The notes below the pieces were generated by a model, which had not been told where the DNA came from, searched no databases, and worked only from the letters and a program-made list of their open reading frames with translations. From NCBI GenBank assembly GCA_017459425.1, contig JAFUCZ010000034.1, positions 3,117-67,116 of the forward strand: a DNA stretch of 64,000 nt. The letters are read 5' to 3'. This DNA is from Bacilli bacterium (GTDB taxonomy: Bacteria > Bacillota_I > Bacilli_A > RF39 > UBA660). The translations under genes were made by a program, and so were the position numbers. Shown here piece by piece: positions 1 to 64,000 of the stretch. The first letter of the stretch is position 1. The number at the start of each line of letters is the position of its first letter.

Positions 1-1
1 A

Positions 2-1057
2 ACTAGTTACGAAATTATTAAATATGATAAACAAGTAGAAGATGCTAAAAAAGAAATAAATGATGGTAATGAACCTTTTATATTTATATTTGATAATTCT
101 TCTAATACAATTGATGTGACTTTTATAAGTAAAGGATATGTTGATTTAAAAAATTATCAAGTATTATATAATGCAATTAATAATACAAAGGTAGAACTTG
201 CAATAATCTCTTCTTCAGTAACACAAGAAGAATTAAATAAAATATATAGTCCAGTTAATATAAAAAGAGAATATATAGATAAGTCAAAATCATCAAAAGA
301 AGAAAATTCGAATATGATGATGAGTACTATTTTCCCTGTTATTATACTTCCATTTTTCATGTTAACTATATTTTTAGTTCAAATGATTGGTGCTGAAGTT
401 AATGATGAAAAATCTACTAGAGGAATGGAAATAATTATATCTAATGTTTCTCCTAAAGTTCACTTTTTTTCAAAAGTAATCGCAGGTAATTTATTTGTAC
501 TTATTCAAGGAGCTTTATTATTTGTTTATGGAGGAATAGGACTATTAATTAGAAAATTATTAAGTAATAATTCAAGTAAATTAAATTTGGGAATTGATAT
601 TGATATTTCTAAATTTTTATCACAAAGTATCATTGATAAATTAATATATATTATTCCTATTACATTAATTCTTATGGTTTTAACATTTATTGCATACGGA
701 GTTCTTGCTGGAGTACTTGCATCTATGACAACAAATACAGAAGATTTTCAACAATTGCAAACTCCAATTATAATAATTTCACTTGCTGGTTATTATTTAG
801 CAATGATGTCTAATGTTTTTGAAGGTGCAATAATTATTAGAGTACTTTCTTATTTCCCACTAATATCTGCTATACTTTCTCCATCGTTACTACTTCTTGG
901 ACAAATCGGAATAATAGATATGGTTATAAGTATAGTAATAATGATTTTAACTAACTATATATTTATTAAATATGGTTTAAAAATTTATAAAGAAGGAATT
1001 CTTAATTACACATCAAAACATTTATGGAAAAAGATGTGGAGAGCTGTTAAAAATTAG
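2..1057 (+). CDS. ABC-2/NatB-like ABC transporter permease, 5' end cut by window edge
   Basis: Reading frame is open from nt 2 (no stop before the track ATG at 116), so the gene starts upstream of the window. ...EVNDEKSTRGMEIIISN... is followed by about 6 hydrophobic spans, the layout of ABC-2 type permeases. Confidence 0.55.
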   Translation, partial: TSYEIIKYDKQVEDAKKEINDGNEPFIFIFDNSSNTIDVTFISKGYVDLKNYQVLYNAINNTKVELAIISSSVTQEELNKIYSPVNIKREYIDKSKSSKEENSNMMMSTIFPVIILPFFMLTIFLVQMIGAEVNDEKSTRGMEIIISNVSPKVHFFSKVIAGNLFVLIQGALLFVYGGIGLLIRKLLSNNSSKLNLGIDIDISKFLSQSIIDKLIYIIPITLILMVLTFIAYGVLAGVLASMTTNTEDFQQLQTPIIIISLAGYYLAMMSNVFEGAIIIRVLSYFPLISAILSPSLLLLGQIGIIDMVISIVIMILTNYIFIKYGLKIYKEGILNYTSKHLWKKMWRAVKN

Positions 1058-1076
1058 AGAAATCTAATTTTTATAT

Positions 1077-1153
1077 GCTGGAATAGCTTTAGTTGGTAGA
1101 GCAATTGATTCGTAATCAATAGGTCGCAGGTTCGAGTCCTGTTTCCAGCACCA
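1077..1153 (+). tRNA. tRNA-Thr (anticodon CGU)
   Basis: 77-nt cloverleaf read by hand. Acceptor GCTGGAA/TTCCAGC, D arm GCTT..GAGC, anticodon arm ATTGA-TTCGTAA-TCAAT, T arm GCAGG-TTCGAGT-CCTGT, encoded CCA. Confidence 0.93.
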
Positions 1154-1164
1154 TTAGGAAATCT

Positions 1165-1184
1165 GTTCGAATGCTCGAACTTTT
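1165..1184 (+). terminator. hairpin plus T-run after tRNA-Thr
   Basis: GTTCGA-ATGC-TCGAAC followed by TTTT. Confidence 0.5.
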
Positions 1185-1192
1185 AGATAGAT

Positions 1193-1217
1193 ATCAATCA
1201 GAAATGATTGATTTTTT
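1193..1217 (+). terminator. second intrinsic terminator after tRNA-Thr
   Basis: ATCAATCA-GAAA-TGATTGAT (8 bp) followed by TTTTT. Confidence 0.6.
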
Positions 1218-1254
1218 CGTTTTATAAGAAAAAATCATAGAAAGGTTGGTGTCT

Positions 1255-1431
1255 ATGATAAAAATAATTAAAGAAGAAATTGAAATTGATGAATCTTTAG
1301 TTTCTAGATTAAATGTTATATGTGATTTTTGTAATACTACACCTATCATAGAAAATGATATTATGGACGAAAAAGAATACACTAGTTTTATTAATAAAAA
1401 AGAAAAAAATTGTGATGATTTTGAACGATAA
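1255..1431 (+). CDS. small hypothetical protein (58 aa) carrying the conserved C-terminal module IMDEKEYTSFINKKEKNCDDFER
   Basis: ATG 1255 lies 9 nt after AAAGG; the track ORF begins at TTG 1246. The last 72 nt are repeated at 2455..2526 with a substitution pattern that looks like coding constraint. Confidence 0.5.
   Translation: MIKIIKEEIEIDESLVSRLNVICDFCNTTPIIENDIMDEKEYTSFINKKEKNCDDFER
1360..1431 (+). repeat. 72-nt module copy 1 (encodes ...IMDEKEYTSFINKKEKNCDDFER-stop)
   Basis: Hand alignment to 2455..2526 gives 63/72 identical. 5 of the 9 differences are synonymous. Confidence 0.85.
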
Positions 1432-1465
1432 TGTTATGTTGAAATATTATATTATATTTATGCTA

Positions 1466-1494
1466 TTGTAATATTTTGGATAATAGTATATAAT
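1466..1494 (+). promoter_or_regulatory. sigma-A type promoter for the 1522 gene
   Basis: TTGTAA, 17 nt spacer, TATAAT. GGGAGG RBS at 1508-1513. Confidence 0.55.
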
Positions 1495-1521
1495 AAACAA
1501 TTAGTTAGGGAGGCTATGTAA

Positions 1522-2226
1522 ATGAGTAATGTTTTAAAAACAATTTTTAATCACAATGAATTGAAACAAGTAAAAAGTATAGCTGCTTCTTTAAATTTAA
1601 AATTTAATCTTCATGATTTAAAAAGATTAAAGAAGGAACATGTTAATGCATTTGAAATATCTAATAATTTAATTTATTTCTATCCATTAAATGATGGAAT
1701 GCCTACATGTGGTTTTGAATTTTATAAAAATGGTGAATTAGTAATTGATAATGATAAAGAATATAGTCAAATATCTAATTTAGATGAAATACTTTTGCAA
1801 ATGGTTAGAATATTCAATCAATCACTTGATAATAAAATTGTATTAGACCCATATTATTTTATGTTAGAATTAACAGATGAACCTCGCAAAGATTATAAAG
1901 GTAATGTGAGTTTAGTAATAACTGAAAAAGCAATTAGAAATCAAAAATTAAATGACCAAAATTTTGATGAAGCAACTAAATATTTTATTAATCATTTTTT
2001 AGATCATTTTATTGGATGGAATTTTGGATTATCTGTTAATAGAAATGAAGATTTAAAAAGAGAATTAGAAGAATTAAATGAAAAAGTTATAGATATGGGT
2101 ATTAGAGAATGGGCTGGTTCAGGATTTGAAGTATATGGTATTGATGATGAAGTATATGATGGATTACAACATTATAAATTACCTACTGAAAAAGCAAATG
2201 TTAAGAAAAAAGTATTAAATAAATAA
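1522..2226 (+). CDS. hypothetical protein (234 aa), no recognisable domain
   Basis: Strong RBS GGGAGG 8 nt upstream, own promoter and own terminator. I recognise no motif. Confidence 0.7.
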   Translation: MSNVLKTIFNHNELKQVKSIAASLNLKFNLHDLKRLKKEHVNAFEISNNLIYFYPLNDGMPTCGFEFYKNGELVIDNDKEYSQISNLDEILLQMVRIFNQSLDNKIVLDPYYFMLELTDEPRKDYKGNVSLVITEKAIRNQKLNDQNFDEATKYFINHFLDHFIGWNFGLSVNRNEDLKRELEELNEKVIDMGIREWAGSGFEVYGIDDEVYDGLQHYKLPTEKANVKKKVLNK

Positions 2227-2248
2227 CAGGGTATCCTGTTTTTATTTT
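2225..2248 (+). terminator. intrinsic terminator
   Basis: AACAGG-GTAT-CCTGTT followed by TTTATTTT, overlapping the stop codon. Confidence 0.7.
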
Positions 2249-2385
2249 AAATTTTACCATAATTATTGAAAAGTGATTAATTATTTGGCAAAATGAATAT
2301 AGTGATTGATATAAAGAGTCGTCTTTAGCGGGTGAGTTGTAAACAACTTTTTCATTCGCACCATTATAAAAAAGTTTGCTTTTTT

Positions 2386-2526
2386 ATGTATAATGTATTT
2401 GGTGATAAAGACGATAAATATAAAGAAATGGCTGATAATTTATTTATCAATGGAATTATGGATGAAAAAGAATATACTAGTGTTATCAACAAAAAAGAAA
2501 AAAATCGTAATGATTATGAAAGATAA
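2386..2526 (+). CDS. small ORF (46 aa from ATG 2386; the track extends it to GTG 2332) ending in a second copy of the module GIMDEKEYTSVINKKEKNRNDYER
   Basis: The C-terminal 24 codons are paralogous to 1360..1431. There is no convincing RBS at any candidate start, so the start and expression are uncertain. Confidence 0.35.
   Translation: MYNVFGDKDDKYKEMADNLFINGIMDEKEYTSVINKKEKNRNDYER
2455..2526 (+). repeat. 72-nt module copy 2
   Basis: See 1360..1431. Confidence 0.85.
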
Positions 2527-2577
2527 TGACTATTATTTTTAATTGTGTTATAATATCTCGTAGGAGTGAAGTTATCG

Positions 2578-2859
2578 ATGAAAAAAAGACGAGAACAAAT
2601 TAAAGAATTAAAGAAAATGAGGGATTTATCTTTAGCTGCAAGAAGACAAAGATCTGTTGTACAAGAAAATAATCCCAGGAAATCAGAATTAATTAAATTA
2701 AGAAATGAAATAATGTCATATAGGGATTCTATAGATAAACAAGAATCTTTAAGACGATTAGAAAAACTAGAGAGACAATGCGATACTTTATCTGAAACTG
2801 AATTTCAAAAACGATTAAGAATGGTAAGACCTACAATTATTGTTATATATGAAAGATAA
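2578..2859 (+). CDS. hypothetical highly charged coiled-coil-like protein (93 aa), ends ...IVIYER
   Basis: TAGGAG RBS upstream of ATG 2578, with an extended -10 TGTTATAAT just before it. The Lys/Arg/Glu-rich heptad-like sequence is REQIKELKKMR. Confidence 0.6.
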   Translation: MKKRREQIKELKKMRDLSLAARRQRSVVQENNPRKSELIKLRNEIMSYRDSIDKQESLRRLEKLERQCDTLSETEFQKRLRMVRPTIIVIYER

Positions 2860-2870
2860 AACTAAAATGA

Positions 2871-2905
2871 TTAATTAAGAAAGTGTGATGTTATTTATGA
2901 GTTTA
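2871..2905 (+). repeat. 35-nt cassette-junction repeat, copy 1 (TTAATTAAGAAAGTGTGATGTTATTTATGAGTTTA)
   Basis: Identical to 3393..3427 except within a 4-nt patch (GTGT vs GAAA). It covers the weak RBS and the first codons MLFMSL. Confidence 0.9.
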
Positions 2906-3382
2906 AGAGAAGCAGGGGAACAAAGAACCCGAAGAAGACTAGAAGCAAAAATAGAATTATCAGAACAAGAAACAAAAAGTATAGAAGAAATGAGCCGAGA
3001 AGAGCTAATATTAGAATTGAAAAAAGCAAGAAAAGAAATTTTGATACAAAAAGGATTAAAAGAAAATGCAATAAAACGTGCGCAAGGACAAGCATTACAA
3101 GTATTAGTTGCACAAGGACAAGCTACGCAAAAACAAGATAATCCGAATGACATATATAAAATAGTTCCTTATACTTGTCCTACTATAGCTGGTCATCCAG
3201 GGGGTCTTTATATAATTGAAAAATCAACAGGAAGAATTGTGGGAAGTTTAGAGGAAAGACAATTCAAAAATAGAGGAATTCCTAATGCAGTGTGGGATGG
3301 TTATACATTATGGATTGGTGGGATAGCTTTTATAAAAACTAGATTGTTGGAAAGTACACGTCCACATGTTTATGTAAGATAG
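2888..3382 (+). CDS. hypothetical protein (164 aa): MLFMSL N-terminus, charged helical region, unique C-terminal domain
   Basis: The start region is shared with the next gene. Long ORF with no recognised domain. Confidence 0.6.
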   Translation: MLFMSLREAGEQRTRRRLEAKIELSEQETKSIEEMSREELILELKKARKEILIQKGLKENAIKRAQGQALQVLVAQGQATQKQDNPNDIYKIVPYTCPTIAGHPGGLYIIEKSTGRIVGSLEERQFKNRGIPNAVWDGYTLWIGGIAFIKTRLLESTRPHVYVR

Positions 3383-3392
3383 AATTATGTAG

Positions 3393-3427
3393 TTAATTAA
3401 GAAAGAAAGATGTTATTTATGAGTTTA
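3393..3427 (+). repeat. 35-nt cassette-junction repeat, copy 2
   Basis: See 2871..2905. Confidence 0.9.
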
Positions 3428-3988
3428 GAAAATTCAGGAGAAGAAAGAATAAAACAACTAAAAAGACTTAAAACAACATTACAAACAGTTTTAGAATTAA
3501 GGAAAGAATTGGAAAAACAAGATGAACAATTGAAAATTGCAGAAAACCAATCTCAAGAACTATTAACACCAGCCAAACAAAGGGGGAGTTTAGATATGTT
3601 TGGAAAAAAATCAAAAAAAGACCAATTAAATTTTAAAAGTGATAATTATAAAATGAACGATAGTTATAAAACTGATGATTTAGTAGTTGCTAATTTAGAG
3701 TATACATCAAATGGATCAACTATAGATGGACCTATGGTTAAGCAAACAGTGCAAAAATATATATTTGAAATGTTAAATGAAAACGGGAAAACTAGATATA
3801 GGGAAATATTTACCGGTTTTATAGCTGATGCAGAGGAAAGTCTTTATTTTGATTTACCATATGTTGTAAATATTGTATCTTTAAAAGAACAAGTTTCGTC
3901 AGTTACAGATAACATACCAAAATATGGTTTATTATTGGTTTTAAATGAAGTAAATGCTAAAAAATCAGAAAAAAAATTAAAAAAATAA
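3410..3988 (+). CDS. hypothetical protein (192 aa): MLFMSL N-terminus, charged helical region, different C-terminal domain
   Basis: Paralogous N-terminus (MLFMSLxxxGExR) to 2888..3382. The C-terminal 120 aa are unrelated. Confidence 0.6.
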   Translation: MLFMSLENSGEERIKQLKRLKTTLQTVLELRKELEKQDEQLKIAENQSQELLTPAKQRGSLDMFGKKSKKDQLNFKSDNYKMNDSYKTDDLVVANLEYTSNGSTIDGPMVKQTVQKYIFEMLNENGKTRYREIFTGFIADAEESLYFDLPYVVNIVSLKEQVSSVTDNIPKYGLLLVLNEVNAKKSEKKLKK

Positions 3989-4094
3989 TTCATCTTTATG
4001 TCAAAAAGTGTTAATAATGCTTAGACATGAATATGATACGAAAATAAATAATACAATATTAAATGAAGAATATATAAAATACGAAAGTAAATAT

Positions 4095-4129
4095 TAAAAA
4101 ACTCCGTTTCATATTAAAGAAATGGAGTT
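4095..4129 (-). terminator. intrinsic terminator of the CPBP gene (hairpin usable from both strands)
   Basis: AACTCCGTTTC / GAAATGGAGTT, an 11-bp stem with one G-U pair. The A-run on plus gives a U-run on minus. Confidence 0.7.
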
Positions 4130-4134
4130 TTAAT

Positions 4135-5199
4135 TTATATTAAAAATAACATTAAACAGCTGATAGAGTTTTGTAAAAAATGAACAAATATATTTGAACA
4201 TATATTATTTGTTTTAGTGTAAATATAGGCAAGTGTAGCTCCAAATACAGCATATGGTAATCCAGATATAATTATATTAAATAGATTTGCTTCATGGATT
4301 ACGTGCATGTATCCAAATAAAATAGAAGATACTAGAATAAAAAGAACATTATTATTTAAAAATTTTCTAACATTTGCTCTGTATATAATTTCTTCTACAA
4401 TTGGTGCCCAAATAACTGCAAGTGGTAATAATTGCCAAATTGATATGCTCTCAAGTGTTCCTTGATTAACTGACGTAGCTTTTTTAGTTAGTAAAATTGA
4501 AATTAAATTTACTACTATAAAAATAGCCATTCCAATTAAATATCTTGGAATTATATATTTTAAATATGCTGAAAAATTATTTTTAAAAACTATAAAATCA
4601 TTTTTTAAGGTATTAAAGTAAAATATAAAACACATAACAAACATTATTAAGTAAAATGAAATTTCATATATTATAATAATGGTTTTATCATTAGGTAAAA
4701 ATTTACTTACGATAAATTGTGAAAAATAAAGTAAAAACAAAATTATACATTTAATAATATCTTTTTTATTACTTTTTTTATATTCGAGTTTTGGCATTTC
4801 TTTTTTAACTTTAATCATATTTTCTTGTTTAATTGTAGCAGATAAAATAATACTTATTAAATAAACTAGTTGCATTAAAACAAAATTAGATAAAACAAAT
4901 GAAATAATTGATAATACGAGAAAAGTATTTTTTTTACTATTAATTTTATTTTTTAAAGAATAAATTAAAATAATAATACTAATAATTATTACTATGACAG
5001 ATGATAGCCTTATAAAATTTAATCCACTATGAGATAAAATATTTATAATTCTATCTTGAAAATCTTTCGGAAATTTAGAATATAATTCTTTTGAACTTTC
5101 AATTAGATTATTAATAATATTTTTTGAATAGATTATTGTTAAAATAGAAACAATTACTCCAATTATTGATGTAATAATAAAATATATTTTTCTTTTCAT
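4135..5199 (-). CDS. CPBP family intramembrane glutamic endopeptidase (CAAX protease / Abi, bacteriocin-immunity type)
   Basis: Polytopic membrane protein with motif 1 EEIIYR, motif 2 FGYMH and motif 3 HFLQN in the C-terminal third. Confidence 0.75.
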   Translation of the reverse strand: MKRKIYFIITSIIGVIVSILTIIYSKNIINNLIESSKELYSKFPKDFQDRIINILSHSGLNFIRLSSVIVIIISIIILIYSLKNKINSKKNTFLVLSIISFVLSNFVLMQLVYLISIILSATIKQENMIKVKKEMPKLEYKKSNKKDIIKCIILFLLYFSQFIVSKFLPNDKTIIIIYEISFYLIMFVMCFIFYFNTLKNDFIVFKNNFSAYLKYIIPRYLIGMAIFIVVNLISILLTKKATSVNQGTLESISIWQLLPLAVIWAPIVEEIIYRANVRKFLNNNVLFILVSSILFGYMHVIHEANLFNIIISGLPYAVFGATLAYIYTKTNNICSNIFVHFLQNSISCLMLFLI

Positions 5200-5328
5200 A
5201 AAATCACCTATAAATATTTTAACACATATACAATATTTTATTAATTATTTGATATTTTGTTTACACCAAATTATGTAAAATTATTAATGTTTAGTAAAAT
5301 ATATGATATTATTTAAATAGGTGATACT

Positions 5329-6345
5329 ATGAAACGTAAAAAGAAATCAAGAAAGATATTTGTCTTGTTTTTAATATTGATTTTAGGAGGATTAATATTT
5401 TATTATTTTAATGGTGGCAAAGAAGTATTAGAAAAACAAATTCCAAAAAAACAAGAAGTTAAAAAATTAAAAATCGTAAATGAAGATTCTAATGAAAGAA
5501 ATATTGCTGTTATGATAAATAACCATAGTGCTGCAAATCCTCATTCTGGTTTAGATGATGCATATTTAGTATATGAAATAATCGTCGAAGGTGGTTTAAC
5601 AAGAATGATGGCAGTGTATAAAGATAAAAATACTGATATTATTGGTTCAGTTAGAAGCGCTAGACATTATTTTTTAGATTACGCTCTTGAAAATGATGCT
5701 ATATACACTCATTTTGGATGGAGTGAAAAAGCAGAAAGTGATATACAATCTTTAGGTATAAACAATATTAATGGATTATATGATGATGCTTTTTGGAGAG
5801 AAAAACTTAATTTAGCGTATGAACATACTGCATTTACTAGTATAGATAAAATTAAAGAATTAGCTAAAAAGAAAAAATATCGTTTAACTTCAGACGATGA
5901 ATTGTTGTTAAACTATAGTGTTGATGAGATAAATTTAAATAACGAAGAAAATGCTACAGTAGCAAATGAAGTTTCTATTCCGTATTCATATCAACATACA
6001 ACGAGTTATGTATATAATCCTGATACTAAAAGGTATTTAAGATATATGAATGGTATAGAACATACTGATAGAATTACAAATAATCAATATAGTGCTAAAA
6101 ATATAATTATAGCAAAAATCAAAAATTATTCTATAGATAGTTACGGTAGACAAAATTTAGATAATATCGGAACAGGTGAGGGATATTACATTACAAATGG
6201 ATATAGTATTCCAATTACATGGAGTAAATCCTCAAGAAATAGTAAAACTATTTACAAAAAATTTAATGGTGAAGAAATAAAAGTTAATGATGGAAATACT
6301 TATATACAAATTGAGCCAATAAATTTTGAACCAAATTTTTCATAA
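5329..6345 (+). CDS. DUF3048 (YerB-like) exported protein
   Basis: N-terminal signal/anchor, then AVMINNHSAANPHSGLDDAYLVYEIIVEGGLTRMMAVY, which is typical of DUF3048. Confidence 0.65.
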   Translation: MKRKKKSRKIFVLFLILILGGLIFYYFNGGKEVLEKQIPKKQEVKKLKIVNEDSNERNIAVMINNHSAANPHSGLDDAYLVYEIIVEGGLTRMMAVYKDKNTDIIGSVRSARHYFLDYALENDAIYTHFGWSEKAESDIQSLGINNINGLYDDAFWREKLNLAYEHTAFTSIDKIKELAKKKKYRLTSDDELLLNYSVDEINLNNEENATVANEVSIPYSYQHTTSYVYNPDTKRYLRYMNGIEHTDRITNNQYSAKNIIIAKIKNYSIDSYGRQNLDNIGTGEGYYITNGYSIPITWSKSSRNSKTIYKKFNGEEIKVNDGNTYIQIEPINFEPNFS

Positions 6346-6412
6346 ATTTTAAAAAAAGAATTATATTTTTTCTAAATTTATGGTATACTGTTATAGTATC
6401 AGAGGTGAGTTC

Positions 6413-6913
6413 ATGAAAAATAACATAGATTTAGAATATGTTAGTATCATTGAAAATATATTAGATAATAAAGAATATCAAAAACTTAAACAAATTGAAC
6501 ATCACGGAATTACTAGATATGATCATTGTTTAAAGGTTTCTTTTTATTCGTACAAAGTAGCGCATGCACTTAGATTAGATTATGAATCTGTTGCTAGAGC
6601 TGGTCTTTTACATGATTTTTTCTTAAGTGATAATGAAAGAACATTTAAAGATAGATTTGTTTCTGTTTTTGTTCATCCTAAATTTGCTGTTGAAAAATCA
6701 AGCAAGGAATTTAACATTTCAGATAAAGAAAAGGATATTATTAGAACACATATGTTTCCAATAAATCCAGCTATTCCAAAGTATGCAGAAAGTTGGATAG
6801 TTAGTATTGTTGATAAATTTGTAGCGCTTAACGAATTTTCACATAAATTTAGTTATAAATTAAAATATGCATTAAATTTATATATCATATTTTTGATTAA
6901 TTTTTATAAATAG
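6413..6913 (+). CDS. HD-domain phosphohydrolase
   Basis: H...HD metal motif (RYDHCL..., LLHDFF). AGAGGTGAG RBS before ATG 6413, so the track start at 6380 is trimmed. Paralogue of 55064..55507. Confidence 0.7.
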   Translation: MKNNIDLEYVSIIENILDNKEYQKLKQIEHHGITRYDHCLKVSFYSYKVAHALRLDYESVARAGLLHDFFLSDNERTFKDRFVSVFVHPKFAVEKSSKEFNISDKEKDIIRTHMFPINPAIPKYAESWIVSIVDKFVALNEFSHKFSYKLKYALNLYIIFLINFYK

Positions 6914-6934
6914 ACTACAAAAATGTAGTCTTTT
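6912..6934 (+). terminator. intrinsic terminator
   Basis: AGACTACA-AAAA-TGTAGTCT followed by TTTT. Confidence 0.8.
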
Positions 6935-6952
6935 ATGTTAAAATCAAATTGT

Positions 6953-7029
6953 GTCCTCGTAGCTCAGTAGGATAGAGCGAGTGCCTCCTAAGCACTAGGT
7001 CGTTGGTTCGATTCCAATCGGGGACGCCA
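6953..7029 (+). tRNA. tRNA-Arg (anticodon CCU)
   Basis: Acceptor GTCCTCG/CGGGGAC, anticodon arm AGTGC-CTCCTAA-GCACT, T arm GTTGG-TTCGATT-CCAAT, encoded CCA. Confidence 0.93.
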
Positions 7030-7044
7030 TTTATAAAAAATTCA

Positions 7045-7073
7045 AAAATAGTTTGAAATAAAACTATTTTTTT
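7045..7073 (+). terminator. intrinsic terminator after tRNA-Arg
   Basis: AAAATAGTTT / AAACTATTTT, a 10-bp stem running into a T-run. Confidence 0.75.
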
Positions 7074-7110
7074 GATATACTATATTACATTTAAAGGGGG
7101 AACTTTAAAA

Positions 7111-8037
7111 ATGAATTATTCTTTAAAAAAAATGCTTGATTTGCGTGATTTAATGAAATTATATTCTATAGTTATAAAAGAAACACAAGATATAAAATTA
7201 TTAAAGGAAATGTATGGCTTTTTTAAGGAATTAAATATGAAACACGGTTTAGCTAGTAGTGTGAATGATATATATAATTTAATAGTAAAATATATGCTTA
7301 ATTCTGAAAAAGTTTTCAATAATAAACAATTACTTGATACTTCTTTTACTTTAGACATAAAAAAAGACATGGAATTAAATACGGATAGTGAAGAACAAGT
7401 ACTCGAATACATTGTGTTTCAAATAAGAAAGAAACTTTTAAAGACAATATATTGGAATAGCATAGGTGCATTACTTAATGAAAGTAATACATGGAATCCA
7501 AGTTTAGTTAATTATTGCTATAACGCTAGTATCAATGTAAAAGAATTATGTAATAAACATAAAATAAAATGTTATTTACTAGAAATACATCCAGGTTATT
7601 GTAAAAAAGCTAAATTATTTAAAGGAAATGGATTTCATTATGCAAATATCATAAAGTTAAAAAACTATTATTTGTTGGATTTAACTTATTCTCAATTTTT
7701 TAATTTAGGTACAACTAATTTAGAACGAATCGGACTTGTAAACTATCCACTTACAAAAGCAGGTAGATTTATGATAATGAATGAAGATAGAAAAAAAACT
7801 GCATTAGAAGTGTTAAAAAAAGGTTATATTAAAATTGATGACAATTCTTTAAAAAATTATTTTGATGGATTTACAATTTCATATAGAAACGGACTATATT
7901 ATGAACGAACTAAAGATTATTCATATACTACAAATTATACTATAGATGACTATTTTAATTTTATAATGAAAAAAGATAATCAAATAAAGCACGAAGGAGA
8001 AGATGTTTTAGGATACCAAAAGAAGTATCACCTATAA
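7111..8037 (+). CDS. hypothetical protein with a possible transglutaminase/papain-like Cys-His-Asp core
   Basis: AAAGGGGG RBS before ATG 7111. The ordered NYCYNAS ... GFHYANII ... LLDLTY resembles a C/H/D cysteine-protease-fold triad, which is inference only. Confidence 0.6.
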   Translation: MNYSLKKMLDLRDLMKLYSIVIKETQDIKLLKEMYGFFKELNMKHGLASSVNDIYNLIVKYMLNSEKVFNNKQLLDTSFTLDIKKDMELNTDSEEQVLEYIVFQIRKKLLKTIYWNSIGALLNESNTWNPSLVNYCYNASINVKELCNKHKIKCYLLEIHPGYCKKAKLFKGNGFHYANIIKLKNYYLLDLTYSQFFNLGTTNLERIGLVNYPLTKAGRFMIMNEDRKKTALEVLKKGYIKIDDNSLKNYFDGFTISYRNGLYYERTKDYSYTTNYTIDDYFNFIMKKDNQIKHEGEDVLGYQKKYHL

Positions 8038-8095
8038 CCAAATTGATTTTTAGCTGATTATGTGTTAATATTATAAAGTAAAAAAGGAGAATAAA

Positions 8096-9013
8096 ATGAA
8101 AAAGTGTTACCTAATATATAATCCGAATAGTGGTAGAGAAAAAAGTAAAGAAATAGTAAATGATGTTAAAAAAATGTTAGAAGAGAATAGCTATAGTGTA
8201 ATAATAAAATATACTGAATACAAAGGGCACGCTAGGGAGATAATTAAGTTAATTGATGATTGTGATTTAGTAATAGCCGCTGGTGGAGATGGTACTTTTA
8301 ATGAGGTTATTTCAGGAAACATTGAAAGAAGTAACAAATTACTTATTTCTCATCTTCCAATTGGAACAACTAATGATGTTGGAACAATGTATGGTTATGG
8401 TAAAAATTATTTAACAAATTTAAAATTATTACTTGATGGTGTTGTAAAAAATGTAGATGTATGTCTAATTAATAATCGTCCATTTATTTATGTTGCGGGG
8501 TATGGTAATTTTATGGATATACCTTATTCAACACCTAGAAATTTAAAAAGAAAATATGGAAGAATTGGTTATTTTATACACGCTATAAAAACAATGCCTG
8601 GAAAATTAAAGTTTTCTAATATCAAATATAAAATTGATGGTAAGGAATACGATGGAAGATATTCGTTTATATTTATAACAAATAGTACTCGTGTTGCAGG
8701 GGTTGACGGAATATATCAAGATGTAAAATTAGATGATAATAAATTTGAAGTATTGTTGTGCAACATAAAATCAAAAGCAGAAATCATAAAAGACTTAATA
8801 CTTATTAAGAATAAAGACATTATAAATTTAAATGGATTTGAATATTTTAGAACTGATAATTTTGAGATAGAATTCGAAGATGCATTAGGATCTTCTTGGT
8901 GTTTAGATGGTGAAGAATATTCTACGATAAATAATAGTTTTAAATTTAGCGTTAATAAAGATTGTAAAATATTATTGCCAAAGAAAAATATTGAAAAATT
9001 ATTTGTAGATTAA
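8096..9013 (+). CDS. diacylglycerol/lipid kinase family protein (DagK/YegS type)
   Basis: GGDGT motif (AAGGDGTFNEV), a typical N-terminus (YLIYNPNSGRE), and about 300 aa. Confidence 0.8.
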   Translation: MKKCYLIYNPNSGREKSKEIVNDVKKMLEENSYSVIIKYTEYKGHAREIIKLIDDCDLVIAAGGDGTFNEVISGNIERSNKLLISHLPIGTTNDVGTMYGYGKNYLTNLKLLLDGVVKNVDVCLINNRPFIYVAGYGNFMDIPYSTPRNLKRKYGRIGYFIHAIKTMPGKLKFSNIKYKIDGKEYDGRYSFIFITNSTRVAGVDGIYQDVKLDDNKFEVLLCNIKSKAEIIKDLILIKNKDIINLNGFEYFRTDNFEIEFEDALGSSWCLDGEEYSTINNSFKFSVNKDCKILLPKKNIEKLFVD

Positions 9014-9028
9014 AAGCAGGTGGGGGTT

Positions 9029-10171
9029 ATGAACGAAAAGAAGTTAATTGAAGAATATATTTCATCTTCAAAAAATAAAAATAGTTTATCATTTTTGTCA
9101 GGGTTATTTAATTATTTAGAAAAGAATTCGGTTATTATTGAATTTAATACATATGATTTGTTACTAAAAGAGTTTAATCAGATTAAAGATGTATGTAAAT
9201 CAATAATTGGAAATATTAATAAAATAAATGAGTCTATGCTTCGTTCGTACAGCAGAAATAATCATGTTTTTAAACTATTATATTTGTTTTGCGAAATAAA
9301 TAATATAGAAATTATCGAAGAAAACGTTAAAATTGATTCAACTTGTTCAAATAACTATATCAGCAATGTTAAAAATCTTGATTTAAGAGTATTAACTAAA
9401 GAAGAAGTAAAAGATTTATTTATTAAATATAAAAATGGTGATATAAAAGCTAGAAATAAAATAATAGAATCAAATTTAAGATTAGTTATGAAAATAGCAA
9501 AAAAATATTCTAAAGGCGAATTAAATCTTGATTATATGGATGTAATTAGTGCGGGTAATGAAGGATTAATTAGGGCAATTGAAAGTTTTGATCCAAATTT
9601 AGGTTACACATTTTCAACATATGCGACATGGTGGATTGATCAAAGTATAACTAGATTTATAACTAACGAATCAAGAACTATACGATTACCAGTCCATTTA
9701 TATGAAGATATATTAAAAATTAAAAAATCAAAGGTTTATTTATTTAGTTTATATAATAGAGAACCAACTATTGAAGAAATTTCTGAAAATACCGGGCTAT
9801 CAATTAAAAGAATTACTAATGCAGAACAGAATAATTATTCAATAAAAAGTCTAGATGAGCCTTTAAACAATGAAGAAGAATATAATTATGCATACATTTT
9901 AGAAGATAAAAATGCCATTAATGCTGAAGAATTTATTGTACAAGAAGATAATAAAAAATACTTGTTAGGATTAATAGAAAATTTAAACGAACGTGATCAA
10001 ATGATTTTTAAACTAAGATTTGGATTTGTTGACGGTACATGTTGGACATTACAAAGCATTGGAGATAAATTTGGATTAACTAGAGAAGGAGTTCGTTTAA
10101 GAGAAAAAACAGGCTTACAAAAATTAAAAAAATTAATTGAAATTGATAGAAAAAAACAAACAAGAAAATAA
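9029..10171 (+). CDS. sigma-70 family RNA polymerase sigma factor with a ~130-aa non-canonical N-terminal extension
   Basis: Region 2 FSTYATWWIDQSITR, IRLPVH, and a region 4 HTH (LQSIGDKFGLTREGVRLRE). GGTGGGGG RBS before ATG 9029. I see no region 1.2 signature. Confidence 0.8.
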   Translation: MNEKKLIEEYISSSKNKNSLSFLSGLFNYLEKNSVIIEFNTYDLLLKEFNQIKDVCKSIIGNINKINESMLRSYSRNNHVFKLLYLFCEINNIEIIEENVKIDSTCSNNYISNVKNLDLRVLTKEEVKDLFIKYKNGDIKARNKIIESNLRLVMKIAKKYSKGELNLDYMDVISAGNEGLIRAIESFDPNLGYTFSTYATWWIDQSITRFITNESRTIRLPVHLYEDILKIKKSKVYLFSLYNREPTIEEISENTGLSIKRITNAEQNNYSIKSLDEPLNNEEEYNYAYILEDKNAINAEEFIVQEDNKKYLLGLIENLNERDQMIFKLRFGFVDGTCWTLQSIGDKFGLTREGVRLREKTGLQKLKKLIEIDRKKQTRK

Positions 10172-10198
10172 GCAATATAGACTTATTTTCTTTTTTTT
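10162..10198 (+). terminator. intrinsic terminator
   Basis: AAGAAAATAAG / CTTATTTTCTT stem followed by a T-run, overlapping the stop codon. Confidence 0.7.
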
Positions 10199-10222
10199 GT
10201 TAAAATTAAATAAGGTGAGATT

Positions 10223-12757
10223 ATGAAGTTAGAAGAATGTGATATAAATAAAGTTACGCCTATGATGAGGCAATATATGGAAATAAAATTAAAAAACAAA
10301 AATATAATTTTATTTTATAGATTAGGCGATTTTTATGAAATGTTTTTTGAGGATGCTATAATTGCAAGTCGTGAACTAGAACTTACATTAACTGGAAAGA
10401 ATGCTGGGTTAGATGAAAAAATACCTATGTGTGGCGTACCACATCATGCTTCTTTTGTTTATATTGAAAAATTAGTTGAAAAAGGATATAAAGTAGGAAT
10501 TTGTGAACAACTAGAAGATCCAAAGGCATCAAAAGGAATTGTCAAAAGAGATATTACTCAAATAATAAGTAAAGGGACTATTATAAATAATGACTCACTT
10601 TTAGAATATGAAAATAATTATATTGGTAGTGTTCTTGATTTTAAAGATGATTACATACTTAGTTATGCAGATATATCAACAGGTGAAATATATACATTAA
10701 AAATAGGACATAATCAATCAAAATTAGTAAGTGAAATAGTAAGTATTGGAATAAAGGAAATAATTACATCTAGTAAATTAGATAAAAGTATAATTAGCTT
10801 ACTTAAAAATCAATTTCAAATTATTACTTCAATAATCGATGATATAAAAGAATTTGATGAGTATAAAAATATATATGAACATATAACAGACACAAGAAAT
10901 AGAGAAAGTATTAAACATTTACTTACATATATAAATGAAACTCAAAAAAGAAATTTAGATCATTTACAAAAAGCAATAATTATAGAAAACAATAAATATT
11001 TGAAAATGGATATACATACTAAGCGAAATCTAGAACTAACAGAAACTTTACGTTTAAAACAAAGAAATTATTCTCTAATATGGTTACTTGATAAAACTAA
11101 AACTGCAATGGGATCTAGAATGCTTAAAAGATTTATCGAATCTCCTTTGATTGAAATTGATGAAATTAATAAAAGATATGACATGATTGAAGTGTTATTA
11201 AAAGAATTTATATTAAAAAATGATTTACAAGAATTACTAGATTCAGTTTATGATTTAGAAAGACTAAGTGGTAGAATAGCATTTGGAAACGCTAATGCAA
11301 GAGATTTATTGCAATTAAAAGCGTCATTAAAAGTTTTACCTGAAATTTCAAATATATTAAAAAAACTTAAATTTTGTGATAATTTAGATACGCTTTCATC
11401 TTTATATGAATTGTTAGAAAAAAGTATTTATGAAAATCCTCCGGTTTCAGTAAAAGAAGGATATTTAATAAAAGAAAATTACAATGAAGAATTGGATGAA
11501 TTAAAAAGTTTAAGAAAAGGTGGCAAAGAATTTATAGCCAAATTCGAAAATGAAGAAAAAGAAAAAACCGGAATAAAAAATTTAAAAGTAGGTTACAATA
11601 GAGTATTTGGATATTATATAGAAGTCTCAAAAGGAAATACTAATTTAATAAAACCAGAGTACGGATATGAAAGAAGACAAACTTTAGCTAATTGTGAAAG
11701 ATATATTAGTCCTGTCTTAAAAGAAAAAGAAGCGCTAATATTAAATGCAGAAGAAAAAATAATTAATCTAGAATACAGTTTATTTTGTGAAATTAAAAAT
11801 ATAATTAAGACTTATATTCCTTCCCTTCAAAAAATAGCTAAAATAATTAGTGAAGTAGATGTTATTCAATCTTTTGCTACAGTTACAGAAGAAAATAATT
11901 ATGTTCGTCCTATAATAAACAATAAAAATGTAGTTAAAATTACAGATAATAGACACCCGGTTGTAGAAAAAGTTATGAATAGTGAATATGTTCCAAATGA
12001 TATAATAATGGATGAAAATACAAATATACTACTAATAACTGGCCCAAATATGGCGGGTAAATCAACTTATATGAGACAAATGGCAATTACTGTAATTATG
12101 GCTCAAATTGGATGTTTTGTCCCAGCTAGTAGTGCTACTATGCCAATATTTGATGCAATATATACTCGTATTGGTGCAAGTGATGATTTGGTTAGTGGTG
12201 AATCTACATTTATGGTTGAGATGAAGGAAGCAAATTATGCTATAAGTAATGCTAGTAAAAATAGTTTAATATTATTTGATGAACTAGGTAGAGGCACTGC
12301 TACATTTGATGGTATGGCTTTAGCTCAAGCAATAATCGAATATATACATGATTCTGTTTTAGCTAAAACAATGTTTTCAACTCACTATCATGAACTTACT
12401 GATTTGGACCAACATTTAAAGCATTTGCATAATGTACATGTAAGTGCACACGAAGAAAATGGAGAAGTTACATTTTTACATAAAATTAAAGATGGAAGTG
12501 TTGATAAAAGTTATGGTATTCATGTAGCAAAATTATCAAAACTACCTGATAATTTAATAAAAAGAGCGAGTGATATTTTAAAAATATATGAAGGAAATGA
12601 AAAAAAACGCGATATAAAGGTACAACAATCACTTGATTTTGATTTAGTTGAAAAAAAATCAAAGGTAGAAGAAGAGTTAAAAAAGATTAATCCTCTTGAA
12701 CTTACACCACTTGATGCATTAAATATACTTTATAAACTAAAAGATGAAATAGAATAA
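10223..12757 (+). CDS. mutS: DNA mismatch repair protein MutS
   Basis: N-terminal TPMMRQY...FYRLGDFYE, Walker A GPNMAGKST, STFMVEM. 844 aa. Confidence 0.95.
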   Translation: MKLEECDINKVTPMMRQYMEIKLKNKNIILFYRLGDFYEMFFEDAIIASRELELTLTGKNAGLDEKIPMCGVPHHASFVYIEKLVEKGYKVGICEQLEDPKASKGIVKRDITQIISKGTIINNDSLLEYENNYIGSVLDFKDDYILSYADISTGEIYTLKIGHNQSKLVSEIVSIGIKEIITSSKLDKSIISLLKNQFQIITSIIDDIKEFDEYKNIYEHITDTRNRESIKHLLTYINETQKRNLDHLQKAIIIENNKYLKMDIHTKRNLELTETLRLKQRNYSLIWLLDKTKTAMGSRMLKRFIESPLIEIDEINKRYDMIEVLLKEFILKNDLQELLDSVYDLERLSGRIAFGNANARDLLQLKASLKVLPEISNILKKLKFCDNLDTLSSLYELLEKSIYENPPVSVKEGYLIKENYNEELDELKSLRKGGKEFIAKFENEEKEKTGIKNLKVGYNRVFGYYIEVSKGNTNLIKPEYGYERRQTLANCERYISPVLKEKEALILNAEEKIINLEYSLFCEIKNIIKTYIPSLQKIAKIISEVDVIQSFATVTEENNYVRPIINNKNVVKITDNRHPVVEKVMNSEYVPNDIIMDENTNILLITGPNMAGKSTYMRQMAITVIMAQIGCFVPASSATMPIFDAIYTRIGASDDLVSGESTFMVEMKEANYAISNASKNSLILFDELGRGTATFDGMALAQAIIEYIHDSVLAKTMFSTHYHELTDLDQHLKHLHNVHVSAHEENGEVTFLHKIKDGSVDKSYGIHVAKLSKLPDNLIKRASDILKIYEGNEKKRDIKVQQSLDFDLVEKKSKVEEELKKINPLELTPLDALNILYKLKDEIE

Positions 12758-12770
12758 AAAGGAGAAAATT

Positions 12771-13154
12771 ATGAAATTATTAAAAAGAGAAAATTGGTGG
12801 GCATGGCTTTTATTGTTTTTCGGATCACAAGGTACAAGTGTTTTTATGCTAGGTGCTTTACTTGATGTGTATGATAAGAAATATTGGTATTCTAAATGGT
12901 ATTATTGGGTAATTGGAACTATATTTTTCTTCCCATTAATCATAATGCTTATAGTGTTTTATATCCAAGTATTATCAAAAATTGCTGATAAATTAGATGT
13001 TGGTGGTAGTAAAATATATTTATCACCTTACACATATTTATTATGTTTAATAATTCCAATTATAGGCTGGATTATTTTGATTACTTTAATTTTATATTTA
13101 GAAGTATTAATTCTTATATCACTTAAACAAGGTAAAGCAGAAAAATATATATAA
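12771..13154 (+). CDS. small Trp/Tyr-rich membrane protein
   Basis: AAAGGAG RBS. Three or four hydrophobic spans. Confidence 0.55.
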   Translation: MKLLKRENWWAWLLLFFGSQGTSVFMLGALLDVYDKKYWYSKWYYWVIGTIFFFPLIIMLIVFYIQVLSKIADKLDVGGSKIYLSPYTYLLCLIIPIIGWIILITLILYLEVLILISLKQGKAEKYI

Positions 13155-13183
13155 AAAAAATAGGATTATTTCCTATTTTTTTG
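13153..13183. terminator. bidirectional terminator
   Basis: A-run, ATAGGA-TTATT-TCCTAT, T-run, between convergent genes. Confidence 0.65.
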
Positions 13184-13889
13184 CTTGTGATTTTAATGTA
13201 AGTATTTTACCATTTTCTAATTTTCTATTATCTAAATATGTGTTAATTTTAGTCCATGGATTATAATTACATTCACTTGTTTTAATTGTTTCATCAATCA
13301 TATTAATAGTATACATTTTTTTAATATTTTCAAATGATTTACTATCATTTCCATTATCAATGATATAATTAATATTTTTATGATGATTGTAGTAACATAA
13401 TTCTAAGCTTTCTCTAAATAGCCATTTTAAATCGTTATCTGTAAACGTTCTAAAGTTTTTTTCATTAAGTAAGTATCTTAGTAAATTACTATAGATATTA
13501 TTAAAGATTTTATACTCAATTCTGTAAGGGTCTAAATGAATTTTTGACTCATTTTCACTTATTTGTAATTTTGATATTTTAAATGCCATAAAATCATTTC
13601 TAACTGGTTTTATAAAATCAGTATCAATTGTACCATAGTTTATTTCGTAAAATGCAGGTACAAAGTAGTTTAATAATCCGTTGTTTACATTTAAAGGTAC
13701 CATTGTTTCAACATTGAAATCTGGTTTTATAATGTATTTAAAATCTTGATTGTTTTTATCAAGTAATAAATTTTCATATTGTCTATTGTTTAAGTTTTTT
13801 ATAAAAATATTTAAATCTTTAATTTTACTTACATGTGTTAGTTTATTTAATTCAATATCAAAGCTATTTATTATACTTTTTTTATTCAT
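13173..13889 (-). CDS. hypothetical protein (238 aa)
   Basis: Long ORF with AAAGGAG RBS. No recognisable motif. A lone minus-strand gene inside a plus-strand block. Confidence 0.6.
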   Translation of the reverse strand: MNKKSIINSFDIELNKLTHVSKIKDLNIFIKNLNNRQYENLLLDKNNQDFKYIIKPDFNVETMVPLNVNNGLLNYFVPAFYEINYGTIDTDFIKPVRNDFMAFKISKLQISENESKIHLDPYRIEYKIFNNIYSNLLRYLLNEKNFRTFTDNDLKWLFRESLELCYYNHHKNINYIIDNGNDSKSFENIKKMYTINMIDETIKTSECNYNPWTKINTYLDNRKLENGKILTLKSQAKK

Positions 13890-13961
13890 AGTACATCTCC
13901 TTTTTAAAGTTACACTAGTTTATCACAATTAAAAATTAATGTCAAACTTAAACTAAAGTAT

Positions 13962-13989
13962 TTGCAATAAATTATAATTATGTTATAAT
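13962..13989 (+). promoter_or_regulatory. pyrG promoter
   Basis: TTGCAA, 16 nt spacer, extended -10 TGTTATAAT. Confidence 0.6.
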
Positions 13990-13999
13990 TTAAGAGAGC

Positions 14000-14030
14000 C
14001 TCATGAGTAACTCTCGTGAGTTTTTGTTTT
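14000..14030 (+). terminator. pyrG leader terminator (attenuator candidate)
   Basis: CTCATGAG-TAACT-CTCGTGAG followed by TTTTTGTTTT, lying between the promoter and the RBS. The upstream GAGAG can alternatively pair with CTCTC in the 3' arm. Confidence 0.6.
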
Positions 14031-14035
14031 ATTAG

Positions 14036-15657
<1,622 letters not shown>

Positions 15658-15694
15658 TGTGAAATAATAGTATAATATACTTGAGGATGATTGT

Positions 15695-17107
15695 ATGAAT
15701 ATATTAAAAAAATACATTTTATTTATAGCTGGCATATTTTTATTTTTAATATCATTTTTAAGTAAAAATCTAAGCTTTTTAAAATTTATATCTTTTATTT
15801 TTTTAATTATTAATTTATATAAAGATAAAAAAATTAATTTGGATAAAATAATTATAACTGTAATTAGTATTATTTCATTTATAATTAACAAAAATGATTC
15901 GATTATTTTTTTAATACTTTATATAATTAGTATTATTTTAATAGAAAAATTAGATTTAAAAAATGACATTAGTATAAATCAGAAAAAAATATTTAATAAA
16001 TCTAAAATTTATACTATATGTGTAAGTATTTTATCTATATTTATATTTATATTGTATTTAGTTTTATCCAATAAAATTTATACTTCTATAAGCAAATTTG
16101 TGTTGTTTCTAATAATATCAAATTTAAATTTATTTAGAATTTCTATTAAGTATTTATATAATAAAGTAAATAGATATTGTACTTTTAATAAAGTTAAAAT
16201 TAAATCTAATAGTGTATTAGAAAACTTATATAAATGTAAAAATGTATGTATAGAAAAATCAAATATAATTACAACTGGTAATTATGAAATTACAAAAATA
16301 ATTCCTTATTATAAAAAAGAAGAAGAAATCTTATTTTTTGTAGCGCACGCAGAATATAAATCTGATCATGGTATTGCAAAATGTATAAAAGACAAATATA
16401 AAGGCAAAATTGATGAAAATATAATTACAAAATTTAATGAATATAAAAATCTTGGAATAATTGCGAAAATAAATGACGATGAAGTAATTGTAGGTAATGA
16501 AAAATTATTCTCAAAAAAGAATATTCAATATCCTAAAGTAGAATTTTTAGATACAGCTATATTAGTTGCTTTAAATAATAATTATATCGGAACAATTGTA
16601 TTAAAAGATGAAATAAAATTTGAATCATTTAATATTAACAATTTATTTAATGAGGTAAACATAGATAATATTATAATAATATCAAGTGATGAAAAAAAAG
16701 TAGTTAAAAAAATGGCTCAAAATTTAAATATTAATAAATTTTACTATAATTTATCTCAAAATGATAAGTTAAATATCATTTCTAAATTAGGATGTGACAC
16801 TTTATTTATATCAGATACTATTGAAAATAAAAAGAATATATCTTTTGTTTTAGCGTCAACAAATAAAAATAGTGATTTAGTTTTATCTAGTTATGATATA
16901 AGTAATATAACAAAAACAATTAAAGCATCTTTTGACTTAAATAAAAAAATCAAAAGATATACAATCATAACGATTATATCTAAAATAATATTTGGTATTC
17001 TTACAATTTTAAATCTAATAAATATATTTATAATGTTATTTATTGAAATGATATTAACGTTATTTATTTTATTTAATATAAAAATGTGTTTTAAGGAGGT
17101 AAAATAA
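15695..17107 (+). CDS. P1B-type ATPase homologue with degenerate catalytic motifs (probable pseudo-enzyme)
   Basis: The C-terminal 300 aa align by eye to CopA/CadA P and N domains. However DKTGT reads EKSNI, SEHPLA reads SDHGIA, TGDN reads SSDE and GDGxND reads SDTIEN. There is no CPC motif, no TGES actuator and no metal-binding domain. Confidence 0.6.
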   Translation: MNILKKYILFIAGIFLFLISFLSKNLSFLKFISFIFLIINLYKDKKINLDKIIITVISIISFIINKNDSIIFLILYIISIILIEKLDLKNDISINQKKIFNKSKIYTICVSILSIFIFILYLVLSNKIYTSISKFVLFLIISNLNLFRISIKYLYNKVNRYCTFNKVKIKSNSVLENLYKCKNVCIEKSNIITTGNYEITKIIPYYKKEEEILFFVAHAEYKSDHGIAKCIKDKYKGKIDENIITKFNEYKNLGIIAKINDDEVIVGNEKLFSKKNIQYPKVEFLDTAILVALNNNYIGTIVLKDEIKFESFNINNLFNEVNIDNIIIISSDEKKVVKKMAQNLNINKFYYNLSQNDKLNIISKLGCDTLFISDTIENKKNISFVLASTNKNSDLVLSSYDISNITKTIKASFDLNKKIKRYTIITIISKIIFGILTILNLINIFIMLFIEMILTLFILFNIKMCFKEVK

Positions 17108-18210
17108 TGATAATTATAGACAATGAATCAGGTAATTGGTATATAGAAACATCAGAAAATAAAACAACAAAAACAGATAATGAAATAAAAGAAATGTTTG
17201 ATAGTTTATCAAAACTAAAAATAAGTAAAGCATATTATGTAAATAACATGAATGATTTAGTAATGGTATTTAATAATCAAAAAATAGTATTAAAAAATTA
17301 CCCTAAAATTAAAAACAATTTAATTATGCTTGATTTAAATAAGCAAATAAAAAAGGGATTAATAAATACTGCTGTTAGTAAAATTTCAAAAAAGAAAACT
17401 AAATTAATTAAAAATGGGTTAATTGTAGCTGGATCAATTGCTGTATTTGCAACAGTAGCTAGTTTAATTAAAAATAGTGGTAAAGAAGAAAATAGTTCAA
17501 GTTCAGTAAGCAGTATAAGTGATAATACTAATGTAGTTTCACAAGAAAAAGAAGAAAAACACATTATTACTGATGAAGATTTAATACAAATGTATTTTAA
17601 AAAATATGGCTCAATTTTTGGAGTAAATGATACAACAAATTTATATAACCAAAATAAAAACTATTTATTAGCATCATCTAATAAAGAAAAAGAAGTCATT
17701 ATTATTCTAAGAGATTATTTTTTTGAAAATTTATATTTAAAACAACCTATCACACTAAATACTTATACTGATTATGAACAACAAAAAATCATTTTAAAAT
17801 ACGCAAATATATTTGGAGTAAATGATGTTGATACATTATGTACTATGTTAGCTGTTCATAGACTTGAAAGCGGTAACGGAGAAGAGTATATCTGCATAAA
17901 TCAAAATAATTTAGGTGGTATTTTCTTTAATAATCCTGACACAGGAGAGTTTGAAACAAAAGCATATCCTAATATTGATGTTGGTGCAATCGATTTTGTA
18001 GTTGAATTTTTAAATATTAAACAAGCTTGCCAAGAATTGCCTGAATATGATTCAAATAGACCATTAGAACTAAATATGAATTTAAAATATTGTACATTAG
18101 AAAATGATCCTTATACTCCTGATTGGAGATGGTCTGAACGTGTAGCTCCAATAAAAGAAGAAGTACTTGATAGTGGTATTTTAGACAACTATTTAACAAA
18201 AAAATACTAA
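17107..18210 (+). CDS. membrane-anchored glucosaminidase-like (LytD/FlgJ-type) protein
   Basis: ATGA start/stop overlap with the upstream gene. One TM span (LIVAGSIAVFATVASLI), a Ser-rich linker, then HRLESGNG...NNLGGIF, which resembles the N-acetylglucosaminidase signature. Confidence 0.55.
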   Translation: MIIIDNESGNWYIETSENKTTKTDNEIKEMFDSLSKLKISKAYYVNNMNDLVMVFNNQKIVLKNYPKIKNNLIMLDLNKQIKKGLINTAVSKISKKKTKLIKNGLIVAGSIAVFATVASLIKNSGKEENSSSSVSSISDNTNVVSQEKEEKHIITDEDLIQMYFKKYGSIFGVNDTTNLYNQNKNYLLASSNKEKEVIIILRDYFFENLYLKQPITLNTYTDYEQQKIILKYANIFGVNDVDTLCTMLAVHRLESGNGEEYICINQNNLGGIFFNNPDTGEFETKAYPNIDVGAIDFVVEFLNIKQACQELPEYDSNRPLELNMNLKYCTLENDPYTPDWRWSERVAPIKEEVLDSGILDNYLTKKY

Positions 18211-18260
18211 TTTTCACATTATTTACACAAATATATAGTACTGTAATAAAGAGGTGAGTT

Positions 18261-18926
18261 ATGAAATTATTAGTAGTTGACGATGAAGAATTAATTAGAA
18301 ATGTTATTAAAGAGTATTCTAGTATTGAAGGATATGAAGTATTTGAGGCAAGTGATGGAATTGAAGCAATAGAAATTGTAAAAAATAATGACATAGATTT
18401 AATAATACTTGACATTATGATGCCAAAGCTTGATGGTTTTAGAACTTGTGAAGAAATTAAAAAAATTAAAAATATTCCTATACTTATGTTATCTGCTAGA
18501 AGTGATGAATACGATAAATTAATTGGATTTAATTTAGGTGTTGATGATTATATGACTAAGCCTTTTAGTCCAAAAGAATTATTTGCGCGTATTAAAGCAA
18601 TTTTAAGACGTATTAATAAAGTAACTGATGAATTTGTTTATGAAGATTTAAAAGTAGATTATACAGGTAGAGTTGTATTTATTGAAAATAAAGTTATAAA
18701 ATTAACACCAAAAGAATATGAACTATTATGTTTCTTTATAAAAAATACTGGTGTTGCTTTATCAAGAGAAACATTGTTAAATAAAATATGGGGTTATGAT
18801 TTTTTTGGTGATGATAGAACAGTTGACACACATATAAAAATGCTTAGAAATTCACTTGGAAAATATAGAGATTTAATTGTAACTGTAAGAGGAATGGGAT
18901 ATAAATTTGATGTACAAAAATACTAA
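18261..18926 (+). CDS. OmpR-family response regulator
   Basis: Receiver (VVDDEE, LIILDIMMPKLDG, K in MTKPF) and a winged-helix C-terminus (VRGMGYKF). Confidence 0.92.
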   Translation: MKLLVVDDEELIRNVIKEYSSIEGYEVFEASDGIEAIEIVKNNDIDLIILDIMMPKLDGFRTCEEIKKIKNIPILMLSARSDEYDKLIGFNLGVDDYMTKPFSPKELFARIKAILRRINKVTDEFVYEDLKVDYTGRVVFIENKVIKLTPKEYELLCFFIKNTGVALSRETLLNKIWGYDFFGDDRTVDTHIKMLRNSLGKYRDLIVTVRGMGYKFDVQKY

Positions 18927-20295
18927 ATTAAATAAAAAAGTATGGATTTTTTTAACTATATTTTCTTGTCTAATATTAATTTTCTTGTGGTTTTTCCAAG
19001 TAGTATTTTTAAAATCATTTTATAAATTTGATAAAACTAGAGAAATTAATAAATTAATTTCAAAAATTAAAACCAATTATAATGAAGATGATTTTTCAAA
19101 TTATATTGAAGAATTATCATTTAAAAATGATGTATGTATAATAATAACAGGTGATATTAATTTACAAACTAGATCTCATGCTTGTATGATGGATTTAGAA
19201 AATAAAAAAAACATAGAATACTATGAAAAAACTTTTGAATCAGCAAATAATGATAGTGATTCATATACTATGCTTAATCCAAGATTTAAAAATGAAACAT
19301 TAATTAATGCTTTTAAATTAAATAGTAACACAAATTGTTATTTAATCACATCTTTGGAACCTCTTGATTTAAATATTAATATTTTATCTAAACAGTTTAT
19401 TTTTGTGACAATTATTGTATTTTTATTGTCATTTATTATTGGATATTTTATTTCTAAAAAAATATCTAAACCAATTGTAAAAATGAATGAGCTAGCAAAT
19501 AATTTAGAAAAACGTAAATTTGATTTTAAATTTGACGAAAATACTGGTATTGAAGAATTAAATGAACTAGCGCACACATTAAATAAAGCGGTAATTGAAA
19601 TTTCAAAATCAGATGAACTACAAAGAGAATTTTTAGCTAATATTACACATGACTTAAAAACACCTCTTACAATGATTGAGGCATATGCTGAAATGGTAAG
19701 AGATATAACTTATAATAATACTGAAAAAAGAGAACAAAATTTAAATGTAATAATAGATGAATCAAAGCGTTTAAATTTACTAGTTAATGATATTTTAGAA
19801 TTATCTAGAATGCAAGCTGGTATAAGCGAATTAAAAACTAGTTCTTTTGATATAGTAGAACTTATTAAAAATATAATCAACAAATTTGATATATTAACTC
19901 AAAAAGAAAATTATGAATTTATATTTGATGTAAATCAAAAAATAAACGTAATTGGTGATGAGCAAAAGATAGAACAAGTTATTTACAATTTAATTAATAA
20001 CGCTATTAATTATACTGGCGATGATAAAAAGGTATACATATTTTTAGATTTAAATAAAGATACCATTAAAATAAATATAAAAGATACTGGTATTGGAATA
20101 GAAGAAGATAAAAAAGATTTAGTATGGCGTAAATACTTTAAAAGTGATAAAAAACATAAAAGAAATCAATATGGTACAGGCCTAGGATTATCAATAGTAA
20201 AAAGTATTCTTGAAGCACATAAATCTACATATGGTTTTACTTCTAAAAAAAATAAAGGAACTACATTTTATTTCACATTAAAAAGGGATGATTAA
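18907..20295 (+). CDS. sensor histidine kinase
   Basis: Two TM spans, H-box ANITHDLKTPL, N-box NLINNAINYT, G-box GTGLGLSIV. It overlaps the response-regulator gene by 20 nt. Confidence 0.9.
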   Translation: MMYKNTKLNKKVWIFLTIFSCLILIFLWFFQVVFLKSFYKFDKTREINKLISKIKTNYNEDDFSNYIEELSFKNDVCIIITGDINLQTRSHACMMDLENKKNIEYYEKTFESANNDSDSYTMLNPRFKNETLINAFKLNSNTNCYLITSLEPLDLNINILSKQFIFVTIIVFLLSFIIGYFISKKISKPIVKMNELANNLEKRKFDFKFDENTGIEELNELAHTLNKAVIEISKSDELQREFLANITHDLKTPLTMIEAYAEMVRDITYNNTEKREQNLNVIIDESKRLNLLVNDILELSRMQAGISELKTSSFDIVELIKNIINKFDILTQKENYEFIFDVNQKINVIGDEQKIEQVIYNLINNAINYTGDDKKVYIFLDLNKDTIKINIKDTGIGIEEDKKDLVWRKYFKSDKKHKRNQYGTGLGLSIVKSILEAHKSTYGFTSKKNKGTTFYFTLKRDD

Positions 20296-21237
20296 ATGAA
20301 CTATTTAATTTATGGATTAGATTCTTATCTAATAAAAAAAGAAATAGATAAAATTAAAAAAAGTAAAAAAATTTCTGATTTATCTATTTCTAAATATGAT
20401 TTAGAAAATACATTAATAGAAGAAGTAATTGATGATGCTACTACAGTTTCTTTATTCGATGAAGAAAAAATGATTATATGTGATAACGCATATATGTTTA
20501 CAGCTTCTACTAAAAAAATAATAGAACAAAATGTAAAAGTACTAGAAAATTATATCGAAAATACAAATAATTTATGTACAATAATATTTGTTGTAAATTA
20601 CGAAAAATTAGATGAACGAAAAAAAATAGTAAAAAGTTTTAAAAAGAATTGTAAAATAATTGAATGTAATAGTATAGATAAAATAGAAAATTACGTTAAA
20701 AAAATGTTTGACAATTATTCTATTAATTTAAGTGAAATTAATTTACTTATTGATAGAGTAGGTAATGATTTATCTATTTTAGATCAAGAAATAGAAAAAA
20801 TTAAAACTTATAAAAATGACGATTTACAAATTACAAAAGAAGATATAATTAACTTAACAGAAAAAAGTATTGATAATGATATATTTCATTTAATTGAAAA
20901 TATTGTAAATAAAAATAAAGATAAAGCTCTTGAATCACTAAGAGAAATGATAAAATTAAAAGAAGAACCAATTAAAATAATAATAATGCTTGCAAATCAA
21001 TTTAGACTTATATATCAAGCAAAAGGATTATATAAGCTAGGATATACTGAAGCTGATATTTCTAAAATGCTTAAAGTTCATCCATATAGAATTAAACTAT
21101 CTCTTTCTAAAGGTAGAGGAATTACAGATGAATTATTGCTTAAATATATAGAAAAATTAGCAGACTTAGATTATAAAATAAAAAGTGGAGAAATTTCTTC
21201 TTCACTTGCACTTGAAATGTTTATTCTAGAAAACTAG
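20296..21237 (+). CDS. holA: DNA polymerase III delta subunit
   Basis: 313 aa. The N-terminal YLIYGLDSYLI... and overall helical C-terminal pattern are typical of HolA. Called by similarity recall only. Confidence 0.65.
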   Translation: MNYLIYGLDSYLIKKEIDKIKKSKKISDLSISKYDLENTLIEEVIDDATTVSLFDEEKMIICDNAYMFTASTKKIIEQNVKVLENYIENTNNLCTIIFVVNYEKLDERKKIVKSFKKNCKIIECNSIDKIENYVKKMFDNYSINLSEINLLIDRVGNDLSILDQEIEKIKTYKNDDLQITKEDIINLTEKSIDNDIFHLIENIVNKNKDKALESLREMIKLKEEPIKIIIMLANQFRLIYQAKGLYKLGYTEADISKMLKVHPYRIKLSLSKGRGITDELLLKYIEKLADLDYKIKSGEISSSLALEMFILEN

Positions 21238-21238
21238 A

Positions 21239-22450
21239 TCATGATTTCAAACTATTTATTTTATCCATTACTTCTTTTAATTTTTTTTCATATTTAGAAT
21301 TTTTTGGTTTAAAATAAACTTTATCTTTAATATTATCAGGTAAATATTGTTGGTCTACCCATGAATTTGGATAGTTATGCGGATATTTATAATCTGGAGA
21401 TGTAGTTTTAATATGATTTGGAACATTTCCTGTATTTCCTTTATGAATATCATTTAATGCTTCGTCAAGCGCTAAATATGCGCTATTTGATTTTGGAGAT
21501 AATGCTAGTTCAATTATAATGTTTGCTAAAATAATTCTAGCTTCAGGTAATCCAACTCTATCACAAGCATTAATTGCAGCATCTACTTTAGGACCCATAC
21601 TAGGATTAGCTAACCCTATATCTTCATAAGCAATAACAGTCATTCTTCTATAAATGCTATCTAAATCTTCTTGTTCAATTAAACGAGCTAAGTAGTGTAA
21701 ACTAGCATTTACATCACTTCCCCGAATAGACTTTTGAAAAGCACTTAAAACATCATAATGGCCATCATCACTAGCGTCACTAAAGAAAACCGGCTTAGAG
21801 TTAATTTGTTTTAAAATATCTAATGTTATTACACCATCAGTAGTTGAATAATAAGCTACTTCTAGTAGGTTATAAGCATATCTTAAGTCGCCACTTGATA
21901 AACTAGCTATATATTTAATAGATTCTGAATCGATTTTTAAATTTTCTAATATTTTTTTTGATTTTACCTTTTTTAATCCTGTTATTACATCATCACTATT
22001 TAATTCTTTTAACTCAAATATTTGACATCTGCTTCTAATAGCAGGATTTATTTTATGATAAGGATTAGATGTAGTCATACCAATTAATGTAACTAAACCA
22101 TTTTCTAAATACGGTAAAAGTAAATCTTGTTTATCTTTATTTAATCTATGTATTTCATCCATTATTACTACAATAGATCCATACATTTTAGCTTCTTCTA
22201 TTACTGTATCAAAATCTTTTTTATTATTAATTACAGCATTAAGCATTCTGTACCTTAAACCTAGCTCATTTACTATGGCAAGGGCTAAACTAGTTTTACC
22301 AATACCTGGTTTACCATAAAAAATACATGAAAATAATTTTTTATTTTTTACTAAATTTGTAAGTATTTTATCTTTTCCAATTAAGTGTGTTTGACCAATA
22401 ATATCACTTAATTTTTTTGGCCTTAATTTAATTGCTAAAGGTTCGTTCAT
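21239..22450 (-). CDS. rarA: replication-associated recombination protein A (MgsA/RarA AAA+ ATPase)
   Basis: LRPKKLSDIIGQTHL, Walker A GKPGIGKTSLA, Walker B VIMDEIHR, and the MgsA C-terminal domain (HYDVLSAFQKSIRGSD). Confidence 0.92.
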   Translation of the reverse strand: MNEPLAIKLRPKKLSDIIGQTHLIGKDKILTNLVKNKKLFSCIFYGKPGIGKTSLALAIVNELGLRYRMLNAVINNKKDFDTVIEEAKMYGSIVVIMDEIHRLNKDKQDLLLPYLENGLVTLIGMTTSNPYHKINPAIRSRCQIFELKELNSDDVITGLKKVKSKKILENLKIDSESIKYIASLSSGDLRYAYNLLEVAYYSTTDGVITLDILKQINSKPVFFSDASDDGHYDVLSAFQKSIRGSDVNASLHYLARLIEQEDLDSIYRRMTVIAYEDIGLANPSMGPKVDAAINACDRVGLPEARIILANIIIELALSPKSNSAYLALDEALNDIHKGNTGNVPNHIKTTSPDYKYPHNYPNSWVDQQYLPDNIKDKVYFKPKNSKYEKKLKEVMDKINSLKS

Positions 22451-22545
22451 ATTACCACCAAAGTTATTTTATCAAAAATAATAGAGTGTGTAAACTAGTG
22501 TAAATACGTTTGTTTTTTAATAAATAATAGTTTATAATTATATTA

Positions 22546-23439
22546 GTGATGCTTATGATTGATGATAGAATGAATGATTTTTTAAATTACTTAATAATTG
22601 ATAAAAACTATTCTGAGAATACTAAATTATCATATTTTGAAGAATTAAAAAAGTTTAATACATTTTTAAATAAAATAAATAAAAATTCAATTAATGTAAA
22701 AAAAGAAGATATAAATAATTATTTTTCACAACTATATGATGAATCGCTTGAATCAAAAAGTATATCTCATAGTGTTTCTACATTAAAATCATTTTATAAA
22801 TATTTAACAATAAACAAAATAATAAATTCTAATCCGCTTGATTCAATTAAATTACCTAAAATTAAAAAAACAATACCTAAATCATTATCAATGGAAGAAG
22901 TAGATATACTTTTAAATATAGAGGTAAATGACAAATATTCATCAAGAAATAAAGCTATGCTAGAACTCATGTATGCAACTGGACTTAGAGTCTCTGAATT
23001 AGTTAATCTAAAACTTCAAGATATAGATTTAAATAATTGTTTAATAAGAATTATCGGAAAAGGAAATAAAGAAAGAATTATTCCAGTTGGTGATTATGCA
23101 CTTGAAGCAACTAAATTGTATTTAAATTTATATAGGGATTCTTTTTTAAAAGGAAAAGTAAATGACTATGTATTTGTAACAAGTCAAAATAAACCTATGA
23201 CTAGACAACAGTTCTTTAAAATAATTAAAAAACTAGCTTTAGAATTAAATATTAAAACAGATTTTTCGCCACATACTTTAAGGCATTCATTTGCAACACA
23301 CTTACTTGATAATGGTGCTGATTTAAGAAGTATTCAAGAGTTTTTAGGACACACTTCAATTTCAACAACACAAGTATATACATATGTATCAAAAGAAAAA
23401 ATAAGAGAAAAATATAATGAATCGCATCCACATGCGTAA
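22546..23439 (+). CDS. XerC/XerD-family tyrosine recombinase
   Basis: ATGLRVSEL, HTLRHSFATHLL, LGHTSISTTQVYTYV (R-H-R-Y catalytic set). About 295 aa. The start could be any of three nearby Met codons. Confidence 0.88.
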   Translation: MMLMIDDRMNDFLNYLIIDKNYSENTKLSYFEELKKFNTFLNKINKNSINVKKEDINNYFSQLYDESLESKSISHSVSTLKSFYKYLTINKIINSNPLDSIKLPKIKKTIPKSLSMEEVDILLNIEVNDKYSSRNKAMLELMYATGLRVSELVNLKLQDIDLNNCLIRIIGKGNKERIIPVGDYALEATKLYLNLYRDSFLKGKVNDYVFVTSQNKPMTRQQFFKIIKKLALELNIKTDFSPHTLRHSFATHLLDNGADLRSIQEFLGHTSISTTQVYTYVSKEKIREKYNESHPHA

Positions 23440-23448
23440 GGAGGAAAT

Positions 23449-24834
23449 ATGAAATTAACAAATAAAATAAATAAGCAAATTTTTAGAGAATACGATATTA
23501 GAGGAATATATGAGACAGATTTAAATATTGACGTAGCGTATACAATTGGTAAAAGTTTTGGAAGCTATGTACAAGAAAAATATAATGAAAAAACTGTAGT
23601 AGTAGGGTATGATAATAGATTATCTTCACCTACTTTAAATGAAGGTATTATAAATGGATTACTTAGTACTGGGGTTGAAGTAATTACTCTAGGTCTTGTT
23701 ACTACACCAATGTATTATTATGCTAGAATATTATATAATGCTCCCGCTGGTATTATGATTACAGCAAGTCATAATCCAAAAGAATTTAATGGATTTAAAA
23801 TTAGTTTTGAAAAATCAGGAAATGCATATGGAAAGTACATTCAAGATTTTTTAAATTATACATTAAATCTTAATTTTATTAATGGCAAAGGAAATATTAT
23901 AAAAAAAGATATTAAAGAAGAATATATTAAATTACTTACTACAAGTGTAGATTTAAATTTAAATAAAAAACGTGTAGTTCTAGACTGTGGTAATGGAACA
24001 GGTTCTATAATTATAAAAGATATTTTTGACAAATTAAATGTTGAATATTACCCTTTATATTGCGACAGTGATGGAAACTTTCCAAACCACCATCCTGATC
24101 CATCTGTACCAAAAAATATGATTGATTTAGGTAAAAAAGTTAAAGAATTAAATTATGATTTTGGTATTGGAATAGATGGCGATGCTGATAGAGTAGGTAT
24201 AGTAGATGAATGCGGCAATTTTATTGCAGCTGATTTATATATGTTAATAATGTATAGATATTTAAATAAATCATTAAATACACGTAAAGCATTATTTGAT
24301 GTCAAATGTTCTAAAGCTTTAATTGATGAATTAAATAAGCTTTCAATTGAACCAGTAATGTATAGAACTGGTAATTCATATACAAATATGATGATGCAAA
24401 AAGGTAATTTTGATTTCGGAGGAGAATTTTCAGGACACGTATTTTTTAGAGATAAGTTTCCGGGATTTGATGATGGAATATATGGGGGTTTAAGATTACT
24501 TGAAGTTTTAAATCATACAGATAAAAAATTATCGCAGCTCTTAGATGGAATAAATAAATACTATTCTACTGAAGAAATAAAATTTAGTGTTACAGATGAA
24601 AATAAATTTAAAATAGTAGATGAAATAATAAAATATGCAAAAGAAAAAAATTATAAATTTACTGATATTGATGGTATTAGAGTCGAATTTAATGATTCTT
24701 GGGCACTTGTTAGATGTTCTAACACTGGCCCAAATATAACAGCACGATTTGAAGCTAAAACTAAAGAAAGATTAGATGAACTACAAAACGAATTTGTAAG
24801 TCTAGTTAATAAACTTAAAGATGAAATTAGATAG
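23449..24834 (+). CDS. alpha-D-phosphohexomutase (phosphoglucomutase/phosphomannomutase family)
   Basis: Active-site TASHNPKEFNG, metal loop GIDGDADR, sugar loop GGEFSGH. Confidence 0.88.
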   Translation: MKLTNKINKQIFREYDIRGIYETDLNIDVAYTIGKSFGSYVQEKYNEKTVVVGYDNRLSSPTLNEGIINGLLSTGVEVITLGLVTTPMYYYARILYNAPAGIMITASHNPKEFNGFKISFEKSGNAYGKYIQDFLNYTLNLNFINGKGNIIKKDIKEEYIKLLTTSVDLNLNKKRVVLDCGNGTGSIIIKDIFDKLNVEYYPLYCDSDGNFPNHHPDPSVPKNMIDLGKKVKELNYDFGIGIDGDADRVGIVDECGNFIAADLYMLIMYRYLNKSLNTRKALFDVKCSKALIDELNKLSIEPVMYRTGNSYTNMMMQKGNFDFGGEFSGHVFFRDKFPGFDDGIYGGLRLLEVLNHTDKKLSQLLDGINKYYSTEEIKFSVTDENKFKIVDEIIKYAKEKNYKFTDIDGIRVEFNDSWALVRCSNTGPNITARFEAKTKERLDELQNEFVSLVNKLKDEIR

Positions 24835-25534
24835 TATTGCATGGAATGAAGAAAATTATAAAAAGTTTGTAGATTATTTATATTCATTACAAGATTTAAA
24901 TTATCGTGAATTTCATAATAAACTAAATAAAAATACATTAAATTTAATTGGTATTAGAACCCCTTTACTAAAAAATATTGCTAAAGTTATATCAAAAGGT
25001 AATTATTTAGAATTCATAAAAATCAATAAACATTCAACTTATGAAGAAATAATTATCGAAGGACTGGTTATAGGATACATTAAAAGCGATTTTAAGAGTG
25101 TTTTAGAGCTAGTTAATAACTTTATACCTTTGATTGATAATTGGGCCGTTAATGACGTTGTATGCGCTAATTTGAAGTGTTTTAAAAAATATCAAAAAGA
25201 AGGATTTGTTGATATCAAAAAATATTTATCTAGTTCTAATCCATGGAGTATTCGTTTTGGAATTGTTTTATTACTAGATCACTATATTAATGATGATTAT
25301 ATTAATGAATTAATGAAAATAATCAAAAGCATTAAAAATACAAATTACTATGTAACAATGGCTAATGCATGGCTTATATCAATTTGTTTTATAAAGTATC
25401 CTGATATTACTATAAATTTATTTATTAATAATGAACTTGATAATGAAACAAATAATAAAGCAATAAAAAAAATAAAAGAGTCTTTAAGAGTAGATAAAAA
25501 AACAAAATTATTTTTAAGTAATTACATAAAATAG
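24821..25534 (+). CDS. DNA alkylation repair (AlkD-like HEAT repeat) protein
   Basis: About 235 aa helical repeat protein with the NWAVNDVVC motif, recalled from the AlkD/DUF1061 family. Confidence 0.55.
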   Translation: MKLDSIAWNEENYKKFVDYLYSLQDLNYREFHNKLNKNTLNLIGIRTPLLKNIAKVISKGNYLEFIKINKHSTYEEIIIEGLVIGYIKSDFKSVLELVNNFIPLIDNWAVNDVVCANLKCFKKYQKEGFVDIKKYLSSSNPWSIRFGIVLLLDHYINDDYINELMKIIKSIKNTNYYVTMANAWLISICFIKYPDITINLFINNELDNETNNKAIKKIKESLRVDKKTKLFLSNYIK

Positions 25535-25552
25535 ATTTTAATCTATTTTTTT
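25529..25552 (+). terminator. intrinsic terminator
   Basis: AAATAGAT-TTTA-ATCTATTT followed by a T-run. Confidence 0.7.
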
Positions 25553-25583
25553 GTTATAATATTTTAAAAAAAGAGGTGATTTT

Positions 25584-27305
25584 ATGAAGAATAATAATTT
25601 TAAAATCATTTTCCATTATTTAAAAGATGAAAAACTTTTAATTTTTATCTATATGTTGTTAGTTGTTATAAATTATGTTCCAAGCTTACTTTCAGCATAT
25701 TTTTGGGGATTAGGTCTTGAATATCTTCTTAAAATGAATTTTAAAATGTTTTTAATTTTTTTATTAATATGGGAATCAATACACATTTTATGTTACACTG
25801 TACTAGCATATCCTAGAGATAGTATTTATAATTATTTAGAAATCAAATTTTCTAAAAATGCCTTAAAAGATTTATATCATAAAACATCTAATTTACCTGC
25901 AGTAGCTTTTGAAGAAAAAGGTGTAGGAGAATTTATAAATAGAATGACATCAGATCCAGATAGGGTAATGGATTTATTATCTAATTTAATTAGAATGATT
26001 TGTAAAAGTTTAGTTGTAATTGTTATAGTGATTATTTGTATAAAAACTTCTTTAATACTTACTCTTGAAATATTTATTTTTGGCTTAATTATGGGTTTTA
26101 TTTCTAAAAAGTTTTTCCCTAAAATTAAAAAATCACAAGAAAAAATTAAAAAGCAATCAGATATTAATGTTAAAAAAATGACTGAAAACTTAAATGGTAT
26201 TAGAGAAGTAAAAGCTCTTGGGATAAAAGAAACGCAAGAAAGACAGATGTTTTTTAATATTGATTCTTTATTTAAAGAATCTAGAATTCAGAAAAAGAAT
26301 GAACTTAAATATTATAACCTTAATAATTTAATTTATTTTTTATTAGAACTTGTAATTCTTATTACATGTGGTAGATTATATATTATTCATAAATTATCTT
26401 TTGCAATGTTTATAATGATTGATTCTTATATTTGGAAAGTTGATGATATTGTTGAATCAATTAGTGAATTTGGAGTAAATTATAATAAAGTTTCTGTTTC
26501 ACTTAAAAGAATTGATGAAATTATAAATAACAAATTATATAAAGATGAATCATTTGGTAGTAAAAACATAGAAAATATAAATGGTATAATTGAATTTAAA
26601 GATGTATATATGAAATATAAAAAAGATGAAAACAATACTTTAAATGGATTAAATTTAAAGCTTGTTCCAAATAAAAAAATCGCAATTGTAGGTAGAAGTG
26701 GGAATGGTAAAACTACAATATTTAATTTACTTTTAAGATATTTTGACGCTACTAAAGGTGAAGTATTAATAGATGGAATTAATATTAAAGATTTAAGTGA
26801 ATCATCTTTAAGAAGTAGTATTTCAATTATCAGACAAAATCCATTTTTATTTAATTTATCTATTATTGATAATTTTAAATTAGTAAAAGAAGATGTAACA
26901 ATAGAAGAAATTAAAAAAGTTTGTAAAAAAGCATATATTCATGATTATATAATGAGTTTACCAAATAAATATAATACAATAATAGGTGAGGGAGGAGTTA
27001 ATTTATCTGGTGGTCAAAAACAACGTCTTGCAATAGCTAGAACTCTTTTATTAAATACTAAAATAATTTTATTTGATGAAGCAACATCAGCACTAGATAA
27101 TGAAAGTCAGGAATATATTAAAAAAACTATTGATAATTTAGTATGTGATCATACTGTTGTTATCATAGCTCATAGACTTTCAACTATAATAGATGCAGAT
27201 ATAATAAATGTAATTGAAAACGGTACATTAGTTGAAACTGGAACTCACAAAGAATTAATAAAAGATAGTAAAATATATAAAAAATTATATAATACTGAAT
27301 TATAA
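25584..27305 (+). CDS. ABC exporter, fused permease/ATPase (MsbA/LmrA type)
   Basis: Six TM spans at the N-terminus. Walker A GRSGNGKTT, signature LSGGQKQR, Walker B ILFDEATSALD. Confidence 0.92.
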   Translation: MKNNNFKIIFHYLKDEKLLIFIYMLLVVINYVPSLLSAYFWGLGLEYLLKMNFKMFLIFLLIWESIHILCYTVLAYPRDSIYNYLEIKFSKNALKDLYHKTSNLPAVAFEEKGVGEFINRMTSDPDRVMDLLSNLIRMICKSLVVIVIVIICIKTSLILTLEIFIFGLIMGFISKKFFPKIKKSQEKIKKQSDINVKKMTENLNGIREVKALGIKETQERQMFFNIDSLFKESRIQKKNELKYYNLNNLIYFLLELVILITCGRLYIIHKLSFAMFIMIDSYIWKVDDIVESISEFGVNYNKVSVSLKRIDEIINNKLYKDESFGSKNIENINGIIEFKDVYMKYKKDENNTLNGLNLKLVPNKKIAIVGRSGNGKTTIFNLLLRYFDATKGEVLIDGINIKDLSESSLRSSISIIRQNPFLFNLSIIDNFKLVKEDVTIEEIKKVCKKAYIHDYIMSLPNKYNTIIGEGGVNLSGGQKQRLAIARTLLLNTKIILFDEATSALDNESQEYIKKTIDNLVCDHTVVIIAHRLSTIIDADIINVIENGTLVETGTHKELIKDSKIYKKLYNTEL

Positions 27306-27333
27306 AATGTGCATATACTTTATTGGTGATATT

Positions 27334-28065
27334 ATGAGCCAAACTGTATATGCATATTTTTTATCTACAATTGCAGGGATGTCTACATTAATTGGTACTG
27401 TATTAATTTTTATAAAAAAAATAAATAAAAATAAATTTATTTCTAAATGTTTATTTTTTTCAAGTGGAGTAATGCTTTATGTATCATTTTTTGATTTAAT
27501 TCCAGAATCATTTAATATATTTACTAGTATTTTTTATTTATTTCCAAGTATTATCTTATTACTTATTTTCTTAGTACTTGGTATAATTACTTCTTCTTTT
27601 ATTGAAAGAAAAGTTAATAAAAAAAATAGTTTATATAAAATTGGAATAGTTTCAATGATTGCAATAATACTTCATAATATCCCAGAGGGTATCATTACTT
27701 TTTTATCATATAATACTAGTGTTGGAACCTCATTATTAATAGCAATAGCCTTACATAATATCCCAGAAGGTATTAGTATATCAATTCCTATTTTTTACTC
27801 AACAAACTCAAAATTAAAAGCATTTTTTTATACTTTTATTTCAGGTTTATCTGAGCCGTTTGGTGCTTTAATAGCGCATATATTTTTATCTAACTTAAAT
27901 ACTAATATTATGTGTTACTTATTTGCATTTACAGCTGGTATTATGATTCAAATATCAGTTTTTGAACTAATTAAAGAAGCACATAAACTAAAAGAGAAGG
28001 GAAGTGTACTATATTTGTTTTTAGGTATATTTTTAATGTATTTAAGCCATTTAATAACAAAATAA
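27334..28065 (+). CDS. zupT: ZIP family zinc transporter
   Basis: Two HNIPEG motifs. Polytopic, about 243 aa. Start taken at ATG 27334. Confidence 0.8.
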   Translation: MSQTVYAYFLSTIAGMSTLIGTVLIFIKKINKNKFISKCLFFSSGVMLYVSFFDLIPESFNIFTSIFYLFPSIILLLIFLVLGIITSSFIERKVNKKNSLYKIGIVSMIAIILHNIPEGIITFLSYNTSVGTSLLIAIALHNIPEGISISIPIFYSTNSKLKAFFYTFISGLSEPFGALIAHIFLSNLNTNIMCYLFAFTAGIMIQISVFELIKEAHKLKEKGSVLYLFLGIFLMYLSHLITK

Positions 28066-28086
28066 GAGACTAATAGTCTCTTTTTT
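28065..28086. terminator. terminator between convergent genes
   Basis: AGAGAC-TAATA-GTCTCT followed by TTTTTT. Confidence 0.75.
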
Positions 28087-28089
28087 GGG

Positions 28090-28215
28090 TTATCTACAAT
28101 CTGTTTGTGAATTATTATTTGCCTCATTTGTTCTTTGGCAATTATCACATTTTTTAGAAGTACTATTTGTTTTATTAGTTACTTTATTTGATTGCATCTT
28201 TTTACTCTTACTCAT
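28090..28215 (-). CDS. small basic Cys-containing protein (41 aa, MSKSKKMQSNKVTNKTNSTSKKCDNCQRTNEANNNSQTDCR)
   Basis: Not in the ORF track (below its size cutoff). GGGTGAT RBS 5 nt before the ATG, and the ORF ends at the shared terminator. Confidence 0.4.
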   Translation of the reverse strand: MSKSKKMQSNKVTNKTNSTSKKCDNCQRTNEANNNSQTDCR

Positions 28216-28335
28216 TTTTATCACCCAGTAATATTATGTGAAGAAATATTTTTTATATAAATGTTATTTTTTTACAGGAGTTTGATTAATTTTAAATAAT
28301 ATTATAATTGAGGTGATTTTATTTTAGATAATATA

Positions 28336-29745
28336 TTGGATGAAATGAATGTAAAACTTGATAATTATCAAAAAGAAGTAGTATTAAATAGTTCTAAATC
28401 TATTTTAGTTGTTGCAGGTGCTGGAAGTGGTAAATCAACTACAATTTTAGCTAAAATTAAATATTTAATTAATATTAAAAACATTAAAAATAATGAAATT
28501 TTATTATTATCTTTTGGAAGAAAAAATAAAAATGAAATGAATGAAAAATTAAAAAATTTAAATATAAATATAGATGTATTTACTTTTCATGAACTAGGTT
28601 TAAAATTTTTAAAAAATGTAACTATTATAAATGATGATATGAGAAAAAAACTAATATCAGATATTATAAATAGTAGTTTAGATGATTTTAAATTTTATTT
28701 ATATTCGATATTTTATTTATTAATAAATAATACAATATTATTATTTTCTAAAAAAAGAATTAAATACATTCTTAATAACACTTTAACAAATGATACATTA
28801 GAATTTATAGATAAAATTAAACTATATGATTTAAAAGTAAATAAAAGTAAAAATTTTAAAATTTTTTATACATTATTTAAAACAATATATAGTAAATATA
28901 ATATATATTTAAATAAAAACAATTTAATAGAATTTGAAGATATTATAATTAAATCAAAAGATAAAATTAAAAGTAATTATAAATATATCATAGTTGATGA
29001 ATATCAAGATATTTCTAAAAATAGATTCATATTTTTTAAAAAATTAATTGATTATAATAATTCAAATTTTATTGGAGTAGGGGATGATTTTCAAGCAATA
29101 TATGGATTTAGTGGTTCAAATATAGAATATTTTACGAATATAGGTAATTATATACCTGATATTAAAATATTAAAATTAATTAATACATATAGAAATTCAC
29201 AAGAATTAATAAATGTTGCGGGTAAATTTATTTTAAAAAATAATAAACAAATAAATAAAAAATTAATCTCTAAAAAACATATCACTTCCCCTATTATACT
29301 TATTTGTGATAGGGGAGTAGAATTTATAAAAATACTTGAATTTTTTAATAAAAATAAAGTAAAATCGGTAGGTATATTATCTAGATTTAATTTTGGGTTG
29401 AATAAATATATAAATTTACTAAAAAAAGAAGATGATCATTACATTTATAAAAATTTAAAAATATATTTTACTACAGTACATAAATCAAAAGGACTTGAGT
29501 ATGATGAAGTTATTATTTTAAATTTAAATAATGGTACGTATGGTTTTCCATCTAAAAAGAAAAATAAAAAGATATTTTCACAATATGAAACAAATGATAT
29601 ATATGAAGAACGTAGATTATTTTATGTTGCGCTTACTAGAACTAGAAATAGAGTATATATTCTATATAATAAAAAAAATAAATCTTCATTTATAAAAGAA
29701 ATAAAAAAAGAGATAAAATATCTCAATTTTAAAAAGTTAACATAA
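28336..29745 (+). CDS. compact UvrD/Rep/PcrA-family (SF1) helicase
   Basis: Walker A GAGSGKST, motif II IIVDEYQD, TVHKSKGLEYD, YVALTRTR. It is visibly more Asn/Lys/Ile-rich than its neighbours. The start is ambiguous (TTG 28336 or ATG 28345). Confidence 0.8.
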   Translation: MDEMNVKLDNYQKEVVLNSSKSILVVAGAGSGKSTTILAKIKYLINIKNIKNNEILLLSFGRKNKNEMNEKLKNLNINIDVFTFHELGLKFLKNVTIINDDMRKKLISDIINSSLDDFKFYLYSIFYLLINNTILLFSKKRIKYILNNTLTNDTLEFIDKIKLYDLKVNKSKNFKIFYTLFKTIYSKYNIYLNKNNLIEFEDIIIKSKDKIKSNYKYIIVDEYQDISKNRFIFFKKLIDYNNSNFIGVGDDFQAIYGFSGSNIEYFTNIGNYIPDIKILKLINTYRNSQELINVAGKFILKNNKQINKKLISKKHITSPIILICDRGVEFIKILEFFNKNKVKSVGILSRFNFGLNKYINLLKKEDDHYIYKNLKIYFTTVHKSKGLEYDEVIILNLNNGTYGFPSKKKNKKIFSQYETNDIYEERRLFYVALTRTRNRVYILYNKKNKSSFIKEIKKEIKYLNFKKLT

Positions 29746-29762
29746 TATACATTATATTGAAT
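29735..29762 (-). other. dif: dif, XerC/XerD chromosome dimer resolution site
   Basis: The minus strand reads ATTCAATATAA TGTATA TTATGTTAACT. It shares 19 contiguous nt (ATAATGTATATTATGTTAA) with E. coli dif and 10/11 of the XerD arm with B. subtilis dif. Confidence 0.8.
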
Positions 29763-29793
29763 TTAATATATTTAAATATTATTTGATAAAGTG

Positions 29794-30576
29794 TTAATTT
29801 AAAACGTTTCTTGATTGAATTTCAGCAATCTTTTCTAGTACTTCTGCAGCATTCTTTTCGTTTATTTCAGTGTATCCTAATTCTTTTAACGCTTGTACTT
29901 TAGCAGAATTTAATTCTAAAGTTCTACTTAATTTTTCTTCTAATTTATGTTCTATTTGATCTACAAATCTTTTGTGTGACACAGCTAATTTAGTTTTAGA
30001 TGCTGTACCATTATTATATAATGTCATTGCTGAAAACAATATACTTTCAAATATAAATTGTTCATTTTCATCAAATGCAAACACAAGTGGTTTTGTAAAT
30101 CCAGCAGCTTTTGATACGTATCCTAGCATATATTTTAATTCTTTTGTGCTTTCTAATGCTTGGATAAAATGATGTAGATATGTAAATGTTGTATAAGCTT
30201 CTTTATCATTAGGATCTGATAATCTTTCTGAGATTAAATCAGAAATAGAGTGTAGTAACTCCCCTTCTCTCTTTCCTAATCCATTAAAAGATATTTTTAC
30301 ATCACTATTTTCTTTATTATCAGAATTATGGAATAATGCATCGATTCTTGCTTCAACATCTATTATATAATCAGTTGTAACTTTAATTTCATTAAGCTCA
30401 TCAGCTGATTTAATTCCTAATAAATTAAATAATAATACTTTCTTATCTTTAGGCCATTTATTTATATCGTCAAGTTCAAGATAGTTATATATCATTTGTC
30501 TTGACACTCCTAAAAATTTTGCTAATTTAACTTTTGATATACCAAGTTCATGTAATATTTCGTTTAGTTTTTCCAT
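29794..30576 (-). CDS. XRE-family HTH protein with a ~190-aa uncharacterised C-terminal domain
   Basis: N-terminal HELGISKVKLAKFLGVSRQMIYNYLE helix-turn-helix. GGAGG RBS. Confidence 0.75.
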   Translation of the reverse strand: MEKLNEILHELGISKVKLAKFLGVSRQMIYNYLELDDINKWPKDKKVLLFNLLGIKSADELNEIKVTTDYIIDVEARIDALFHNSDNKENSDVKISFNGLGKREGELLHSISDLISERLSDPNDKEAYTTFTYLHHFIQALESTKELKYMLGYVSKAAGFTKPLVFAFDENEQFIFESILFSAMTLYNNGTASKTKLAVSHKRFVDQIEHKLEEKLSRTLELNSAKVQALKELGYTEINEKNAAEVLEKIAEIQSRNVLN

Positions 30577-30594
30577 TATTAAAACCTCCTACTA

Positions 30595-30954
30595 TCATTT
30601 TACTACATTGTTGTCAAATGTCAAGTGTAAAGTATTAGTAAATATTTTTGTTTTTTCTAAGTTATATTTTTGCTTTAAAAAGCTTAACATCATTTCATAA
30701 TCTAAATTAATTGAATAATGATTTTCTTTTTGTAAACTATTATACATTCGTAAAATAAATGTATTTAAAAGCAAATTACATAATATTTCAGTCTGAGGAT
30801 CGTCTAAAATTTTTTTAGAAATATTATATTCAATATAAACATATTCTTTTAATGTTTCTTCATTAAGATTTTTATAGACAACATCTTTTATCAAATATAG
30901 ATTGTGTCCATTAATTTTTTTAACATTTATTATTACATCAAATACACTAATCAT
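30595..30954 (-). CDS. hypothetical protein (119 aa)
   Basis: ORF packed between mnmA and the HTH gene (7 and 18 nt gaps). No motif recognised. Confidence 0.5.
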   Translation of the reverse strand: MISVFDVIINVKKINGHNLYLIKDVVYKNLNEETLKEYVYIEYNISKKILDDPQTEILCNLLLNTFILRMYNSLQKENHYSINLDYEMMLSFLKQKYNLEKTKIFTNTLHLTFDNNVVK

Positions 30955-30961
30955 AAATCAC

Positions 30962-32071
30962 CTATAAATACCACAATTTTTTATTATTTTTTCTTACTTC
31001 TTTTATTATACCACTTCCAAGACATAAATCACCATCATAAAATACACATACTTGTCCTGGAGTAACTGATTTTATTTTTTGATCATATTTTACTAGAATT
31101 TCATTATCTAAAAATTCTAATTCAACAGGATTGTCTTTTTGCCTATATCTAAATTTTGCGTTGCATTTGTTTATTTTTTTATGATTCCAAACAATGTTAT
31201 CAACTATACAAGAAGTACTATATAAATATTCATTTTCATCATTAAGTGCGACATATAAAATATTTTTATCTAAATCTTTACCAACAACAAATGCTCTATC
31301 GCTCATACCACCTATATCAAGTCCTTTTCTTTGACCAATTGTGTAATACATAAGCCCGATGTGTTTACCAATAATTTCATTTGTATCTATATTAACTATG
31401 TTTCCTTCTTTATTAGGTAAATAGTTTTTTAAAAACTCTTTAAAATTTCTTTCACCTATAAAACAAATGCCTGTTGAATCTTTTTTATTTGCAGTAATTA
31501 GACCATTTTCTTGTGCGATTTTCCTAACAGTTGGTTTATCTAAATCTCCAAGTGGAAATAAAACATCTTTTAATTGTTCACTAGATAATTGTGATAGAAA
31601 ATAAGATTGATCTTTATTTAAATCATATGCTTTATAAAGTTTCCCATCTTTTACTTTAGCATAGTGTCCTGTTGCAATATAATCAGCGCCTAGTTTTTTA
31701 GCTTCTTTTATAAACATATCAAATTTTATATATTTGTTACACATTACATCAGGATTTGGAGTACGTCCTAGCTTTAATTCATCAAGGAAATATTTAAAAA
31801 CGTAATCCCAATATTCTTTTACAAAGTCAACTCTATGAAGTTCTATACCAATTTTTTTACAAACTTTTAATGCATCGTTATAATCTTCTTCTTGTGGGCA
31901 TATTTCGTTATTTAAATTGGGATTACCTAAATAATCATTATTTATAGAACTATCCCAATTTCGCATAAATAGGCCAATTACATCATAACCTTGGTTTTTA
32001 AGTAGAAGTGCAGCTACACTACTATCTACTCCACCTGAAATACCAACTACTACTCTTTTCACTTGAATCAC
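30962..32071 (-). CDS. mnmA: tRNA 2-thiouridine(34) synthase
   Basis: PP-loop GISGGVDSSVAA, catalytic CNKYIKF, and C..FIGERNF. Confidence 0.95.
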   Translation of the reverse strand: MIQVKRVVVGISGGVDSSVAALLLKNQGYDVIGLFMRNWDSSINNDYLGNPNLNNEICPQEEDYNDALKVCKKIGIELHRVDFVKEYWDYVFKYFLDELKLGRTPNPDVMCNKYIKFDMFIKEAKKLGADYIATGHYAKVKDGKLYKAYDLNKDQSYFLSQLSSEQLKDVLFPLGDLDKPTVRKIAQENGLITANKKDSTGICFIGERNFKEFLKNYLPNKEGNIVNIDTNEIIGKHIGLMYYTIGQRKGLDIGGMSDRAFVVGKDLDKNILYVALNDENEYLYSTSCIVDNIVWNHKKINKCNAKFRYRQKDNPVELEFLDNEILVKYDQKIKSVTPGQVCVFYDGDLCLGSGIIKEVRKNNKKLWYL

Positions 32072-32103
32072 CTTACATATATTTTAACACATATATATAA
32101 GTT

Positions 32104-32715
32104 TTAAACAAATTTTTTTAATAAATTAGGTATTACAAATGTATCATATAAACTAGATATAATTGTAATAATTATAGTTATCAATAATATTTTAAAATAT
32201 TTACCTGTTAAATTTTTAAAATTTAAATTACTTTTATTCAGTAATGAATATATAATTTTAAATGAGAAAGTAAGAGAATAAAGTGTAAGTATTGTATACA
32301 TTATTATATTTATTATTTGAGAAGGAAAAACGTAAATTAAGGCATATAAACATCCTTTTGTTTTATAGTTTAAAATGAATGAAGAAATAGAAAAACCTAA
32401 TGTAAATGCTTTAGTAAAATAAATAAAAATAATTAATGGTATACCTATTACTGAAATACCAAGTAACCATATTATTAAAATAAAGCCCAGGTTATTTATT
32501 AAACTATTTATTAATGATTTACTATAATTTATATTGTTTACATTATCAATGTAATTTTTAATATAATCTTTTACCAACTCTTTATCACTAGAGTTTATCA
32601 TAGTTATAAAAACAGTACCAAAAATGAAACCAATAGCGAGTAATCCAAATAAAAATATTAGTATTTTTTTGTTTAATTTAAAATTTGCTTTAAGTTTGTC
32701 CAATCTTTGTTTCAT
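32104..32715 (-). CDS. spoIIM: stage II sporulation protein M
   Basis: LGISVIGIPLIIFIYFTKAFTLGFSISSF and VFPSQIINIIMY align by eye with B. subtilis SpoIIM. GGGTGAT RBS before ATG 32715. Confidence 0.7.
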   Translation of the reverse strand: MKQRLDKLKANFKLNKKILIFLFGLLAIGFIFGTVFITMINSSDKELVKDYIKNYIDNVNNINYSKSLINSLINNLGFILIIWLLGISVIGIPLIIFIYFTKAFTLGFSISSFILNYKTKGCLYALIYVFPSQIINIIMYTILTLYSLTFSFKIIYSLLNKSNLNFKNLTGKYFKILLITIIITIISSLYDTFVIPNLLKKFV

Positions 32716-32799
32716 GTTATCACCCATAAAATAATATGTATAAGTAAAATAAATATTCCAAATTAATTAAAAATATATTATAATATTATTGGTGGTAAT

Positions 32800-32907
32800 A
32801 TGAAAAAGAAAAAACATAAGATAAGTGGTCAACAAATATTTGCAATATTTGCTTTAATTGCAACTATAGCAATGTTTTTAACTTCAATTCTTACTTATAT
32901 GTTATAA
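32800..32907 (+). CDS. small membrane protein (35 aa, MKKKKHKISGQQIFAIFALIATIAMFLTSILTYML)
   Basis: GGTGGT RBS, upstream TATAAT, and a terminator immediately downstream. Below the ORF track cutoff. Confidence 0.45.
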   Translation: MKKKKHKISGQQIFAIFALIATIAMFLTSILTYML

Positions 32908-32913
32908 TCAAAA

Positions 32914-32945
32914 AAACTATAATGTATTTCATTATAGTTTTTATT
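32914..32945. terminator. bidirectional terminator
   Basis: AAACTATAATG-TATTT-CATTATAGTTT, an 11-bp stem flanked by an A-run and a T-run. Confidence 0.8.
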
Positions 32946-33708
32946 TTCTAAAGAATAAAAACGATTTTTTATTAATTATATTTACTTCAACATTTTCATT
33001 ATTTATTACTTTTAATCCGTTTTCATTCATAATTTCATTTGTATAGTTAATACCATATTTTTTATTTAATTCTTTTTTTAAAGAATCAATTCTACTATAT
33101 GTAGTATGATTATCGTGATGTATATCACTTGATAAAAAACTAATTGCATGTCGTTTTAATAATTTATGAATTGTTTTTTTTGCTTCTTTACCGTATTTAC
33201 CATATAAACTACCCAAATTTGATTGAAGTAAAGCTCCTAGCTCAATCCATCTAAATGCTTTTGTATAATCTTCTTTTATTTGCATATATCTTTCAGGATG
33301 CGCGATTATAGGTGTAATACCAGCACTTTTTAATTCAAATATTAAATCTTCTATATAATTTGGAATATCATTCATTGGTAATTCAAAAAGAATATATTTT
33401 GTATCATTTATAACACTAATTTCATCGTTTTCTATTAATTTAAGCATATCAGGAGTTATCATTACTTCATTTCCCAAATATAAATTAATATTAATTTTTT
33501 TCTTTTTTATTTCTTTTTTTATTAATTCTAATTTTTTTCTTTTTAGTTTATTATTTGCATTATATGAACTTCCTTCAATATAATGTGGTGTTAATACAAT
33601 ATCAGTGACTCCGTTTATATATGCGTTATTTATTATATTAATACTTTCTTGTAATGATCTAGAGCCATCATCTATTTCATTAATAATATGTGAATGTAAA
33701 TCAACCAT
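32941..33708 (-). CDS. cpsB: PHP-family protein-tyrosine phosphatase (CpsB/Cap5C type)
   Basis: MVDLHSHIINEIDDGS, and later HPERY and DIHH metal ligands. Confidence 0.88.
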   Translation of the reverse strand: MVDLHSHIINEIDDGSRSLQESINIINNAYINGVTDIVLTPHYIEGSSYNANNKLKRKKLELIKKEIKKKKININLYLGNEVMITPDMLKLIENDEISVINDTKYILFELPMNDIPNYIEDLIFELKSAGITPIIAHPERYMQIKEDYTKAFRWIELGALLQSNLGSLYGKYGKEAKKTIHKLLKRHAISFLSSDIHHDNHTTYSRIDSLKKELNKKYGINYTNEIMNENGLKVINNENVEVNIINKKSFLFFRK

Positions 33709-33715
33709 ATTTCAC

Positions 33716-34390
33716 CTAATTAATATAATATTTATCAGAATATGTCTTAGTATTTGCCGGAATTTTATTTACAACAACACCTGCAACACTAGCTTCAACA
33801 TTTAATAATGCTTTTTTTGTATTTAATAATGCTTCAGATTCTGTTTCTTTAACAGCACATACAATAATTGTTTTATCAACTAGTTTTGACATGATTAATG
33901 CATCAGTTAAACCACTAACTGGTACACCATCATATATTATCATATCAAATTCGTTTTCTAAAATTCTCATTAATTTTTTACAAGAATCACTTGCAAGTAA
34001 TTCACTAGGATTTGGAGGTACACTTCCTCTTGGCAAAAGAAATACGTCTTCAATGTTAGTGTATACAATATAATCTTCAAAATCTTTTTCCATTCTTGAA
34101 TTGATAAGTAAATTTGATAATCCTTTACTATTATCAACTTCAAAAATTTTATGTTGGCGCCCTCTTCTTAAATCACAATCAACTATTAATGTCTTAGAGC
34201 CATTTTGAGCAAAAGCTAAAGCTAAATTAGAAGAAATAAAGCTTTTTCCTTCACCAGGCATAGAACTAGTTAATAAGATACTTTTTAATTTATCACCTGC
34301 AGCAGCAAATTGTAAATTAGTACGTAATGTTCTAATACCTTCACTGATTATTGATTTAGGCCTATTATATACAATTAAATCTTCTTTCAT
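33716..34390 (-). CDS. cpsD: BY-kinase catalytic subunit (CpsD/Cap5B type tyrosine kinase)
   Basis: Walker A SSMPGEGKS, Walker A' VDCDLRR, Walker B IIYDGVP, and a Tyr-containing tail TYSDKYYIN. Confidence 0.9.
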   Translation of the reverse strand: MKEDLIVYNRPKSIISEGIRTLRTNLQFAAAGDKLKSILLTSSMPGEGKSFISSNLALAFAQNGSKTLIVDCDLRRGRQHKIFEVDNSKGLSNLLINSRMEKDFEDYIVYTNIEDVFLLPRGSVPPNPSELLASDSCKKLMRILENEFDMIIYDGVPVSGLTDALIMSKLVDKTIIVCAVKETESEALLNTKKALLNVEASVAGVVVNKIPANTKTYSDKYYIN

Positions 34391-35106
34391 AATTTTTTTC
34401 TCCTTTTATTCTTAAGCGGAATTTGTCCAAGTATAGGAAGCTCAATCTTTTGTTCAACTTCTTCTACAGTTTTAATTGTTGTATCAAAATAATAAATAAT
34501 AAATACTATTCCAATTCCTAAAACTATACCTAAAGCTAAATATATTATTAGTTGTTTTGTTATGTTTATATTGTAAGGTTTGTTAGCTACTACTGCAGTA
34601 TCAACTATACTAATGTTTTCGATTTTATACATTTCTTGAATCTCACTACCAAATACAACAGCAGTTTCATCAGCTATTTTTTTAGCAGTTTCGGGTTTTT
34701 CACTAGATACAGTAATTTTAATTAATTCGGTATCTTGAATTGACGTAACACTTATATTTTTACTTAAACTTTCATAAGATATTTTTAAACCTAGATTAGA
34801 TATAACTTGATTTATAACTCTTCTACTTTTTACTATTTCTCTATATGTAGACACTAATTTTTGGTTTAATGTAATATCATTTTGAGTGATAGTACCTGAT
34901 TCACTATCAGATCTAGTTAATACAATAGTTGTAGAACTATTGTATAAAGGTTTTTGTAAAAATAAAGTATACGAACATCCTATTATAGCAACGATTAAAG
35001 ATATCAAAATAATAATTACTGATTTTGATATAAAGTAATTAAATAATTCTTTTAAATTAATTTCTTCCACAATTTCATCCCTTCTATTCAATCGCTTCAA
35101 ACACAC
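34387..35106 (-). CDS. cpsC: Wzz/CpsC-type chain-length determinant and kinase activator
   Basis: Two TM spans flank a ~150-aa loop, and the basic C-terminal tail is KNKRRKKL. 4-nt overlap with cpsD. The true start may be the internal GTG near 35070. Confidence 0.8.
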   Translation of the reverse strand: MCLKRLNRRDEIVEEINLKELFNYFISKSVIIILISLIVAIIGCSYTLFLQKPLYNSSTTIVLTRSDSESGTITQNDITLNQKLVSTYREIVKSRRVINQVISNLGLKISYESLSKNISVTSIQDTELIKITVSSEKPETAKKIADETAVVFGSEIQEMYKIENISIVDTAVVANKPYNINITKQLIIYLALGIVLGIGIVFIIYYFDTTIKTVEEVEQKIELPILGQIPLKNKRRKKL

Positions 35107-35164
35107 ATTATTTTAACATATTTTACTAATTTCTTCAATATAATAAAAAAAATTAATTAAATAA

Positions 35165-35308
35165 TTATTCAATTTTTTCTTTACTATTAAAACATTCTAT
35201 ATTATCATCTATAGTTTTTTCTATAAATTCATCACTTATACTAGATATTTTTAACATACACCACAAAATAAATAATATTAATATTAAAAAAAGTACTAGA
35301 TAAATCAT
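35165..35308 (-). CDS. small membrane-anchored protein (47 aa)
   Basis: AGAGGTG RBS before the ATG. MIYLVLFLILILFILWCML is followed by an acidic tail. Below the ORF track cutoff. Confidence 0.35.
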   Translation of the reverse strand: MIYLVLFLILILFILWCMLKISSISDEFIEKTIDDNIECFNSKEKIE

Positions 35309-35343
35309 ACAACACCTCTAGTACTAGTATATACAATGTATTA

Positions 35344-35781
35344 TTAATTATTTATTTTTTTTAAATATAATAATACTCCTAATGTCCCACCTAACGTATC
35401 AATAATAACATCTAAAAATTTTGATGTTCTACCTGTAAATGATTGATGAAACTCATCACCACATGCATATAAAAATATAAATCCAATTATAATATAAATT
35501 ATTTTTACATTATTATTATATATTGCATACATTAATAATATACCAAGTATCAAATATTCTAATACATGTGCACATTTACGAATTGGATAATTTAAATTAG
35601 TTACAATTTTATCTATTTTTTTATCGCTTAAATTTAAATTTAGAACATTATTTGTAATATTAACAGCACCTTTTATTATTCCTTTACTTTTTCCATTTGA
35701 ATTATTAGCATTCATAGAAGAAAATAAAAATATAATTATTAGCCATAATATTAATAAAATGTATACTAATTTATTTTTCAT
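35344..35781 (-). CDS. VanZ-like family membrane protein
   Basis: RKCAHVLEYLILG and DEFHQSF...D..D..G motifs. Start trimmed to ATG 35781. Confidence 0.75.
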   Translation of the reverse strand: MKNKLVYILLILWLIIIFLFSSMNANNSNGKSKGIIKGAVNITNNVLNLNLSDKKIDKIVTNLNYPIRKCAHVLEYLILGILLMYAIYNNNVKIIYIIIGFIFLYACGDEFHQSFTGRTSKFLDVIIDTLGGTLGVLLYLKKINN

Positions 35782-35859
35782 CAAATCACATCCATATCTA
35801 ACATAATACACGTATATTAAAAAATTATCAAGTAAAAAGACAAGTTTAAACTTGTCCAA

Positions 35860-37032
35860 TTAATCTCTTGCAAATAAATCTCTTGTATATACTTTTTGTT
35901 TGAATTCCTCTAAATTTTCATCAAGTCTATTAGCAACAATTACATTACTAATTTCAGTAAATAATTTCAAATCATGAACTACTTCTAAACCATTAAATGC
36001 ATTTTCTTTAATTGTTGGTTCATATATTATAATATTTACACCTTTAGCTCTTAATTTTTCTATTACTCCTTGAATAGCACTTGCTCTGAAATTATCTGAT
36101 CCAGATTTCATTGTAAGTCTATAAATACCTACTGTTTTTGGTTTTTTTGATAATATTTCATCAGCAATATGTTGTTTTCTTGTATCGTTAGATTTAACAA
36201 TTGCTTCAATCATATTTTGAGGTACATCTTTATAATTTGCAAGCAATTGTTTTGTATCTTTTGGTAAACAATATCCACCATATCCAAACGATGGATTATT
36301 ATAATGGGTTCCAATTCTTGGATCTAAACATACACCATCAATTATATCTTTAGTATTTAATCCTTTCATTTCAGCATAAGTATCAAGTTCATTAAAATAA
36401 GAGACTCTTAAAGCTAAATAAGTATTTGCAAATAATTTTACTGCTTCTGCTTCTGTTGGATTCATATATTTTATAACAACATCATCTTTCAAACATGATT
36501 CTTTTAATAAATTTGCGAATTCTTCAGCTCTTTTTGATTTTTCTCCTACTATAATTCTAGATGGATATAAATTATCATATAAAGCTTGTCCTTCTCTTAA
36601 AAATTCAGGGCTAAACATAATATTATCAATATTATATTTTTTCTTCATATTTTCAATAAAACCAACTGGAATTGTAGATTTTACTACCATTGTAGTAAAA
36701 TTAGGATCACATATTTCTTTTACCTTTACAATTATATCTTCTACCATTGATGTATCAAAGAAATTATTCTCGTCATCATAATTAGTAGGTGTACTTATAA
36801 TTACAAATCTAGCGTCTTTAAACGCTTCCTTATAATCTAGTGTTGCTTTTAAATTTAATTTTTTTTCATTAAAATATTTTTCAATATAATTATCTTGTAT
36901 AGGTGATACCCTATCATTAATTTTATTAACTTTTTCCTCTATTACATCTAAGGCTACAACCTCATTTTTAACACTAAGTAATGTGGCTAGAGATAAACCT
37001 ACATAACCAGTTCCTGCTACTGCTATTTTCAT
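35860..37032 (-). CDS. ugd: UDP-glucose 6-dehydrogenase
   Basis: NAD fold AGTGYVGLS and catalytic GGYCLPKD. Confidence 0.93.
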
Positions 37033-37063
37033 AAATAACTCTCCTTCAAAATAAACGAAACAT

Positions 37064-37092
37064 ATAATACTATAAAATTATAAGAATGTCAA
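37064..37092 (-). promoter_or_regulatory. internal sigma-A type promoter ahead of ugd
   Basis: On the minus strand: TTGACA, 17 nt spacer, TATTAT. It lies in the only sizeable gap of the locus. Confidence 0.5.
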
Positions 37093-37124
37093 TGTGTATA
37101 TAAAACGATTGTTTATTGACAATT

Positions 37125-37787
37125 CTATTTTTTTGTCAAAAAGTCAACATAATCAAAAAAATATTGAAATCCATACAATCCAGATATTTTTTTAAAATTA
37201 TATCTTTTTATTTGCTTTTCTCCTATTTCATACCCATCTTTCAACTTATTGTTATGAGTTACAAATATTATTTTCTTTTTTGAATTAAATTCTTCAATTT
37301 TTTTTATTATTTTCTCATCAATACTATTCCCATGCTCATCTTTATTATCCATTATTACATATATTTTATCTTTGATAATTCTTTTTTTTCTTTTTTCCCA
37401 ATTGTTAATTACAGTATCTTGATTATCGTCATGTATAAAATTAATATCAATTCTTTTTAGTTTTGGACTTTCAAGTGTTAATATTGGGTGTCCTTTTTTC
37501 ATACTCAAAACTTTTGGTTTTATTTTTAAATATTCGTCCAAATTCAAACAAAAATCAATAAAATCAACTCTTTTCATCGATGAATTAATTAATGGTGAAT
37601 TAAATTTTAAACCAAGCAAATTATATATTTCACCACCTATACAATTTGGAGATAATATTGTAATATTATCATCGCCATTGAGTTCTTTGTACTTTTTTCT
37701 TGCTTTATTTTTTGATTTTTGTAATCTATATTTAGGAATACCAAAATTTAGGAAATTTGCTTTAAACTGCTTTAATTTTTCTTTCAT
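37125..37787 (-). CDS. DUF1919 family EPS-locus protein
   Basis: ITILSPNCIGGEIYNLLGLKFNSPLIN matches the DUF1919 N-terminal signature as I recall it. Confidence 0.6.
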   Translation of the reverse strand: MKEKLKQFKANFLNFGIPKYRLQKSKNKARKKYKELNGDDNITILSPNCIGGEIYNLLGLKFNSPLINSSMKRVDFIDFCLNLDEYLKIKPKVLSMKKGHPILTLESPKLKRIDINFIHDDNQDTVINNWEKRKKRIIKDKIYVIMDNKDEHGNSIDEKIIKKIEEFNSKKKIIFVTHNNKLKDGYEIGEKQIKRYNFKKISGLYGFQYFFDYVDFLTKK

Positions 37788-39297
37788 GTCTGTGTCTCCT
37801 TTTTAATGCGTTTTTAATTTTATTTCTGGTTTCATAAAAATCATTTTTGTAAAAAACAATTTCAAAAACTAACACAATTATAACTGCAAAAGAAGCAGTC
37901 GTGAATGATTTTAAAATCCATTCAAAAATGCTGTTAGCAATATTTAACTTAAATATTATTCCTATTCCGCTTATGGCTGATATTTCAAAAAAAGAAATAA
38001 GTATTCTTTTATAAACAAAAACCATACTACGTTTAATCAAATTTTTTGACATGTATGCTGCATATTGAAATGTCCTAAAAACAGTTGCAGAAAGCGTACC
38101 AATTGCAACCCCAACTAATCCTAAAAAATTGACAAGTACTACTGATAGTACAATATTTAACATTGCTTCAAAAAATGAACCATTTCTTGTTTTTTTAAAA
38201 TGTCCTACTGCTTCCACTATTGACTGATATGGAATTCTATAACATCCAAATAAAGTTGCAATAATTAAAATAATGGCAAAATCTGGTCTAATATAGTTTG
38301 CGTCATTAATGTTGTGAGTGTATATATTGACAAACGATAAAATCATAACAATGGTAGTGCCAAAAAATATATTACTTAAAGAAAAAGTAACTTGCTCAAA
38401 CACAAATAAATTTTTGTATATTAATTTTTCTTCATTTTTTGCAAACATATTACCAAATGCCGCACCTACACCATTAACAAATGTGAGCAGAATTTTTCTG
38501 ATACCATTTGTAACCATATAATATACTGTATATACTGATACTTCGAAAACATTTGTAAAAATTGTTAATACAAACATATCTGTATTTGAATTAACAAAAT
38601 TTGCTACCTGTAATCCAAAACAATCCCATCTTTCAGCAAGAGCATCTTTGTTTGGTTTAACTGTTTTGTCAATTTTATATTTTTTTCTAGCATACCAATT
38701 AATGATAATTGGGTTGAGTGAAAATACAATGGTGCTTCCTAATTTAACAATATGTATATTTGAACCAATTTTGATAAGAATAAATGCTACTAATGTATTT
38801 AAAATAGTAGAAAATATTTGTACATACGAAATTACACATTGCCTCTGATCAGCATTTAATAACAATTGATATGTTAAGCCAAAGTAGTATTGTGAAAAAG
38901 TGCTGATTCCAAGTATAATTACAAGAGAGAAAGAAAACCAATAATCAAAATTTTTAATTATAAAAAATGGATAAATTAGCGCTAACGCAATTAAAGAAAA
39001 CAAAAAAATTATTGCAACTTTTTTTAAAAACTGTTCTGTTGCATTAACAACTGCACTTATTTTTTCTGTATTTCCTTCTGCTAAAGGCTTATACAAAGCA
39101 GCTCTTGTTACACCACCAATTCCAGCACGCATCAATGCTACATAACCTAAAAACTGCGTAATAGAAGATGTGACACCATTGTAATCAGATCCAAAAGCAG
39201 ATAAAATTAATCTTGGTAATATAAATCCACAAATGACAGCAACAAATTCATATAATAGTCCTGCAATTGTATTATATAATGCTTTCTTGCTTCTCAT
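37762..39297 (-). CDS. wzx: Wzx-type polysaccharide flippase (MOP superfamily)
   Basis: 511 aa with about 14 TM spans, and an N-terminus KKALYNTIAGLLYEFV... typical of the polysaccharide biosynthesis protein family. Confidence 0.8.
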   Translation of the reverse strand: MRSKKALYNTIAGLLYEFVAVICGFILPRLILSAFGSDYNGVTSSITQFLGYVALMRAGIGGVTRAALYKPLAEGNTEKISAVVNATEQFLKKVAIIFLFSLIALALIYPFFIIKNFDYWFSFSLVIILGISTFSQYYFGLTYQLLLNADQRQCVISYVQIFSTILNTLVAFILIKIGSNIHIVKLGSTIVFSLNPIIINWYARKKYKIDKTVKPNKDALAERWDCFGLQVANFVNSNTDMFVLTIFTNVFEVSVYTVYYMVTNGIRKILLTFVNGVGAAFGNMFAKNEEKLIYKNLFVFEQVTFSLSNIFFGTTIVMILSFVNIYTHNINDANYIRPDFAIILIIATLFGCYRIPYQSIVEAVGHFKKTRNGSFFEAMLNIVLSVVLVNFLGLVGVAIGTLSATVFRTFQYAAYMSKNLIKRSMVFVYKRILISFFEISAISGIGIIFKLNIANSIFEWILKSFTTASFAVIIVLVFEIVFYKNDFYETRNKIKNALKRRHRHERKIKAV

Positions 39298-39307
39298 ATA
39301 ACAACTC

Positions 39308-40159
39308 CTATTCCCAAATTTTAGGTTCCAATCTACATTTTTTTCTAAATAATTTATGTATTTTTTTTATTTTATTTATTAAATTAATAGTTTGCTTGTA
39401 AGAACCTTTTTTTTCGTTTAACATCCAATTTTTAGTTTTTTTTGAAAAATGGACTCCATTCGATTTTCCAAAACCAAATCGCCTTGCAAATTCCATAATA
39501 TATTTGTTTGACTCACAAAAAACAGTACCAAAATTAGGTGCACTCATGTCCTGTACTTTTTTACATAATTCTATTCGCTCTTTTATTTTTTCTTTAGACT
39601 CATAATTCGACATCTTATCAAATTCAAATAAAGCTCCAATTATAATACATTTTTTATTTTGGAATATTGAATTTCTATAACTAAATTGGCATTCTTCCTT
39701 TTTTAATGAATGTATTTCACCATTTTCGATATAATCAACTTTAATAATGTAGTCACTTATTACTTTGTTATGCTTTTTTCCTCTTCCAGCATTCATATAT
39801 ATTGCACCACCAATTAAACCTGGGACAGAAAATAAATATTCAATTCCACCACAATTATGTTTATTTATTTCTTTAATAGCTTGCTGTAATCTAACTGATG
39901 CTCCAATATAAAATTTATTCTCATCAATTTTCTTAATTTCATTATTAAAATCTCTTAAACAAATAGCTTCTTTAAATGTTTTAGAATCATTTATAATTAA
40001 ATTTGAGCCCCCACCTATTAAATAATTTAATGTATTAGGTTTATCAATAGATATTTTAAATAATTCTTCAATATTCTCAGGAAAGTAAAGTTTTTCTACA
40101 ATTCCCCCCATTTTAAAAGTAGTATATTTAGCTAAATTTTCATTTTTTAATACTTTCAT
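39308..40159 (-). CDS. MurB-like UDP-N-acetylenolpyruvoylglucosamine reductase paralogue
   Basis: LAKYTTFKMGG, GGGSNL, PGLIGGAIYMNAG and FSYRNSIF align to MurB. The position of the catalytic Ser motif (GS.F) reads FGTVF. Confidence 0.75.
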   Translation of the reverse strand: MKVLKNENLAKYTTFKMGGIVEKLYFPENIEELFKISIDKPNTLNYLIGGGSNLIINDSKTFKEAICLRDFNNEIKKIDENKFYIGASVRLQQAIKEINKHNCGGIEYLFSVPGLIGGAIYMNAGRGKKHNKVISDYIIKVDYIENGEIHSLKKEECQFSYRNSIFQNKKCIIIGALFEFDKMSNYESKEKIKERIELCKKVQDMSAPNFGTVFCESNKYIMEFARRFGFGKSNGVHFSKKTKNWMLNEKKGSYKQTINLINKIKKIHKLFRKKCRLEPKIWE

Positions 40160-41181
40160 TTTTTTACACTCCTTATTGCGTCACATAAATAATTTTTAGA
40201 ATGATCAATGTTATTGTTAATCTTATTATTTATTTTACTATAATCTATGATTTCATTAAATTTGTCCATTATGTTTTCGTTAGTAATATCTCTATTTCCC
40301 AAATTAAAAGAATCGAGTAACTCAACAATTTTATTTTTTCCTTTTGAATAAGTAATAAATTGTTTTCTATAATTTATTGCATATGCTGTCCCATGAAATG
40401 TATTTGTTATTACGTATTTAGCGTTTTTATATTCATAAAATGGCATTCCATTAATTGAATGAATACATTTGTCACACCAACTTATATATTGCCCTAATGA
40501 GACAAGCTTCATATTTTTACTGTGTGCAAAAGAAATAATATCGTTTATTTCTTGCTGTGTCAACGAGCCATAAAATAAATATACCGCGATAAAATTTTGT
40601 GTTTCAGAAGATACACTCATTGAATTTAGAAATGTTGGATCAACTACTACATCTATCGATTTATTACAATATGTCGATAAAGTTTTTTTTGAATATTCGT
40701 CACGTACACTTATACAATCAAATTTTTTTAGCAATTCAACATATTTACTATTTAAAAATAATTCACTTTTTGTTGTATTAATTGATGGAGCATACGAAAT
40801 TTTTGGGCAATCAAAACCATCAGCCCAGAATTCATCTTTTTGGCACTCTAAACGTGAAATATTCCATATTTCGTCGCTTCCAACAACAACACAATCAAAT
40901 CCTTTTCTTGAGCATGTTGATGGTAATGATTCCCATGCTTTTTTTAAAATGAAGTACTCTTTTAATTCGAAAAAGGTTCCTTTAATTATTTTAATAATTG
41001 ATTTGTTTGTAATTATATTTTTTTTTATTTTTCTAGCACACGCTCTAAATAGTTTTCTGGATTTGCCATTGTAAAATACTGCATCATATCCTTGATTTAA
41101 AATATAATTATATAAATTTTTGGCTTGTAAAAAACTTCCAAAATTATAACTGTTATAAACTGTTACTATACATATTTTCAC
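40156..41181 (-). CDS. polysaccharide pyruvyl transferase family protein (copy 2)
   Basis: MKICIVTVYNSYNFGSFLQAKNLY N-terminus and GSDEIWN motif. 4-nt overlap with the MurB-like gene. Confidence 0.75.
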   Translation of the reverse strand: MKICIVTVYNSYNFGSFLQAKNLYNYILNQGYDAVFYNGKSRKLFRACARKIKKNIITNKSIIKIIKGTFFELKEYFILKKAWESLPSTCSRKGFDCVVVGSDEIWNISRLECQKDEFWADGFDCPKISYAPSINTTKSELFLNSKYVELLKKFDCISVRDEYSKKTLSTYCNKSIDVVVDPTFLNSMSVSSETQNFIAVYLFYGSLTQQEINDIISFAHSKNMKLVSLGQYISWCDKCIHSINGMPFYEYKNAKYVITNTFHGTAYAINYRKQFITYSKGKNKIVELLDSFNLGNRDITNENIMDKFNEIIDYSKINNKINNNIDHSKNYLCDAIRSVKK

Positions 41182-42389
41182 TGCGTATCTATCTCCTTGT
41201 TTTCACTATTTTGATGGCTAATCAGTGCAATAGTAAGAATATTTAAAATGCTAAGCCTACTAACGTAATATGTCACTTGCCAATACTCTAAAATTAACAT
41301 ACAGATATTTAAAATTAGAAATGATTTTAAAATTATTAAATCTTCATTTTTGTTTGTTTTATTTATACATTTTAACAGCATAACAATTATATATACATAT
41401 TTACTATAATATATTATATAACCAATAATTCCACAACTATATAGTAGTTCCCAAATGTTACTATGAGAGTATAATCCATTACCATATAATTTCTTAAAAG
41501 TTGAAAGTCCATTACCTAAGAATGGCTCCTCTTTAAATTTAATTTTGGCGGTATTTTTTAAATTGTTTCGAATTGCTTCCGAATTATCTACAACATAATT
41601 TGAATTTAATCCGTTTATTGATCTCTCAATTCTAACTCCTAAAACATTATAAAACAATGGAATTTTAAACATTAAAACTCCGATACATAAAATAACAAAA
41701 ATATATTTAAATATATGTAAAACCTTGGCATAATTTTTTGTATTCATAATTGGAACTAGAAAAGAAATAACAGCACATGGTAAAATAATTTTTCTGGTTC
41801 CTGAAAGAATTACCACTGTAAAAAATATTATTGAAGATAATAAATAAGTTTTTTTCTTTTTTAAAATAAACAATATCCATGCAATGCAAAAAGCAACCCC
41901 TGCAATATATCCAAATGTTGTTCCAACACCACTAAATTTTAATCCAAAAATTGATAAATCAACATTAGAAAAACTTAATCTAAATAATGAATTTTTAAAA
42001 AAACGAATATAAATAAAAATTAAAACTAACATTGAAAAAGTTACAGGATATACATATTTTTTTAAAATATCTTCTAAATTTTTTGATGTGACAAAGAAAT
42101 TGTATATAATAATCTGTGTTACAAACTTGACGCAAAGCGTTATCACCATTTTTATAGATTCATTAGGAAGCTTTGAGAATAAAAACGAATGTAAAGCAGC
42201 AAATATAATAAAAGTCAATTCAAAGTAAAAGAATTTATTCCATTTGAAACTGTAATTATTAAATAATGAAATTAGAATAAACAATAAAAACGTCGAAAAA
42301 ATTTCAAGCGTTTGATTATTCAAACATGTATTAATAAAAAAGTAAATAATAAAAGCTATATACATAATTTTTTCAGTTTTTATTTTCAT
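41178..42389 (-). CDS. wzy: O-antigen polymerase/ligase-like (Wzy) membrane protein
   Basis: About 11 TM spans and a large loop. Its position in a Wzx/Wzy locus supports the call. Confidence 0.65.
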   Translation of the reverse strand: MKIKTEKIMYIAFIIYFFINTCLNNQTLEIFSTFLLFILISLFNNYSFKWNKFFYFELTFIIFAALHSFLFSKLPNESIKMVITLCVKFVTQIIIYNFFVTSKNLEDILKKYVYPVTFSMLVLIFIYIRFFKNSLFRLSFSNVDLSIFGLKFSGVGTTFGYIAGVAFCIAWILFILKKKKTYLLSSIIFFTVVILSGTRKIILPCAVISFLVPIMNTKNYAKVLHIFKYIFVILCIGVLMFKIPLFYNVLGVRIERSINGLNSNYVVDNSEAIRNNLKNTAKIKFKEEPFLGNGLSTFKKLYGNGLYSHSNIWELLYSCGIIGYIIYYSKYVYIIVMLLKCINKTNKNEDLIILKSFLILNICMLILEYWQVTYYVSRLSILNILTIALISHQNSENKEIDTQ

Positions 42390-42403
42390 ACTTTCACCCC
42401 TTA

Positions 42404-43531
42404 TTATTTTTCTAGGATATTTCTTATTTTTTCACTCCAATTAAACTCTAATTCTTTTTTTCTTTCTTTTTGTTCTTTTTTTATTTTTTCATTCCATTCT
42501 TCAGATAAATATTTTTTTATTGCATTTTTTAAACTAACCGTATTTAAATCAAAAAGCCAGTCATTATTATTTAAAATTTCAGGAATACCTCCCCTATTTG
42601 ATCCAATTACGGGTACATTTAAATATAGGGACTCAAGAACAGTATTTGGACATGAATCAGCATAAGATGGTACTATAGATAATTTTGAATTAACTATTAA
42701 GCTAGCAGGATTTTTAATTCTACCTAAAAATACTATATTGTCAAATTTTTTATACATTTTTTTATATTTTTCTAATTCTAATCCATCACCTATTACTGCT
42801 ACTTTAATTATAATATTTTCGTTATATAATTCTTCTATTGCCTTAAGTAAAATATTGTGTCCTTTTCTAATATTATTAAAATTTCCAACAAATACTAAAT
42901 CATATTTTGAATTATTACTATCAATATTTTTTTTATTGTTTTCAATCCATGATGGATTAACATTGTTAATTTGTATACTAGTATTATTTATTATTTTGCT
43001 TTTTAAAAACTTATGTCTAATACATAATTGATCTAAATCATACTTGCATTGTACTATTATTTTTGATGATTTTTTTAAGCATAGAAATTCGCTAAACAGT
43101 AGCAAACGTAATGTTATAAATCTTTTTATGCCATTTATTTTTTGACTTTCTAATTGTATTTTTTTATATGAAAGAAGATCTTGTCTTAAAAAAAGATTAA
43201 TATTTTTTATATTATATATTGCAAGTGAAATAGCAGCACGAATATCAAAAACAACAACTTTGTCAAAGTTTTTTTCTTTAATAAATTTAAATATCTCTTT
43301 GTTTTGTTTAATTACATTAAGACCATACATTTTATCAGAAGTTATTTTTAATGTTTTACCATTAATATTCATTTTTTTCATGTCATCAATTGAATCTTTT
43401 GAAACCAAAAATACTTCATAGCCTTCTTCAATAAAATAATTTGTTAATTCAAAAAATCTTTTTACTCCGCCTGTTTTTTCACCTATGACATTGTCAATTG
43501 AATACATACAAATTGATTTATTTTTTTTCAC
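42404..43531 (-). CDS. glycosyltransferase, GT4 (GT-B fold)
   Basis: C-terminal ...PSYADSCPNTVLESLYLNVPVIGSNRGGIPEIL (EX7E-like). Confidence 0.8.
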   Translation of the reverse strand: MKKNKSICMYSIDNVIGEKTGGVKRFFELTNYFIEEGYEVFLVSKDSIDDMKKMNINGKTLKITSDKMYGLNVIKQNKEIFKFIKEKNFDKVVVFDIRAAISLAIYNIKNINLFLRQDLLSYKKIQLESQKINGIKRFITLRLLLFSEFLCLKKSSKIIVQCKYDLDQLCIRHKFLKSKIINNTSIQINNVNPSWIENNKKNIDSNNSKYDLVFVGNFNNIRKGHNILLKAIEELYNENIIIKVAVIGDGLELEKYKKMYKKFDNIVFLGRIKNPASLIVNSKLSIVPSYADSCPNTVLESLYLNVPVIGSNRGGIPEILNNNDWLFDLNTVSLKNAIKKYLSEEWNEKIKKEQKERKKELEFNWSEKIRNILEK

Positions 43532-43535
43532 AAAT

Positions 43536-44654
43536 CTAATACTCCTTTTTTATAATACTAGTGTAAATATCTTGCATTAAATTTACACATTTATCCCATT
43601 CATATTTTTTTATCACTAAATTACGTCCGTTTTTCCCCATATTTGTTCGTAACTTTTCATCACTTATAAGTTCTATTAGTTTTTCACAAATTTTATCTGG
43701 TGATTTTGATTCAACAACATAACCAGATACATTATTTTCAACAACTTCTGGCAAACCACCTACATTTGATACAATTACTGGAAGACAACACGAAGATGCT
43801 TCAAGAATTGCTACTCCAAAAGATTCACTGTCTAAAATGCTGGGTGCAACGTAAATATCAAATGAATTTAATGCATTTGGCACATCAGAATGAGCGATTT
43901 TACCGCAAAAAATAACTTTATTTTGAATTTTTAAATCTGCTGCTAATTGTATTAACTCATCAGTTTGATTTCCTGGACCAACTAGTTTTAAAAGTAATTT
44001 ATCATATATTTCTATATTGTTTTTTTGGAAAAAACTTAAAGTCTGTGCATATGCTTTAATTAAATATTCAATTCCGTATTTTTTATCCATTTTTTTTACA
44101 GTACCAATGACAATTTTTTTATTATCTTTCATATTTATATTTTTATAAAATTTGTTACTGTCGATACCAAATGGTGTTACAAATATTTCTTTTTTTATCT
44201 TTGGGAATTCTTTAAGAATTTGTTTTTTCATACACTCACTTGTCGAACCAATATAATTATACCAATTTAAGATATATCCAACAATTCTTTTTTTTATTTT
44301 ACTTTTAACTAAGTCATAAACTTCCCAACCATACACTGATAAAAAAGCCTTTCTTTTGTTCGAAAAAGTACCTAAAAATCCATATCCAAAAGCTTGATGA
44401 ACATGTATAATATCTGGATTGATTTTTTTTGTTATTCTTTTTACAAATAAACCATTAAATATAAAGCCTAATTTGCCTTTGAATGGCAACTGATGAACTA
44501 TAAATCTTGAATCAATTCCCTGATTAAAAGAATACTTGTTTTTAGTAAATGATTCTTGCGTCACAAAATGCACTGTATGTCCTTTATTACACATTGCGCT
44601 TGCCCAATTATTACTATGTATACTTCTTCCAGGTGCAATAAACATTATTTTCAT
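43536..44654 (-). CDS. glycosyltransferase, GT4 (GT-B fold)
   Basis: ESFGVAILEASSCCLPVIVSNVGGLPEVV. Confidence 0.85.
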   Translation of the reverse strand: MKIMFIAPGRSIHSNNWASAMCNKGHTVHFVTQESFTKNKYSFNQGIDSRFIVHQLPFKGKLGFIFNGLFVKRITKKINPDIIHVHQAFGYGFLGTFSNKRKAFLSVYGWEVYDLVKSKIKKRIVGYILNWYNYIGSTSECMKKQILKEFPKIKKEIFVTPFGIDSNKFYKNINMKDNKKIVIGTVKKMDKKYGIEYLIKAYAQTLSFFQKNNIEIYDKLLLKLVGPGNQTDELIQLAADLKIQNKVIFCGKIAHSDVPNALNSFDIYVAPSILDSESFGVAILEASSCCLPVIVSNVGGLPEVVENNVSGYVVESKSPDKICEKLIELISDEKLRTNMGKNGRNLVIKKYEWDKCVNLMQDIYTSIIKKEY

Positions 44655-45847
44655 TTTGTACCTCCACGTGACATTGATTTAATATAATCGAGAAATTTAA
44701 TACCTGATTCTTTTTCGTTATTAATTGATAAGGATATTTTATTTTTTGGAAATTCTGTCAATAATTCGTCCACTTTTTTCATTAAATTTGACCAATTTAT
44801 ATCATTTTCGCATTTTGCTTCAAAATATAGTTCATCTAAATCTAAGCGTTTTAAAACATCTTCAACTTTTGATGGTACATCTTTTATTTTATATTCAGCA
44901 CTTATTGCAATAACAGGTGTTAGATTTTTAAGTGATAGTAATGTCCCATGAAAATATTTAGAAAAAGTAATGTCAAAAAGCGAAAATATTCTACTCCATT
45001 CTAAAGGAGTTAAATCAGATATATATTTTATATCAGCATATTCACAATATGAATAAATTGAAACTATTTGATACTCATCCCCATATTTGTTTTTTAATTC
45101 ATGTACTAATCTTTTAGCTAAATTACCATTTAGATTTGACAACATTAGTCCAATATGTTTCTTTTTTGTATCCCATTTGTATTTTTTTATTAGTTTTGTC
45201 TTTAATTTTTGTACAAATTCTTCGCCAATTTTATCTTTTTCAAAATCTAATAAAAAAGTCGGATCACAATTATGAATTGCTACATCTTTTTGTAGTATTT
45301 CATTAACCATTTTTTCTGTAAGTATATCTCTAACCCCAATATAATTAAAATCTGAAAGTGCTTTTTTTATAATTGCTTTTTGTTCAGGAGTAACTTTATC
45401 ATATTTTAATCCGTTACAAGATGCGGCATATGAGATCTTTTTAGTGTTTTTAAAATCATCAAGCAAAAAATATGGATTAGGCAATCCTCTTTTTTCAAAA
45501 TTCCATACTGCATCACTACCAACAATTATAATGTCATATGTGTTTTTTAGTTTTTTAAATACTTTTTTTTCGTCATTTGATATTATTTTATATTTTGATA
45601 AAGATAAATATTTTAAATCTTTTTTAAAAGATTTATACATTTCAATTCTATTTTTAATTTTTAAAATACTTTTTTTTCCTCTATATAACGTAAACATTTT
45701 ATAATACCAATGCATATTACGTGACATATAGTCAATTATTTCTGCATCAACATTTTCTATTTCATTGAGTCTTTGTGATAGAGCATATGACTGCATAAAT
45801 GCTCCATAATTTATGCTCCTATGATACGTTAAAATTCCAATTTTCAT
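44651..45847 (-). CDS. polysaccharide pyruvyl transferase family protein (copy 1)
   Basis: MKIGILTYHRSINYGAFMQSYAL and GSDAVWN. ATGA overlap with the next gene. Confidence 0.75.
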   Translation of the reverse strand: MKIGILTYHRSINYGAFMQSYALSQRLNEIENVDAEIIDYMSRNMHWYYKMFTLYRGKKSILKIKNRIEMYKSFKKDLKYLSLSKYKIISNDEKKVFKKLKNTYDIIIVGSDAVWNFEKRGLPNPYFLLDDFKNTKKISYAASCNGLKYDKVTPEQKAIIKKALSDFNYIGVRDILTEKMVNEILQKDVAIHNCDPTFLLDFEKDKIGEEFVQKLKTKLIKKYKWDTKKKHIGLMLSNLNGNLAKRLVHELKNKYGDEYQIVSIYSYCEYADIKYISDLTPLEWSRIFSLFDITFSKYFHGTLLSLKNLTPVIAISAEYKIKDVPSKVEDVLKRLDLDELYFEAKCENDINWSNLMKKVDELLTEFPKNKISLSINNEKESGIKFLDYIKSMSRGGTK

Positions 45848-45861
45848 ATTTTGCCTCCACT

Positions 45862-46638
45862 TTATTTTTTTAGATAAATTCTTTTTTTAACTGCATTAAA
45901 TGCATAGCCGATAAAGCAATAGCAAGTTTTAAAAAATGGCAATTTTTCTATTTTTCTGTACCAATACCAATTCATTTTTATAGCTTTAAACTTATTGCTT
46001 GAAAGTGAATTAGGTACAACTCTATAATACGACAAATTATATGGGCACTCATAACAGTCATAACCACTTTTTAACAATTGACACCATGTTGCAGCATCTT
46101 GTCTTCTTCTAATGTTTGGCATAACTAAAACACCTTTACCAGTAATTTTTGTATCTACAATTACTCCAACCGTTTGAATTATTGTATTTCTTAAAAATAG
46201 ATTATAATTAACTTTTGTTGGAATTTTTACTATTTTATTTAAACTTTTGCCATTAACATCTATTTTCTCATAATCTGTACATGTAAATGCATAATTATGT
46301 TCTAACATAAAATTTATTTGTTTTTCCAACTTTTCTTTTGCCCATAAGTCATCAGCATCTAAATATGCTATAAAACGTCCATTTGCTTCTTTTAAAGCTC
46401 TGTTTCTAGCAACAGCTGCCCCACTATTTTTTTCTAATTTAAAATATTTAATTCTATCATCTTTTTTTTTATATTCTTTTATTATTTCGGCCGAATTATC
46501 TGGTGTGCAATCATCCACTAAAATCATTTCCCAATTCTTATATGTTTGATTAATTACACATTCAATAGTTTCCGGAAGAATTTTTGAGCAATTGTAAACG
46601 GGTGTAATAATTGAAACTAATTCTTCGTTTTTTTTCAT
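45862..46638 (-). CDS. glycosyltransferase family 2
   Basis: VSIITPVYNCSK..., VDDCTPDNS, and the DXD motif LDADD. Confidence 0.88.
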   Translation of the reverse strand: MKKNEELVSIITPVYNCSKILPETIECVINQTYKNWEMILVDDCTPDNSAEIIKEYKKKDDRIKYFKLEKNSGAAVARNRALKEANGRFIAYLDADDLWAKEKLEKQINFMLEHNYAFTCTDYEKIDVNGKSLNKIVKIPTKVNYNLFLRNTIIQTVGVIVDTKITGKGVLVMPNIRRRQDAATWCQLLKSGYDCYECPYNLSYYRVVPNSLSSNKFKAIKMNWYWYRKIEKLPFFKTCYCFIGYAFNAVKKRIYLKK

Positions 46639-46652
46639 CTTTAAATCACCTA

Positions 46653-47699
46653 TTATTTATAGTATTCATTGTACCAAGTAGCAAATTTACGTAAACCTTC
46701 TCTTAAAGAAGTATTAGGCTTAAATCCGTAATCTCTTTCAAGTGGTGTCGTATCAGCATATGTAACAGGTACATCACCTGGTTGCATTGGTACTAATTCC
46801 TTATGAGATTCAAAATCATAGTCACTAGGCAACACTTTTGCTCTTACTAATTCTTCTTGTAAAATACTAACAAAATCAAGTAAATTTTCAGGATTTGAGT
46901 TACCTATGTTATATACTGCATATGGAGCAATAGGAAGTTTGTCTTCCCCTATTTTTTTCTCAGGCGCTCCTTGCATTACCCTAATTATTCCTTCTACAAT
47001 ATCATCTATATATGTAAAATCTCTTTTACAATTACCATAATTAAATATTTTTATTGTTTCACCATTAATTAATTTGTTTGTAAAACCAAAATAAGCCATA
47101 TCAGGACGCCCTGCTGGACCATAAACTGTAAAGAATCTAAGTCCAGTTGATGGTATATCATAAAGTTTAGAATAAGAATGAGCTAATAACTCATTTGACT
47201 TTTTAGTAGCTGCATATAAACTAACAGGATTATCCACTTTATCATCAGTTGAAAATGGAACTTTTTTATTACCACCATAAACTGAAGAAGATGAAGCATA
47301 TACCAAATGTTCTACTGGATAATTACGACATGCTTCTAAAATGTTATAAAATCCGATTAAATTTGATTCAATGTATGCATCTGGGTTTGTAATACTATAT
47401 CTAACACCGGCTTGTGCTGCTAAATTAACAACAATATCGAATTTATATTCGTCAAATATTTCATTAATTAGTTTTTTATCAGCTAAATTACCTTTAATAA
47501 ATTTGAAATTATTGTATTTGTTTAAACTATCTAGTCTATATTCTTTTAAACTAACATCATAATAATCATTCATATTATCTAAACCAATTATATATGTATT
47601 CTGATAATCATTTAATAATCTTTTACATAAATTAGATCCTATAAAACCGGCTGCACCAGTTACTAATATTTTTTTATCTTCTAAAATTATTTTTTTCAT
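46653..47699 (-). CDS. NAD-dependent epimerase, UDP-glucuronate 4-epimerase-like
   Basis: VTGAAGFIGSNL, GLDNMNDYYDVSLKEYRL, and the YAATK catalytic pair. Start trimmed to ATG 47699 (AGGTGTGA RBS). Confidence 0.85.
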   Translation of the reverse strand: MKKIILEDKKILVTGAAGFIGSNLCKRLLNDYQNTYIIGLDNMNDYYDVSLKEYRLDSLNKYNNFKFIKGNLADKKLINEIFDEYKFDIVVNLAAQAGVRYSITNPDAYIESNLIGFYNILEACRNYPVEHLVYASSSSVYGGNKKVPFSTDDKVDNPVSLYAATKKSNELLAHSYSKLYDIPSTGLRFFTVYGPAGRPDMAYFGFTNKLINGETIKIFNYGNCKRDFTYIDDIVEGIIRVMQGAPEKKIGEDKLPIAPYAVYNIGNSNPENLLDFVSILQEELVRAKVLPSDYDFESHKELVPMQPGDVPVTYADTTPLERDYGFKPNTSLREGLRKFATWYNEYYK

Positions 47700-47709
47700 A
47701 TAATCACAC

Positions 47710-48378
47710 CTATTTAGCACCATTTCTTTTAAATACGGCAGCAACAGTTTTAAATATACATTTAATATCTAATAGTATACTTGCATTTTGTATATAATAA
47801 TATTCAAGCTGTAATCTTTTTTTATAAGTAATTGAACTTCTACCATTACAAGCCCACCAACCTGTTATACCTGGTCTCATTGCTTCATATATTTCATGAT
47901 TACCATTATGCGCATCAAGTTCACCTTCAATTAAAGGTCTAGGACCAATTAATGACATATCACCTTTTAATACATTAATAAATTGAGGTGCTTCATCAAG
48001 TGAAGTTTTTCTTAAAATTTTACCCATTTTTGTAATTCTTGGATCATGTTCAAATTTTTGATTCAATTCCCATTCTTCTCTATACTTTTTATCTTTAAGA
48101 AGTTCTTTTAAAATTTCATCGGCGTTTGGCACCATTGATCTAAATTTCAAAATATAAATAAACTTTCCATCTTTACCAATTCTTTTTTGTTTATAAAAAA
48201 TTGAATTAAAATCTCCAGTACAAATATTACATATTTTAACAACCAAAATTATAGGTAATAAAAATATACATCCAATTAAAGAAATTAAAGCATCAAAAAA
48301 TCTTTTTATACATAAATACGCATAAAAACTAATTGATCTAGTAGTAGTATCAATTGCTATTACTTTTTCATCTAACAT
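47710..48378 (-). CDS. initiating undecaprenyl-phosphate sugar phosphotransferase (small bacterial sugar transferase family)
   Basis: IKRFFDALISLIG TM hairpin, KFRSM, DEAPQF, and GDMSLIGPRPL. Confidence 0.88.
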   Translation of the reverse strand: MLDEKVIAIDTTTRSISFYAYLCIKRFFDALISLIGCIFLLPIILVVKICNICTGDFNSIFYKQKRIGKDGKFIYILKFRSMVPNADEILKELLKDKKYREEWELNQKFEHDPRITKMGKILRKTSLDEAPQFINVLKGDMSLIGPRPLIEGELDAHNGNHEIYEAMRPGITGWWACNGRSSITYKKRLQLEYYYIQNASILLDIKCIFKTVAAVFKRNGAK

Positions 48379-48575
48379 TATAATTCTCCCCTTTAAATTA
48401 CTTTATTTAAGCATCAATAAAATAATTATACCATATAATAGCACATTTTTGATAAATTTCAAGTTTTTTTTTACAAAAAAAATAATATTTGAATTGAAAA
48501 ATATACGGATTTTACATATAAATACTTAAAAGTATATTATATAGACTATATTTAACTTTACACAAACATCTAAAA

Positions 48576-49262
48576 TTAGCAGTTAATTTTAGATGTTTTC
48601 ATATTATAAATATTATCTTTATTAATACCTACATAATGTTCAATCACAAATGATACATTATAATTATACTTCTTTTTATACATGCAGCCATAAAAAGAAA
48701 CCTCAAACGAAATGTAATATCTTTCAATTTCATTTTTATAATAATTAATTCTTTTAGGAAAAACAAACACAAATGATAATTTATCTAAAACTGATAATTC
48801 ACTGCACTCTATTTTGCCTGAAAAAGTTACATTATTTTCTATATCTTGGAATCTAACATCAGGTTGAGTATAAAACTTAATATTAGAAAACTTAATATCA
48901 TTCATTTCTCCCCTACCATTATTAATAAATAATAGTTTTGTTTTTGAAAAATCACAAACTTTTTTATTATAATATCGAGAATCACCTATTATATCAATCT
49001 CACTAAATGTTTCACTATCATCTATGCCTGATTCTAATTTAATAATTGGTTTATATTGATTTTCAATGTCATTAATTCGGTTTTTATCTTCATGTTTAAA
49101 TGTAAAATATAAGCACAAAAATGTTGATATAGAACCAATTATTGTAGCACTATAATTAATTAATACATCACGAGTAGTATTTTTAAAAAATAAATTAATT
49201 AAAAATGGAATAGCTATAATAATTAATAATATAGAAACAACTAAAGTTATTTTCTTTTTCAC
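48576..49262 (-). CDS. hypothetical membrane-anchored protein (228 aa)
   Basis: GTG start after AGGTGGTGA RBS. Two N-terminal TM spans and a beta-rich-looking C-terminal domain. It follows mscL by 23 nt. Confidence 0.55.
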   Translation of the reverse strand: MKKKITLVVSILLIIIAIPFLINLFFKNTTRDVLINYSATIIGSISTFLCLYFTFKHEDKNRINDIENQYKPIIKLESGIDDSETFSEIDIIGDSRYYNKKVCDFSKTKLLFINNGRGEMNDIKFSNIKFYTQPDVRFQDIENNVTFSGKIECSELSVLDKLSFVFVFPKRINYYKNEIERYYISFEVSFYGCMYKKKYNYNVSFVIEHYVGINKDNIYNMKTSKINC

Positions 49263-49285
49263 ACAATCACCACCTAAAAAAGAAA

Positions 49286-49714
49286 CTATTTTTTCTTAGT
49301 TTCTTTTAATAAATCTCTAATTTCTTCTAAAAGTACAACTTCATCTGCTTTTTTAGGAGCTTCTTCTTCTTTTTTCTTTGTGAATTTAGAAGCAAGTTTA
49401 ACAATAAAGAAAATACATAGTGCTATTATTAAAAAATCAACAACTTGTTGGATAAATGAACCATACATAATTCTGGCATCACCTATTTTGATACTTAAAC
49501 TTGTAAAATCAAGTCCACCAATTAAACTTCCTACAATTGGCATTAAAATATCATCAACAAGTGATGAAACTATTTTACCAAATGCTCCACCTATAATAAC
49601 ACCGACTGCTAAATCAAGCACATTTCCTCTTGTTATAAATTCTTTAAATTCACTAGCGCCTTTACCTAATTTTTGTGCCCCTCCTTTTAAATTTACATTT
49701 TCAACTTTTTTCAT
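49286..49714 (-). CDS. mscL: large-conductance mechanosensitive channel
   Basis: [31 protein letters not shown]. Confidence 0.95.
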
Positions 49715-49824
49715 AAACTAGTCCTCCTTTAAGTATACTTTATATATAATTTTAAAATTTGTCAATAATCTATTTACTTTTTTTAAAAATTAATTTATAA
49801 TAACATCTACTTTTGGAGGAAATT

Positions 49825-50826
49825 ATGAATTATTCACACATGATAGAAATAATACAAAGAAGAGAACAACTCGTATCTTTATTTAACAAAAATAAAGATA
49901 CTTTAAGTGTATCTGAAAGTAAAAATTATATTAATTCTATTATGCAACTTGATAGTTTAATAAGAAAACTACGACAATTAAACTATAAATTATTATTTAC
50001 TAAAATTACTCCATTTGATGTAAAACAATATTATGAAAAAGAACTTCGCGATTTTACATATGATGAAAAAATTATAAATACAATTAAAAAAGTTGTTGAA
50101 TATATAGATGGTATGACATGTTACACAGCAGAAAACATTCCACTATATAATCGAAGTGAAAAATACAGTGTTAATTTAACAATAAATTCTAAAAAAATAT
50201 TTGAAGAAATATATCCTTTTGCAATAGAAAAAACAGACAAAATATTTGATAATAAAAAAATATTTATATATAAAAAATCACTTCTATATAAATTATCGCA
50301 ATATGATAATTGTATAGGTCAAACATTTTATGATTTTATTAATAAAATACCAAATATAATTATAGAAAAAACTAATACCATACAAGATATTCATACATTA
50401 ATACATGAAGCAATGCATGCATATCACCTAGATACAACAGATACAATAAACAATTATGAATTTGCTGAAGTAATAGCATATTCAACACAATTTTTTGTAG
50501 ATGATTATTTATTAAAAAAAGGAAAATATTCTGATGAATTAAATTTACATAACGAATTAGCCAAAGATTTAATTGTTTACAAAATTAAAAATTATTCTAA
50601 ATATCTAAGTAACAACGAAAAATACAATTTTATTGTTTATCAAATGATTTTAGAAACTATTTTACCATACACCGTATATATCAATGATAAACAAAACAAT
50701 AATAAAGATATAACTCAAAAATTAATAAATATTAGTGGTGATACTAATATGATGAATTTTGATTATAGTAAAATTAATATTGATTATGAAGATATAATTA
50801 AAAGCGTTAAAATGTTAAAAAAGTAA
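49825..50826 (+). CDS. putative HEXXH zinc metallopeptidase (M3/PepF-like core only)
   Basis: GGAGGA RBS before ATG 49825. LIHEAMHAYH is followed by EFAEVIAYSTQ, a gluzincin-like third ligand. Confidence 0.55.
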   Translation: MNYSHMIEIIQRREQLVSLFNKNKDTLSVSESKNYINSIMQLDSLIRKLRQLNYKLLFTKITPFDVKQYYEKELRDFTYDEKIINTIKKVVEYIDGMTCYTAENIPLYNRSEKYSVNLTINSKKIFEEIYPFAIEKTDKIFDNKKIFIYKKSLLYKLSQYDNCIGQTFYDFINKIPNIIIEKTNTIQDIHTLIHEAMHAYHLDTTDTINNYEFAEVIAYSTQFFVDDYLLKKGKYSDELNLHNELAKDLIVYKIKNYSKYLSNNEKYNFIVYQMILETILPYTVYINDKQNNNKDITQKLINISGDTNMMNFDYSKINIDYEDIIKSVKMLKK

Positions 50827-50845
50827 GGATTTACCTTACTTTTTC
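50821..50845. terminator. bidirectional terminator
   Basis: AAGTAAGG-ATTTA-CCTTACTT followed by a T-run. It overlaps both convergent stop codons. Confidence 0.75.
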
Positions 50846-51829
50846 TGCTTCTTCTAACATATTAGTAATTATTATACCATATCCTTTTTTTGGATTTTCA
50901 ACAACCACATGTGTTACTGCACCAATTATATATTCGCCTTGAATAATAGGACTACCACTCATTCCTTGCACTATTCCACCGGTTTTATCTAATAGTTCTT
51001 GGTCAGTGATTTCAAATAAAATATTTTTAGTTTTTTGATTATTGCTTTTGTTTAACTTAGTAATATTGATACTATATTCTTTAATACTTTTATCTTCAAG
51101 TACTGTTCTTATTTTTGCTTCACCTAATTTAATATCTGAAGCACTTGCAACTTTATATTTTTTTCTTGAAGAAAAATCAGCTGTATATTTTCCAAATATA
51201 CCACTTGTAGTATTAGAGAAAACATTTCCAAAAACATTATTTATATCATTTTTAGTGTTTTTTTCACCAGGTACACCAGATTCAGATCTGTCAATGCCCA
51301 CAACAGAAGAATCAAAAATTACACCATCTTTTATTTCAAGTATTTGCCCAGTTGTTTTTTCTATTATTTCGTGTCCTAAAGCTCCAAACGCAGATGATTC
51401 AGGATCTATAAATGTTAATGTTCCAATACCTGTAATATTATCTTTGACATAAAGTCCTGTTTTTGTAACACCATCATTATCTTTAAATAAATTTAATGAT
51501 GTAGTATGTTTTTTCTCTTCTCTTAAATACTCGATATTAATTTTTTCTTGATTACTATTTTTAATAACGTCAACCATTTCATTAATAGATGATACTTTTG
51601 TATCATTAATTGATGTTATTATATCACCGATTTCTAAATTGGCGTCACTTCCTGGTGACTTATCGCCAATAGAATATAGTCCAACTATCATTATTCCTTT
51701 AGAATTAAGCTTAATTCCAATATTTTCTCCTCCAGCAATAACGTAATCTGAATAAGCAAAGGTAGAAAGTGGCATAATAAATAGTGAAAGAAGCATTAAT
51801 ACACATGTTTTTTTAAAATTTTTAAACAT
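50831..51829 (-). CDS. spoIVB: SpoIVB peptidase (S55)
   Basis: PDZ region (GDIITSIND), GTLTFIDPESSAFGALGH, and catalytic GMSGSPII. Start trimmed to MFKNFKK (AAAGGAG RBS). Confidence 0.88.
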   Translation of the reverse strand: MFKNFKKTCVLMLLSLFIMPLSTFAYSDYVIAGGENIGIKLNSKGIMIVGLYSIGDKSPGSDANLEIGDIITSINDTKVSSINEMVDVIKNSNQEKINIEYLREEKKHTTSLNLFKDNDGVTKTGLYVKDNITGIGTLTFIDPESSAFGALGHEIIEKTTGQILEIKDGVIFDSSVVGIDRSESGVPGEKNTKNDINNVFGNVFSNTTSGIFGKYTADFSSRKKYKVASASDIKLGEAKIRTVLEDKSIKEYSINITKLNKSNNQKTKNILFEITDQELLDKTGGIVQGMSGSPIIQGEYIIGAVTHVVVENPKKGYGIIITNMLEEAEKVR

Positions 51830-51924
51830 ATGAGCATCTCCTTTGTAGTACCAGACTACATTATTATTATGGATTAAAAACAAATACATATTTTCTAAAA
51901 AAAATACCAATTAGGTATTTTTAA

Positions 51925-52557
51925 CTAAATCAATTCGTGTTTATCTAAATTAATGATTTTACCATCATCTACTTGAACACTACTTTTGATAAAACCTTTT
52001 ACTTTGTTCATAGGATTAATCCATGAATAACATCCAATATGTGTACCAGGATTAGTTACACAATTTGCCCCAATTCTAGAAGAATCACCTAAAATAACTC
52101 CAAAAAAGTCTGATTTTAAATAATAATAATTATTATCTATTTTAACTCCTACTTCTCTTTGATCAAATCTTCTATTTGAAATAATTGTACCTGAACCAAT
52201 TCTTGATTTTTCACCTATTATTGAATCACCTACAAAACATAAACTACCAACTTTAGAATTTGGAAATAAAATACTATGCTTTATTTCACTTCCATGACCT
52301 ATTACACAATTATCTCCAATTATAGAATAAGGTCTAATATAAGCATGAGAATTTATAGTTACATTATCACCAATTATTACATGATTATCTATTACTACAT
52401 TCTCACCTATTTTACAATTTTTACCAATTTTTTTATCTTTAGTAATTGAATCAATATAATTATTTAAATATAGAAATGGTTCATATGTATTAGTACACTT
52501 ACTAAATAAATCACTTAAATAATTTTTATTTTTAAAATAATAATCTAATTTAATCAT
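51925..52557 (-). CDS. left-handed beta-helix (hexapeptide repeat) transferase
   Basis: Repeated [LIV]G-x4 hexads through residues 45-190. Confidence 0.7.
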   Translation of the reverse strand: MIKLDYYFKNKNYLSDLFSKCTNTYEPFLYLNNYIDSITKDKKIGKNCKIGENVVIDNHVIIGDNVTINSHAYIRPYSIIGDNCVIGHGSEIKHSILFPNSKVGSLCFVGDSIIGEKSRIGSGTIISNRRFDQREVGVKIDNNYYYLKSDFFGVILGDSSRIGANCVTNPGTHIGCYSWINPMNKVKGFIKSSVQVDDGKIINLDKHELI

Positions 52558-52778
52558 TATTTAACCTCTAAATCTGATTCATTTCCATCTTCATCAATTA
52601 TTTTAGCAATACGCGATTCAATATCATTTAATTTTTCATTACATTCATTTACTAATTTCATTGCTTTAGTATATTTTTCAATTGAATCTTCTAAATCAAG
52701 ATTACCATTTTCAAGTTCATCTATAATATGCTCAAGTTCTAACATTTTATCTTCAAATTTAACATTTTTAGTTGCCAT
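52557..52778 (-). CDS. xseB: exodeoxyribonuclease VII small subunit
   Basis: FEDKMLELEHIIDELENGNLDLEDSIEKYTKAMKL. Confidence 0.9.
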   Translation of the reverse strand: MATKNVKFEDKMLELEHIIDELENGNLDLEDSIEKYTKAMKLVNECNEKLNDIESRIAKIIDEDGNESDLEVK

Positions 52779-54048
52779 TTTTTTCCTCCTTTATATCAAT
52801 TACTTTAGTATTAATAATTCCATCATTTAACTTTATTTTTAAAATTTCATCTTTTTTAATATTCTTAATTGATTTTAAAATTTTATCTTCTTTATATGTA
52901 ACACTATAACCTCTTTTTAAAACATTTAGCGGATTAAATGCTTCAAGTTGTGAAATAATATGAATTAAATTTGTTTTTTTATTTTCATATAATACTTGAG
53001 GATTAGTAAATATAAAACTATTTTTAATATGTTCAAATTCAACTTTCTTTAAATTTATTTTATTTTTTAGTAAATTGTTTATTTTTTGAATATTCAAATC
53101 AAGTGTTTGTTTATTATTTTCAAATAGCATTTTTGGATTTTTTAATATAAATGAATTTTTTAAATTATTTAAAAAAACTTTTTGATAATTTAATTTTTCT
53201 TTTAATGAATTATCAAGTCTTATATTTAATTGTTCAATATGTTTTTTCACATCAACCATATTAGGCACTGCAACCATAGCTGCTCCTGTTGGAGTTGGTG
53301 CTCTCATATCTGCAACAAAATCTGAAATTGTAAAATCAATTTCATGACCTACTGCACTAATAACTGGTATAGTACAATCAAAAATAGCATGAGCTACAAT
53401 TTCTTCATTAAATGGCCATAAATCTTCTATTGATCCTCCACCTCTACCAACAATTAAAACATCTAAATTATATTTTTCTGCTTGTTTTATTTTTTTTACT
53501 ATATCGATTGCTGCTAATTCACCTTGAACTAACGCTGGAAACAAATAGATATTACATACTGGATATCTTGCATTTATTGTAGAAACAATATCTTTTATAG
53601 CTGCACCAGTAGATGCTGTAACTACTCCAATATTTTCAGGTATTTTTGGGATTTTTTTCTTATATTTATTATCAAATAAACCTTCTTTTTGAAGTTTTTC
53701 TTTTAATTGTTCATACGCCAAATATAAGTTACCGACACCATCTTCTAGCATTTCATCTACATAAATTTGATATCCACCTGTTGCTTCATAAACGCTAATT
53801 CTGCCACTAACTAATACTTTCATTCCATCTATTGGTCTAAATTTAATTTTAGCTGCATTTGTTTTAAACATTATTGCATTAATTTTACTGTTTTCGTCTT
53901 TTAAACTAAAATAAAAATGTCCAGTAGTATGTGCTTTAAAATTTGAAATTTCGCCTTTTAAATAAACAGTTCTTAAATTATCATCAATATCAAATTTATG
54001 TTTTAAATATCTTGTAATAGCACTTATTGTTAAATATTTACTATTCAT
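52768..54048 (-). CDS. xseA: exodeoxyribonuclease VII large subunit
   Basis: N-terminal OB fold (YLKGEISNFKAHTTGHFYFSLKD), catalytic core GRGGGSIEDLWPFN, and a coiled-coil tail. Confidence 0.93.
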   Translation of the reverse strand: MNSKYLTISAITRYLKHKFDIDDNLRTVYLKGEISNFKAHTTGHFYFSLKDENSKINAIMFKTNAAKIKFRPIDGMKVLVSGRISVYEATGGYQIYVDEMLEDGVGNLYLAYEQLKEKLQKEGLFDNKYKKKIPKIPENIGVVTASTGAAIKDIVSTINARYPVCNIYLFPALVQGELAAIDIVKKIKQAEKYNLDVLIVGRGGGSIEDLWPFNEEIVAHAIFDCTIPVISAVGHEIDFTISDFVADMRAPTPTGAAMVAVPNMVDVKKHIEQLNIRLDNSLKEKLNYQKVFLNNLKNSFILKNPKMLFENNKQTLDLNIQKINNLLKNKINLKKVEFEHIKNSFIFTNPQVLYENKKTNLIHIISQLEAFNPLNVLKRGYSVTYKEDKILKSIKNIKKDEILKIKLNDGIINTKVIDIKEEKNGN

Positions 54049-54049
54049 A

Positions 54050-54466
54050 TTAATTTACCTCGTGATATATTTTGTCTAATACACCATTTATCATTTTTCT
54101 AACATCATCATCACTATATAATTTTGCTAATTCAATTGCTTCATTTATAGCAACAATTTTAGGAGTGTCTGTATAAAGTAACTCATAAATTCCAATTCTT
54201 AGAATTGCTTGATCAGTAAATCCTAATCTAGATATAGTCCATTTATTTAAATATTTATTTGCTTTTTCATCTATATCGTTTTTATATGTTATAACTCCAT
54301 ACACAATGTCTTTTACAAATTCATTTTCTATTTCACATATTTGTTTTATAACTTCATTTACATCATATTCTATTTTATTTTGATCATAAACATTTATTTG
54401 ATATAAAATAGTCATTATTTTTTTTCTTAATTCACTTCTTGTCTCCACAGTATCACCTACACTCAT
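54050..54466 (-). CDS. nusB: transcription antitermination factor NusB
   Basis: [14 protein letters not shown], and [12 protein letters not shown]...[12 protein letters not shown]. Confidence 0.9.
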
Positions 54467-54499
54467 TTTATCAGATTTTTTCGATTAAATCTACGTTTA

Positions 54500-54530
54500 G
54501 AAAAATAAAAATGAGAATTATTTTCTCATT
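54500..54530 (-). terminator. intrinsic terminator overlapping the stop of the 54518 gene
   Basis: AATGAGAA / TTCTCATT, an 8-bp stem followed on the minus strand by a T-run. Confidence 0.65.
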
Positions 54531-54964
54531 TCTTTCATCAAGATTTTATGAACATAAATTGTATTGTTTACAGGTTTACATGATTGATCAGATTTAATAG
54601 ATGAAATATTAAGATTTTCATCAATTGTACTTACAGGTACACCACCTAATTTATCATAAGTTTTATTTTCAAATAATATTCCAGAATTTTGCAATTTGCC
54701 TAACATATTTAATAATACATATGTGTAATTAGCAAATATCTCGCTTCTTTCTTTATCATTTTTTAATGCATCACTTAACTTGTGTAACAAATAAAGTAAA
54801 CTAAATTCAGATTTCTTTACTTTAACTCCAAGTTCTTTTAATTTTGAAGCTGTATAATCAATTAAAAATAACTCGAATTGTTCAGCTTTTTCTTTATCAT
54901 CTAAACTTTCTAACTTTTCCAATTGTTCATTAATTTTTTTGTTAAAATCTCTTGTGCTTATCAC
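54518..54964 (-). CDS. hypothetical protein (148 aa)
   Basis: ORF with a GAGGTG RBS. No motif recognised. Confidence 0.55.
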   Translation of the reverse strand: MISTRDFNKKINEQLEKLESLDDKEKAEQFELFLIDYTASKLKELGVKVKKSEFSLLYLLHKLSDALKNDKERSEIFANYTYVLLNMLGKLQNSGILFENKTYDKLGGVPVSTIDENLNISSIKSDQSCKPVNNTIYVHKILMKEMRK

Positions 54965-55063
54965 TTTTACACCTCACAACGTTTACCATTATATCATACA
55001 TTTTAAATTAGATAAACACTTTTTTATATTTTATGATAAAAATAATTTTTAAAATAATATAAA

Positions 55064-55507
55064 TTAATCAAATATTTCTTTAATTGCACATATTTTATCT
55101 GAAATACTAACAATTATACTTTCTTTATATCTAGGTGGCGTAATATTTAAAGGAAACATGTGCTTTTTTATTATATCTTTTTCTACCTTATTTAGTTCAT
55201 ATTCATCACTAGCATTTTTAAGTGCTGTTTTAGCATGAGTAAATCCGTGCATTTTGTGAGTTTTACCTGATTTGTGCCAATCATATAAAAAATAATCGTG
55301 AAGAAGCGCTCCTCTAATAAGCGATTTTTTATTAACTTTAAGGTGCAATTTATTTGAAATTTTAAGTGATAGTATTGCAACATTAACGCAATGATGATAT
55401 ATACTCACATCACCATGTTGAATAAATTCTTTATTTCTTTGCATATTTTCTGATTCTATAATGTCTTTAGCGTAAAATAAAATTTGATTAATTTCCAAAA
55501 AAATCAC
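55064..55507 (-). CDS. HD-domain phosphohydrolase (paralogue of 6413..6913)
   Basis: IYHHCVNV, ALLHDYF, KKHMFPLN and IVSISDK mirror the motifs of the other copy. Confidence 0.7.
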   Translation of the reverse strand: MIFLEINQILFYAKDIIESENMQRNKEFIQHGDVSIYHHCVNVAILSLKISNKLHLKVNKKSLIRGALLHDYFLYDWHKSGKTHKMHGFTHAKTALKNASDEYELNKVEKDIIKKHMFPLNITPPRYKESIIVSISDKICAIKEIFD

Positions 55508-55624
55508 TTCCCTAAAACTAAATACTCTTTTTCTATTCTACATTAATTTTAACATTTATATATAAACTTATCAATATTAAAAATTATCTTATGTGGTATA
55601 ATAGTATTTAGGAAGGAAAATAGT

Positions 55625-56095
55625 ATGAACGAATATATGAAAATAGCTAATGATTTAGCTCTAGATAATTTAAAAACAAATTACGGCGGTCCTTTCGGAG
55701 CGTGTGTTGTAAAAAATGGTAAAATAATTGGAAAAGGATCAAATCATGTTTTGTGTGATAATGATCCAACAGCTCATGCTGAAATAATTGCAATTAGAAA
55801 TGCGTGTAAAAATATTAATTCTTATGACTTAAGTGATTGTGAATTATATACTTCTTGTTTCCCATGTCCTATGTGTTTATCTGCAATTATTTGGGCAAAT
55901 ATTAAAAATGTTTATTATGGAAATACAAAAGAAGATGCTTCTAAAATAGGTTTTAGAGATGATTTTATCTATAATTACATTAAAAATATAAATAATTCTA
56001 ATGAAGATACATTAAAATTAATATGTATGGATAGAAATGAAACAATAAAAACTTTTAATAAATTTGAAGAAAAAAATGATAAAACAATATATTAA
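55625..56095 (+). CDS. guaD: guanine deaminase (CDA-fold)
   Basis: GGPFGACVVKNGKIIGKGSN, HAEI and PCPMC zinc ligands. At 156 aa it is the same size as B. subtilis GuaD. Confidence 0.75.
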   Translation: MNEYMKIANDLALDNLKTNYGGPFGACVVKNGKIIGKGSNHVLCDNDPTAHAEIIAIRNACKNINSYDLSDCELYTSCFPCPMCLSAIIWANIKNVYYGNTKEDASKIGFRDDFIYNYIKNINNSNEDTLKLICMDRNETIKTFNKFEEKNDKTIY

Positions 56096-56120
56096 AATAG
56101 TAGGTATTATACCTACTATT

Positions 56121-56363
56121 TTATTTTGATGATTTAGCTTTTTTATCAGAAACTATTTTTAAAACAGTTACTAAAAGCGCTAAAAGCAACCCAAATGATA
56201 TCGGACTAATTATATATTCATTTATTGAGTAAACAAATTCTTTTTTTTCAACTACTTTGTAAAAAAACATATCTAATAGTGGCCAAATAATCATTGCTGC
56301 GATAGAATAAGCAACAAAACATACAAAAAAATATAAAACATTATTAGTGTTTATTTTTTCCAT
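56121..56363 (-). CDS. small two-TM membrane protein
   Basis: AAAGGAG RBS before ATG 56363. The track start at 56420 is trimmed. Confidence 0.5.
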   Translation of the reverse strand: MEKINTNNVLYFFVCFVAYSIAAMIIWPLLDMFFYKVVEKKEFVYSINEYIISPISFGLLLALLVTVLKIVSDKKAKSSK

Positions 56364-56508
56364 ACTACATACTCCTTTCTCAATTGAATAAATTATATAA
56401 TTGCAAATACTTATAGTCAATTATAGATAATAAAATTATATTTGTACATAAATAGCTAATTACTAAACATATTTTTCATAATAAAAATATCAAAAAATAT
56501 TGATACTT

Positions 56509-57168
56509 TTATTTATTTTTTAAGAATTTTACAAATGATTTTCCTTTAGAATTACTAATATCCACTTTACTAGATAAATTAACTTTGAAAAAGGATTCTA
56601 TTTTACTAAATTCGTCTATTGAAAGTGAATCAACAAAATTAAATTGAATTAACTCAATTAATTTATCGTAATATAATTCTATACCTTGTTGATTTTTGTT
56701 TAATTCTTTTGATTTTAATAAGTCCTTTAATTCATTTAGTTTTTCTTCCTTTTTAGTAATATCTTCAGGAGCAATTTTATTAAATTCTTGATTTATTAAA
56801 TTTATTCTATCGTCTATATTTGGTTTAGTAGTAGTATCATAATTTATAATTTGATCTATAGCTTTTGAATTGTCATTTAAAAGTTGATTTATTAATTCAA
56901 CTAAATATGGTGGCTTATACTCATCATAACTATATAAATAAATATCTCTTACTTCTTCAAAATATTCCTTTTGTTCTCCAGTACGAGTATATGTATAATT
57001 TTTTATAATTTTATTAGTAAATCTTGGGGGAAAATCACTTGCATACTCTACATGTTCTATAAAACTACAATTATTTATAATTTCATTTTTTAATTTTTCA
57101 AGTTCATCTTTATCAAAATCAATTTGATATTTTTCAATTATGTCGTCATTATTTCTAAAATAAATCAT
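56509..57168 (-). CDS. hypothetical protein (219 aa)
   Basis: GGAGGG RBS before ATG 57168. No motif recognised. Terminator hairpin TATCAA/TTGATA just downstream. Confidence 0.55.
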   Translation of the reverse strand: MIYFRNNDDIIEKYQIDFDKDELEKLKNEIINNCSFIEHVEYASDFPPRFTNKIIKNYTYTRTGEQKEYFEEVRDIYLYSYDEYKPPYLVELINQLLNDNSKAIDQIINYDTTTKPNIDDRINLINQEFNKIAPEDITKKEEKLNELKDLLKSKELNKNQQGIELYYDKLIELIQFNFVDSLSIDEFSKIESFFKVNLSSKVDISNSKGKSFVKFLKNK

Positions 57169-57190
57169 ATAAACACCCTCCATTTTATGA

Positions 57191-57415
57191 TTACACTTGT
57201 TTAATGTATTTTAAATATAGATTATATTCTTCTTTTCCTTCATCTCTTAATAAGTAATTTTTTCTTTCTTGAAACCATTTTTCTGTTTCAAAAAACATCT
57301 CTAATATATCTTTTAAATTATCGCACTAAGACTGTAAATCATATAAAATATTATCAGTTTTAAAGTTATTTAATTTTATATTTTATAAAATGTAATCTCT
57401 TTGATATTTTTTCAT
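57191..57415 (-). pseudogene. disrupted small ORF (75 codons in one frame with two internal stops)
   Basis: GGGAAGAGG RBS, then ATG. The frame reads MKKYQRDYIL*NIKLNNFKTDNILYDLQS*CDNLKDILEMFFETEKWFQERKNYLLRDEGKEEYNLYLKYIKQV*. Confidence 0.4.
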
Positions 57416-57648
57416 TATACTGCCTCTTCCCTATTCACATATTTTTAATTATAACTTGTTTATATAAATATATTATACAAAAAAATTATAGGTTTATCAA
57501 TTAATTTATCACATAAACTAAAATACAAACTCGAACTAAGTTTGAGTAACAATTAATCTGGTATGGACAAATAGTATATCCATAAACTTAGAAATAGTTG
57601 ATAAACAACTAATTCAATTTAATAATAACATAAATGTTCAAATATATA

Positions 57649-57677
57649 TTGTGCCCCGAACATATATTTGGTATAAT
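57649..57677 (+). promoter_or_regulatory. promoter of the toxin-like peptide gene
   Basis: TTGTGC, 17 nt spacer, extended -10 TGGTATAAT. Confidence 0.6.
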
Positions 57678-57740
57678 TGTTTTGGAATACTTAATAAGTT
57701 GGGTGCTACCACATTCTTGAAATGGAAGGTGGTGATGCAT

Positions 57741-57824
57741 ATGAGTAAGAAAGATTTTTTAATCTGTATCTTGCTATTTATCATCCTTTTACTTATAGCA
57801 TTACTATTTGTAATACTAAAATAA
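57741..57824 (+). CDS. type I toxin-like hydrophobic peptide (27 aa, MSKKDFLICILLFIILLLIALLFVILK)
   Basis: GGAAGGTGG RBS 8 nt upstream. A single TM helix between charged ends. Below the ORF track cutoff. Confidence 0.55.
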   Translation: MSKKDFLICILLFIILLLIALLFVILK

Positions 57825-57902
57825 GAGAAGCACCTAACTCAGCAATGAATTAGGTGCCAACCAAATTTTGGATAACACTCAACACTGCAATATTAAGTGT
57901 TC
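57818..57902 (-). ncRNA. candidate antisense antitoxin RNA overlapping the 3' end of the peptide gene
   Basis: A minus-strand -10 TACAAT (57914-57909, poor -35). The hairpin GCACCTAA/TTAGGTGC (57857-57830) is followed on the minus strand by TTCTCTTATTTT. Confidence 0.3.
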
Positions 57903-57908
57903 CTTTTT
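57881..57908 (+). terminator. terminator of the peptide mRNA
   Basis: AACACT-GCAATATTA-AGTGTT followed by CCTTTTT. Confidence 0.5.
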
Positions 57909-58007
57909 ATTGTATGAAGTTTTTCTTCACTACATACACAATAACATAAAAATGACTTTTTTTCAAGTCATTTTATTTAACTCGAAATGTTCGAGCAGAA
58001 TTCCTCT

Positions 58008-58084
58008 TGGTAGCGAGAGAGAGATTCGAACTCACGACCCCATGGGTATGAACCATGTGCTCTAGCCAACTGAGCTATCTCGCC
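58008..58084 (-). tRNA. tRNA with CAU anticodon (Met; Ile2-lysidine type cannot be excluded)
   Basis: Anticodon arm CATGG-TTCATAC-CCATG, D arm GCTC..GAGC, TTCGAAT T loop, encoded CCA. One T-T mismatch in the T stem and G1-U72. Confidence 0.85.
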
Positions 58085-58147
58085 ATAAAAAAGTAAGGCA
58101 AAATAATAATATCATATTTAGCCTACTTTGGCAATAATTTTTTAAAT

Positions 58148-58984
58148 TTATTTTGAATTTTTTAAATTATAACTTTTTAATGTATTTTTAAGTAACATTG
58201 TAACTGTCATTGGTCCTACTCCACCAGGAACTGGTGTTATTAAAGATGCTTTTTTACTTACATTATCAAAATCAACATCACCGCAAAGACCACTATTTAT
58301 AGTATTTATTCCAACATCTATTACAACTGCGCCTTCTTTTACATAATCTTTAGTTATAAACTTAGGATTACCCATAGCTGCTACTAAAATATCAGCTTGT
58401 AAAGTCATCTTCTTTAGATCAGATGTTTTAGTATGACAAACAGTTACGGTAGCATTTTCATTTAAAAATAAATGCATTAAAGGCTTGCCTACTAAATTAC
58501 TTCTTCCAACAATAACAACATTTTTACCTTCAATTTTAACTTCACTTCTTTTTAAAAGTTCAATTATACCAAGTGGTGTACAAGAAGTAAGTGGATCTTT
58601 ATTTGTGACAAGTCTTCCGATGTTTCTGTCTGTAAGTCCATCTACATCTTTGCTAGGTAAAATTAAATTAATTAATTTTTTTTCGTTAAATTTATCTGGT
58701 AAAGGTAATTGAATCATTATGCCATCTACATATTCATCATTGTTTAGTTCTTTTATTTTATTAACAATTTCTCTTTCGTCTGCTGTTTCATCATAGTGAT
58801 ATAAATTGAAATTAATACCAACTTCAAGTGCGGCTTTTTGCTTTGCAGATACGTATTTATTACTATCTTCTCTATTGCCAATTTGTATTACACTAAGTCC
58901 TGGTTTAATAAAACAATTTTTTACTTCTGCTTTTAATTCTGCTTTTATTTCTTCACTTATTTTTTTTCCATCAATTATTTTCAT
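58148..58984 (-). CDS. folD: bifunctional methylenetetrahydrofolate dehydrogenase/cyclohydrolase
   Basis: YVSAKQKA, GRSNLVGKP, PVPGGVGPMT. Confidence 0.95.
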   Translation of the reverse strand: MKIIDGKKISEEIKAELKAEVKNCFIKPGLSVIQIGNREDSNKYVSAKQKAALEVGINFNLYHYDETADEREIVNKIKELNNDEYVDGIMIQLPLPDKFNEKKLINLILPSKDVDGLTDRNIGRLVTNKDPLTSCTPLGIIELLKRSEVKIEGKNVVIVGRSNLVGKPLMHLFLNENATVTVCHTKTSDLKKMTLQADILVAAMGNPKFITKDYVKEGAVVIDVGINTINSGLCGDVDFDNVSKKASLITPVPGGVGPMTVTMLLKNTLKSYNLKNSK

Positions 58985-58993
58985 ATTACACCT

Positions 58994-60211
58994 CTATATA
59001 GGAAATTCTTGAGTTAAAAATTTTACTTCTTCCTTTAATCTTTCCATTAATTCAATATTGTCACTTTTTTTAAGTGCTGAACAAATTATTTCACCAACTT
59101 TAATAAATTCGTTTTCTTTAAAACCACGTGTTGTCATAGCGGGAGTTCCTATTCTAATTCCACTTGCTACATTTGGCTTTAAAGTATCATAAGGAATTGT
59201 ATTTTTGTTTACAGTTATATTTATACTATCTAGTATACTTTCAGCTTCAGCTCCTGTTACACCAAATGTTGAATAAACATCAATTAAAATTAAATGATTA
59301 TCACTGCCACCAGATATTATTTTTACGTTGTTTTTTTTAAAAGTTAATTCTAAAGCTTTACAATTAAGCAATACTTGTTTTTGATAAGTCTTAAACTCTG
59401 GTTTTAATGCTTCATAAAAACATTGAGCTTTTGCTGCAATAACATGCATTAAAGGACCACCTTGAATACCTGGAAAAACTTCTTTATCTATTTTTTTTGA
59501 TATTTCATAATCATTAGTCATAATAATACCACCACGTGGACCTCTTAATGTTTTATGAGTAGTACTAGTTACAACATCAGCGTATGGTATAGGTGATGGA
59601 TGTAACCCAGCTGCTACAAGACCTGCAATATGTGCCATATCAACCATTAAATATGCATCTATACTATCAGCTATTTCTCTAAATCTTTTAAAATCAATAA
59701 TTCTTGAGTAAGCACTTGCTCCTGCAATTATTAGTTTAGGTTTTAATGATGAAGCAATATACTCAATTTCATCATAATCAATTTTTTGTGTATCTTTATC
59801 TACTTTGTAATTTATTATTTCATAATCTTTACCACTAAAACTTGCGAAATGACCATGAGTTAAATGCCCTCCATGACTTAATTCCATGCTAAGTATTTTA
59901 TCGCCATTATTTAATAAAGCTCTAAGTACTGCCATATTCGCACTACTACCAGAATGTGGTTGAACATTTACAAATGATACATCGAATAATTCTTTTGCAA
60001 GTTTTATTGCTTCTTCTTCAACAATATCAACATTTTCACATCCTCCATAATAACGTTTTTTAGGATATCCTTCTGCATATTTATTTGTAAATACGCTGCC
60101 TTGAAGTTTTAAAATATCTTTAGAAACATAATTTTCAGATGCTATTAATTCAATATTATGAAGTTGTCTTTTTTCTTCTCTAATTAAGGCATCAAATAAA
60201 ATATCATCCAT
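58994..60211 (-). CDS. glyA: serine hydroxymethyltransferase
   Basis: ELIASENY, and the PLP lysine in [14 protein letters not shown]. Start trimmed to ATG 60211 (AGGAAGG RBS). Confidence 0.96.
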
Positions 60212-60261
60212 AATATCATACCTTCCTAACCTCATTATATATCATATTAATCTAAAATAGA

Positions 60262-60467
60262 CAAAAAAACAAAAAAATATACATTTCATTTACAGAAATG
60301 CATAAAAAATGTCTAGAGATATCTTAACGATAAAAACCTGATCTTCCAGGTGGGCATCACATGATAGACTTAAGGATCCTAAATAAATTAGTATTCAACA
60401 CCGCCTATCAATTAGATTCCCAATCGTTATAATTAGTAGGTTTTTCTTAATTGATATCCTCTAGACA
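60262..60467 (-). ncRNA. structured RNA with its own promoter and terminators, 6S RNA-like
   Basis: Extended -10 TGATATAAT at 60481-60473. The predicted +1 sits at the 5' arm of a long interrupted closing helix: GTCTAGAGGATATC with GATATCTCTAGAC, TTAA/TTAA, AAAAACCT/AGGTTTTT. There is a large internal bubble, then a U-run, then a second hairpin terminator at 60303-60279. Confidence 0.5.
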
Positions 60468-60533
60468 CTTATATTATATCATATTTTTTTAAAATTATGC
60501 ATAATTTTAAAAATAATTATAAAACTTTACACA

Positions 60534-61838
60534 TTATGGATTTAATCTATTAGGTCCTCTAAATATAAACATTGATTCTTTAATAGTTGCTAGATTAAGA
60601 AGTAACATAGTAAATCTATCTATTCCAATACCAAATCCACCATGTGGAGGACATCCGTATTTAAAGAATTGTAAATAGAATTCTACATCTTTATCTAAGC
60701 CTTTTTCTTTTGCTTGTTCTTTCAAAATATCAAATCTATGTTCTCTTTGTGCACCAGTTGTAATTTCAACACCTCTAAATATTAAATCATATCCTTGTGG
60801 TATTCCATCTTTTCTCATATGGTAGAACGCTCTTTTTTCACTAGGAAAATCAGTTACAAATAAAAATTCACTATTGTATTCTTCCATCGAATATTTATAA
60901 GATAATTTTTCAGCTTCACGTGTTAAATCGTTTTTTTCTTCATCATCAACTTTATAACCATATCTTTTTTCAAGTTCATCATATAAATCATTTAATTTTA
61001 TTCTTGGAAATTTAGTTGGTAATGATATAGTACTACCATACATATCAGATAAAATTTTAGAATGTTTTTCATTTATTTTATTCAATGAATATTTAATCAT
61101 ATTTTCTTCTAAATCCATTACATCTTCGTAAGAGTTTATATAACTAAATTCAACATCAAATCCTGTGAATTCTGTTGTATGACGATTAGTATTAGAATTT
61201 TCTGCTCTAAATACTGGTCCTACTTCAAATATTTTTTCAAAGCCTGATGACATTGCCATTTGTTTGTAAAACTGTGGTGATTGAGCAAGATAAGCTAATC
61301 TATCAAAATATTTTACTTCAAATACTTCGCTACCAGATTCACTTGCTGTACCTATAAGTTTAGGAGTATGAATTTCTAAGAAATCTAAGCTATATAAATA
61401 TTCTCTAAAGTATTTTACAATATCACTTTGAATTATAAATATATTCTTATTAAAATCATTTCTTAAATCTAAAAATCTATAATCAAGTCTTGTATCTATT
61501 TCTTGAGCATCTTTATCTTTAATATTAATTGGTAGTTCATTTAATGAGATTGACGTTACAATTATATCTTCTGGTATTATTTCCATTCCATTTAATTTTA
61601 CTTTAGAATTTTCTTTTACAATCCCTTTTATTTTGACAGTACTTCCAATAGATAAATTATTTACTATTTCAACTAATTTTGAATTACTTTCATCACTTTT
61701 TTCAATAGTTACTTGCACACTACCTGTAATATCTTTAATAATTAAAAATTGAACCCATTGTAAATTTCTGACATTATCAACAAATCCATTAATTTCAATT
61801 TGTTTATCAAAATTATCCTTTAAATCTTTTATTTTCAT
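60534..61838 (-). CDS. aspS: aspartate--tRNA ligase, short archaeal/type-2 form (434 aa)
   Basis: Class IIb motifs AQSPQFYKQ, FRAENSNTNRH and GGFGIGIDR. Follows hisS by 2 nt under an Asp-specifier T-box. Confidence 0.8.
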   Translation of the reverse strand: MKIKDLKDNFDKQIEINGFVDNVRNLQWVQFLIIKDITGSVQVTIEKSDESNSKLVEIVNNLSIGSTVKIKGIVKENSKVKLNGMEIIPEDIIVTSISLNELPINIKDKDAQEIDTRLDYRFLDLRNDFNKNIFIIQSDIVKYFREYLYSLDFLEIHTPKLIGTASESGSEVFEVKYFDRLAYLAQSPQFYKQMAMSSGFEKIFEVGPVFRAENSNTNRHTTEFTGFDVEFSYINSYEDVMDLEENMIKYSLNKINEKHSKILSDMYGSTISLPTKFPRIKLNDLYDELEKRYGYKVDDEEKNDLTREAEKLSYKYSMEEYNSEFLFVTDFPSEKRAFYHMRKDGIPQGYDLIFRGVEITTGAQREHRFDILKEQAKEKGLDKDVEFYLQFFKYGCPPHGGFGIGIDRFTMLLLNLATIKESMFIFRGPNRLNP

Positions 61839-61840
61839 AT

Positions 61841-63112
61841 TTATTCTCCTTCTATATTAGAGTCCAAAAAATAAATTAAGTTTTCATTTTCAACTTTATA
61901 TTCTTCATGAGTTTCATTATTTTTTAAAGTTAAAACTCCACTATTAATTTCTTCTTCTCCAATAATCATAACAAATTTAGGATTTATTTTTTCTAAAGTT
62001 TTTAAATTGTTTTTTAAATTTCTACCTAGAAAATCCATATCAACATTAAATCCATTCATTCTAAGAACATTTAAATATTTTACAGCTTTTGTTTTTGCTT
62101 CTTCACAAATAGGTATTATGAATACATCTAAATTTATTTTTTCTGATATATCGATATTTTCATATTCTAGCGCTGTAAAAAGTCTTTCTAATCCAAGTGC
62201 GAATCCAACACCAGGTATTTCTGGCCCATCAAGAGTTTTTACTAAATCATTGTATCTTCCGCCGCCGCATAAAACGTTTTGAGACCCAAATCCTTCAACT
62301 TTAGCTTCTACTTCAAATACAGTATGTGTGTAATAATCAAGTCCTCTTACAATAGATTCATCTACTACATAGTTAATTCCCATTGAATCTAAATATTTTT
62401 TTACGTTTTCAAAATGATTCTTTGATTCTTCATTTAAATACTCACTTATTTTAGGCGCTGATTTGATACATGAGTGATCACAATCTACTTTACAGTCTAA
62501 AATTCTAAGTGGATTTTTTAAGAATCTATTGTTGCAGTCATCACATAATTCACTTAAATAAGGTTTAAAATGTTTTTTTAATGCTTCTCTATAATTATTT
62601 CTAGATTCTATGTCACCTAATGTATTTATATGAACAGTAATTTCTTTTAAACCAAGTAATTTAAACAGATTTACTGGAATACTTATTACTTCAGCATCCA
62701 TCATAGGATCACTTGAACCAAATGCTTCAACACCAAATTGGTAAAACTCTCTATATCTTCCTTTTTGTGGACGTTCGTATCTATACATTGGTCCATAATA
62801 CCAAAATTTATTTAATAAACTATTTGAATACATTTTATTTTCGATAAAACTTCTAACAACTCCAGCAGTACCTTCAGGTCTAAGAGTTAGATTTCGATCT
62901 CCTTTATCTTTGAAATCATATGTTTCTTTTGTAACAATGTCACTTGTTTCTCCTACTCCTCTATGAAATAAATCACTAGATTCAAATAAAGGTGTTCTAA
63001 TGTATTCATAGTTATATTTTTCCATTAAACTATTTATTAATTTTTCAAAATATTTAATTTTTTTACTATAATCTCCATAAACATCATATGTTCCTTTTGG
63101 TTTTTGTATCAT
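61841..63112 (-). CDS. hisS: histidine--tRNA ligase
   Basis: MIQKPKGTYD, RPEGTAGVVR, YRYERPQKGRYREFYQFGVE, GGGRYD. Confidence 0.96.
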   Translation of the reverse strand: MIQKPKGTYDVYGDYSKKIKYFEKLINSLMEKYNYEYIRTPLFESSDLFHRGVGETSDIVTKETYDFKDKGDRNLTLRPEGTAGVVRSFIENKMYSNSLLNKFWYYGPMYRYERPQKGRYREFYQFGVEAFGSSDPMMDAEVISIPVNLFKLLGLKEITVHINTLGDIESRNNYREALKKHFKPYLSELCDDCNNRFLKNPLRILDCKVDCDHSCIKSAPKISEYLNEESKNHFENVKKYLDSMGINYVVDESIVRGLDYYTHTVFEVEAKVEGFGSQNVLCGGGRYNDLVKTLDGPEIPGVGFALGLERLFTALEYENIDISEKINLDVFIIPICEEAKTKAVKYLNVLRMNGFNVDMDFLGRNLKNNLKTLEKINPKFVMIIGEEEINSGVLTLKNNETHEEYKVENENLIYFLDSNIEGE

Positions 63113-63131
63113 ATAATCACTCCTATCATTT

Positions 63132-63332
63132 AAAATAAAAACGTCCTATAGTATAAGGACGAATAATCGTGGTGCCACCTTAATTCCACATAAGTGCTTT
63201 AAACATTTAACGCATGCGTACGATTACCACAAGATTTAGTGTCTTTCTATAAGTAGTTTTTAGTGTTTTCACCAACCACACTTTCTCTTAAAAAAACTTA
63301 CTTAAATACTTTTCTAAATCAGCAATTAATAT
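63132..63332 (-). promoter_or_regulatory. T-box riboswitch leader (specifier GAC, Asp)
   Basis: Stem I has an AGAGA bulge, a distal loop GGTTGGTGAAA, and a specifier loop ATAGAAAGACA closed by GATTTAG/CTAAATC. The T-box sequence is AATTAAGGTGGCACCACG (63185-63168). The terminator is CGTCCTTATACTATAGGACG followed by TTTTT. Confidence 0.9.
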
Positions 63333-63338
63333 ATGTAT

Positions 63339-63367
63339 AGTATATTATTTTTTTAATATTTAGTCAA
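63339..63367 (-). promoter_or_regulatory. promoter of the hisS-aspS operon
   Basis: TTGACT, 17 nt spacer, TATACT. Confidence 0.65.
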
Positions 63368-63373
63368 TATTGT

Positions 63374-64000
63374 TTAATTTTTACTTTCTTTTTTATCTTG
63401 AAATTCTTCTATTTTATCAAGAATTTCTACTTTATAAAAGTTATAAGTTGCAATAATCATTATAGCAAGTGGTAAAGATAATACAATACCTTTTATTCCA
63501 AATAAAACCCCTCCAACAAATACACTTGATATTACTATTAATGGATGAACTTTATTTGTTTTACCATATACAGTAGGATTTATTACATACCCATCAACTG
63601 ATGATAAAACTATAAATGTAATTACAGTTCTAATAAATAAGCCTGGGCTAATTACAAAAGCAGTAATAGACGCTATAATATTTGTAAAAATACCTCCAAA
63701 ATAAGGAATAAGTGTTCCAACAGTTGCAATAAGGCCTAGTAACATTGCATTTGGATGACCAATTATTGTAAACGCTAAAGTATACTCAAATAATGTTATA
63801 ATTATTACTTTAACATATCCATTTAGATACTTTTTCATTTCATGATCAAGTGTTTTTACATAATTAAAAGTACGTTTGTTTTTTCTTTTTAAATACATTT
63901 TAACTTCATATCTAATTTTTTCCATATCTATCAAAAAGTATATCATTACGGAAAATGAAATAAGAATAACAGAAAATAACCCAAGAGATGCACCAATAGC
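63374..64000 (-). CDS. AI-2E family (PerM-like) transporter, 5' end beyond window
   Basis: The frame stays open past the track ATG at 63946 to the window edge. The polytopic C-terminal half has G-rich TM spans typical of the family. Confidence 0.65.
   Translation of the reverse strand, partial: AIGASLGLFSVILISFSVMIYFLIDMEKIRYEVKMYLKRKNKRTFNYVKTLDHEMKKYLNGYVKVIIITLFEYTLAFTIIGHPNAMLLGLIATVGTLIPYFGGIFTNIIASITAFVISPGLFIRTVITFIVLSSVDGYVINPTVYGKTNKVHPLIVISSVFVGGVLFGIKGIVLSLPLAIMIIATYNFYKVEILDKIEEFQDKKESKN

Follow-up and report, generated by a model that had tools for sequence, protein, structure and literature searches.

A probable chromosomal dif site with an altered outer XerC half-arm at the replication terminus of an uncultured low-GC gut bacterium of the Bacilli

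A dif site is defined as a 28-bp sequence in which two 11-bp arms with partial dyad symmetry surround a 6-bp central region (PMC5357621). In the E. coli/B. subtilis paradigm, sister chromosomes would become joined into a dimer whenever the number of crossovers is odd; tyrosine recombinases of the Xer type would bind the 11-bp arms of two dif copies, the strands would be exchanged across the 6-bp central region (TGTATA in the site described here), and two monomers would be restored, the reaction being activated at the septum, normally by a translocase of the FtsK/SpoIIIE type. The systems with which the present locus can be compared include the Firmicutes XerCD (CodV/RipX) system, represented by the dif of B. 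subtilis, ACTTCCTAGAATATATATTATGTAAACT, and the dif predicted for E. faecalis, ACTTTGTATAATGTATATTATGTTAACT (PMC3025954), as well as that of E. coli, with the dif sequence GGTGCGCATAATGTATATTATGTTAAAT. In most Bacilli xerD adjoins scpAB (PMC8136486), and a xer gene linked to its site has otherwise been described for XerS/difSL, a module with a single recombinase (PMC5357621); in the XerH/difH system, too, the recombinase gene is found near its site at the terminus. Yet another group is formed by the attachment sites of Xer-integrated mobile elements (IMEX), such as CTXphi, VGJphi, TLCphi and the gonococcal genetic island, with variable cargo beside dif.

The site described here, ATTCAATATAATGTATATTATGTTAACT, lies on the minus strand of a 64-kb window (the whole stretch of DNA that was analysed), exactly where the original prediction had placed it, and is very probably the chromosomal dif, at the terminus of replication, of a gut bacterium of the Bacilli that is uncultured and low in GC, with Clostridium sp. 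CAG:710 and CAG:417 and Candidatus Faecisoma among its relatives (Table 1). Its architecture of 11 + 6 + 11 bp, with the inner dyad ATAAT/ATTAT, is the one found in the Firmicutes sites, and it resembles them also in its location at a skew shift, in the presence of XerD, and in its positions 7-28, which are identical (22/22) to the dif predicted for E. faecalis V583 by Kono et al. 2011 (PMC3025954, supplementary file 2); over the full length 24 of the 28 positions agree with that prediction, with a run of 22. It differs from these sites, which have ACTTCC or ACTTTG in the outer XerC half-arm, by having ATTCAA there. With E. coli dif it shares the TGTATA hexamer, 10 of the 11 positions of the XerD arm, and the inner XerC arm, in contrast to the outer XerC arm, which is unrelated. 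Additionally, the site is identical at 25 of 28 positions to the dif predicted for Haemophilus somnus, and its XerD arm matches that of B. anthracis at all 11 positions. The XerD arm, the central region and the inner XerC arm agree with the phylum consensus, and the element is of an ordinary, well-known kind, with one unusual half-site.

Table 1. Features of the 64-kb window around the dif site, in order of position
Feature	Position	Strand	Basis or remark
xerD, tyrosine recombinase, 297 aa	22546-23439	+	TIGR02225, Phage_integrase and SAM-like N domain; 6.3 kb from dif
Cargo genes (phosphoglucomutase-like, DNA-alkylation-repair-like, ABC transporter, ZupT)	23449-28065	+	between xerD and dif
Spacer between ZupT and helicase genes	28066-28335		
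Accessory UvrD/helicase IV-like helicase, 469 aa	28336-29745	+	domain and family matches; ~12-19% GC
Skew and gene-orientation switch, terminus polarity	29500-30000		cumulative GC-skew maximum, AT skew, ORF strands
Hairpin GAGAUA-UUU-UAUCUC followed by U7	29703-29724	-	fold of -6 kcal/mol, z = -3.1; inside the 3' end of the helicase gene
dif site (probable)	29735-29762	-	sequence reading, core and clade matrices, simulations, conservation in sister species
XerD arm, TTATGTTAACT	29745-29735	-	part of dif site
Central hexamer, TGTATA	29751-29746	-	part of dif site
XerC arm, ATTCAATATAA	29762-29752	-	part of dif site
HTH260, conserved uncharacterised HTH protein, 260 aa	29794-30576	-	weak HTH matches; 3' end faces the XerC arm
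ORF of 119 aa	30595-30954	-	between mnmA and HTH260
mnmA	30962-32071	-	syntenic anchor for orthologous termini; 1.2 kb from site
Capsule/exopolysaccharide cluster	~33700-48400	-	

The label "near-canonical", given to the site by the original prediction, was based on its identity to two model sites, 21/28 to E. coli dif with 19 consecutive matches and 21/28 to B. subtilis dif with 10 of 11 in the XerD arm. Both figures were reproduced exactly; the label stands by virtue of positions 7-28, identical to the E. faecalis prediction, and is not carried by the quoted figures. In first-order Markov simulations of the 24% GC window at least 21/28 identity to E. coli dif was reached in 10 of 200 simulated windows and to B. 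subtilis dif in 41 of 200, and an identity of 21/28 by itself is weak evidence, not significant in DNA of 24% GC (5-20% of the simulated windows), in contrast to the 24/28 identity to E. faecalis dif, reached in none of 200 simulations. A full-length Firmicutes matrix, built from the 45 distinct dif predictions of Kono et al. 2011 (PMC3025954), gave the site only 12 bits, because the outer XerC arm ATTCAA departs from ACTTCC; simulated windows had maxima of 6.9 ± 3.2, the highest being 17, so that this score was within reach of chance, and the matrix was dropped as a test in favour of matrices for the core and for the clade. With the clade matrix, built from the sites of relatives, the full site scores 22 bits and the core 31 bits, a score attained in none of 300 simulated windows, and the next best match in the window does not exceed 8.5 bits. 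The significance of the site resides in positions 7-28.

The commonness of 21/28 matches in 24% GC sequence and the placement of the site between convergent genes would suit a chance AT-rich palindrome, or a terminator, with no role in recombination. Such an origin is highly improbable. As RNA, the site folds no better than shuffled sequences do (-2.7 kcal/mol, z = -0.9), and a hairpin distinct from it, with a U-tract, adjoins it. The XerD arm, asymmetric and with G/C in it, does not vary from species to species, and the clade-matrix score was not met in any of the 300 simulations; by the conservation of the XerD arm, the skew, the simulations and the folding, the terminator or chance palindrome is effectively refuted.

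The position of the site coincides with a switch in strand asymmetry. All 2-kb bins up to position 30000 have a positive GC skew, all those between 30001 and 64000 a negative one, and the cumulative GC skew of the window peaks in the interval given in Table 1; AT skew is mostly positive to the left of the site and mostly negative to the right, and most ORFs to the left use the plus strand, most of those to the right the minus strand. For all three measures, GC skew, AT skew and gene orientation, the switch is no more than about 300 bp away from the site. In Firmicutes the leading strand is rich in G and A, and a flip of this polarity, with genes converging, marks a terminus and not an origin. 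The claim that the window holds the replication terminus is thus supported by the flips of skew and orientation within its 64 kb and by the presence of dif in relatives at the orthologous position, where the terminus is located likewise. Motifs of the KOPS/SRS type invert their polarity at the site, no more than base composition alone predicts: GAAGAAG occurs 24 times toward the site and 6 times away from it in the window, and 348 versus 91 times when pooled with relatives, and GAGAAGGG occurs 16 versus 0 times in the pooled set, both within the expectation from base composition. The search for oriented k-mers covered the window and 883 kb pooled from relatives, and its top k-mers resemble codon and composition effects. 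A crude motif search of the 64-kb window did not find the FtsK Walker motif.

The 28-mer occurs once in the window, with up to three mismatches allowed, and in one copy in each of seven contigs of the same species; a scan of JGI metagenomes returned a single exact match, in the same genomic context. The HTH protein beside the site was found with identical sequence on metagenome contigs only, one of the metagenome contigs being 99.98% identical to the window over 20.8 kb. With the MnmA protein as a query, 80 species-representative genomes were retrieved (71-81% identity), all of them from uncultured Bacilli of gut or rumen, of the same type as Clostridium sp. CAG:710/CAG:417/CAG:1193, Candidatus Faecisoma and Onthousia, a group which we take to be the order RF39. 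In 52 of the 80 species the homologue of the HTH gene is closely followed, on its downstream side, by a dif of the form ACTTCC-TATAA-TnnATA-TTATGTTAACT, the sites having been chosen by a consensus-based score, which makes the invariance of their sequence partly circular and leaves their coincidence with the skew maxima independent. The distance from dif to the local maximum of cumulative skew has a median of 508 bp and is at most 700 bp in 39 of the 52. In most of the 28 loci without a site the skew maximum is at or near the end of the stretch examined, and the terminus therefore falls outside it. In the four closest relatives in GTDB the 28-mer, ACTTCCGATAATTGATATTATGTTGCCT, is identical and forms the sole conserved island in otherwise unalignable intergenic DNA, and the complete genome of a relative, OW818670.1 (1.49 Mb), shows the same arrangement.

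The gene order around the terminus of the clade is spoIIM-mnmA-(orf)-HTH260, dif, from zero to five cargo genes, and xerD, from which rarA diverges. The end of HTH260 is at most 1.6 kb from dif in 45 of 49 loci, sometimes only 4-10 nt, and xerD is found on the other side of dif, beside rarA, at a distance of 0.5-6.7 kb in 33 of the 49. In 15 of the 52 species dif points the other way with respect to its neighbours. Most variable among the relatives is the interval between dif and xerD, which, depending on the species, contains genes for ZupT, ferritin, a DNA-alkylation-repair-like protein, phosphoglucomutase or an ABC transporter, and here also the helicase. The mnmA-HTH260-dif-xerD arrangement provides a marker for termini in the metagenome-assembled genomes of the clade, and in the window, which comes from a gut bacterium that is uncultured and has a small genome, the site fixes the terminus and orients the two replichores. 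It is also worth mentioning that the 119-aa ORF between mnmA and HTH260 gave no tblastn match in related loci and no family match; it appears to be species-specific.

The original prediction had also pointed to a gene for a Xer-family recombinase about 6 kb away, and this gene is indeed present, at the distance given in Table 1. Its product scores 339.8 bits with the XerD model TIGR02225, above the cut-off of 329.6, and 315 bits with the XerC model TIGR02224, below the cut-off of 335.15; on these scores it is named XerD, by a margin over XerC that is not wide. In the translation the catalytic residues Arg, Lys, His-x-x-Arg, His and Tyr are recognisable. Of the designation of the site as XerCD, the part that stands is XerD, the nearby gene passing the cut-off of that model; the XerC part fares less well, as the outer XerC half-arm departs from the clade consensus. 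No second Xer-like gene was found in the 64-kb window or in the 44 loci of relatives with a XerD-like match, in a scan of about 20 kb per genome, and a literature search for RF39 together with XerD returned no paper.

The arrangement recalls XerS/difSL and XerH/difH in that the recombinase gene is near its site at the terminus, and differs from most Bacilli, with xerD beside scpAB (PMC8136486), in that xerD is linked to dif. It is conceivable, though unlikely, that a single XerD-like protein acts on both arms, as XerS and XerH do, with no XerC involved. The linkage of a xer gene with dif at 0.5-6.7 kb in the 33 of 49 relatives is a hallmark of XerS/difSL (PMC5357621), the scores of the protein with the XerD and XerC models are nearly equal (340 and 315 bits), a second Xer gene is absent from the window and from the relatives' loci, and RipX, the XerD of B. 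subtilis, is able to bind both half-sites (PMC5357621). This is to be set against the fact that the relatives keep the asymmetric ACTTCC arm typical of Firmicutes dif bound by XerC (CodV), for the conservation of which there would be no reason without XerC; moreover, the coverage was about 20 kb per genome, and xerC is normally not near dif. In contrast to the single-recombinase modules, the site is a classical 28-bp dif and not a 31-bp difSL or a difH, the gene and the site are separated by kilobases and not immediately adjacent, and the protein fits the XerD model far better than that of XerS (127 bits). The same linkage could be read, with equally little confidence, as a compact terminus module of HTH260, dif, variable cargo and xerD, in which either a XerD-like enzyme works without a classical XerC or HTH260 is a new DNA-binding factor of dif or of the terminus; were this true, a left arm that no canonical XerC reads would explain why ATTCAA is tolerated there.

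On the preferred reading, that of a chromosomal dif of the XerCD type, the arm TTATGTTAACT and the inner ATAA/TTAT dyad probably represent conserved protein contacts, and the left (XerC-type) arm keeps its inner half only. This arm might be bound by a co-adapted XerC, by a XerC that binds weakly with cooperativity from XerD, or by XerD itself; by analogy with RipX, the binding of both half-sites could be one way for the altered arm to be tolerated. The bases at positions 2, 4, 5 and 6 of the site are present in 17%, 0%, 6% and 0%, respectively, of the sites of the 52 relatives, and the half-arm ATTCAA replaces the ACTTCC of the clade. A sister species (contigs L088 and L093), with HTH260 79% identical and DNA 79-83% identical, has the identical 28-mer, ATTCAA included. 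The 31-nt spacer between the HTH260 stop codon and dif has diverged between the window and the sister species, and the 28-mer is unchanged; about 12 of the 31 spacer positions differ by manual count, which under neutrality leaves a ~5% chance of six unchanged bases in the outer arm, and this may be taken as weak evidence of a constraint on that arm.

The low-GC helicase gene abuts dif only in the species of the window and in the sister species; in L093 its frame stays open across the whole site, and in the window it stops inside the XerD arm. The overlap of 11 nt that had been claimed between this gene and the site was borne out: the final 11 nt of the gene (29735-29745), including the stop codon, which corresponds to the CATAA of the arm, lie in the XerD arm. 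In the next relative (contigs L094 and L095, 74%) the half-arm is ACTTCC, positions 7-28 are identical, the spacer is 430 bp long, and there is no helicase. As the helicase and ATTCAA occur together in the two species and neither occurs in L094/L095, the altered arm, the shortened spacer and the acquisition of the helicase belong to one branch. The preferred guess is a rearrangement one end of which fell within the outer arm; an arm swap mediated by Xer is a poor fit, since it is the conserved HTH260 side that the altered arm faces, and a second dif-like site is absent.

The helicase gene (~12-19% GC versus 24% for the window) looks like a recently acquired accessory gene. In phage and plasmid collections no close homologue was found, distant partial matches being the only ones; a more distant homologue (39% identity) is present elsewhere in the locus of one relative, L072. 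The low GC content of the gene and its end inside the XerD arm would also fit a hybrid attachment site left by an IMEX, with the helicase as cargo and one arm derived from the element, which we regard as quite unlikely. In its favour, too, the helicase abuts dif in the two species with ATTCAA alone, L094/L095 having ACTTCC and no helicase; the concentration of four changes within 6 bp, with none in the other 22 bp, resembles a replacement and not drift, and in one relative, L091, inovirus-like genes end inside the same arm. Yet the geometry is wrong for such an origin: the site on the chromosomal flank should keep the chromosomal arm, and here the altered arm faces HTH260, with the helicase on the opposite side. 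Nor was a second dif-like site found between xerD and dif, including, on reading, the spacer between the ZupT and helicase genes; two direct dif-like sites, as in an IMEX, are not present in the window. The helicase is, moreover, without a close relative in phages or plasmids, and the window, in contrast to IMEX attachment sites, has no phage genes and no flanking second site. Even as an IMEX hybrid, the site would still be a working dif.

The IMG/VR contig L091 (IMGVR_UViG_3300012082_000046, 1-6004), from a relative, shares with the known IMEX a filamentous-phage-like element at dif. It starts with a homologue of HTH260 (60% identity), after which there is a dif-like site, TATTCATATAATGTATATTATGTTAACT, at 1199-1226; a gene for a rolling-circle Rep protein (PF23343, 51 bits; phrog_3419) directly abuts this dif and has its stop codon in the XerD arm, and past Rep there are a weak match to a Zot-like ATPase and ORFs for small membrane proteins. 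By its gene content L091 looks like a filamentous prophage integrated at dif by the IMEX route, the contig ending inside the element so that one junction is visible, and the phage genes abutting dif provide an indirect hint that the dif of the clade may be used in vivo as a Xer substrate. Scans of viral collections with HTH260 and with the Rep of L091 returned L091 alone. Two unrelated "viral" contigs of IMG/VR, L089 and L090, with 50% and 41% GC, carry the 22-nt core of dif in identical form, TATAATGTATATTATGTTAACT; these contigs could be further elements that exploit Xer, or host fragments.

The stop codon of HTH260 is 31 nt from dif. This protein has 5397 homologues, belongs to no Pfam or NCBIfam family, having only weak HTH matches, and gave no sequence match in the PDB. 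Its AlphaFold model is mediocre (pLDDT 71, pTM 0.33), and Foldseek retrieved with it only XRE-type HTH domains, in the N-terminal part, all with E > 0.1. The proximity of HTH260 to dif could reflect plain synteny with mnmA, or HTH260 could be a DNA-binding protein associated with the terminus. The hairpin followed by a U-tract within the 3' end of the helicase gene is, from its predicted fold, probably the terminator of the mnmA-HTH260 transcript; it was not reported in a scan for consensus terminators, because it has too few G-C pairs. As this terminator would lie beyond dif, the mnmA-HTH260 transcript would cross the site.

The altered XerC half-arm and the linkage of xerD to dif are small departures from the textbook system, and three modest points deserve the notice of a specialist: that the XerC half-arm has been rebuilt, that the order HTH260-dif-xerD is conserved, and that the stretch from dif to xerD varies. 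The terminus accounts for the variable neighbourhood, with the capsule locus, transporters and the helicase, as well as a phage in one relative. The capsule/exopolysaccharide cluster by the terminus differs in gene content between two contigs of the same species, L001 and L002, and in the sister species (L093), and by this comparison it appears to be a strain-variable locus.

Follow-up and report, generated by a model that had tools for sequence, protein, structure and literature searches.

Positions 57649–57974 of the window, the 64,000-nt stretch of DNA analyzed here, form a compact module of two convergent genes. One encodes a 27-residue putative toxin and the other a small RNA on the opposite strand, and together they resemble a type I toxin–antitoxin family that has not been described. 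We consider it likely that the module is chromosomal, type I toxin–antitoxin-like, and the representative of a previously undescribed family, with toxicity and expression being predicted properties. Three sets of features characteristic of type I systems were found. The peptide is hydrophobic, membrane-type, and shorter than 60 amino acids; it is under purifying selection, and its short mRNA stands alone, having a promoter and a U-tract of its own. A predicted non-coding antisense RNA gene has a computed perfect complementarity of ~90 nt to the predicted toxin mRNA. In folding calculations, the predicted mRNA structure sequesters the Shine–Dalgarno (SD) sequence and closes the 5′ end onto the 3′ end, which would render the mRNA translationally inert. 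The first-pass annotation of this DNA had proposed a type I-like locus, with a hydrophobic-peptide mRNA and a convergent 3′ cis-antisense RNA, and all of the computational tests run agree with it. The layout that it had likened to txpA/RatA or bsrG/SR4 is also borne out, as both transcription units are conserved and each has its own promoter and terminator. Our core type I reading is based on the conservation of the ORF, of both transcription units, and of the mRNA structure, on the multiplication of copies, and on the toxin-dead copies that keep the antisense unit.

The ORF (57741..57824, plus strand) consists of 27 codons followed by TAA and encodes MSKKDFLICILLFIILLLIALLFVILK, confirming the earlier description of a 27-residue peptide with a single transmembrane segment and charged flanks. 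The transmembrane segment is very hydrophobic, with the N-terminal flank KKD and the C-terminal flank K. The composition is almost purely Leu, Ile, Phe, and Val, without polar or motif residues that would hint at a specific partner. Among the homologues, 39 distinct peptide variants were found, all of constant length (27 codons). Pro and Gly are absent from 39/39 variants, which end in a single K, N, or I. The pN/pS value was 0.24 for the whole ORF and 0.22 (versus 1.2–1.4 off-frame) for codons 2–22, which lie outside the search pattern. Off-frame values overall ranged over 0.87–1.79, and the ORF is under purifying selection. A Ser codon switches between AGT and TCA among subfamilies. An ORF that varied while its surroundings were conserved had been named in advance as evidence against the type I-like reading; when this was examined, the ORF proved to be conserved as a protein. 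Diverged paralogues have an ORF of 24–29 codons, in which the charge–hydrophobic–charge design is kept. The protein search used the 57-residue read-through ORF containing the peptide as the query, and in the homologues P0001–P0005 the peptide part is common, whereas the upstream “protein” sequence is unrelated. Searches of Pfam, NCBIfam, and PHROGs gave no match for the peptide. An in-frame ATG located upstream at 57735 is missing in subfamily B and is too near the SD.

The putative promoter of the toxin mRNA (57649..57677, plus strand), read from the sequence, comprises a −35 element TTGTGC (57649–57654), a 17-nt spacer, and an extended −10 element TGgTATAAT (57669–57677), as annotated at first pass. 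The pattern TTGnnn-17-TGnTATAAT occurs at the same place in the homologues, with a score of at least 9/12 in 42/60 loci and the TG extension in 40/60. The ribosome-binding site was likewise annotated correctly: the SD (aaGGTGGtga, 57726–57735) is followed after 8 nt by the ATG at 57741. The predicted toxin mRNA (57684..57909, plus strand) is ~225 nt long with a 57-nt leader. Both of its ends are predicted, the start from a G located 7 nt past the −10 element and the end from a U-tract at 57904–57911. The plus-strand RNA of 57684–57910 has a minimum free energy (MFE) of −71.5 kcal/mol (z = −8.4), and the mRNA region gave an nhmmer E value of 1e-58. In the consensus fold of 46 distinct homologues, 55 pairs are 98.6% paired, compared with 37–47% when the partners were slid. 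Two-sided changes occur in eight pairs, and the observed values were reached by 0/500 shuffles.

This fold includes a long-distance helix. Its 5′ strand (57684..57705, plus strand) consists of GGAAUACUUAAUA (57684–57696) and box5, GUUGGGUG (57698–57705). Its 3′ strand lies within 57870..57903, a segment used on both strands: on the plus strand, it contains box3, CACUCAAC (57876–57883), and UAUUAAGUGUUCC (57891–57903), and on the minus strand, it forms the stem-loop SL2 of the antisense RNA. In the window MFE structure and in 46/46 homologues folded singly, 57684–57705 pairs with 57876–57903 over 21–23 bp, with a U-run directly after. Compensatory changes were observed at alignment pairs 7–236, 9–234, 26–210, 1–242, and 3–240, and both strands change together in paralogue classes D–F. 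The U-tract (UUUUUAUU, 57904..57911, plus strand), located directly 3′ of the helix strand, is the presumed termination point and is kept as CC-U(5–9)-AUUU in most homologues. The long-range helix probably also acts as the terminator stem. A distal hairpin at 57881–57901 had been assigned the role of local terminator. It exists in the window with a 6-bp stem but is not conserved as a local hairpin, having C–A mismatches in the stem in many homologues; this role was rejected, and the conserved element is the long-range 5′–3′ helix.

The SD is masked in the MFE fold by a 5′ stem-loop (57708..57733, plus strand), where ACCAC (57708–57712) pairs with GUGGU (57729–57733) and covers the SD core GGUGG (57728–57732). 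In the alignment, the window copy combines GGUGG with CCAC and most homologues combine GGAGG with CCUC, which is a two-sided compensatory change. When the homologues were folded individually, the SD was paired in 39/46. An alternative anti-SD is found inside the ORF (57780..57789, plus strand; AUCAUCCUUU). It corresponds to helix 3 of the consensus, in which GGAGGUGAU pairs with AUCAUCCUU (97.6%); this helix is used in the MFE structure of 12/46 homologues and has a U–U mismatch in the window copy. The SD is usually masked, either by the upstream CCAC/CCUC or by the ORF-internal AUCAUCC.

A 13-bp hairpin (GCACCUAACUCAGCAAUGAAUUAGGUGC, 57829..57858) serves both strands. On the plus strand, it is a 3′-UTR hairpin past the stop codon, and on the minus strand, it is the stem-loop SL3, a strong intrinsic terminator followed by UCUCUUAUUUUAG (57828–57815). 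This is the proximal hairpin of the earlier annotation, whose U-run had been correctly placed on the minus strand. In a terminator scan, it was the sole terminator-like site in 57000–58400, with 0.3 expected from shuffles. It is 99% paired in 46–55 homologues, and its closing pair is G–C or U–A (21 versus 22 sequences), or C–G in class C. The predicted antisense, antitoxin-like RNA (57818..57931, minus strand) is ~112 nt long and consists of SL1, SL2, and SL3 with the U-tract, its ends being predicted from the promoter and the terminator. Roughly the final 90 nt of the mRNA are perfectly complementary to it, and the overlap of the convergent RNAs is predicted at 57818–57909, covering the last two codons and the stop. 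A convergent overlap at the mRNA 3′ end had been foreseen; the predicted size of the antisense RNA is ~112 nt rather than ~85 nt, and that of the overlap is ~90 nt. No ORF of 20 or more amino acids was found on the minus strand inside the predicted antisense RNA, whose fold has a z score of −6.4.

SL1 (57914..57931, minus strand) is a small 5′ stem-loop, GUGAAG-AAAAA-CUUCAU. The stem variants among the homologues are UGAAG/CUUCA, CAAG/CUUG, GCAA/UUGC, and UGAAA/UUUCA. On average, the stem-loop is more stable on the minus strand (−4.6 kcal/mol) than on the plus strand (−3.6 kcal/mol), and G–U pairs allow several variants to fold on the minus strand only. SL2 has 13 pairs (97.8% paired), with U–G at three positions in 54, 41, and 14 of 55 sequences. 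Because these U–G pairs are A–C mismatches on the plus strand, the SL2 fold is specific to the minus strand.

The antisense promoter is predicted to be P1 (57938..57966, minus strand), with the RNA starting at ~57931. As detected by a promoter scan, P1 has the −35 element TTGAAA (57966–57961), a 17-nt spacer, and TGt+TATTGT (57946–57938). In the homologues, a score of at least 9/12 was obtained in 51/60 loci, the TG extension in 48/60, and the 17-nt spacer in 53/60; TTG is present at −35 in 51/60 and TAnnnT at −10 in 57/60. P1 is kept even at loci with an unrelated spacer sequence. The first-pass annotation had assigned the antisense promoter to a minus-strand TACAAT at 57914–57909. This motif is present, and a −10-like TAAAAT is conserved there, but the best −35 matches only 2–3 of 6 positions across the homologues, and the U-tract of the mRNA is complementary to the motif. 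The motif was rejected as the main promoter, and it is a possible secondary start (RNA from ~57902). The window copy could be poorly expressed because both its SD (GGUGG) and the −10 of P1 (TATTGT) are weaker than the consensus. The module is bounded by an AT-rich hairpin read from the sequence (57949..57974; AAAAUGACUU-loop-AAGUCAUUUU), which has U-runs on both strands and holds the −35 of P1 in its loop. Its stem covaries in the homologues, with variants including ACGACUU/AAGUCGU and GCGUACUU/AAGUGCGU, and it is missing from some loci that retain P1. It may serve as an insulator or as the terminator of the tRNA transcript.

A DNA-pattern scan detected 68 homologous loci, distributed over 63 species-level genomes. 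Nearly all of these are uncultured low-GC Bacilli, “Tenericutes,” or Erysipelotrichaceae metagenome-assembled genomes (MAGs) from the gut, and the whole unit is conserved across the loci. The search pattern fixed 22 nt (the ORF 3′ end and a hairpin arm), so those columns are invariant by construction. The mRNA alignment contains 46 distinct sequences, the SL2 alignment 55, and the promoter tallies 60 loci. The homologues are closely related, and several of the covariations go back to a small number of independent changes (subfamilies A, B, and C and classes D–F). Locus L053, from an Actinomycetes MAG, was discarded as a chance pattern match because it lacks a profile match. Tandem or paralogous copies were found in 13 loci by nhmmer. 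No second copy was found in the window; the only match of blastn, tblastn, and nhmmer, using the family profile as well as paralogue classes C–G, was 57684–57913.

Six sequence classes can be distinguished, in which box5, the hairpin arm, box3, and the 5′ and 3′ ends change together. Changes in the leader box (GUUGGGUG and a variable base) are matched by changes in the 5′ arm of the shared hairpin and in the 3′ box. The duplex-energy matrices across the classes are diagonal-dominant, with −12.6 to −18 kcal/mol for cognate and −0.1 to −14.8 kcal/mol for non-cognate combinations. From these patterns, the partner of box5 may be either in cis or in trans. At least eight loci have a destroyed ORF and an intact antisense unit. 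No clear case of the converse, an intact toxin ORF without an antisense unit, was found among the homologous loci; four apparent cases of intact-toxin loci without a terminator were rejected as products of an over-strict regular expression, the hairpin variants being visible in the alignment. Copy multiplication and toxin-first decay are typical of toxin–antitoxin population genetics.

The homologues are found in differing contexts, such as gyrA/gyrB, cysS, relA-ffh, and addAB. In the window, the module adjoins tRNA-Met(cat) (58084–58008, minus strand), as noted at first pass, which lies outside the module and has a trailer hairpin CTCGAA..TTCGAG (57995–57981). A tRNA or tmRNA gene is transcribed toward the module in the window and 24 other loci (25/~68), with at least 10 tRNA/tmRNA identities. 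At further loci, a later island is inserted between the tRNA and the module, and at some loci tRNA 3′ fragments lie beside the module, with a Mob_Pre relaxase in the adjoining DNA. In these lineages, many tRNA genes have this trailer hairpin motif behind them, whether the module is present or not. The conserved tRNA-side spacer was therefore rejected as a module part or att arm, as the same hairpin stands behind tRNA genes that have no module. The earlier picture of a region poor in genes, with an ORF in decay and the look of a mobile-element remnant, is not supported. The neighboring ORFs of 224 and 99 residues are intact, with no Pfam or PHROG match, the other neighbors are the housekeeping genes folD and glyA, 6S RNA, and a deaminase, and the flanks carry no mobile-element signal. 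Neither the module DNA nor the pattern had a match in PLSDB, INPHARED, or IMG/VR. A plasmid or prophage origin was rejected for now, given that these plasmid, phage, and viral-contig collections contain no match, and a position at the edge of an integrated island was also rejected, as the left flanks are housekeeping and no integrase is nearby.

The peptide might be a non-toxic small membrane protein tuned by an antisense RNA, with a regulatory or accessory role and no part in addiction or growth arrest. Benign regulators are common among small bacterial membrane proteins. What the structural evidence shows is just that a peptide gene and its antisense partner are conserved, and the module resides in core chromosomal regions, not in plasmids or phages. 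We nevertheless regard a benign peptide as unlikely. The module stands alone in variable contexts, with its own promoter and terminator and without a conserved protein-coding partner, and it has been amplified as tandem and paralogous copies. The ORF has repeatedly been destroyed while the antisense unit was kept. Moreover, translation would be locked in three ways, by SD masking, 5′–3′ closure, and the antisense RNA, which is typical for harmful products, and a peptide of nearly pure Leu, Ile, Phe, and Val has no residues that suggest a partner. It is also conceivable that no functional antisense RNA exists, the hairpin stopping read-through from the tRNA gene, P1 being a chance match in AT-rich DNA, and the mRNA structure being the sole control. 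Where a tRNA or tmRNA gene faces the module, as in the window and 24 loci, a minus-strand terminator is needed anyway, and promoter-like hexamers occur at chance frequency in this 24% GC DNA (9 found versus 11 expected). However, P1 is conserved in 51–57/60 loci, including the tRNA-less majority and loci with unrelated spacers, and the DNA between the tRNA and P1 already contains another hairpin with a U-run. In addition, SL1 covaries, the U–G pairs required by SL2 occur in the minus-strand RNA only, and the toxin-dead loci retain the entire minus-strand unit. Such an absence of a functional antisense RNA thus seems very improbable.

It is hardly credible that the ORF is incidental and that the conserved entity is a structured non-coding RNA or else a DNA site, for example an att site or a scar left at a tRNA gene by an integrative element. 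Such a reading would explain the strong linkage to tRNA and tmRNA 3′ ends, the tRNA 3′ fragments near DNA with Mob_Pre relaxase, and the very high nucleotide conservation, which extends even to some synonymous sites. Nevertheless, the codon-position pattern and the pN/pS of 0.22 are confined to the ORF frame. The SD, start, and stop are conserved, and the diverged paralogues maintain an ORF of 24–29 codons with the same charge design. Furthermore, the left flanks are housekeeping without an integrase nearby, the tRNA-side spacer is a lineage-wide trailer present also without the module, and the plasmid, phage, and viral collections have no match. A further reading goes beyond another type I family and, in our estimation, is quite improbable: the ~330-bp unit would specifically colonize the DNA just behind tRNA/tmRNA terminators. 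The antitoxin promoter would then be built into a bidirectional terminator hairpin, and the mRNA 5′ end would serve as the upstream strand of its own terminator. The antisense RNA would act co-transcriptionally, as a competitor of the mRNA 5′ end in pairing with the 3′ strand. This competition would decide between termination, giving a closed, stable, silent mRNA, and read-through, giving an mRNA that is open and unstable. Behind the tRNA linkage would be either homing or an antitoxin supply coupled to tRNA-gene transcription.

Here, we propose a mechanism for the type I toxin–antitoxin-like module by analogy with txpA/RatA, bsrG/SR4, and par. The full-length mRNA would be translationally quiet, and its sequestered 5′ end would be shielded against 5′ exonuclease. 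The antisense RNA would dock via the complementary hairpin loops and zip into a long duplex, which would bring about cleavage of the RNase III type and subsequent decay. The antisense RNA may also keep the leader closed through the contact between box5 and the hairpin arm (57698–57707 and 57828–57838). When the antisense level falls, e.g., through lower stability or transcription, the peptide would be made, insert into the membrane, and arrest or kill the cell.

If confirmed, the module would provide a well-defined type I family for a large branch of uncultured, genome-reduced gut Bacilli (rabbit, ruminant, mouse, and human MAGs), in which no such system has been catalogued and the 27-codon ORF is wholly missed by gene callers. 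Its ~70 natural variants and six co-evolving specificity classes would allow a study of how an mRNA, its own 5′ end, and an antisense RNA compete for one 3′ segment. A covariance model that flags the loci in MAGs can be built from the DNA pattern and the alignment. No current idea is overturned: further type I families are to be expected, and this one has the usual Gram-positive layout.

Judged from its sequence organization, the family is of the Gram-positive class, in which the two genes are convergent and their 3′ ends overlap. Searches of Pfam, NCBIfam, and Rfam found no homology of the peptide or the RNA to validated toxins or antitoxins. Rfam searches of both strands, run at the gathering threshold as well as at E ≤ 10, matched only the tRNA, the 6S RNA, and chance microRNA/sRNA models, with no antitoxin model. 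The likeness to Fst, TxpA, BsrG, and PepA1 drawn at first pass holds in kind only, without sequence or motif membership. Toxins of the Fst/Ldr group have a PXXXG(C) motif in the transmembrane domain and a charged C-terminal tail (PMC7472228). The module peptide has neither of them, and no Pfam or NCBIfam match to Fst or Ldr was obtained at E ≤ 10. In par of pAD1, the SD is masked by the 5′-SL, and the very 5′ end of the toxin mRNA is tied up in the 5′-UH (PMC7472228). As in par (Fst/RNA II, Enterococcus faecalis pAD1), the promoters of the module are convergent and the toxin mRNA is ~230 nt. A stem-loop masks the SD and a helix sequesters the mRNA 5′ end, a likeness in design to 5′-SL and 5′-UH rather than homology. 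Complementary hairpins in both RNAs could start the interaction, and a second complementarity to the toxin leader, between box5 and the antisense hairpin arm, is plausible. Unlike in par, the terminator is not shared: the hairpin at 57829–57858 has its U-run on the minus strand only, and the mRNA runs ~50 nt further to its own U-tract. The ORF lies outside the overlap in Fst/RNA II, whereas the ~90-nt overlap of the module extends into the last codons. In par, the direct repeats DRa and DRb provide a second complementarity over the toxin initiation region; in the module, no repeats surround the start codon, and a different second complementarity, of the leader box5 to the 5′ arm of the hairpin, co-evolves.

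The long-distance 5′–3′ lock of the full-length mRNA together with SD sequestration resembles hok/sok (plasmid R1) and aapA1/IsoA1 (Helicobacter pylori). In aapA1, a long-distance 5′–3′ interaction locks the full-length toxin mRNA. The antisense RNAs of these systems, from Gram-negative hosts, target the 5′ region or leader and lie wholly inside the mRNA, and activation occurs by 3′ trimming; the antisense RNA of the module is instead on the 3′ side, where it covers the 3′ strand of the long-distance helix, and there is no mok-like leader ORF. A 3′-end fold-back element of hok is among the entries cited in the T1TAdb reference list.

The module shares with txpA/RatA, bsrG/SR4, bsrE/SR5, and yonT/SR6 of Bacillus subtilis an antisense RNA on the 3′ side, an overlap of tens of nucleotides that reaches the ORF, and an SD partly sequestered in the mRNA. 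In those systems, the duplex triggers decay by RNase III, and the module would likely act in the same way. The txpA, bsrG, bsrE, and yonT toxins have 38–59 amino acids and their own conserved N-terminal motifs, and they are located on prophage or skin elements. The module peptide differs from the txpA/bsrG type in its length of 27 residues, its lack of sequence similarity, and its location in the core chromosome behind tRNA genes. Sequence membership in TxpA/RatA or BsrG/SR4 was not indicated by any Pfam or NCBIfam match, and Rfam at E ≤ 10 gave only chance microRNA-type matches. To our knowledge, an mRNA-closing 5′–3′ helix that doubles as the terminator stem has not been described for systems of the txpA/bsrG type. 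SprA1/SprA1AS and SprA2/SprA2AS of Staphylococcus aureus also have 3′-overlapping cis-antisense RNAs. They differ from the module in belonging to a pathogenicity island and in sequence, to which the module shows no similarity. SprA1AS and SprA2AS act via a second, non-overlapping contact with the toxin leader or RBS; in the module, where such a contact is deduced from co-evolution only, the complementarity between box5 and the hairpin arm could do likewise.

The promoter, Shine–Dalgarno sequence (SD), ORF, and tRNA-Met listed in the first-pass annotation are all present in the sequence of 57600-58100. The candidate toxin promoter on the plus strand consists of a -35 element TTGTGC (57649-57654), a 17-nt spacer, and an extended -10 element TGgTATAAT (57669-57677). 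It was missing from the list of the consensus scan because its -35 element matches at only 3/6 positions. The SD, aaGGTGGtga (57726-57735), lies 8 nt upstream of the ATG at 57741, and the 27-codon ORF (product MSKKDFLICILLFIILLLIALLFVILK) ends with the TAA at 57822-57824. The GC content of the window is 24%, and no second copy of the module, namely the peptide gene and the convergent antisense RNA gene, was found within the window. Another stand-alone small hydrophobic ORF (35 aa, MKKKKHKISGQQIFAIFALIATIAMFLTSILTYML) is located at 32800-32907 on the plus strand between two minus-strand genes, with an SD (GGTGG), a TATAAT (32778-32783), and an AT-rich hairpin with a U-run (~32913-32945).

A protein search using a 57-aa read-through ORF as the query returned five proteins, which agree only over the C-terminal MSKKDFL...LLFVILK, and their "N-terminal" parts are unrelated to one another. 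Their contigs show unrelated contexts (between gyrA/gyrB and near acetyltransferase, AraC, and Mob_Pre genes). The window contig recurs in several metagenome assemblies, none of which has a called gene between folD and the 224-aa ORF. A DNA-pattern scan of 185,579 species (one genome each) with TTTGTAATNNTAAAN{4,14}CACCTAACTC, a pattern fixing 22 nt, gave 69 loci, and 68 of them, from 63 assemblies, were confirmed with an alignment-built profile. One match, in an Actinomycetes MAG, was unconfirmed by the profile and rejected as a chance match. Nearly all carriers are labelled uncultured Bacilli, Tenericutes, Erysipelotrichaceae, or Mycoplasma sp., and the sources are rabbit, ruminant, mouse, and human gut. 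The labels of L037 (CAYOYB01, Muribaculaceae) and L072 (Clostridium sp.) are at odds with the rest of the family, reflecting either mis-binned MAG contigs or rare transfer. The module DNA or pattern had no match in PLSDB plasmids, INPHARED phages, or IMG/VR viral contigs.

The coding status was analyzed using 43 distinct ORF sequences encoding 39 peptides, of which nearly all have 27 codons. Variable sites at codon positions 1, 2, and 3 numbered 20, 12, and 25, and the pooled pN/pS was 0.24 in frame, whereas the off-frame values were 0.87 and 1.79. For codons 2-22, the part of the ORF free of search-pattern constraint, the value was 0.22 versus 1.39 and 1.22 off-frame. The Ser2 codon is AGT in one main subfamily and TCA in the other. 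These substitution patterns mark the ORF as genuinely protein-coding. Subfamily B has no upstream in-frame ATG; therefore, the start is the methionine of MSKK, which is encoded by GTG or TTG in some copies. In L013 (456-563; protein P0002), a 5-nt deletion removed the stop codon, and the peptide runs on into the hairpin (…LLFVILKEAPNSTLR, 35 aa), with all RNA elements retained. Many homologues (L015, L030, L044, L047, L056, L064, L078, and others) carry a conserved block, (C)AAGTGTGTTTTCTAAATTGTCATAAATTT, ~30-90 nt upstream of the toxin -35 element. This block, missing from the window, may act as a second promoter (TTGTCA-17-TATTGT) or as an imperfect palindrome of operator type.

The plus-strand RNA of 57684-57910 has a predicted minimum free energy of -71.5 kcal/mol versus -40.7 ± 3.7 for shuffled sequences (z = -8.4). 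The first 22 nt of the predicted mRNA (GGAAUACUUAAUA.GUUGGGUG) pair with 57876-57903 (CACUCAAC...UAUUAAGUGUUCC), right before the U-tract, and the SD GGUGG pairs with ACCAC (57708-57712). The RNAalifold consensus of 46 distinct sequences (alignment A2) contains six helices: H1 (mRNA 5′ end with 3′ end), H2 (GUUGGGUG with CACUCAAC), H3 (SD GGAGGUGAU with ORF-internal AUCAUCCUU), two small hairpins within the ORF, and a post-stop hairpin. On A2, 98.6% of cells were paired versus 37-47% for slid partners, and two-sided changes occurred at eight pairs versus 0-3 in slid controls, the number of independent compensatory events being modest because the homologues are closely related. None of 500 shuffles matched the observed pairing or covariation. 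When the sequences were folded singly, the 5′–3′ helix was kept in 46/46, and the SD was masked in 39/46 (27 via an upstream and 12 via an ORF-internal anti-SD). The unusual SD GGUGG of the window faces CCAC where other homologues have CCUC, so the two strands of the 5′ stem-loop have changed in compensation. The distal hairpin, originally proposed as a local structure, is not conserved as such; the conserved feature is the 3′ strand of H1 abutting the U-tract, and the long-range helix is therefore likely to be the terminator stem of the toxin mRNA.

On the minus strand, the hairpin at 57858-57829 is the only terminator-like site found by the consensus scan in 1.4 kb. The same scan detected a promoter-like site, TTGAAA-17-TGtTATTGT at 57966-57938 (P1), upstream of the TACAAT (57914-57909) that had been taken as the antisense -10 element. 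In an alignment of 55 sequences (A3), the minus strand reads CTTGnnA-17-TGnTAnnAT. Among 60 scored loci, P1 scores at least 9/12 in 51, is TG-extended in 48, has a 17-nt spacer in 53, and carries TAnnnT at the -10 position in 57. It is kept where the spacer sequence is unrelated and also in loci lacking any nearby tRNA. The motif proposed earlier is itself conserved (as TAAAAT); its best -35 element matches only 2-3/6 in 52/55 loci, and TAAAAT/TACAAT is the complement of the mRNA U-tract. The predicted RNA of 57932-57820 (z = -6.4) forms three stem-loops, and no minus-strand ORF of at least 20 aa exists within 57818-57931. SL1 varies among homologues (UGAAG/CUUCA, CAAG/CUUG, GCAA/UUGC, and UGAAA/UUUCA) with a greater mean stability on the minus strand; SL2 is 97.8% paired and includes U-G pairs whose plus-strand equivalents would be A-C; and SL3 is the predicted terminator. 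This predicted antisense unit is conserved.

Within each sequence class, joint changes link the mRNA 5′ and 3′ ends and also tie the leader box (box5, 57698-57705) both to its 3′ counterpart (box3, 57876-57883) and to the post-stop hairpin at its 5′ arm. When this arm starts with G, U, or C, GGGUG is followed by C, A, or G, respectively, and duplex-energy matrices across classes are diagonal-dominant. These correlations suggest that box5 can pair with box3, giving the closed form, or with the hairpin arm, either of the mRNA or of the antisense RNA. A profile search found extra tandem or nearby copies in 13 loci, including strongly diverged ones (MNKKDFLILSLVIIIFLLLFLLFIVLI, MKNKDLLISFLILIIILLIVSLMILCIKK, MAKKDFLIFALIIIILLLIILLFK, and MTKREFSQFIIILLLFLVVIILLLK). 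Tandem arrays have two or three modules 200-600 bp apart (L034, L046, L065, L068, L060, L070, L038, and L077) in which a copy of class A or B is often joined by a diverged one of classes C-F with its own matching box5, hairpin, and 3′-end specificity, suggesting that paralogous antisense RNAs are insulated from cross-talk.

The peptide may be a harmless membrane peptide under antisense regulation, and the conserved antisense unit would also suit this explanation; we regard it as improbable. Among 60 complete loci, both units are intact in 40-44, and in at least eight the ORF is destroyed (by 5′ deletion, lost start, or premature stop) with the antisense promoter and terminator kept. None of them clearly keeps the toxin gene intact while lacking the antisense unit. 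This asymmetry of decay is what a toxin–antitoxin relationship would predict. The locus noticed in the first-pass annotation is a real finding, with a conserved ORF, mRNA structure, and antisense unit, and it makes a good candidate type I toxin–antitoxin module. We infer the transcript ends, the pathway of RNA–RNA interaction, the involvement of RNase, and the probable toxicity of the peptide from sequence comparison.

The window neighbours are a 224-aa ORF, a 99-aa ORF, a cytidine/dCMP-type deaminase, tRNA-Met(cat) (58084-58008, minus strand), folD, glyA, and 6S RNA. The two ORFs have no Pfam or PHROG match and no assigned function, and the neighbours bear no mobile-element signature that would mark a mobile-element remnant, as had been supposed. 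The 6S RNA (60306-60470, minus strand; Rfam RF00013, 52.5 bits) lies between the glyA and aspS-hisS genes on the strand of tRNA-Met, folD, and glyA. The family is strongly linked to tRNA and tmRNA genes (window 57949-58084 and loci L013-L080): in 25 of ~68 loci, the module lies directly behind a complete tRNA or tmRNA gene that is transcribed toward it. From the antisense promoter to the 3′ end of this gene the distance is ~40-70 nt. These genes represent at least 10 identities (Leu-tag, Leu-caa, Leu-taa, Thr-ggt, Thr-cgt, Met, Lys-ctt, Arg-tct, Ala-tgc, and tmRNA). Other loci (L006/L066, L048, L073, L051, L064, L076, L028, L082, and L035) have only an 8-20 nt tRNA/tmRNA 3′ fragment (TGGTGCGA.., TGGTGGAG..) there, followed by unrelated, foreign DNA, which in L006 contains HAD, Ppx-GppA, and Mob_Pre relaxase genes. 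On the simplest reading, an island entered the tRNA gene at a later time and parted it from the module, the fragment resembling the distal repeat of this island. The left flanks of the family loci are housekeeping genes. The conserved spacer beside the tRNA is a lineage-wide trailer, CCA-GATTGATAnnAAACTCGAA(loop)TTCGAGTTTT, found behind many tRNA and tmRNA genes, including tRNA genes without the module. In the window it occurs at 57981-58007 and 1154-1220, with the variant TGTTCGAATGCTCGAAC at tRNA-Thr. It is probably a tRNA terminator or processing element.

Pfam, NCBIfam, and PHROG contain no family to which the peptide belongs, neither strand of the module matches an Rfam family, and no description of such a family was found in the literature searched; T1TAdb comprises 24 families from cultured species. 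The 5′–3′ lock of the module is reminiscent of hok and aapA1; in those systems the antisense RNA acts at the opposite end. Gram-positive 3′-overlap families such as TxpA/RatA and the BsrE/G/H group have the same layout, but the module is not a member by sequence. Judged by the features given for par in PMC7472228, the module shares the convergent promoters, a 5′ stem-loop that covers the SD, a helix in which the 5′ end is hidden, and complementary hairpins, whereas the defining PXXXG motif, charged tail, and shared bidirectional terminator are absent. DRa/DRb repeats are missing around the start codon, and the second complementarity is a different one, between box5 and the 5′ hairpin arm. Given this shared design without membership, we file the module as a putative new family of a known kind, the type I toxin–antitoxin systems.
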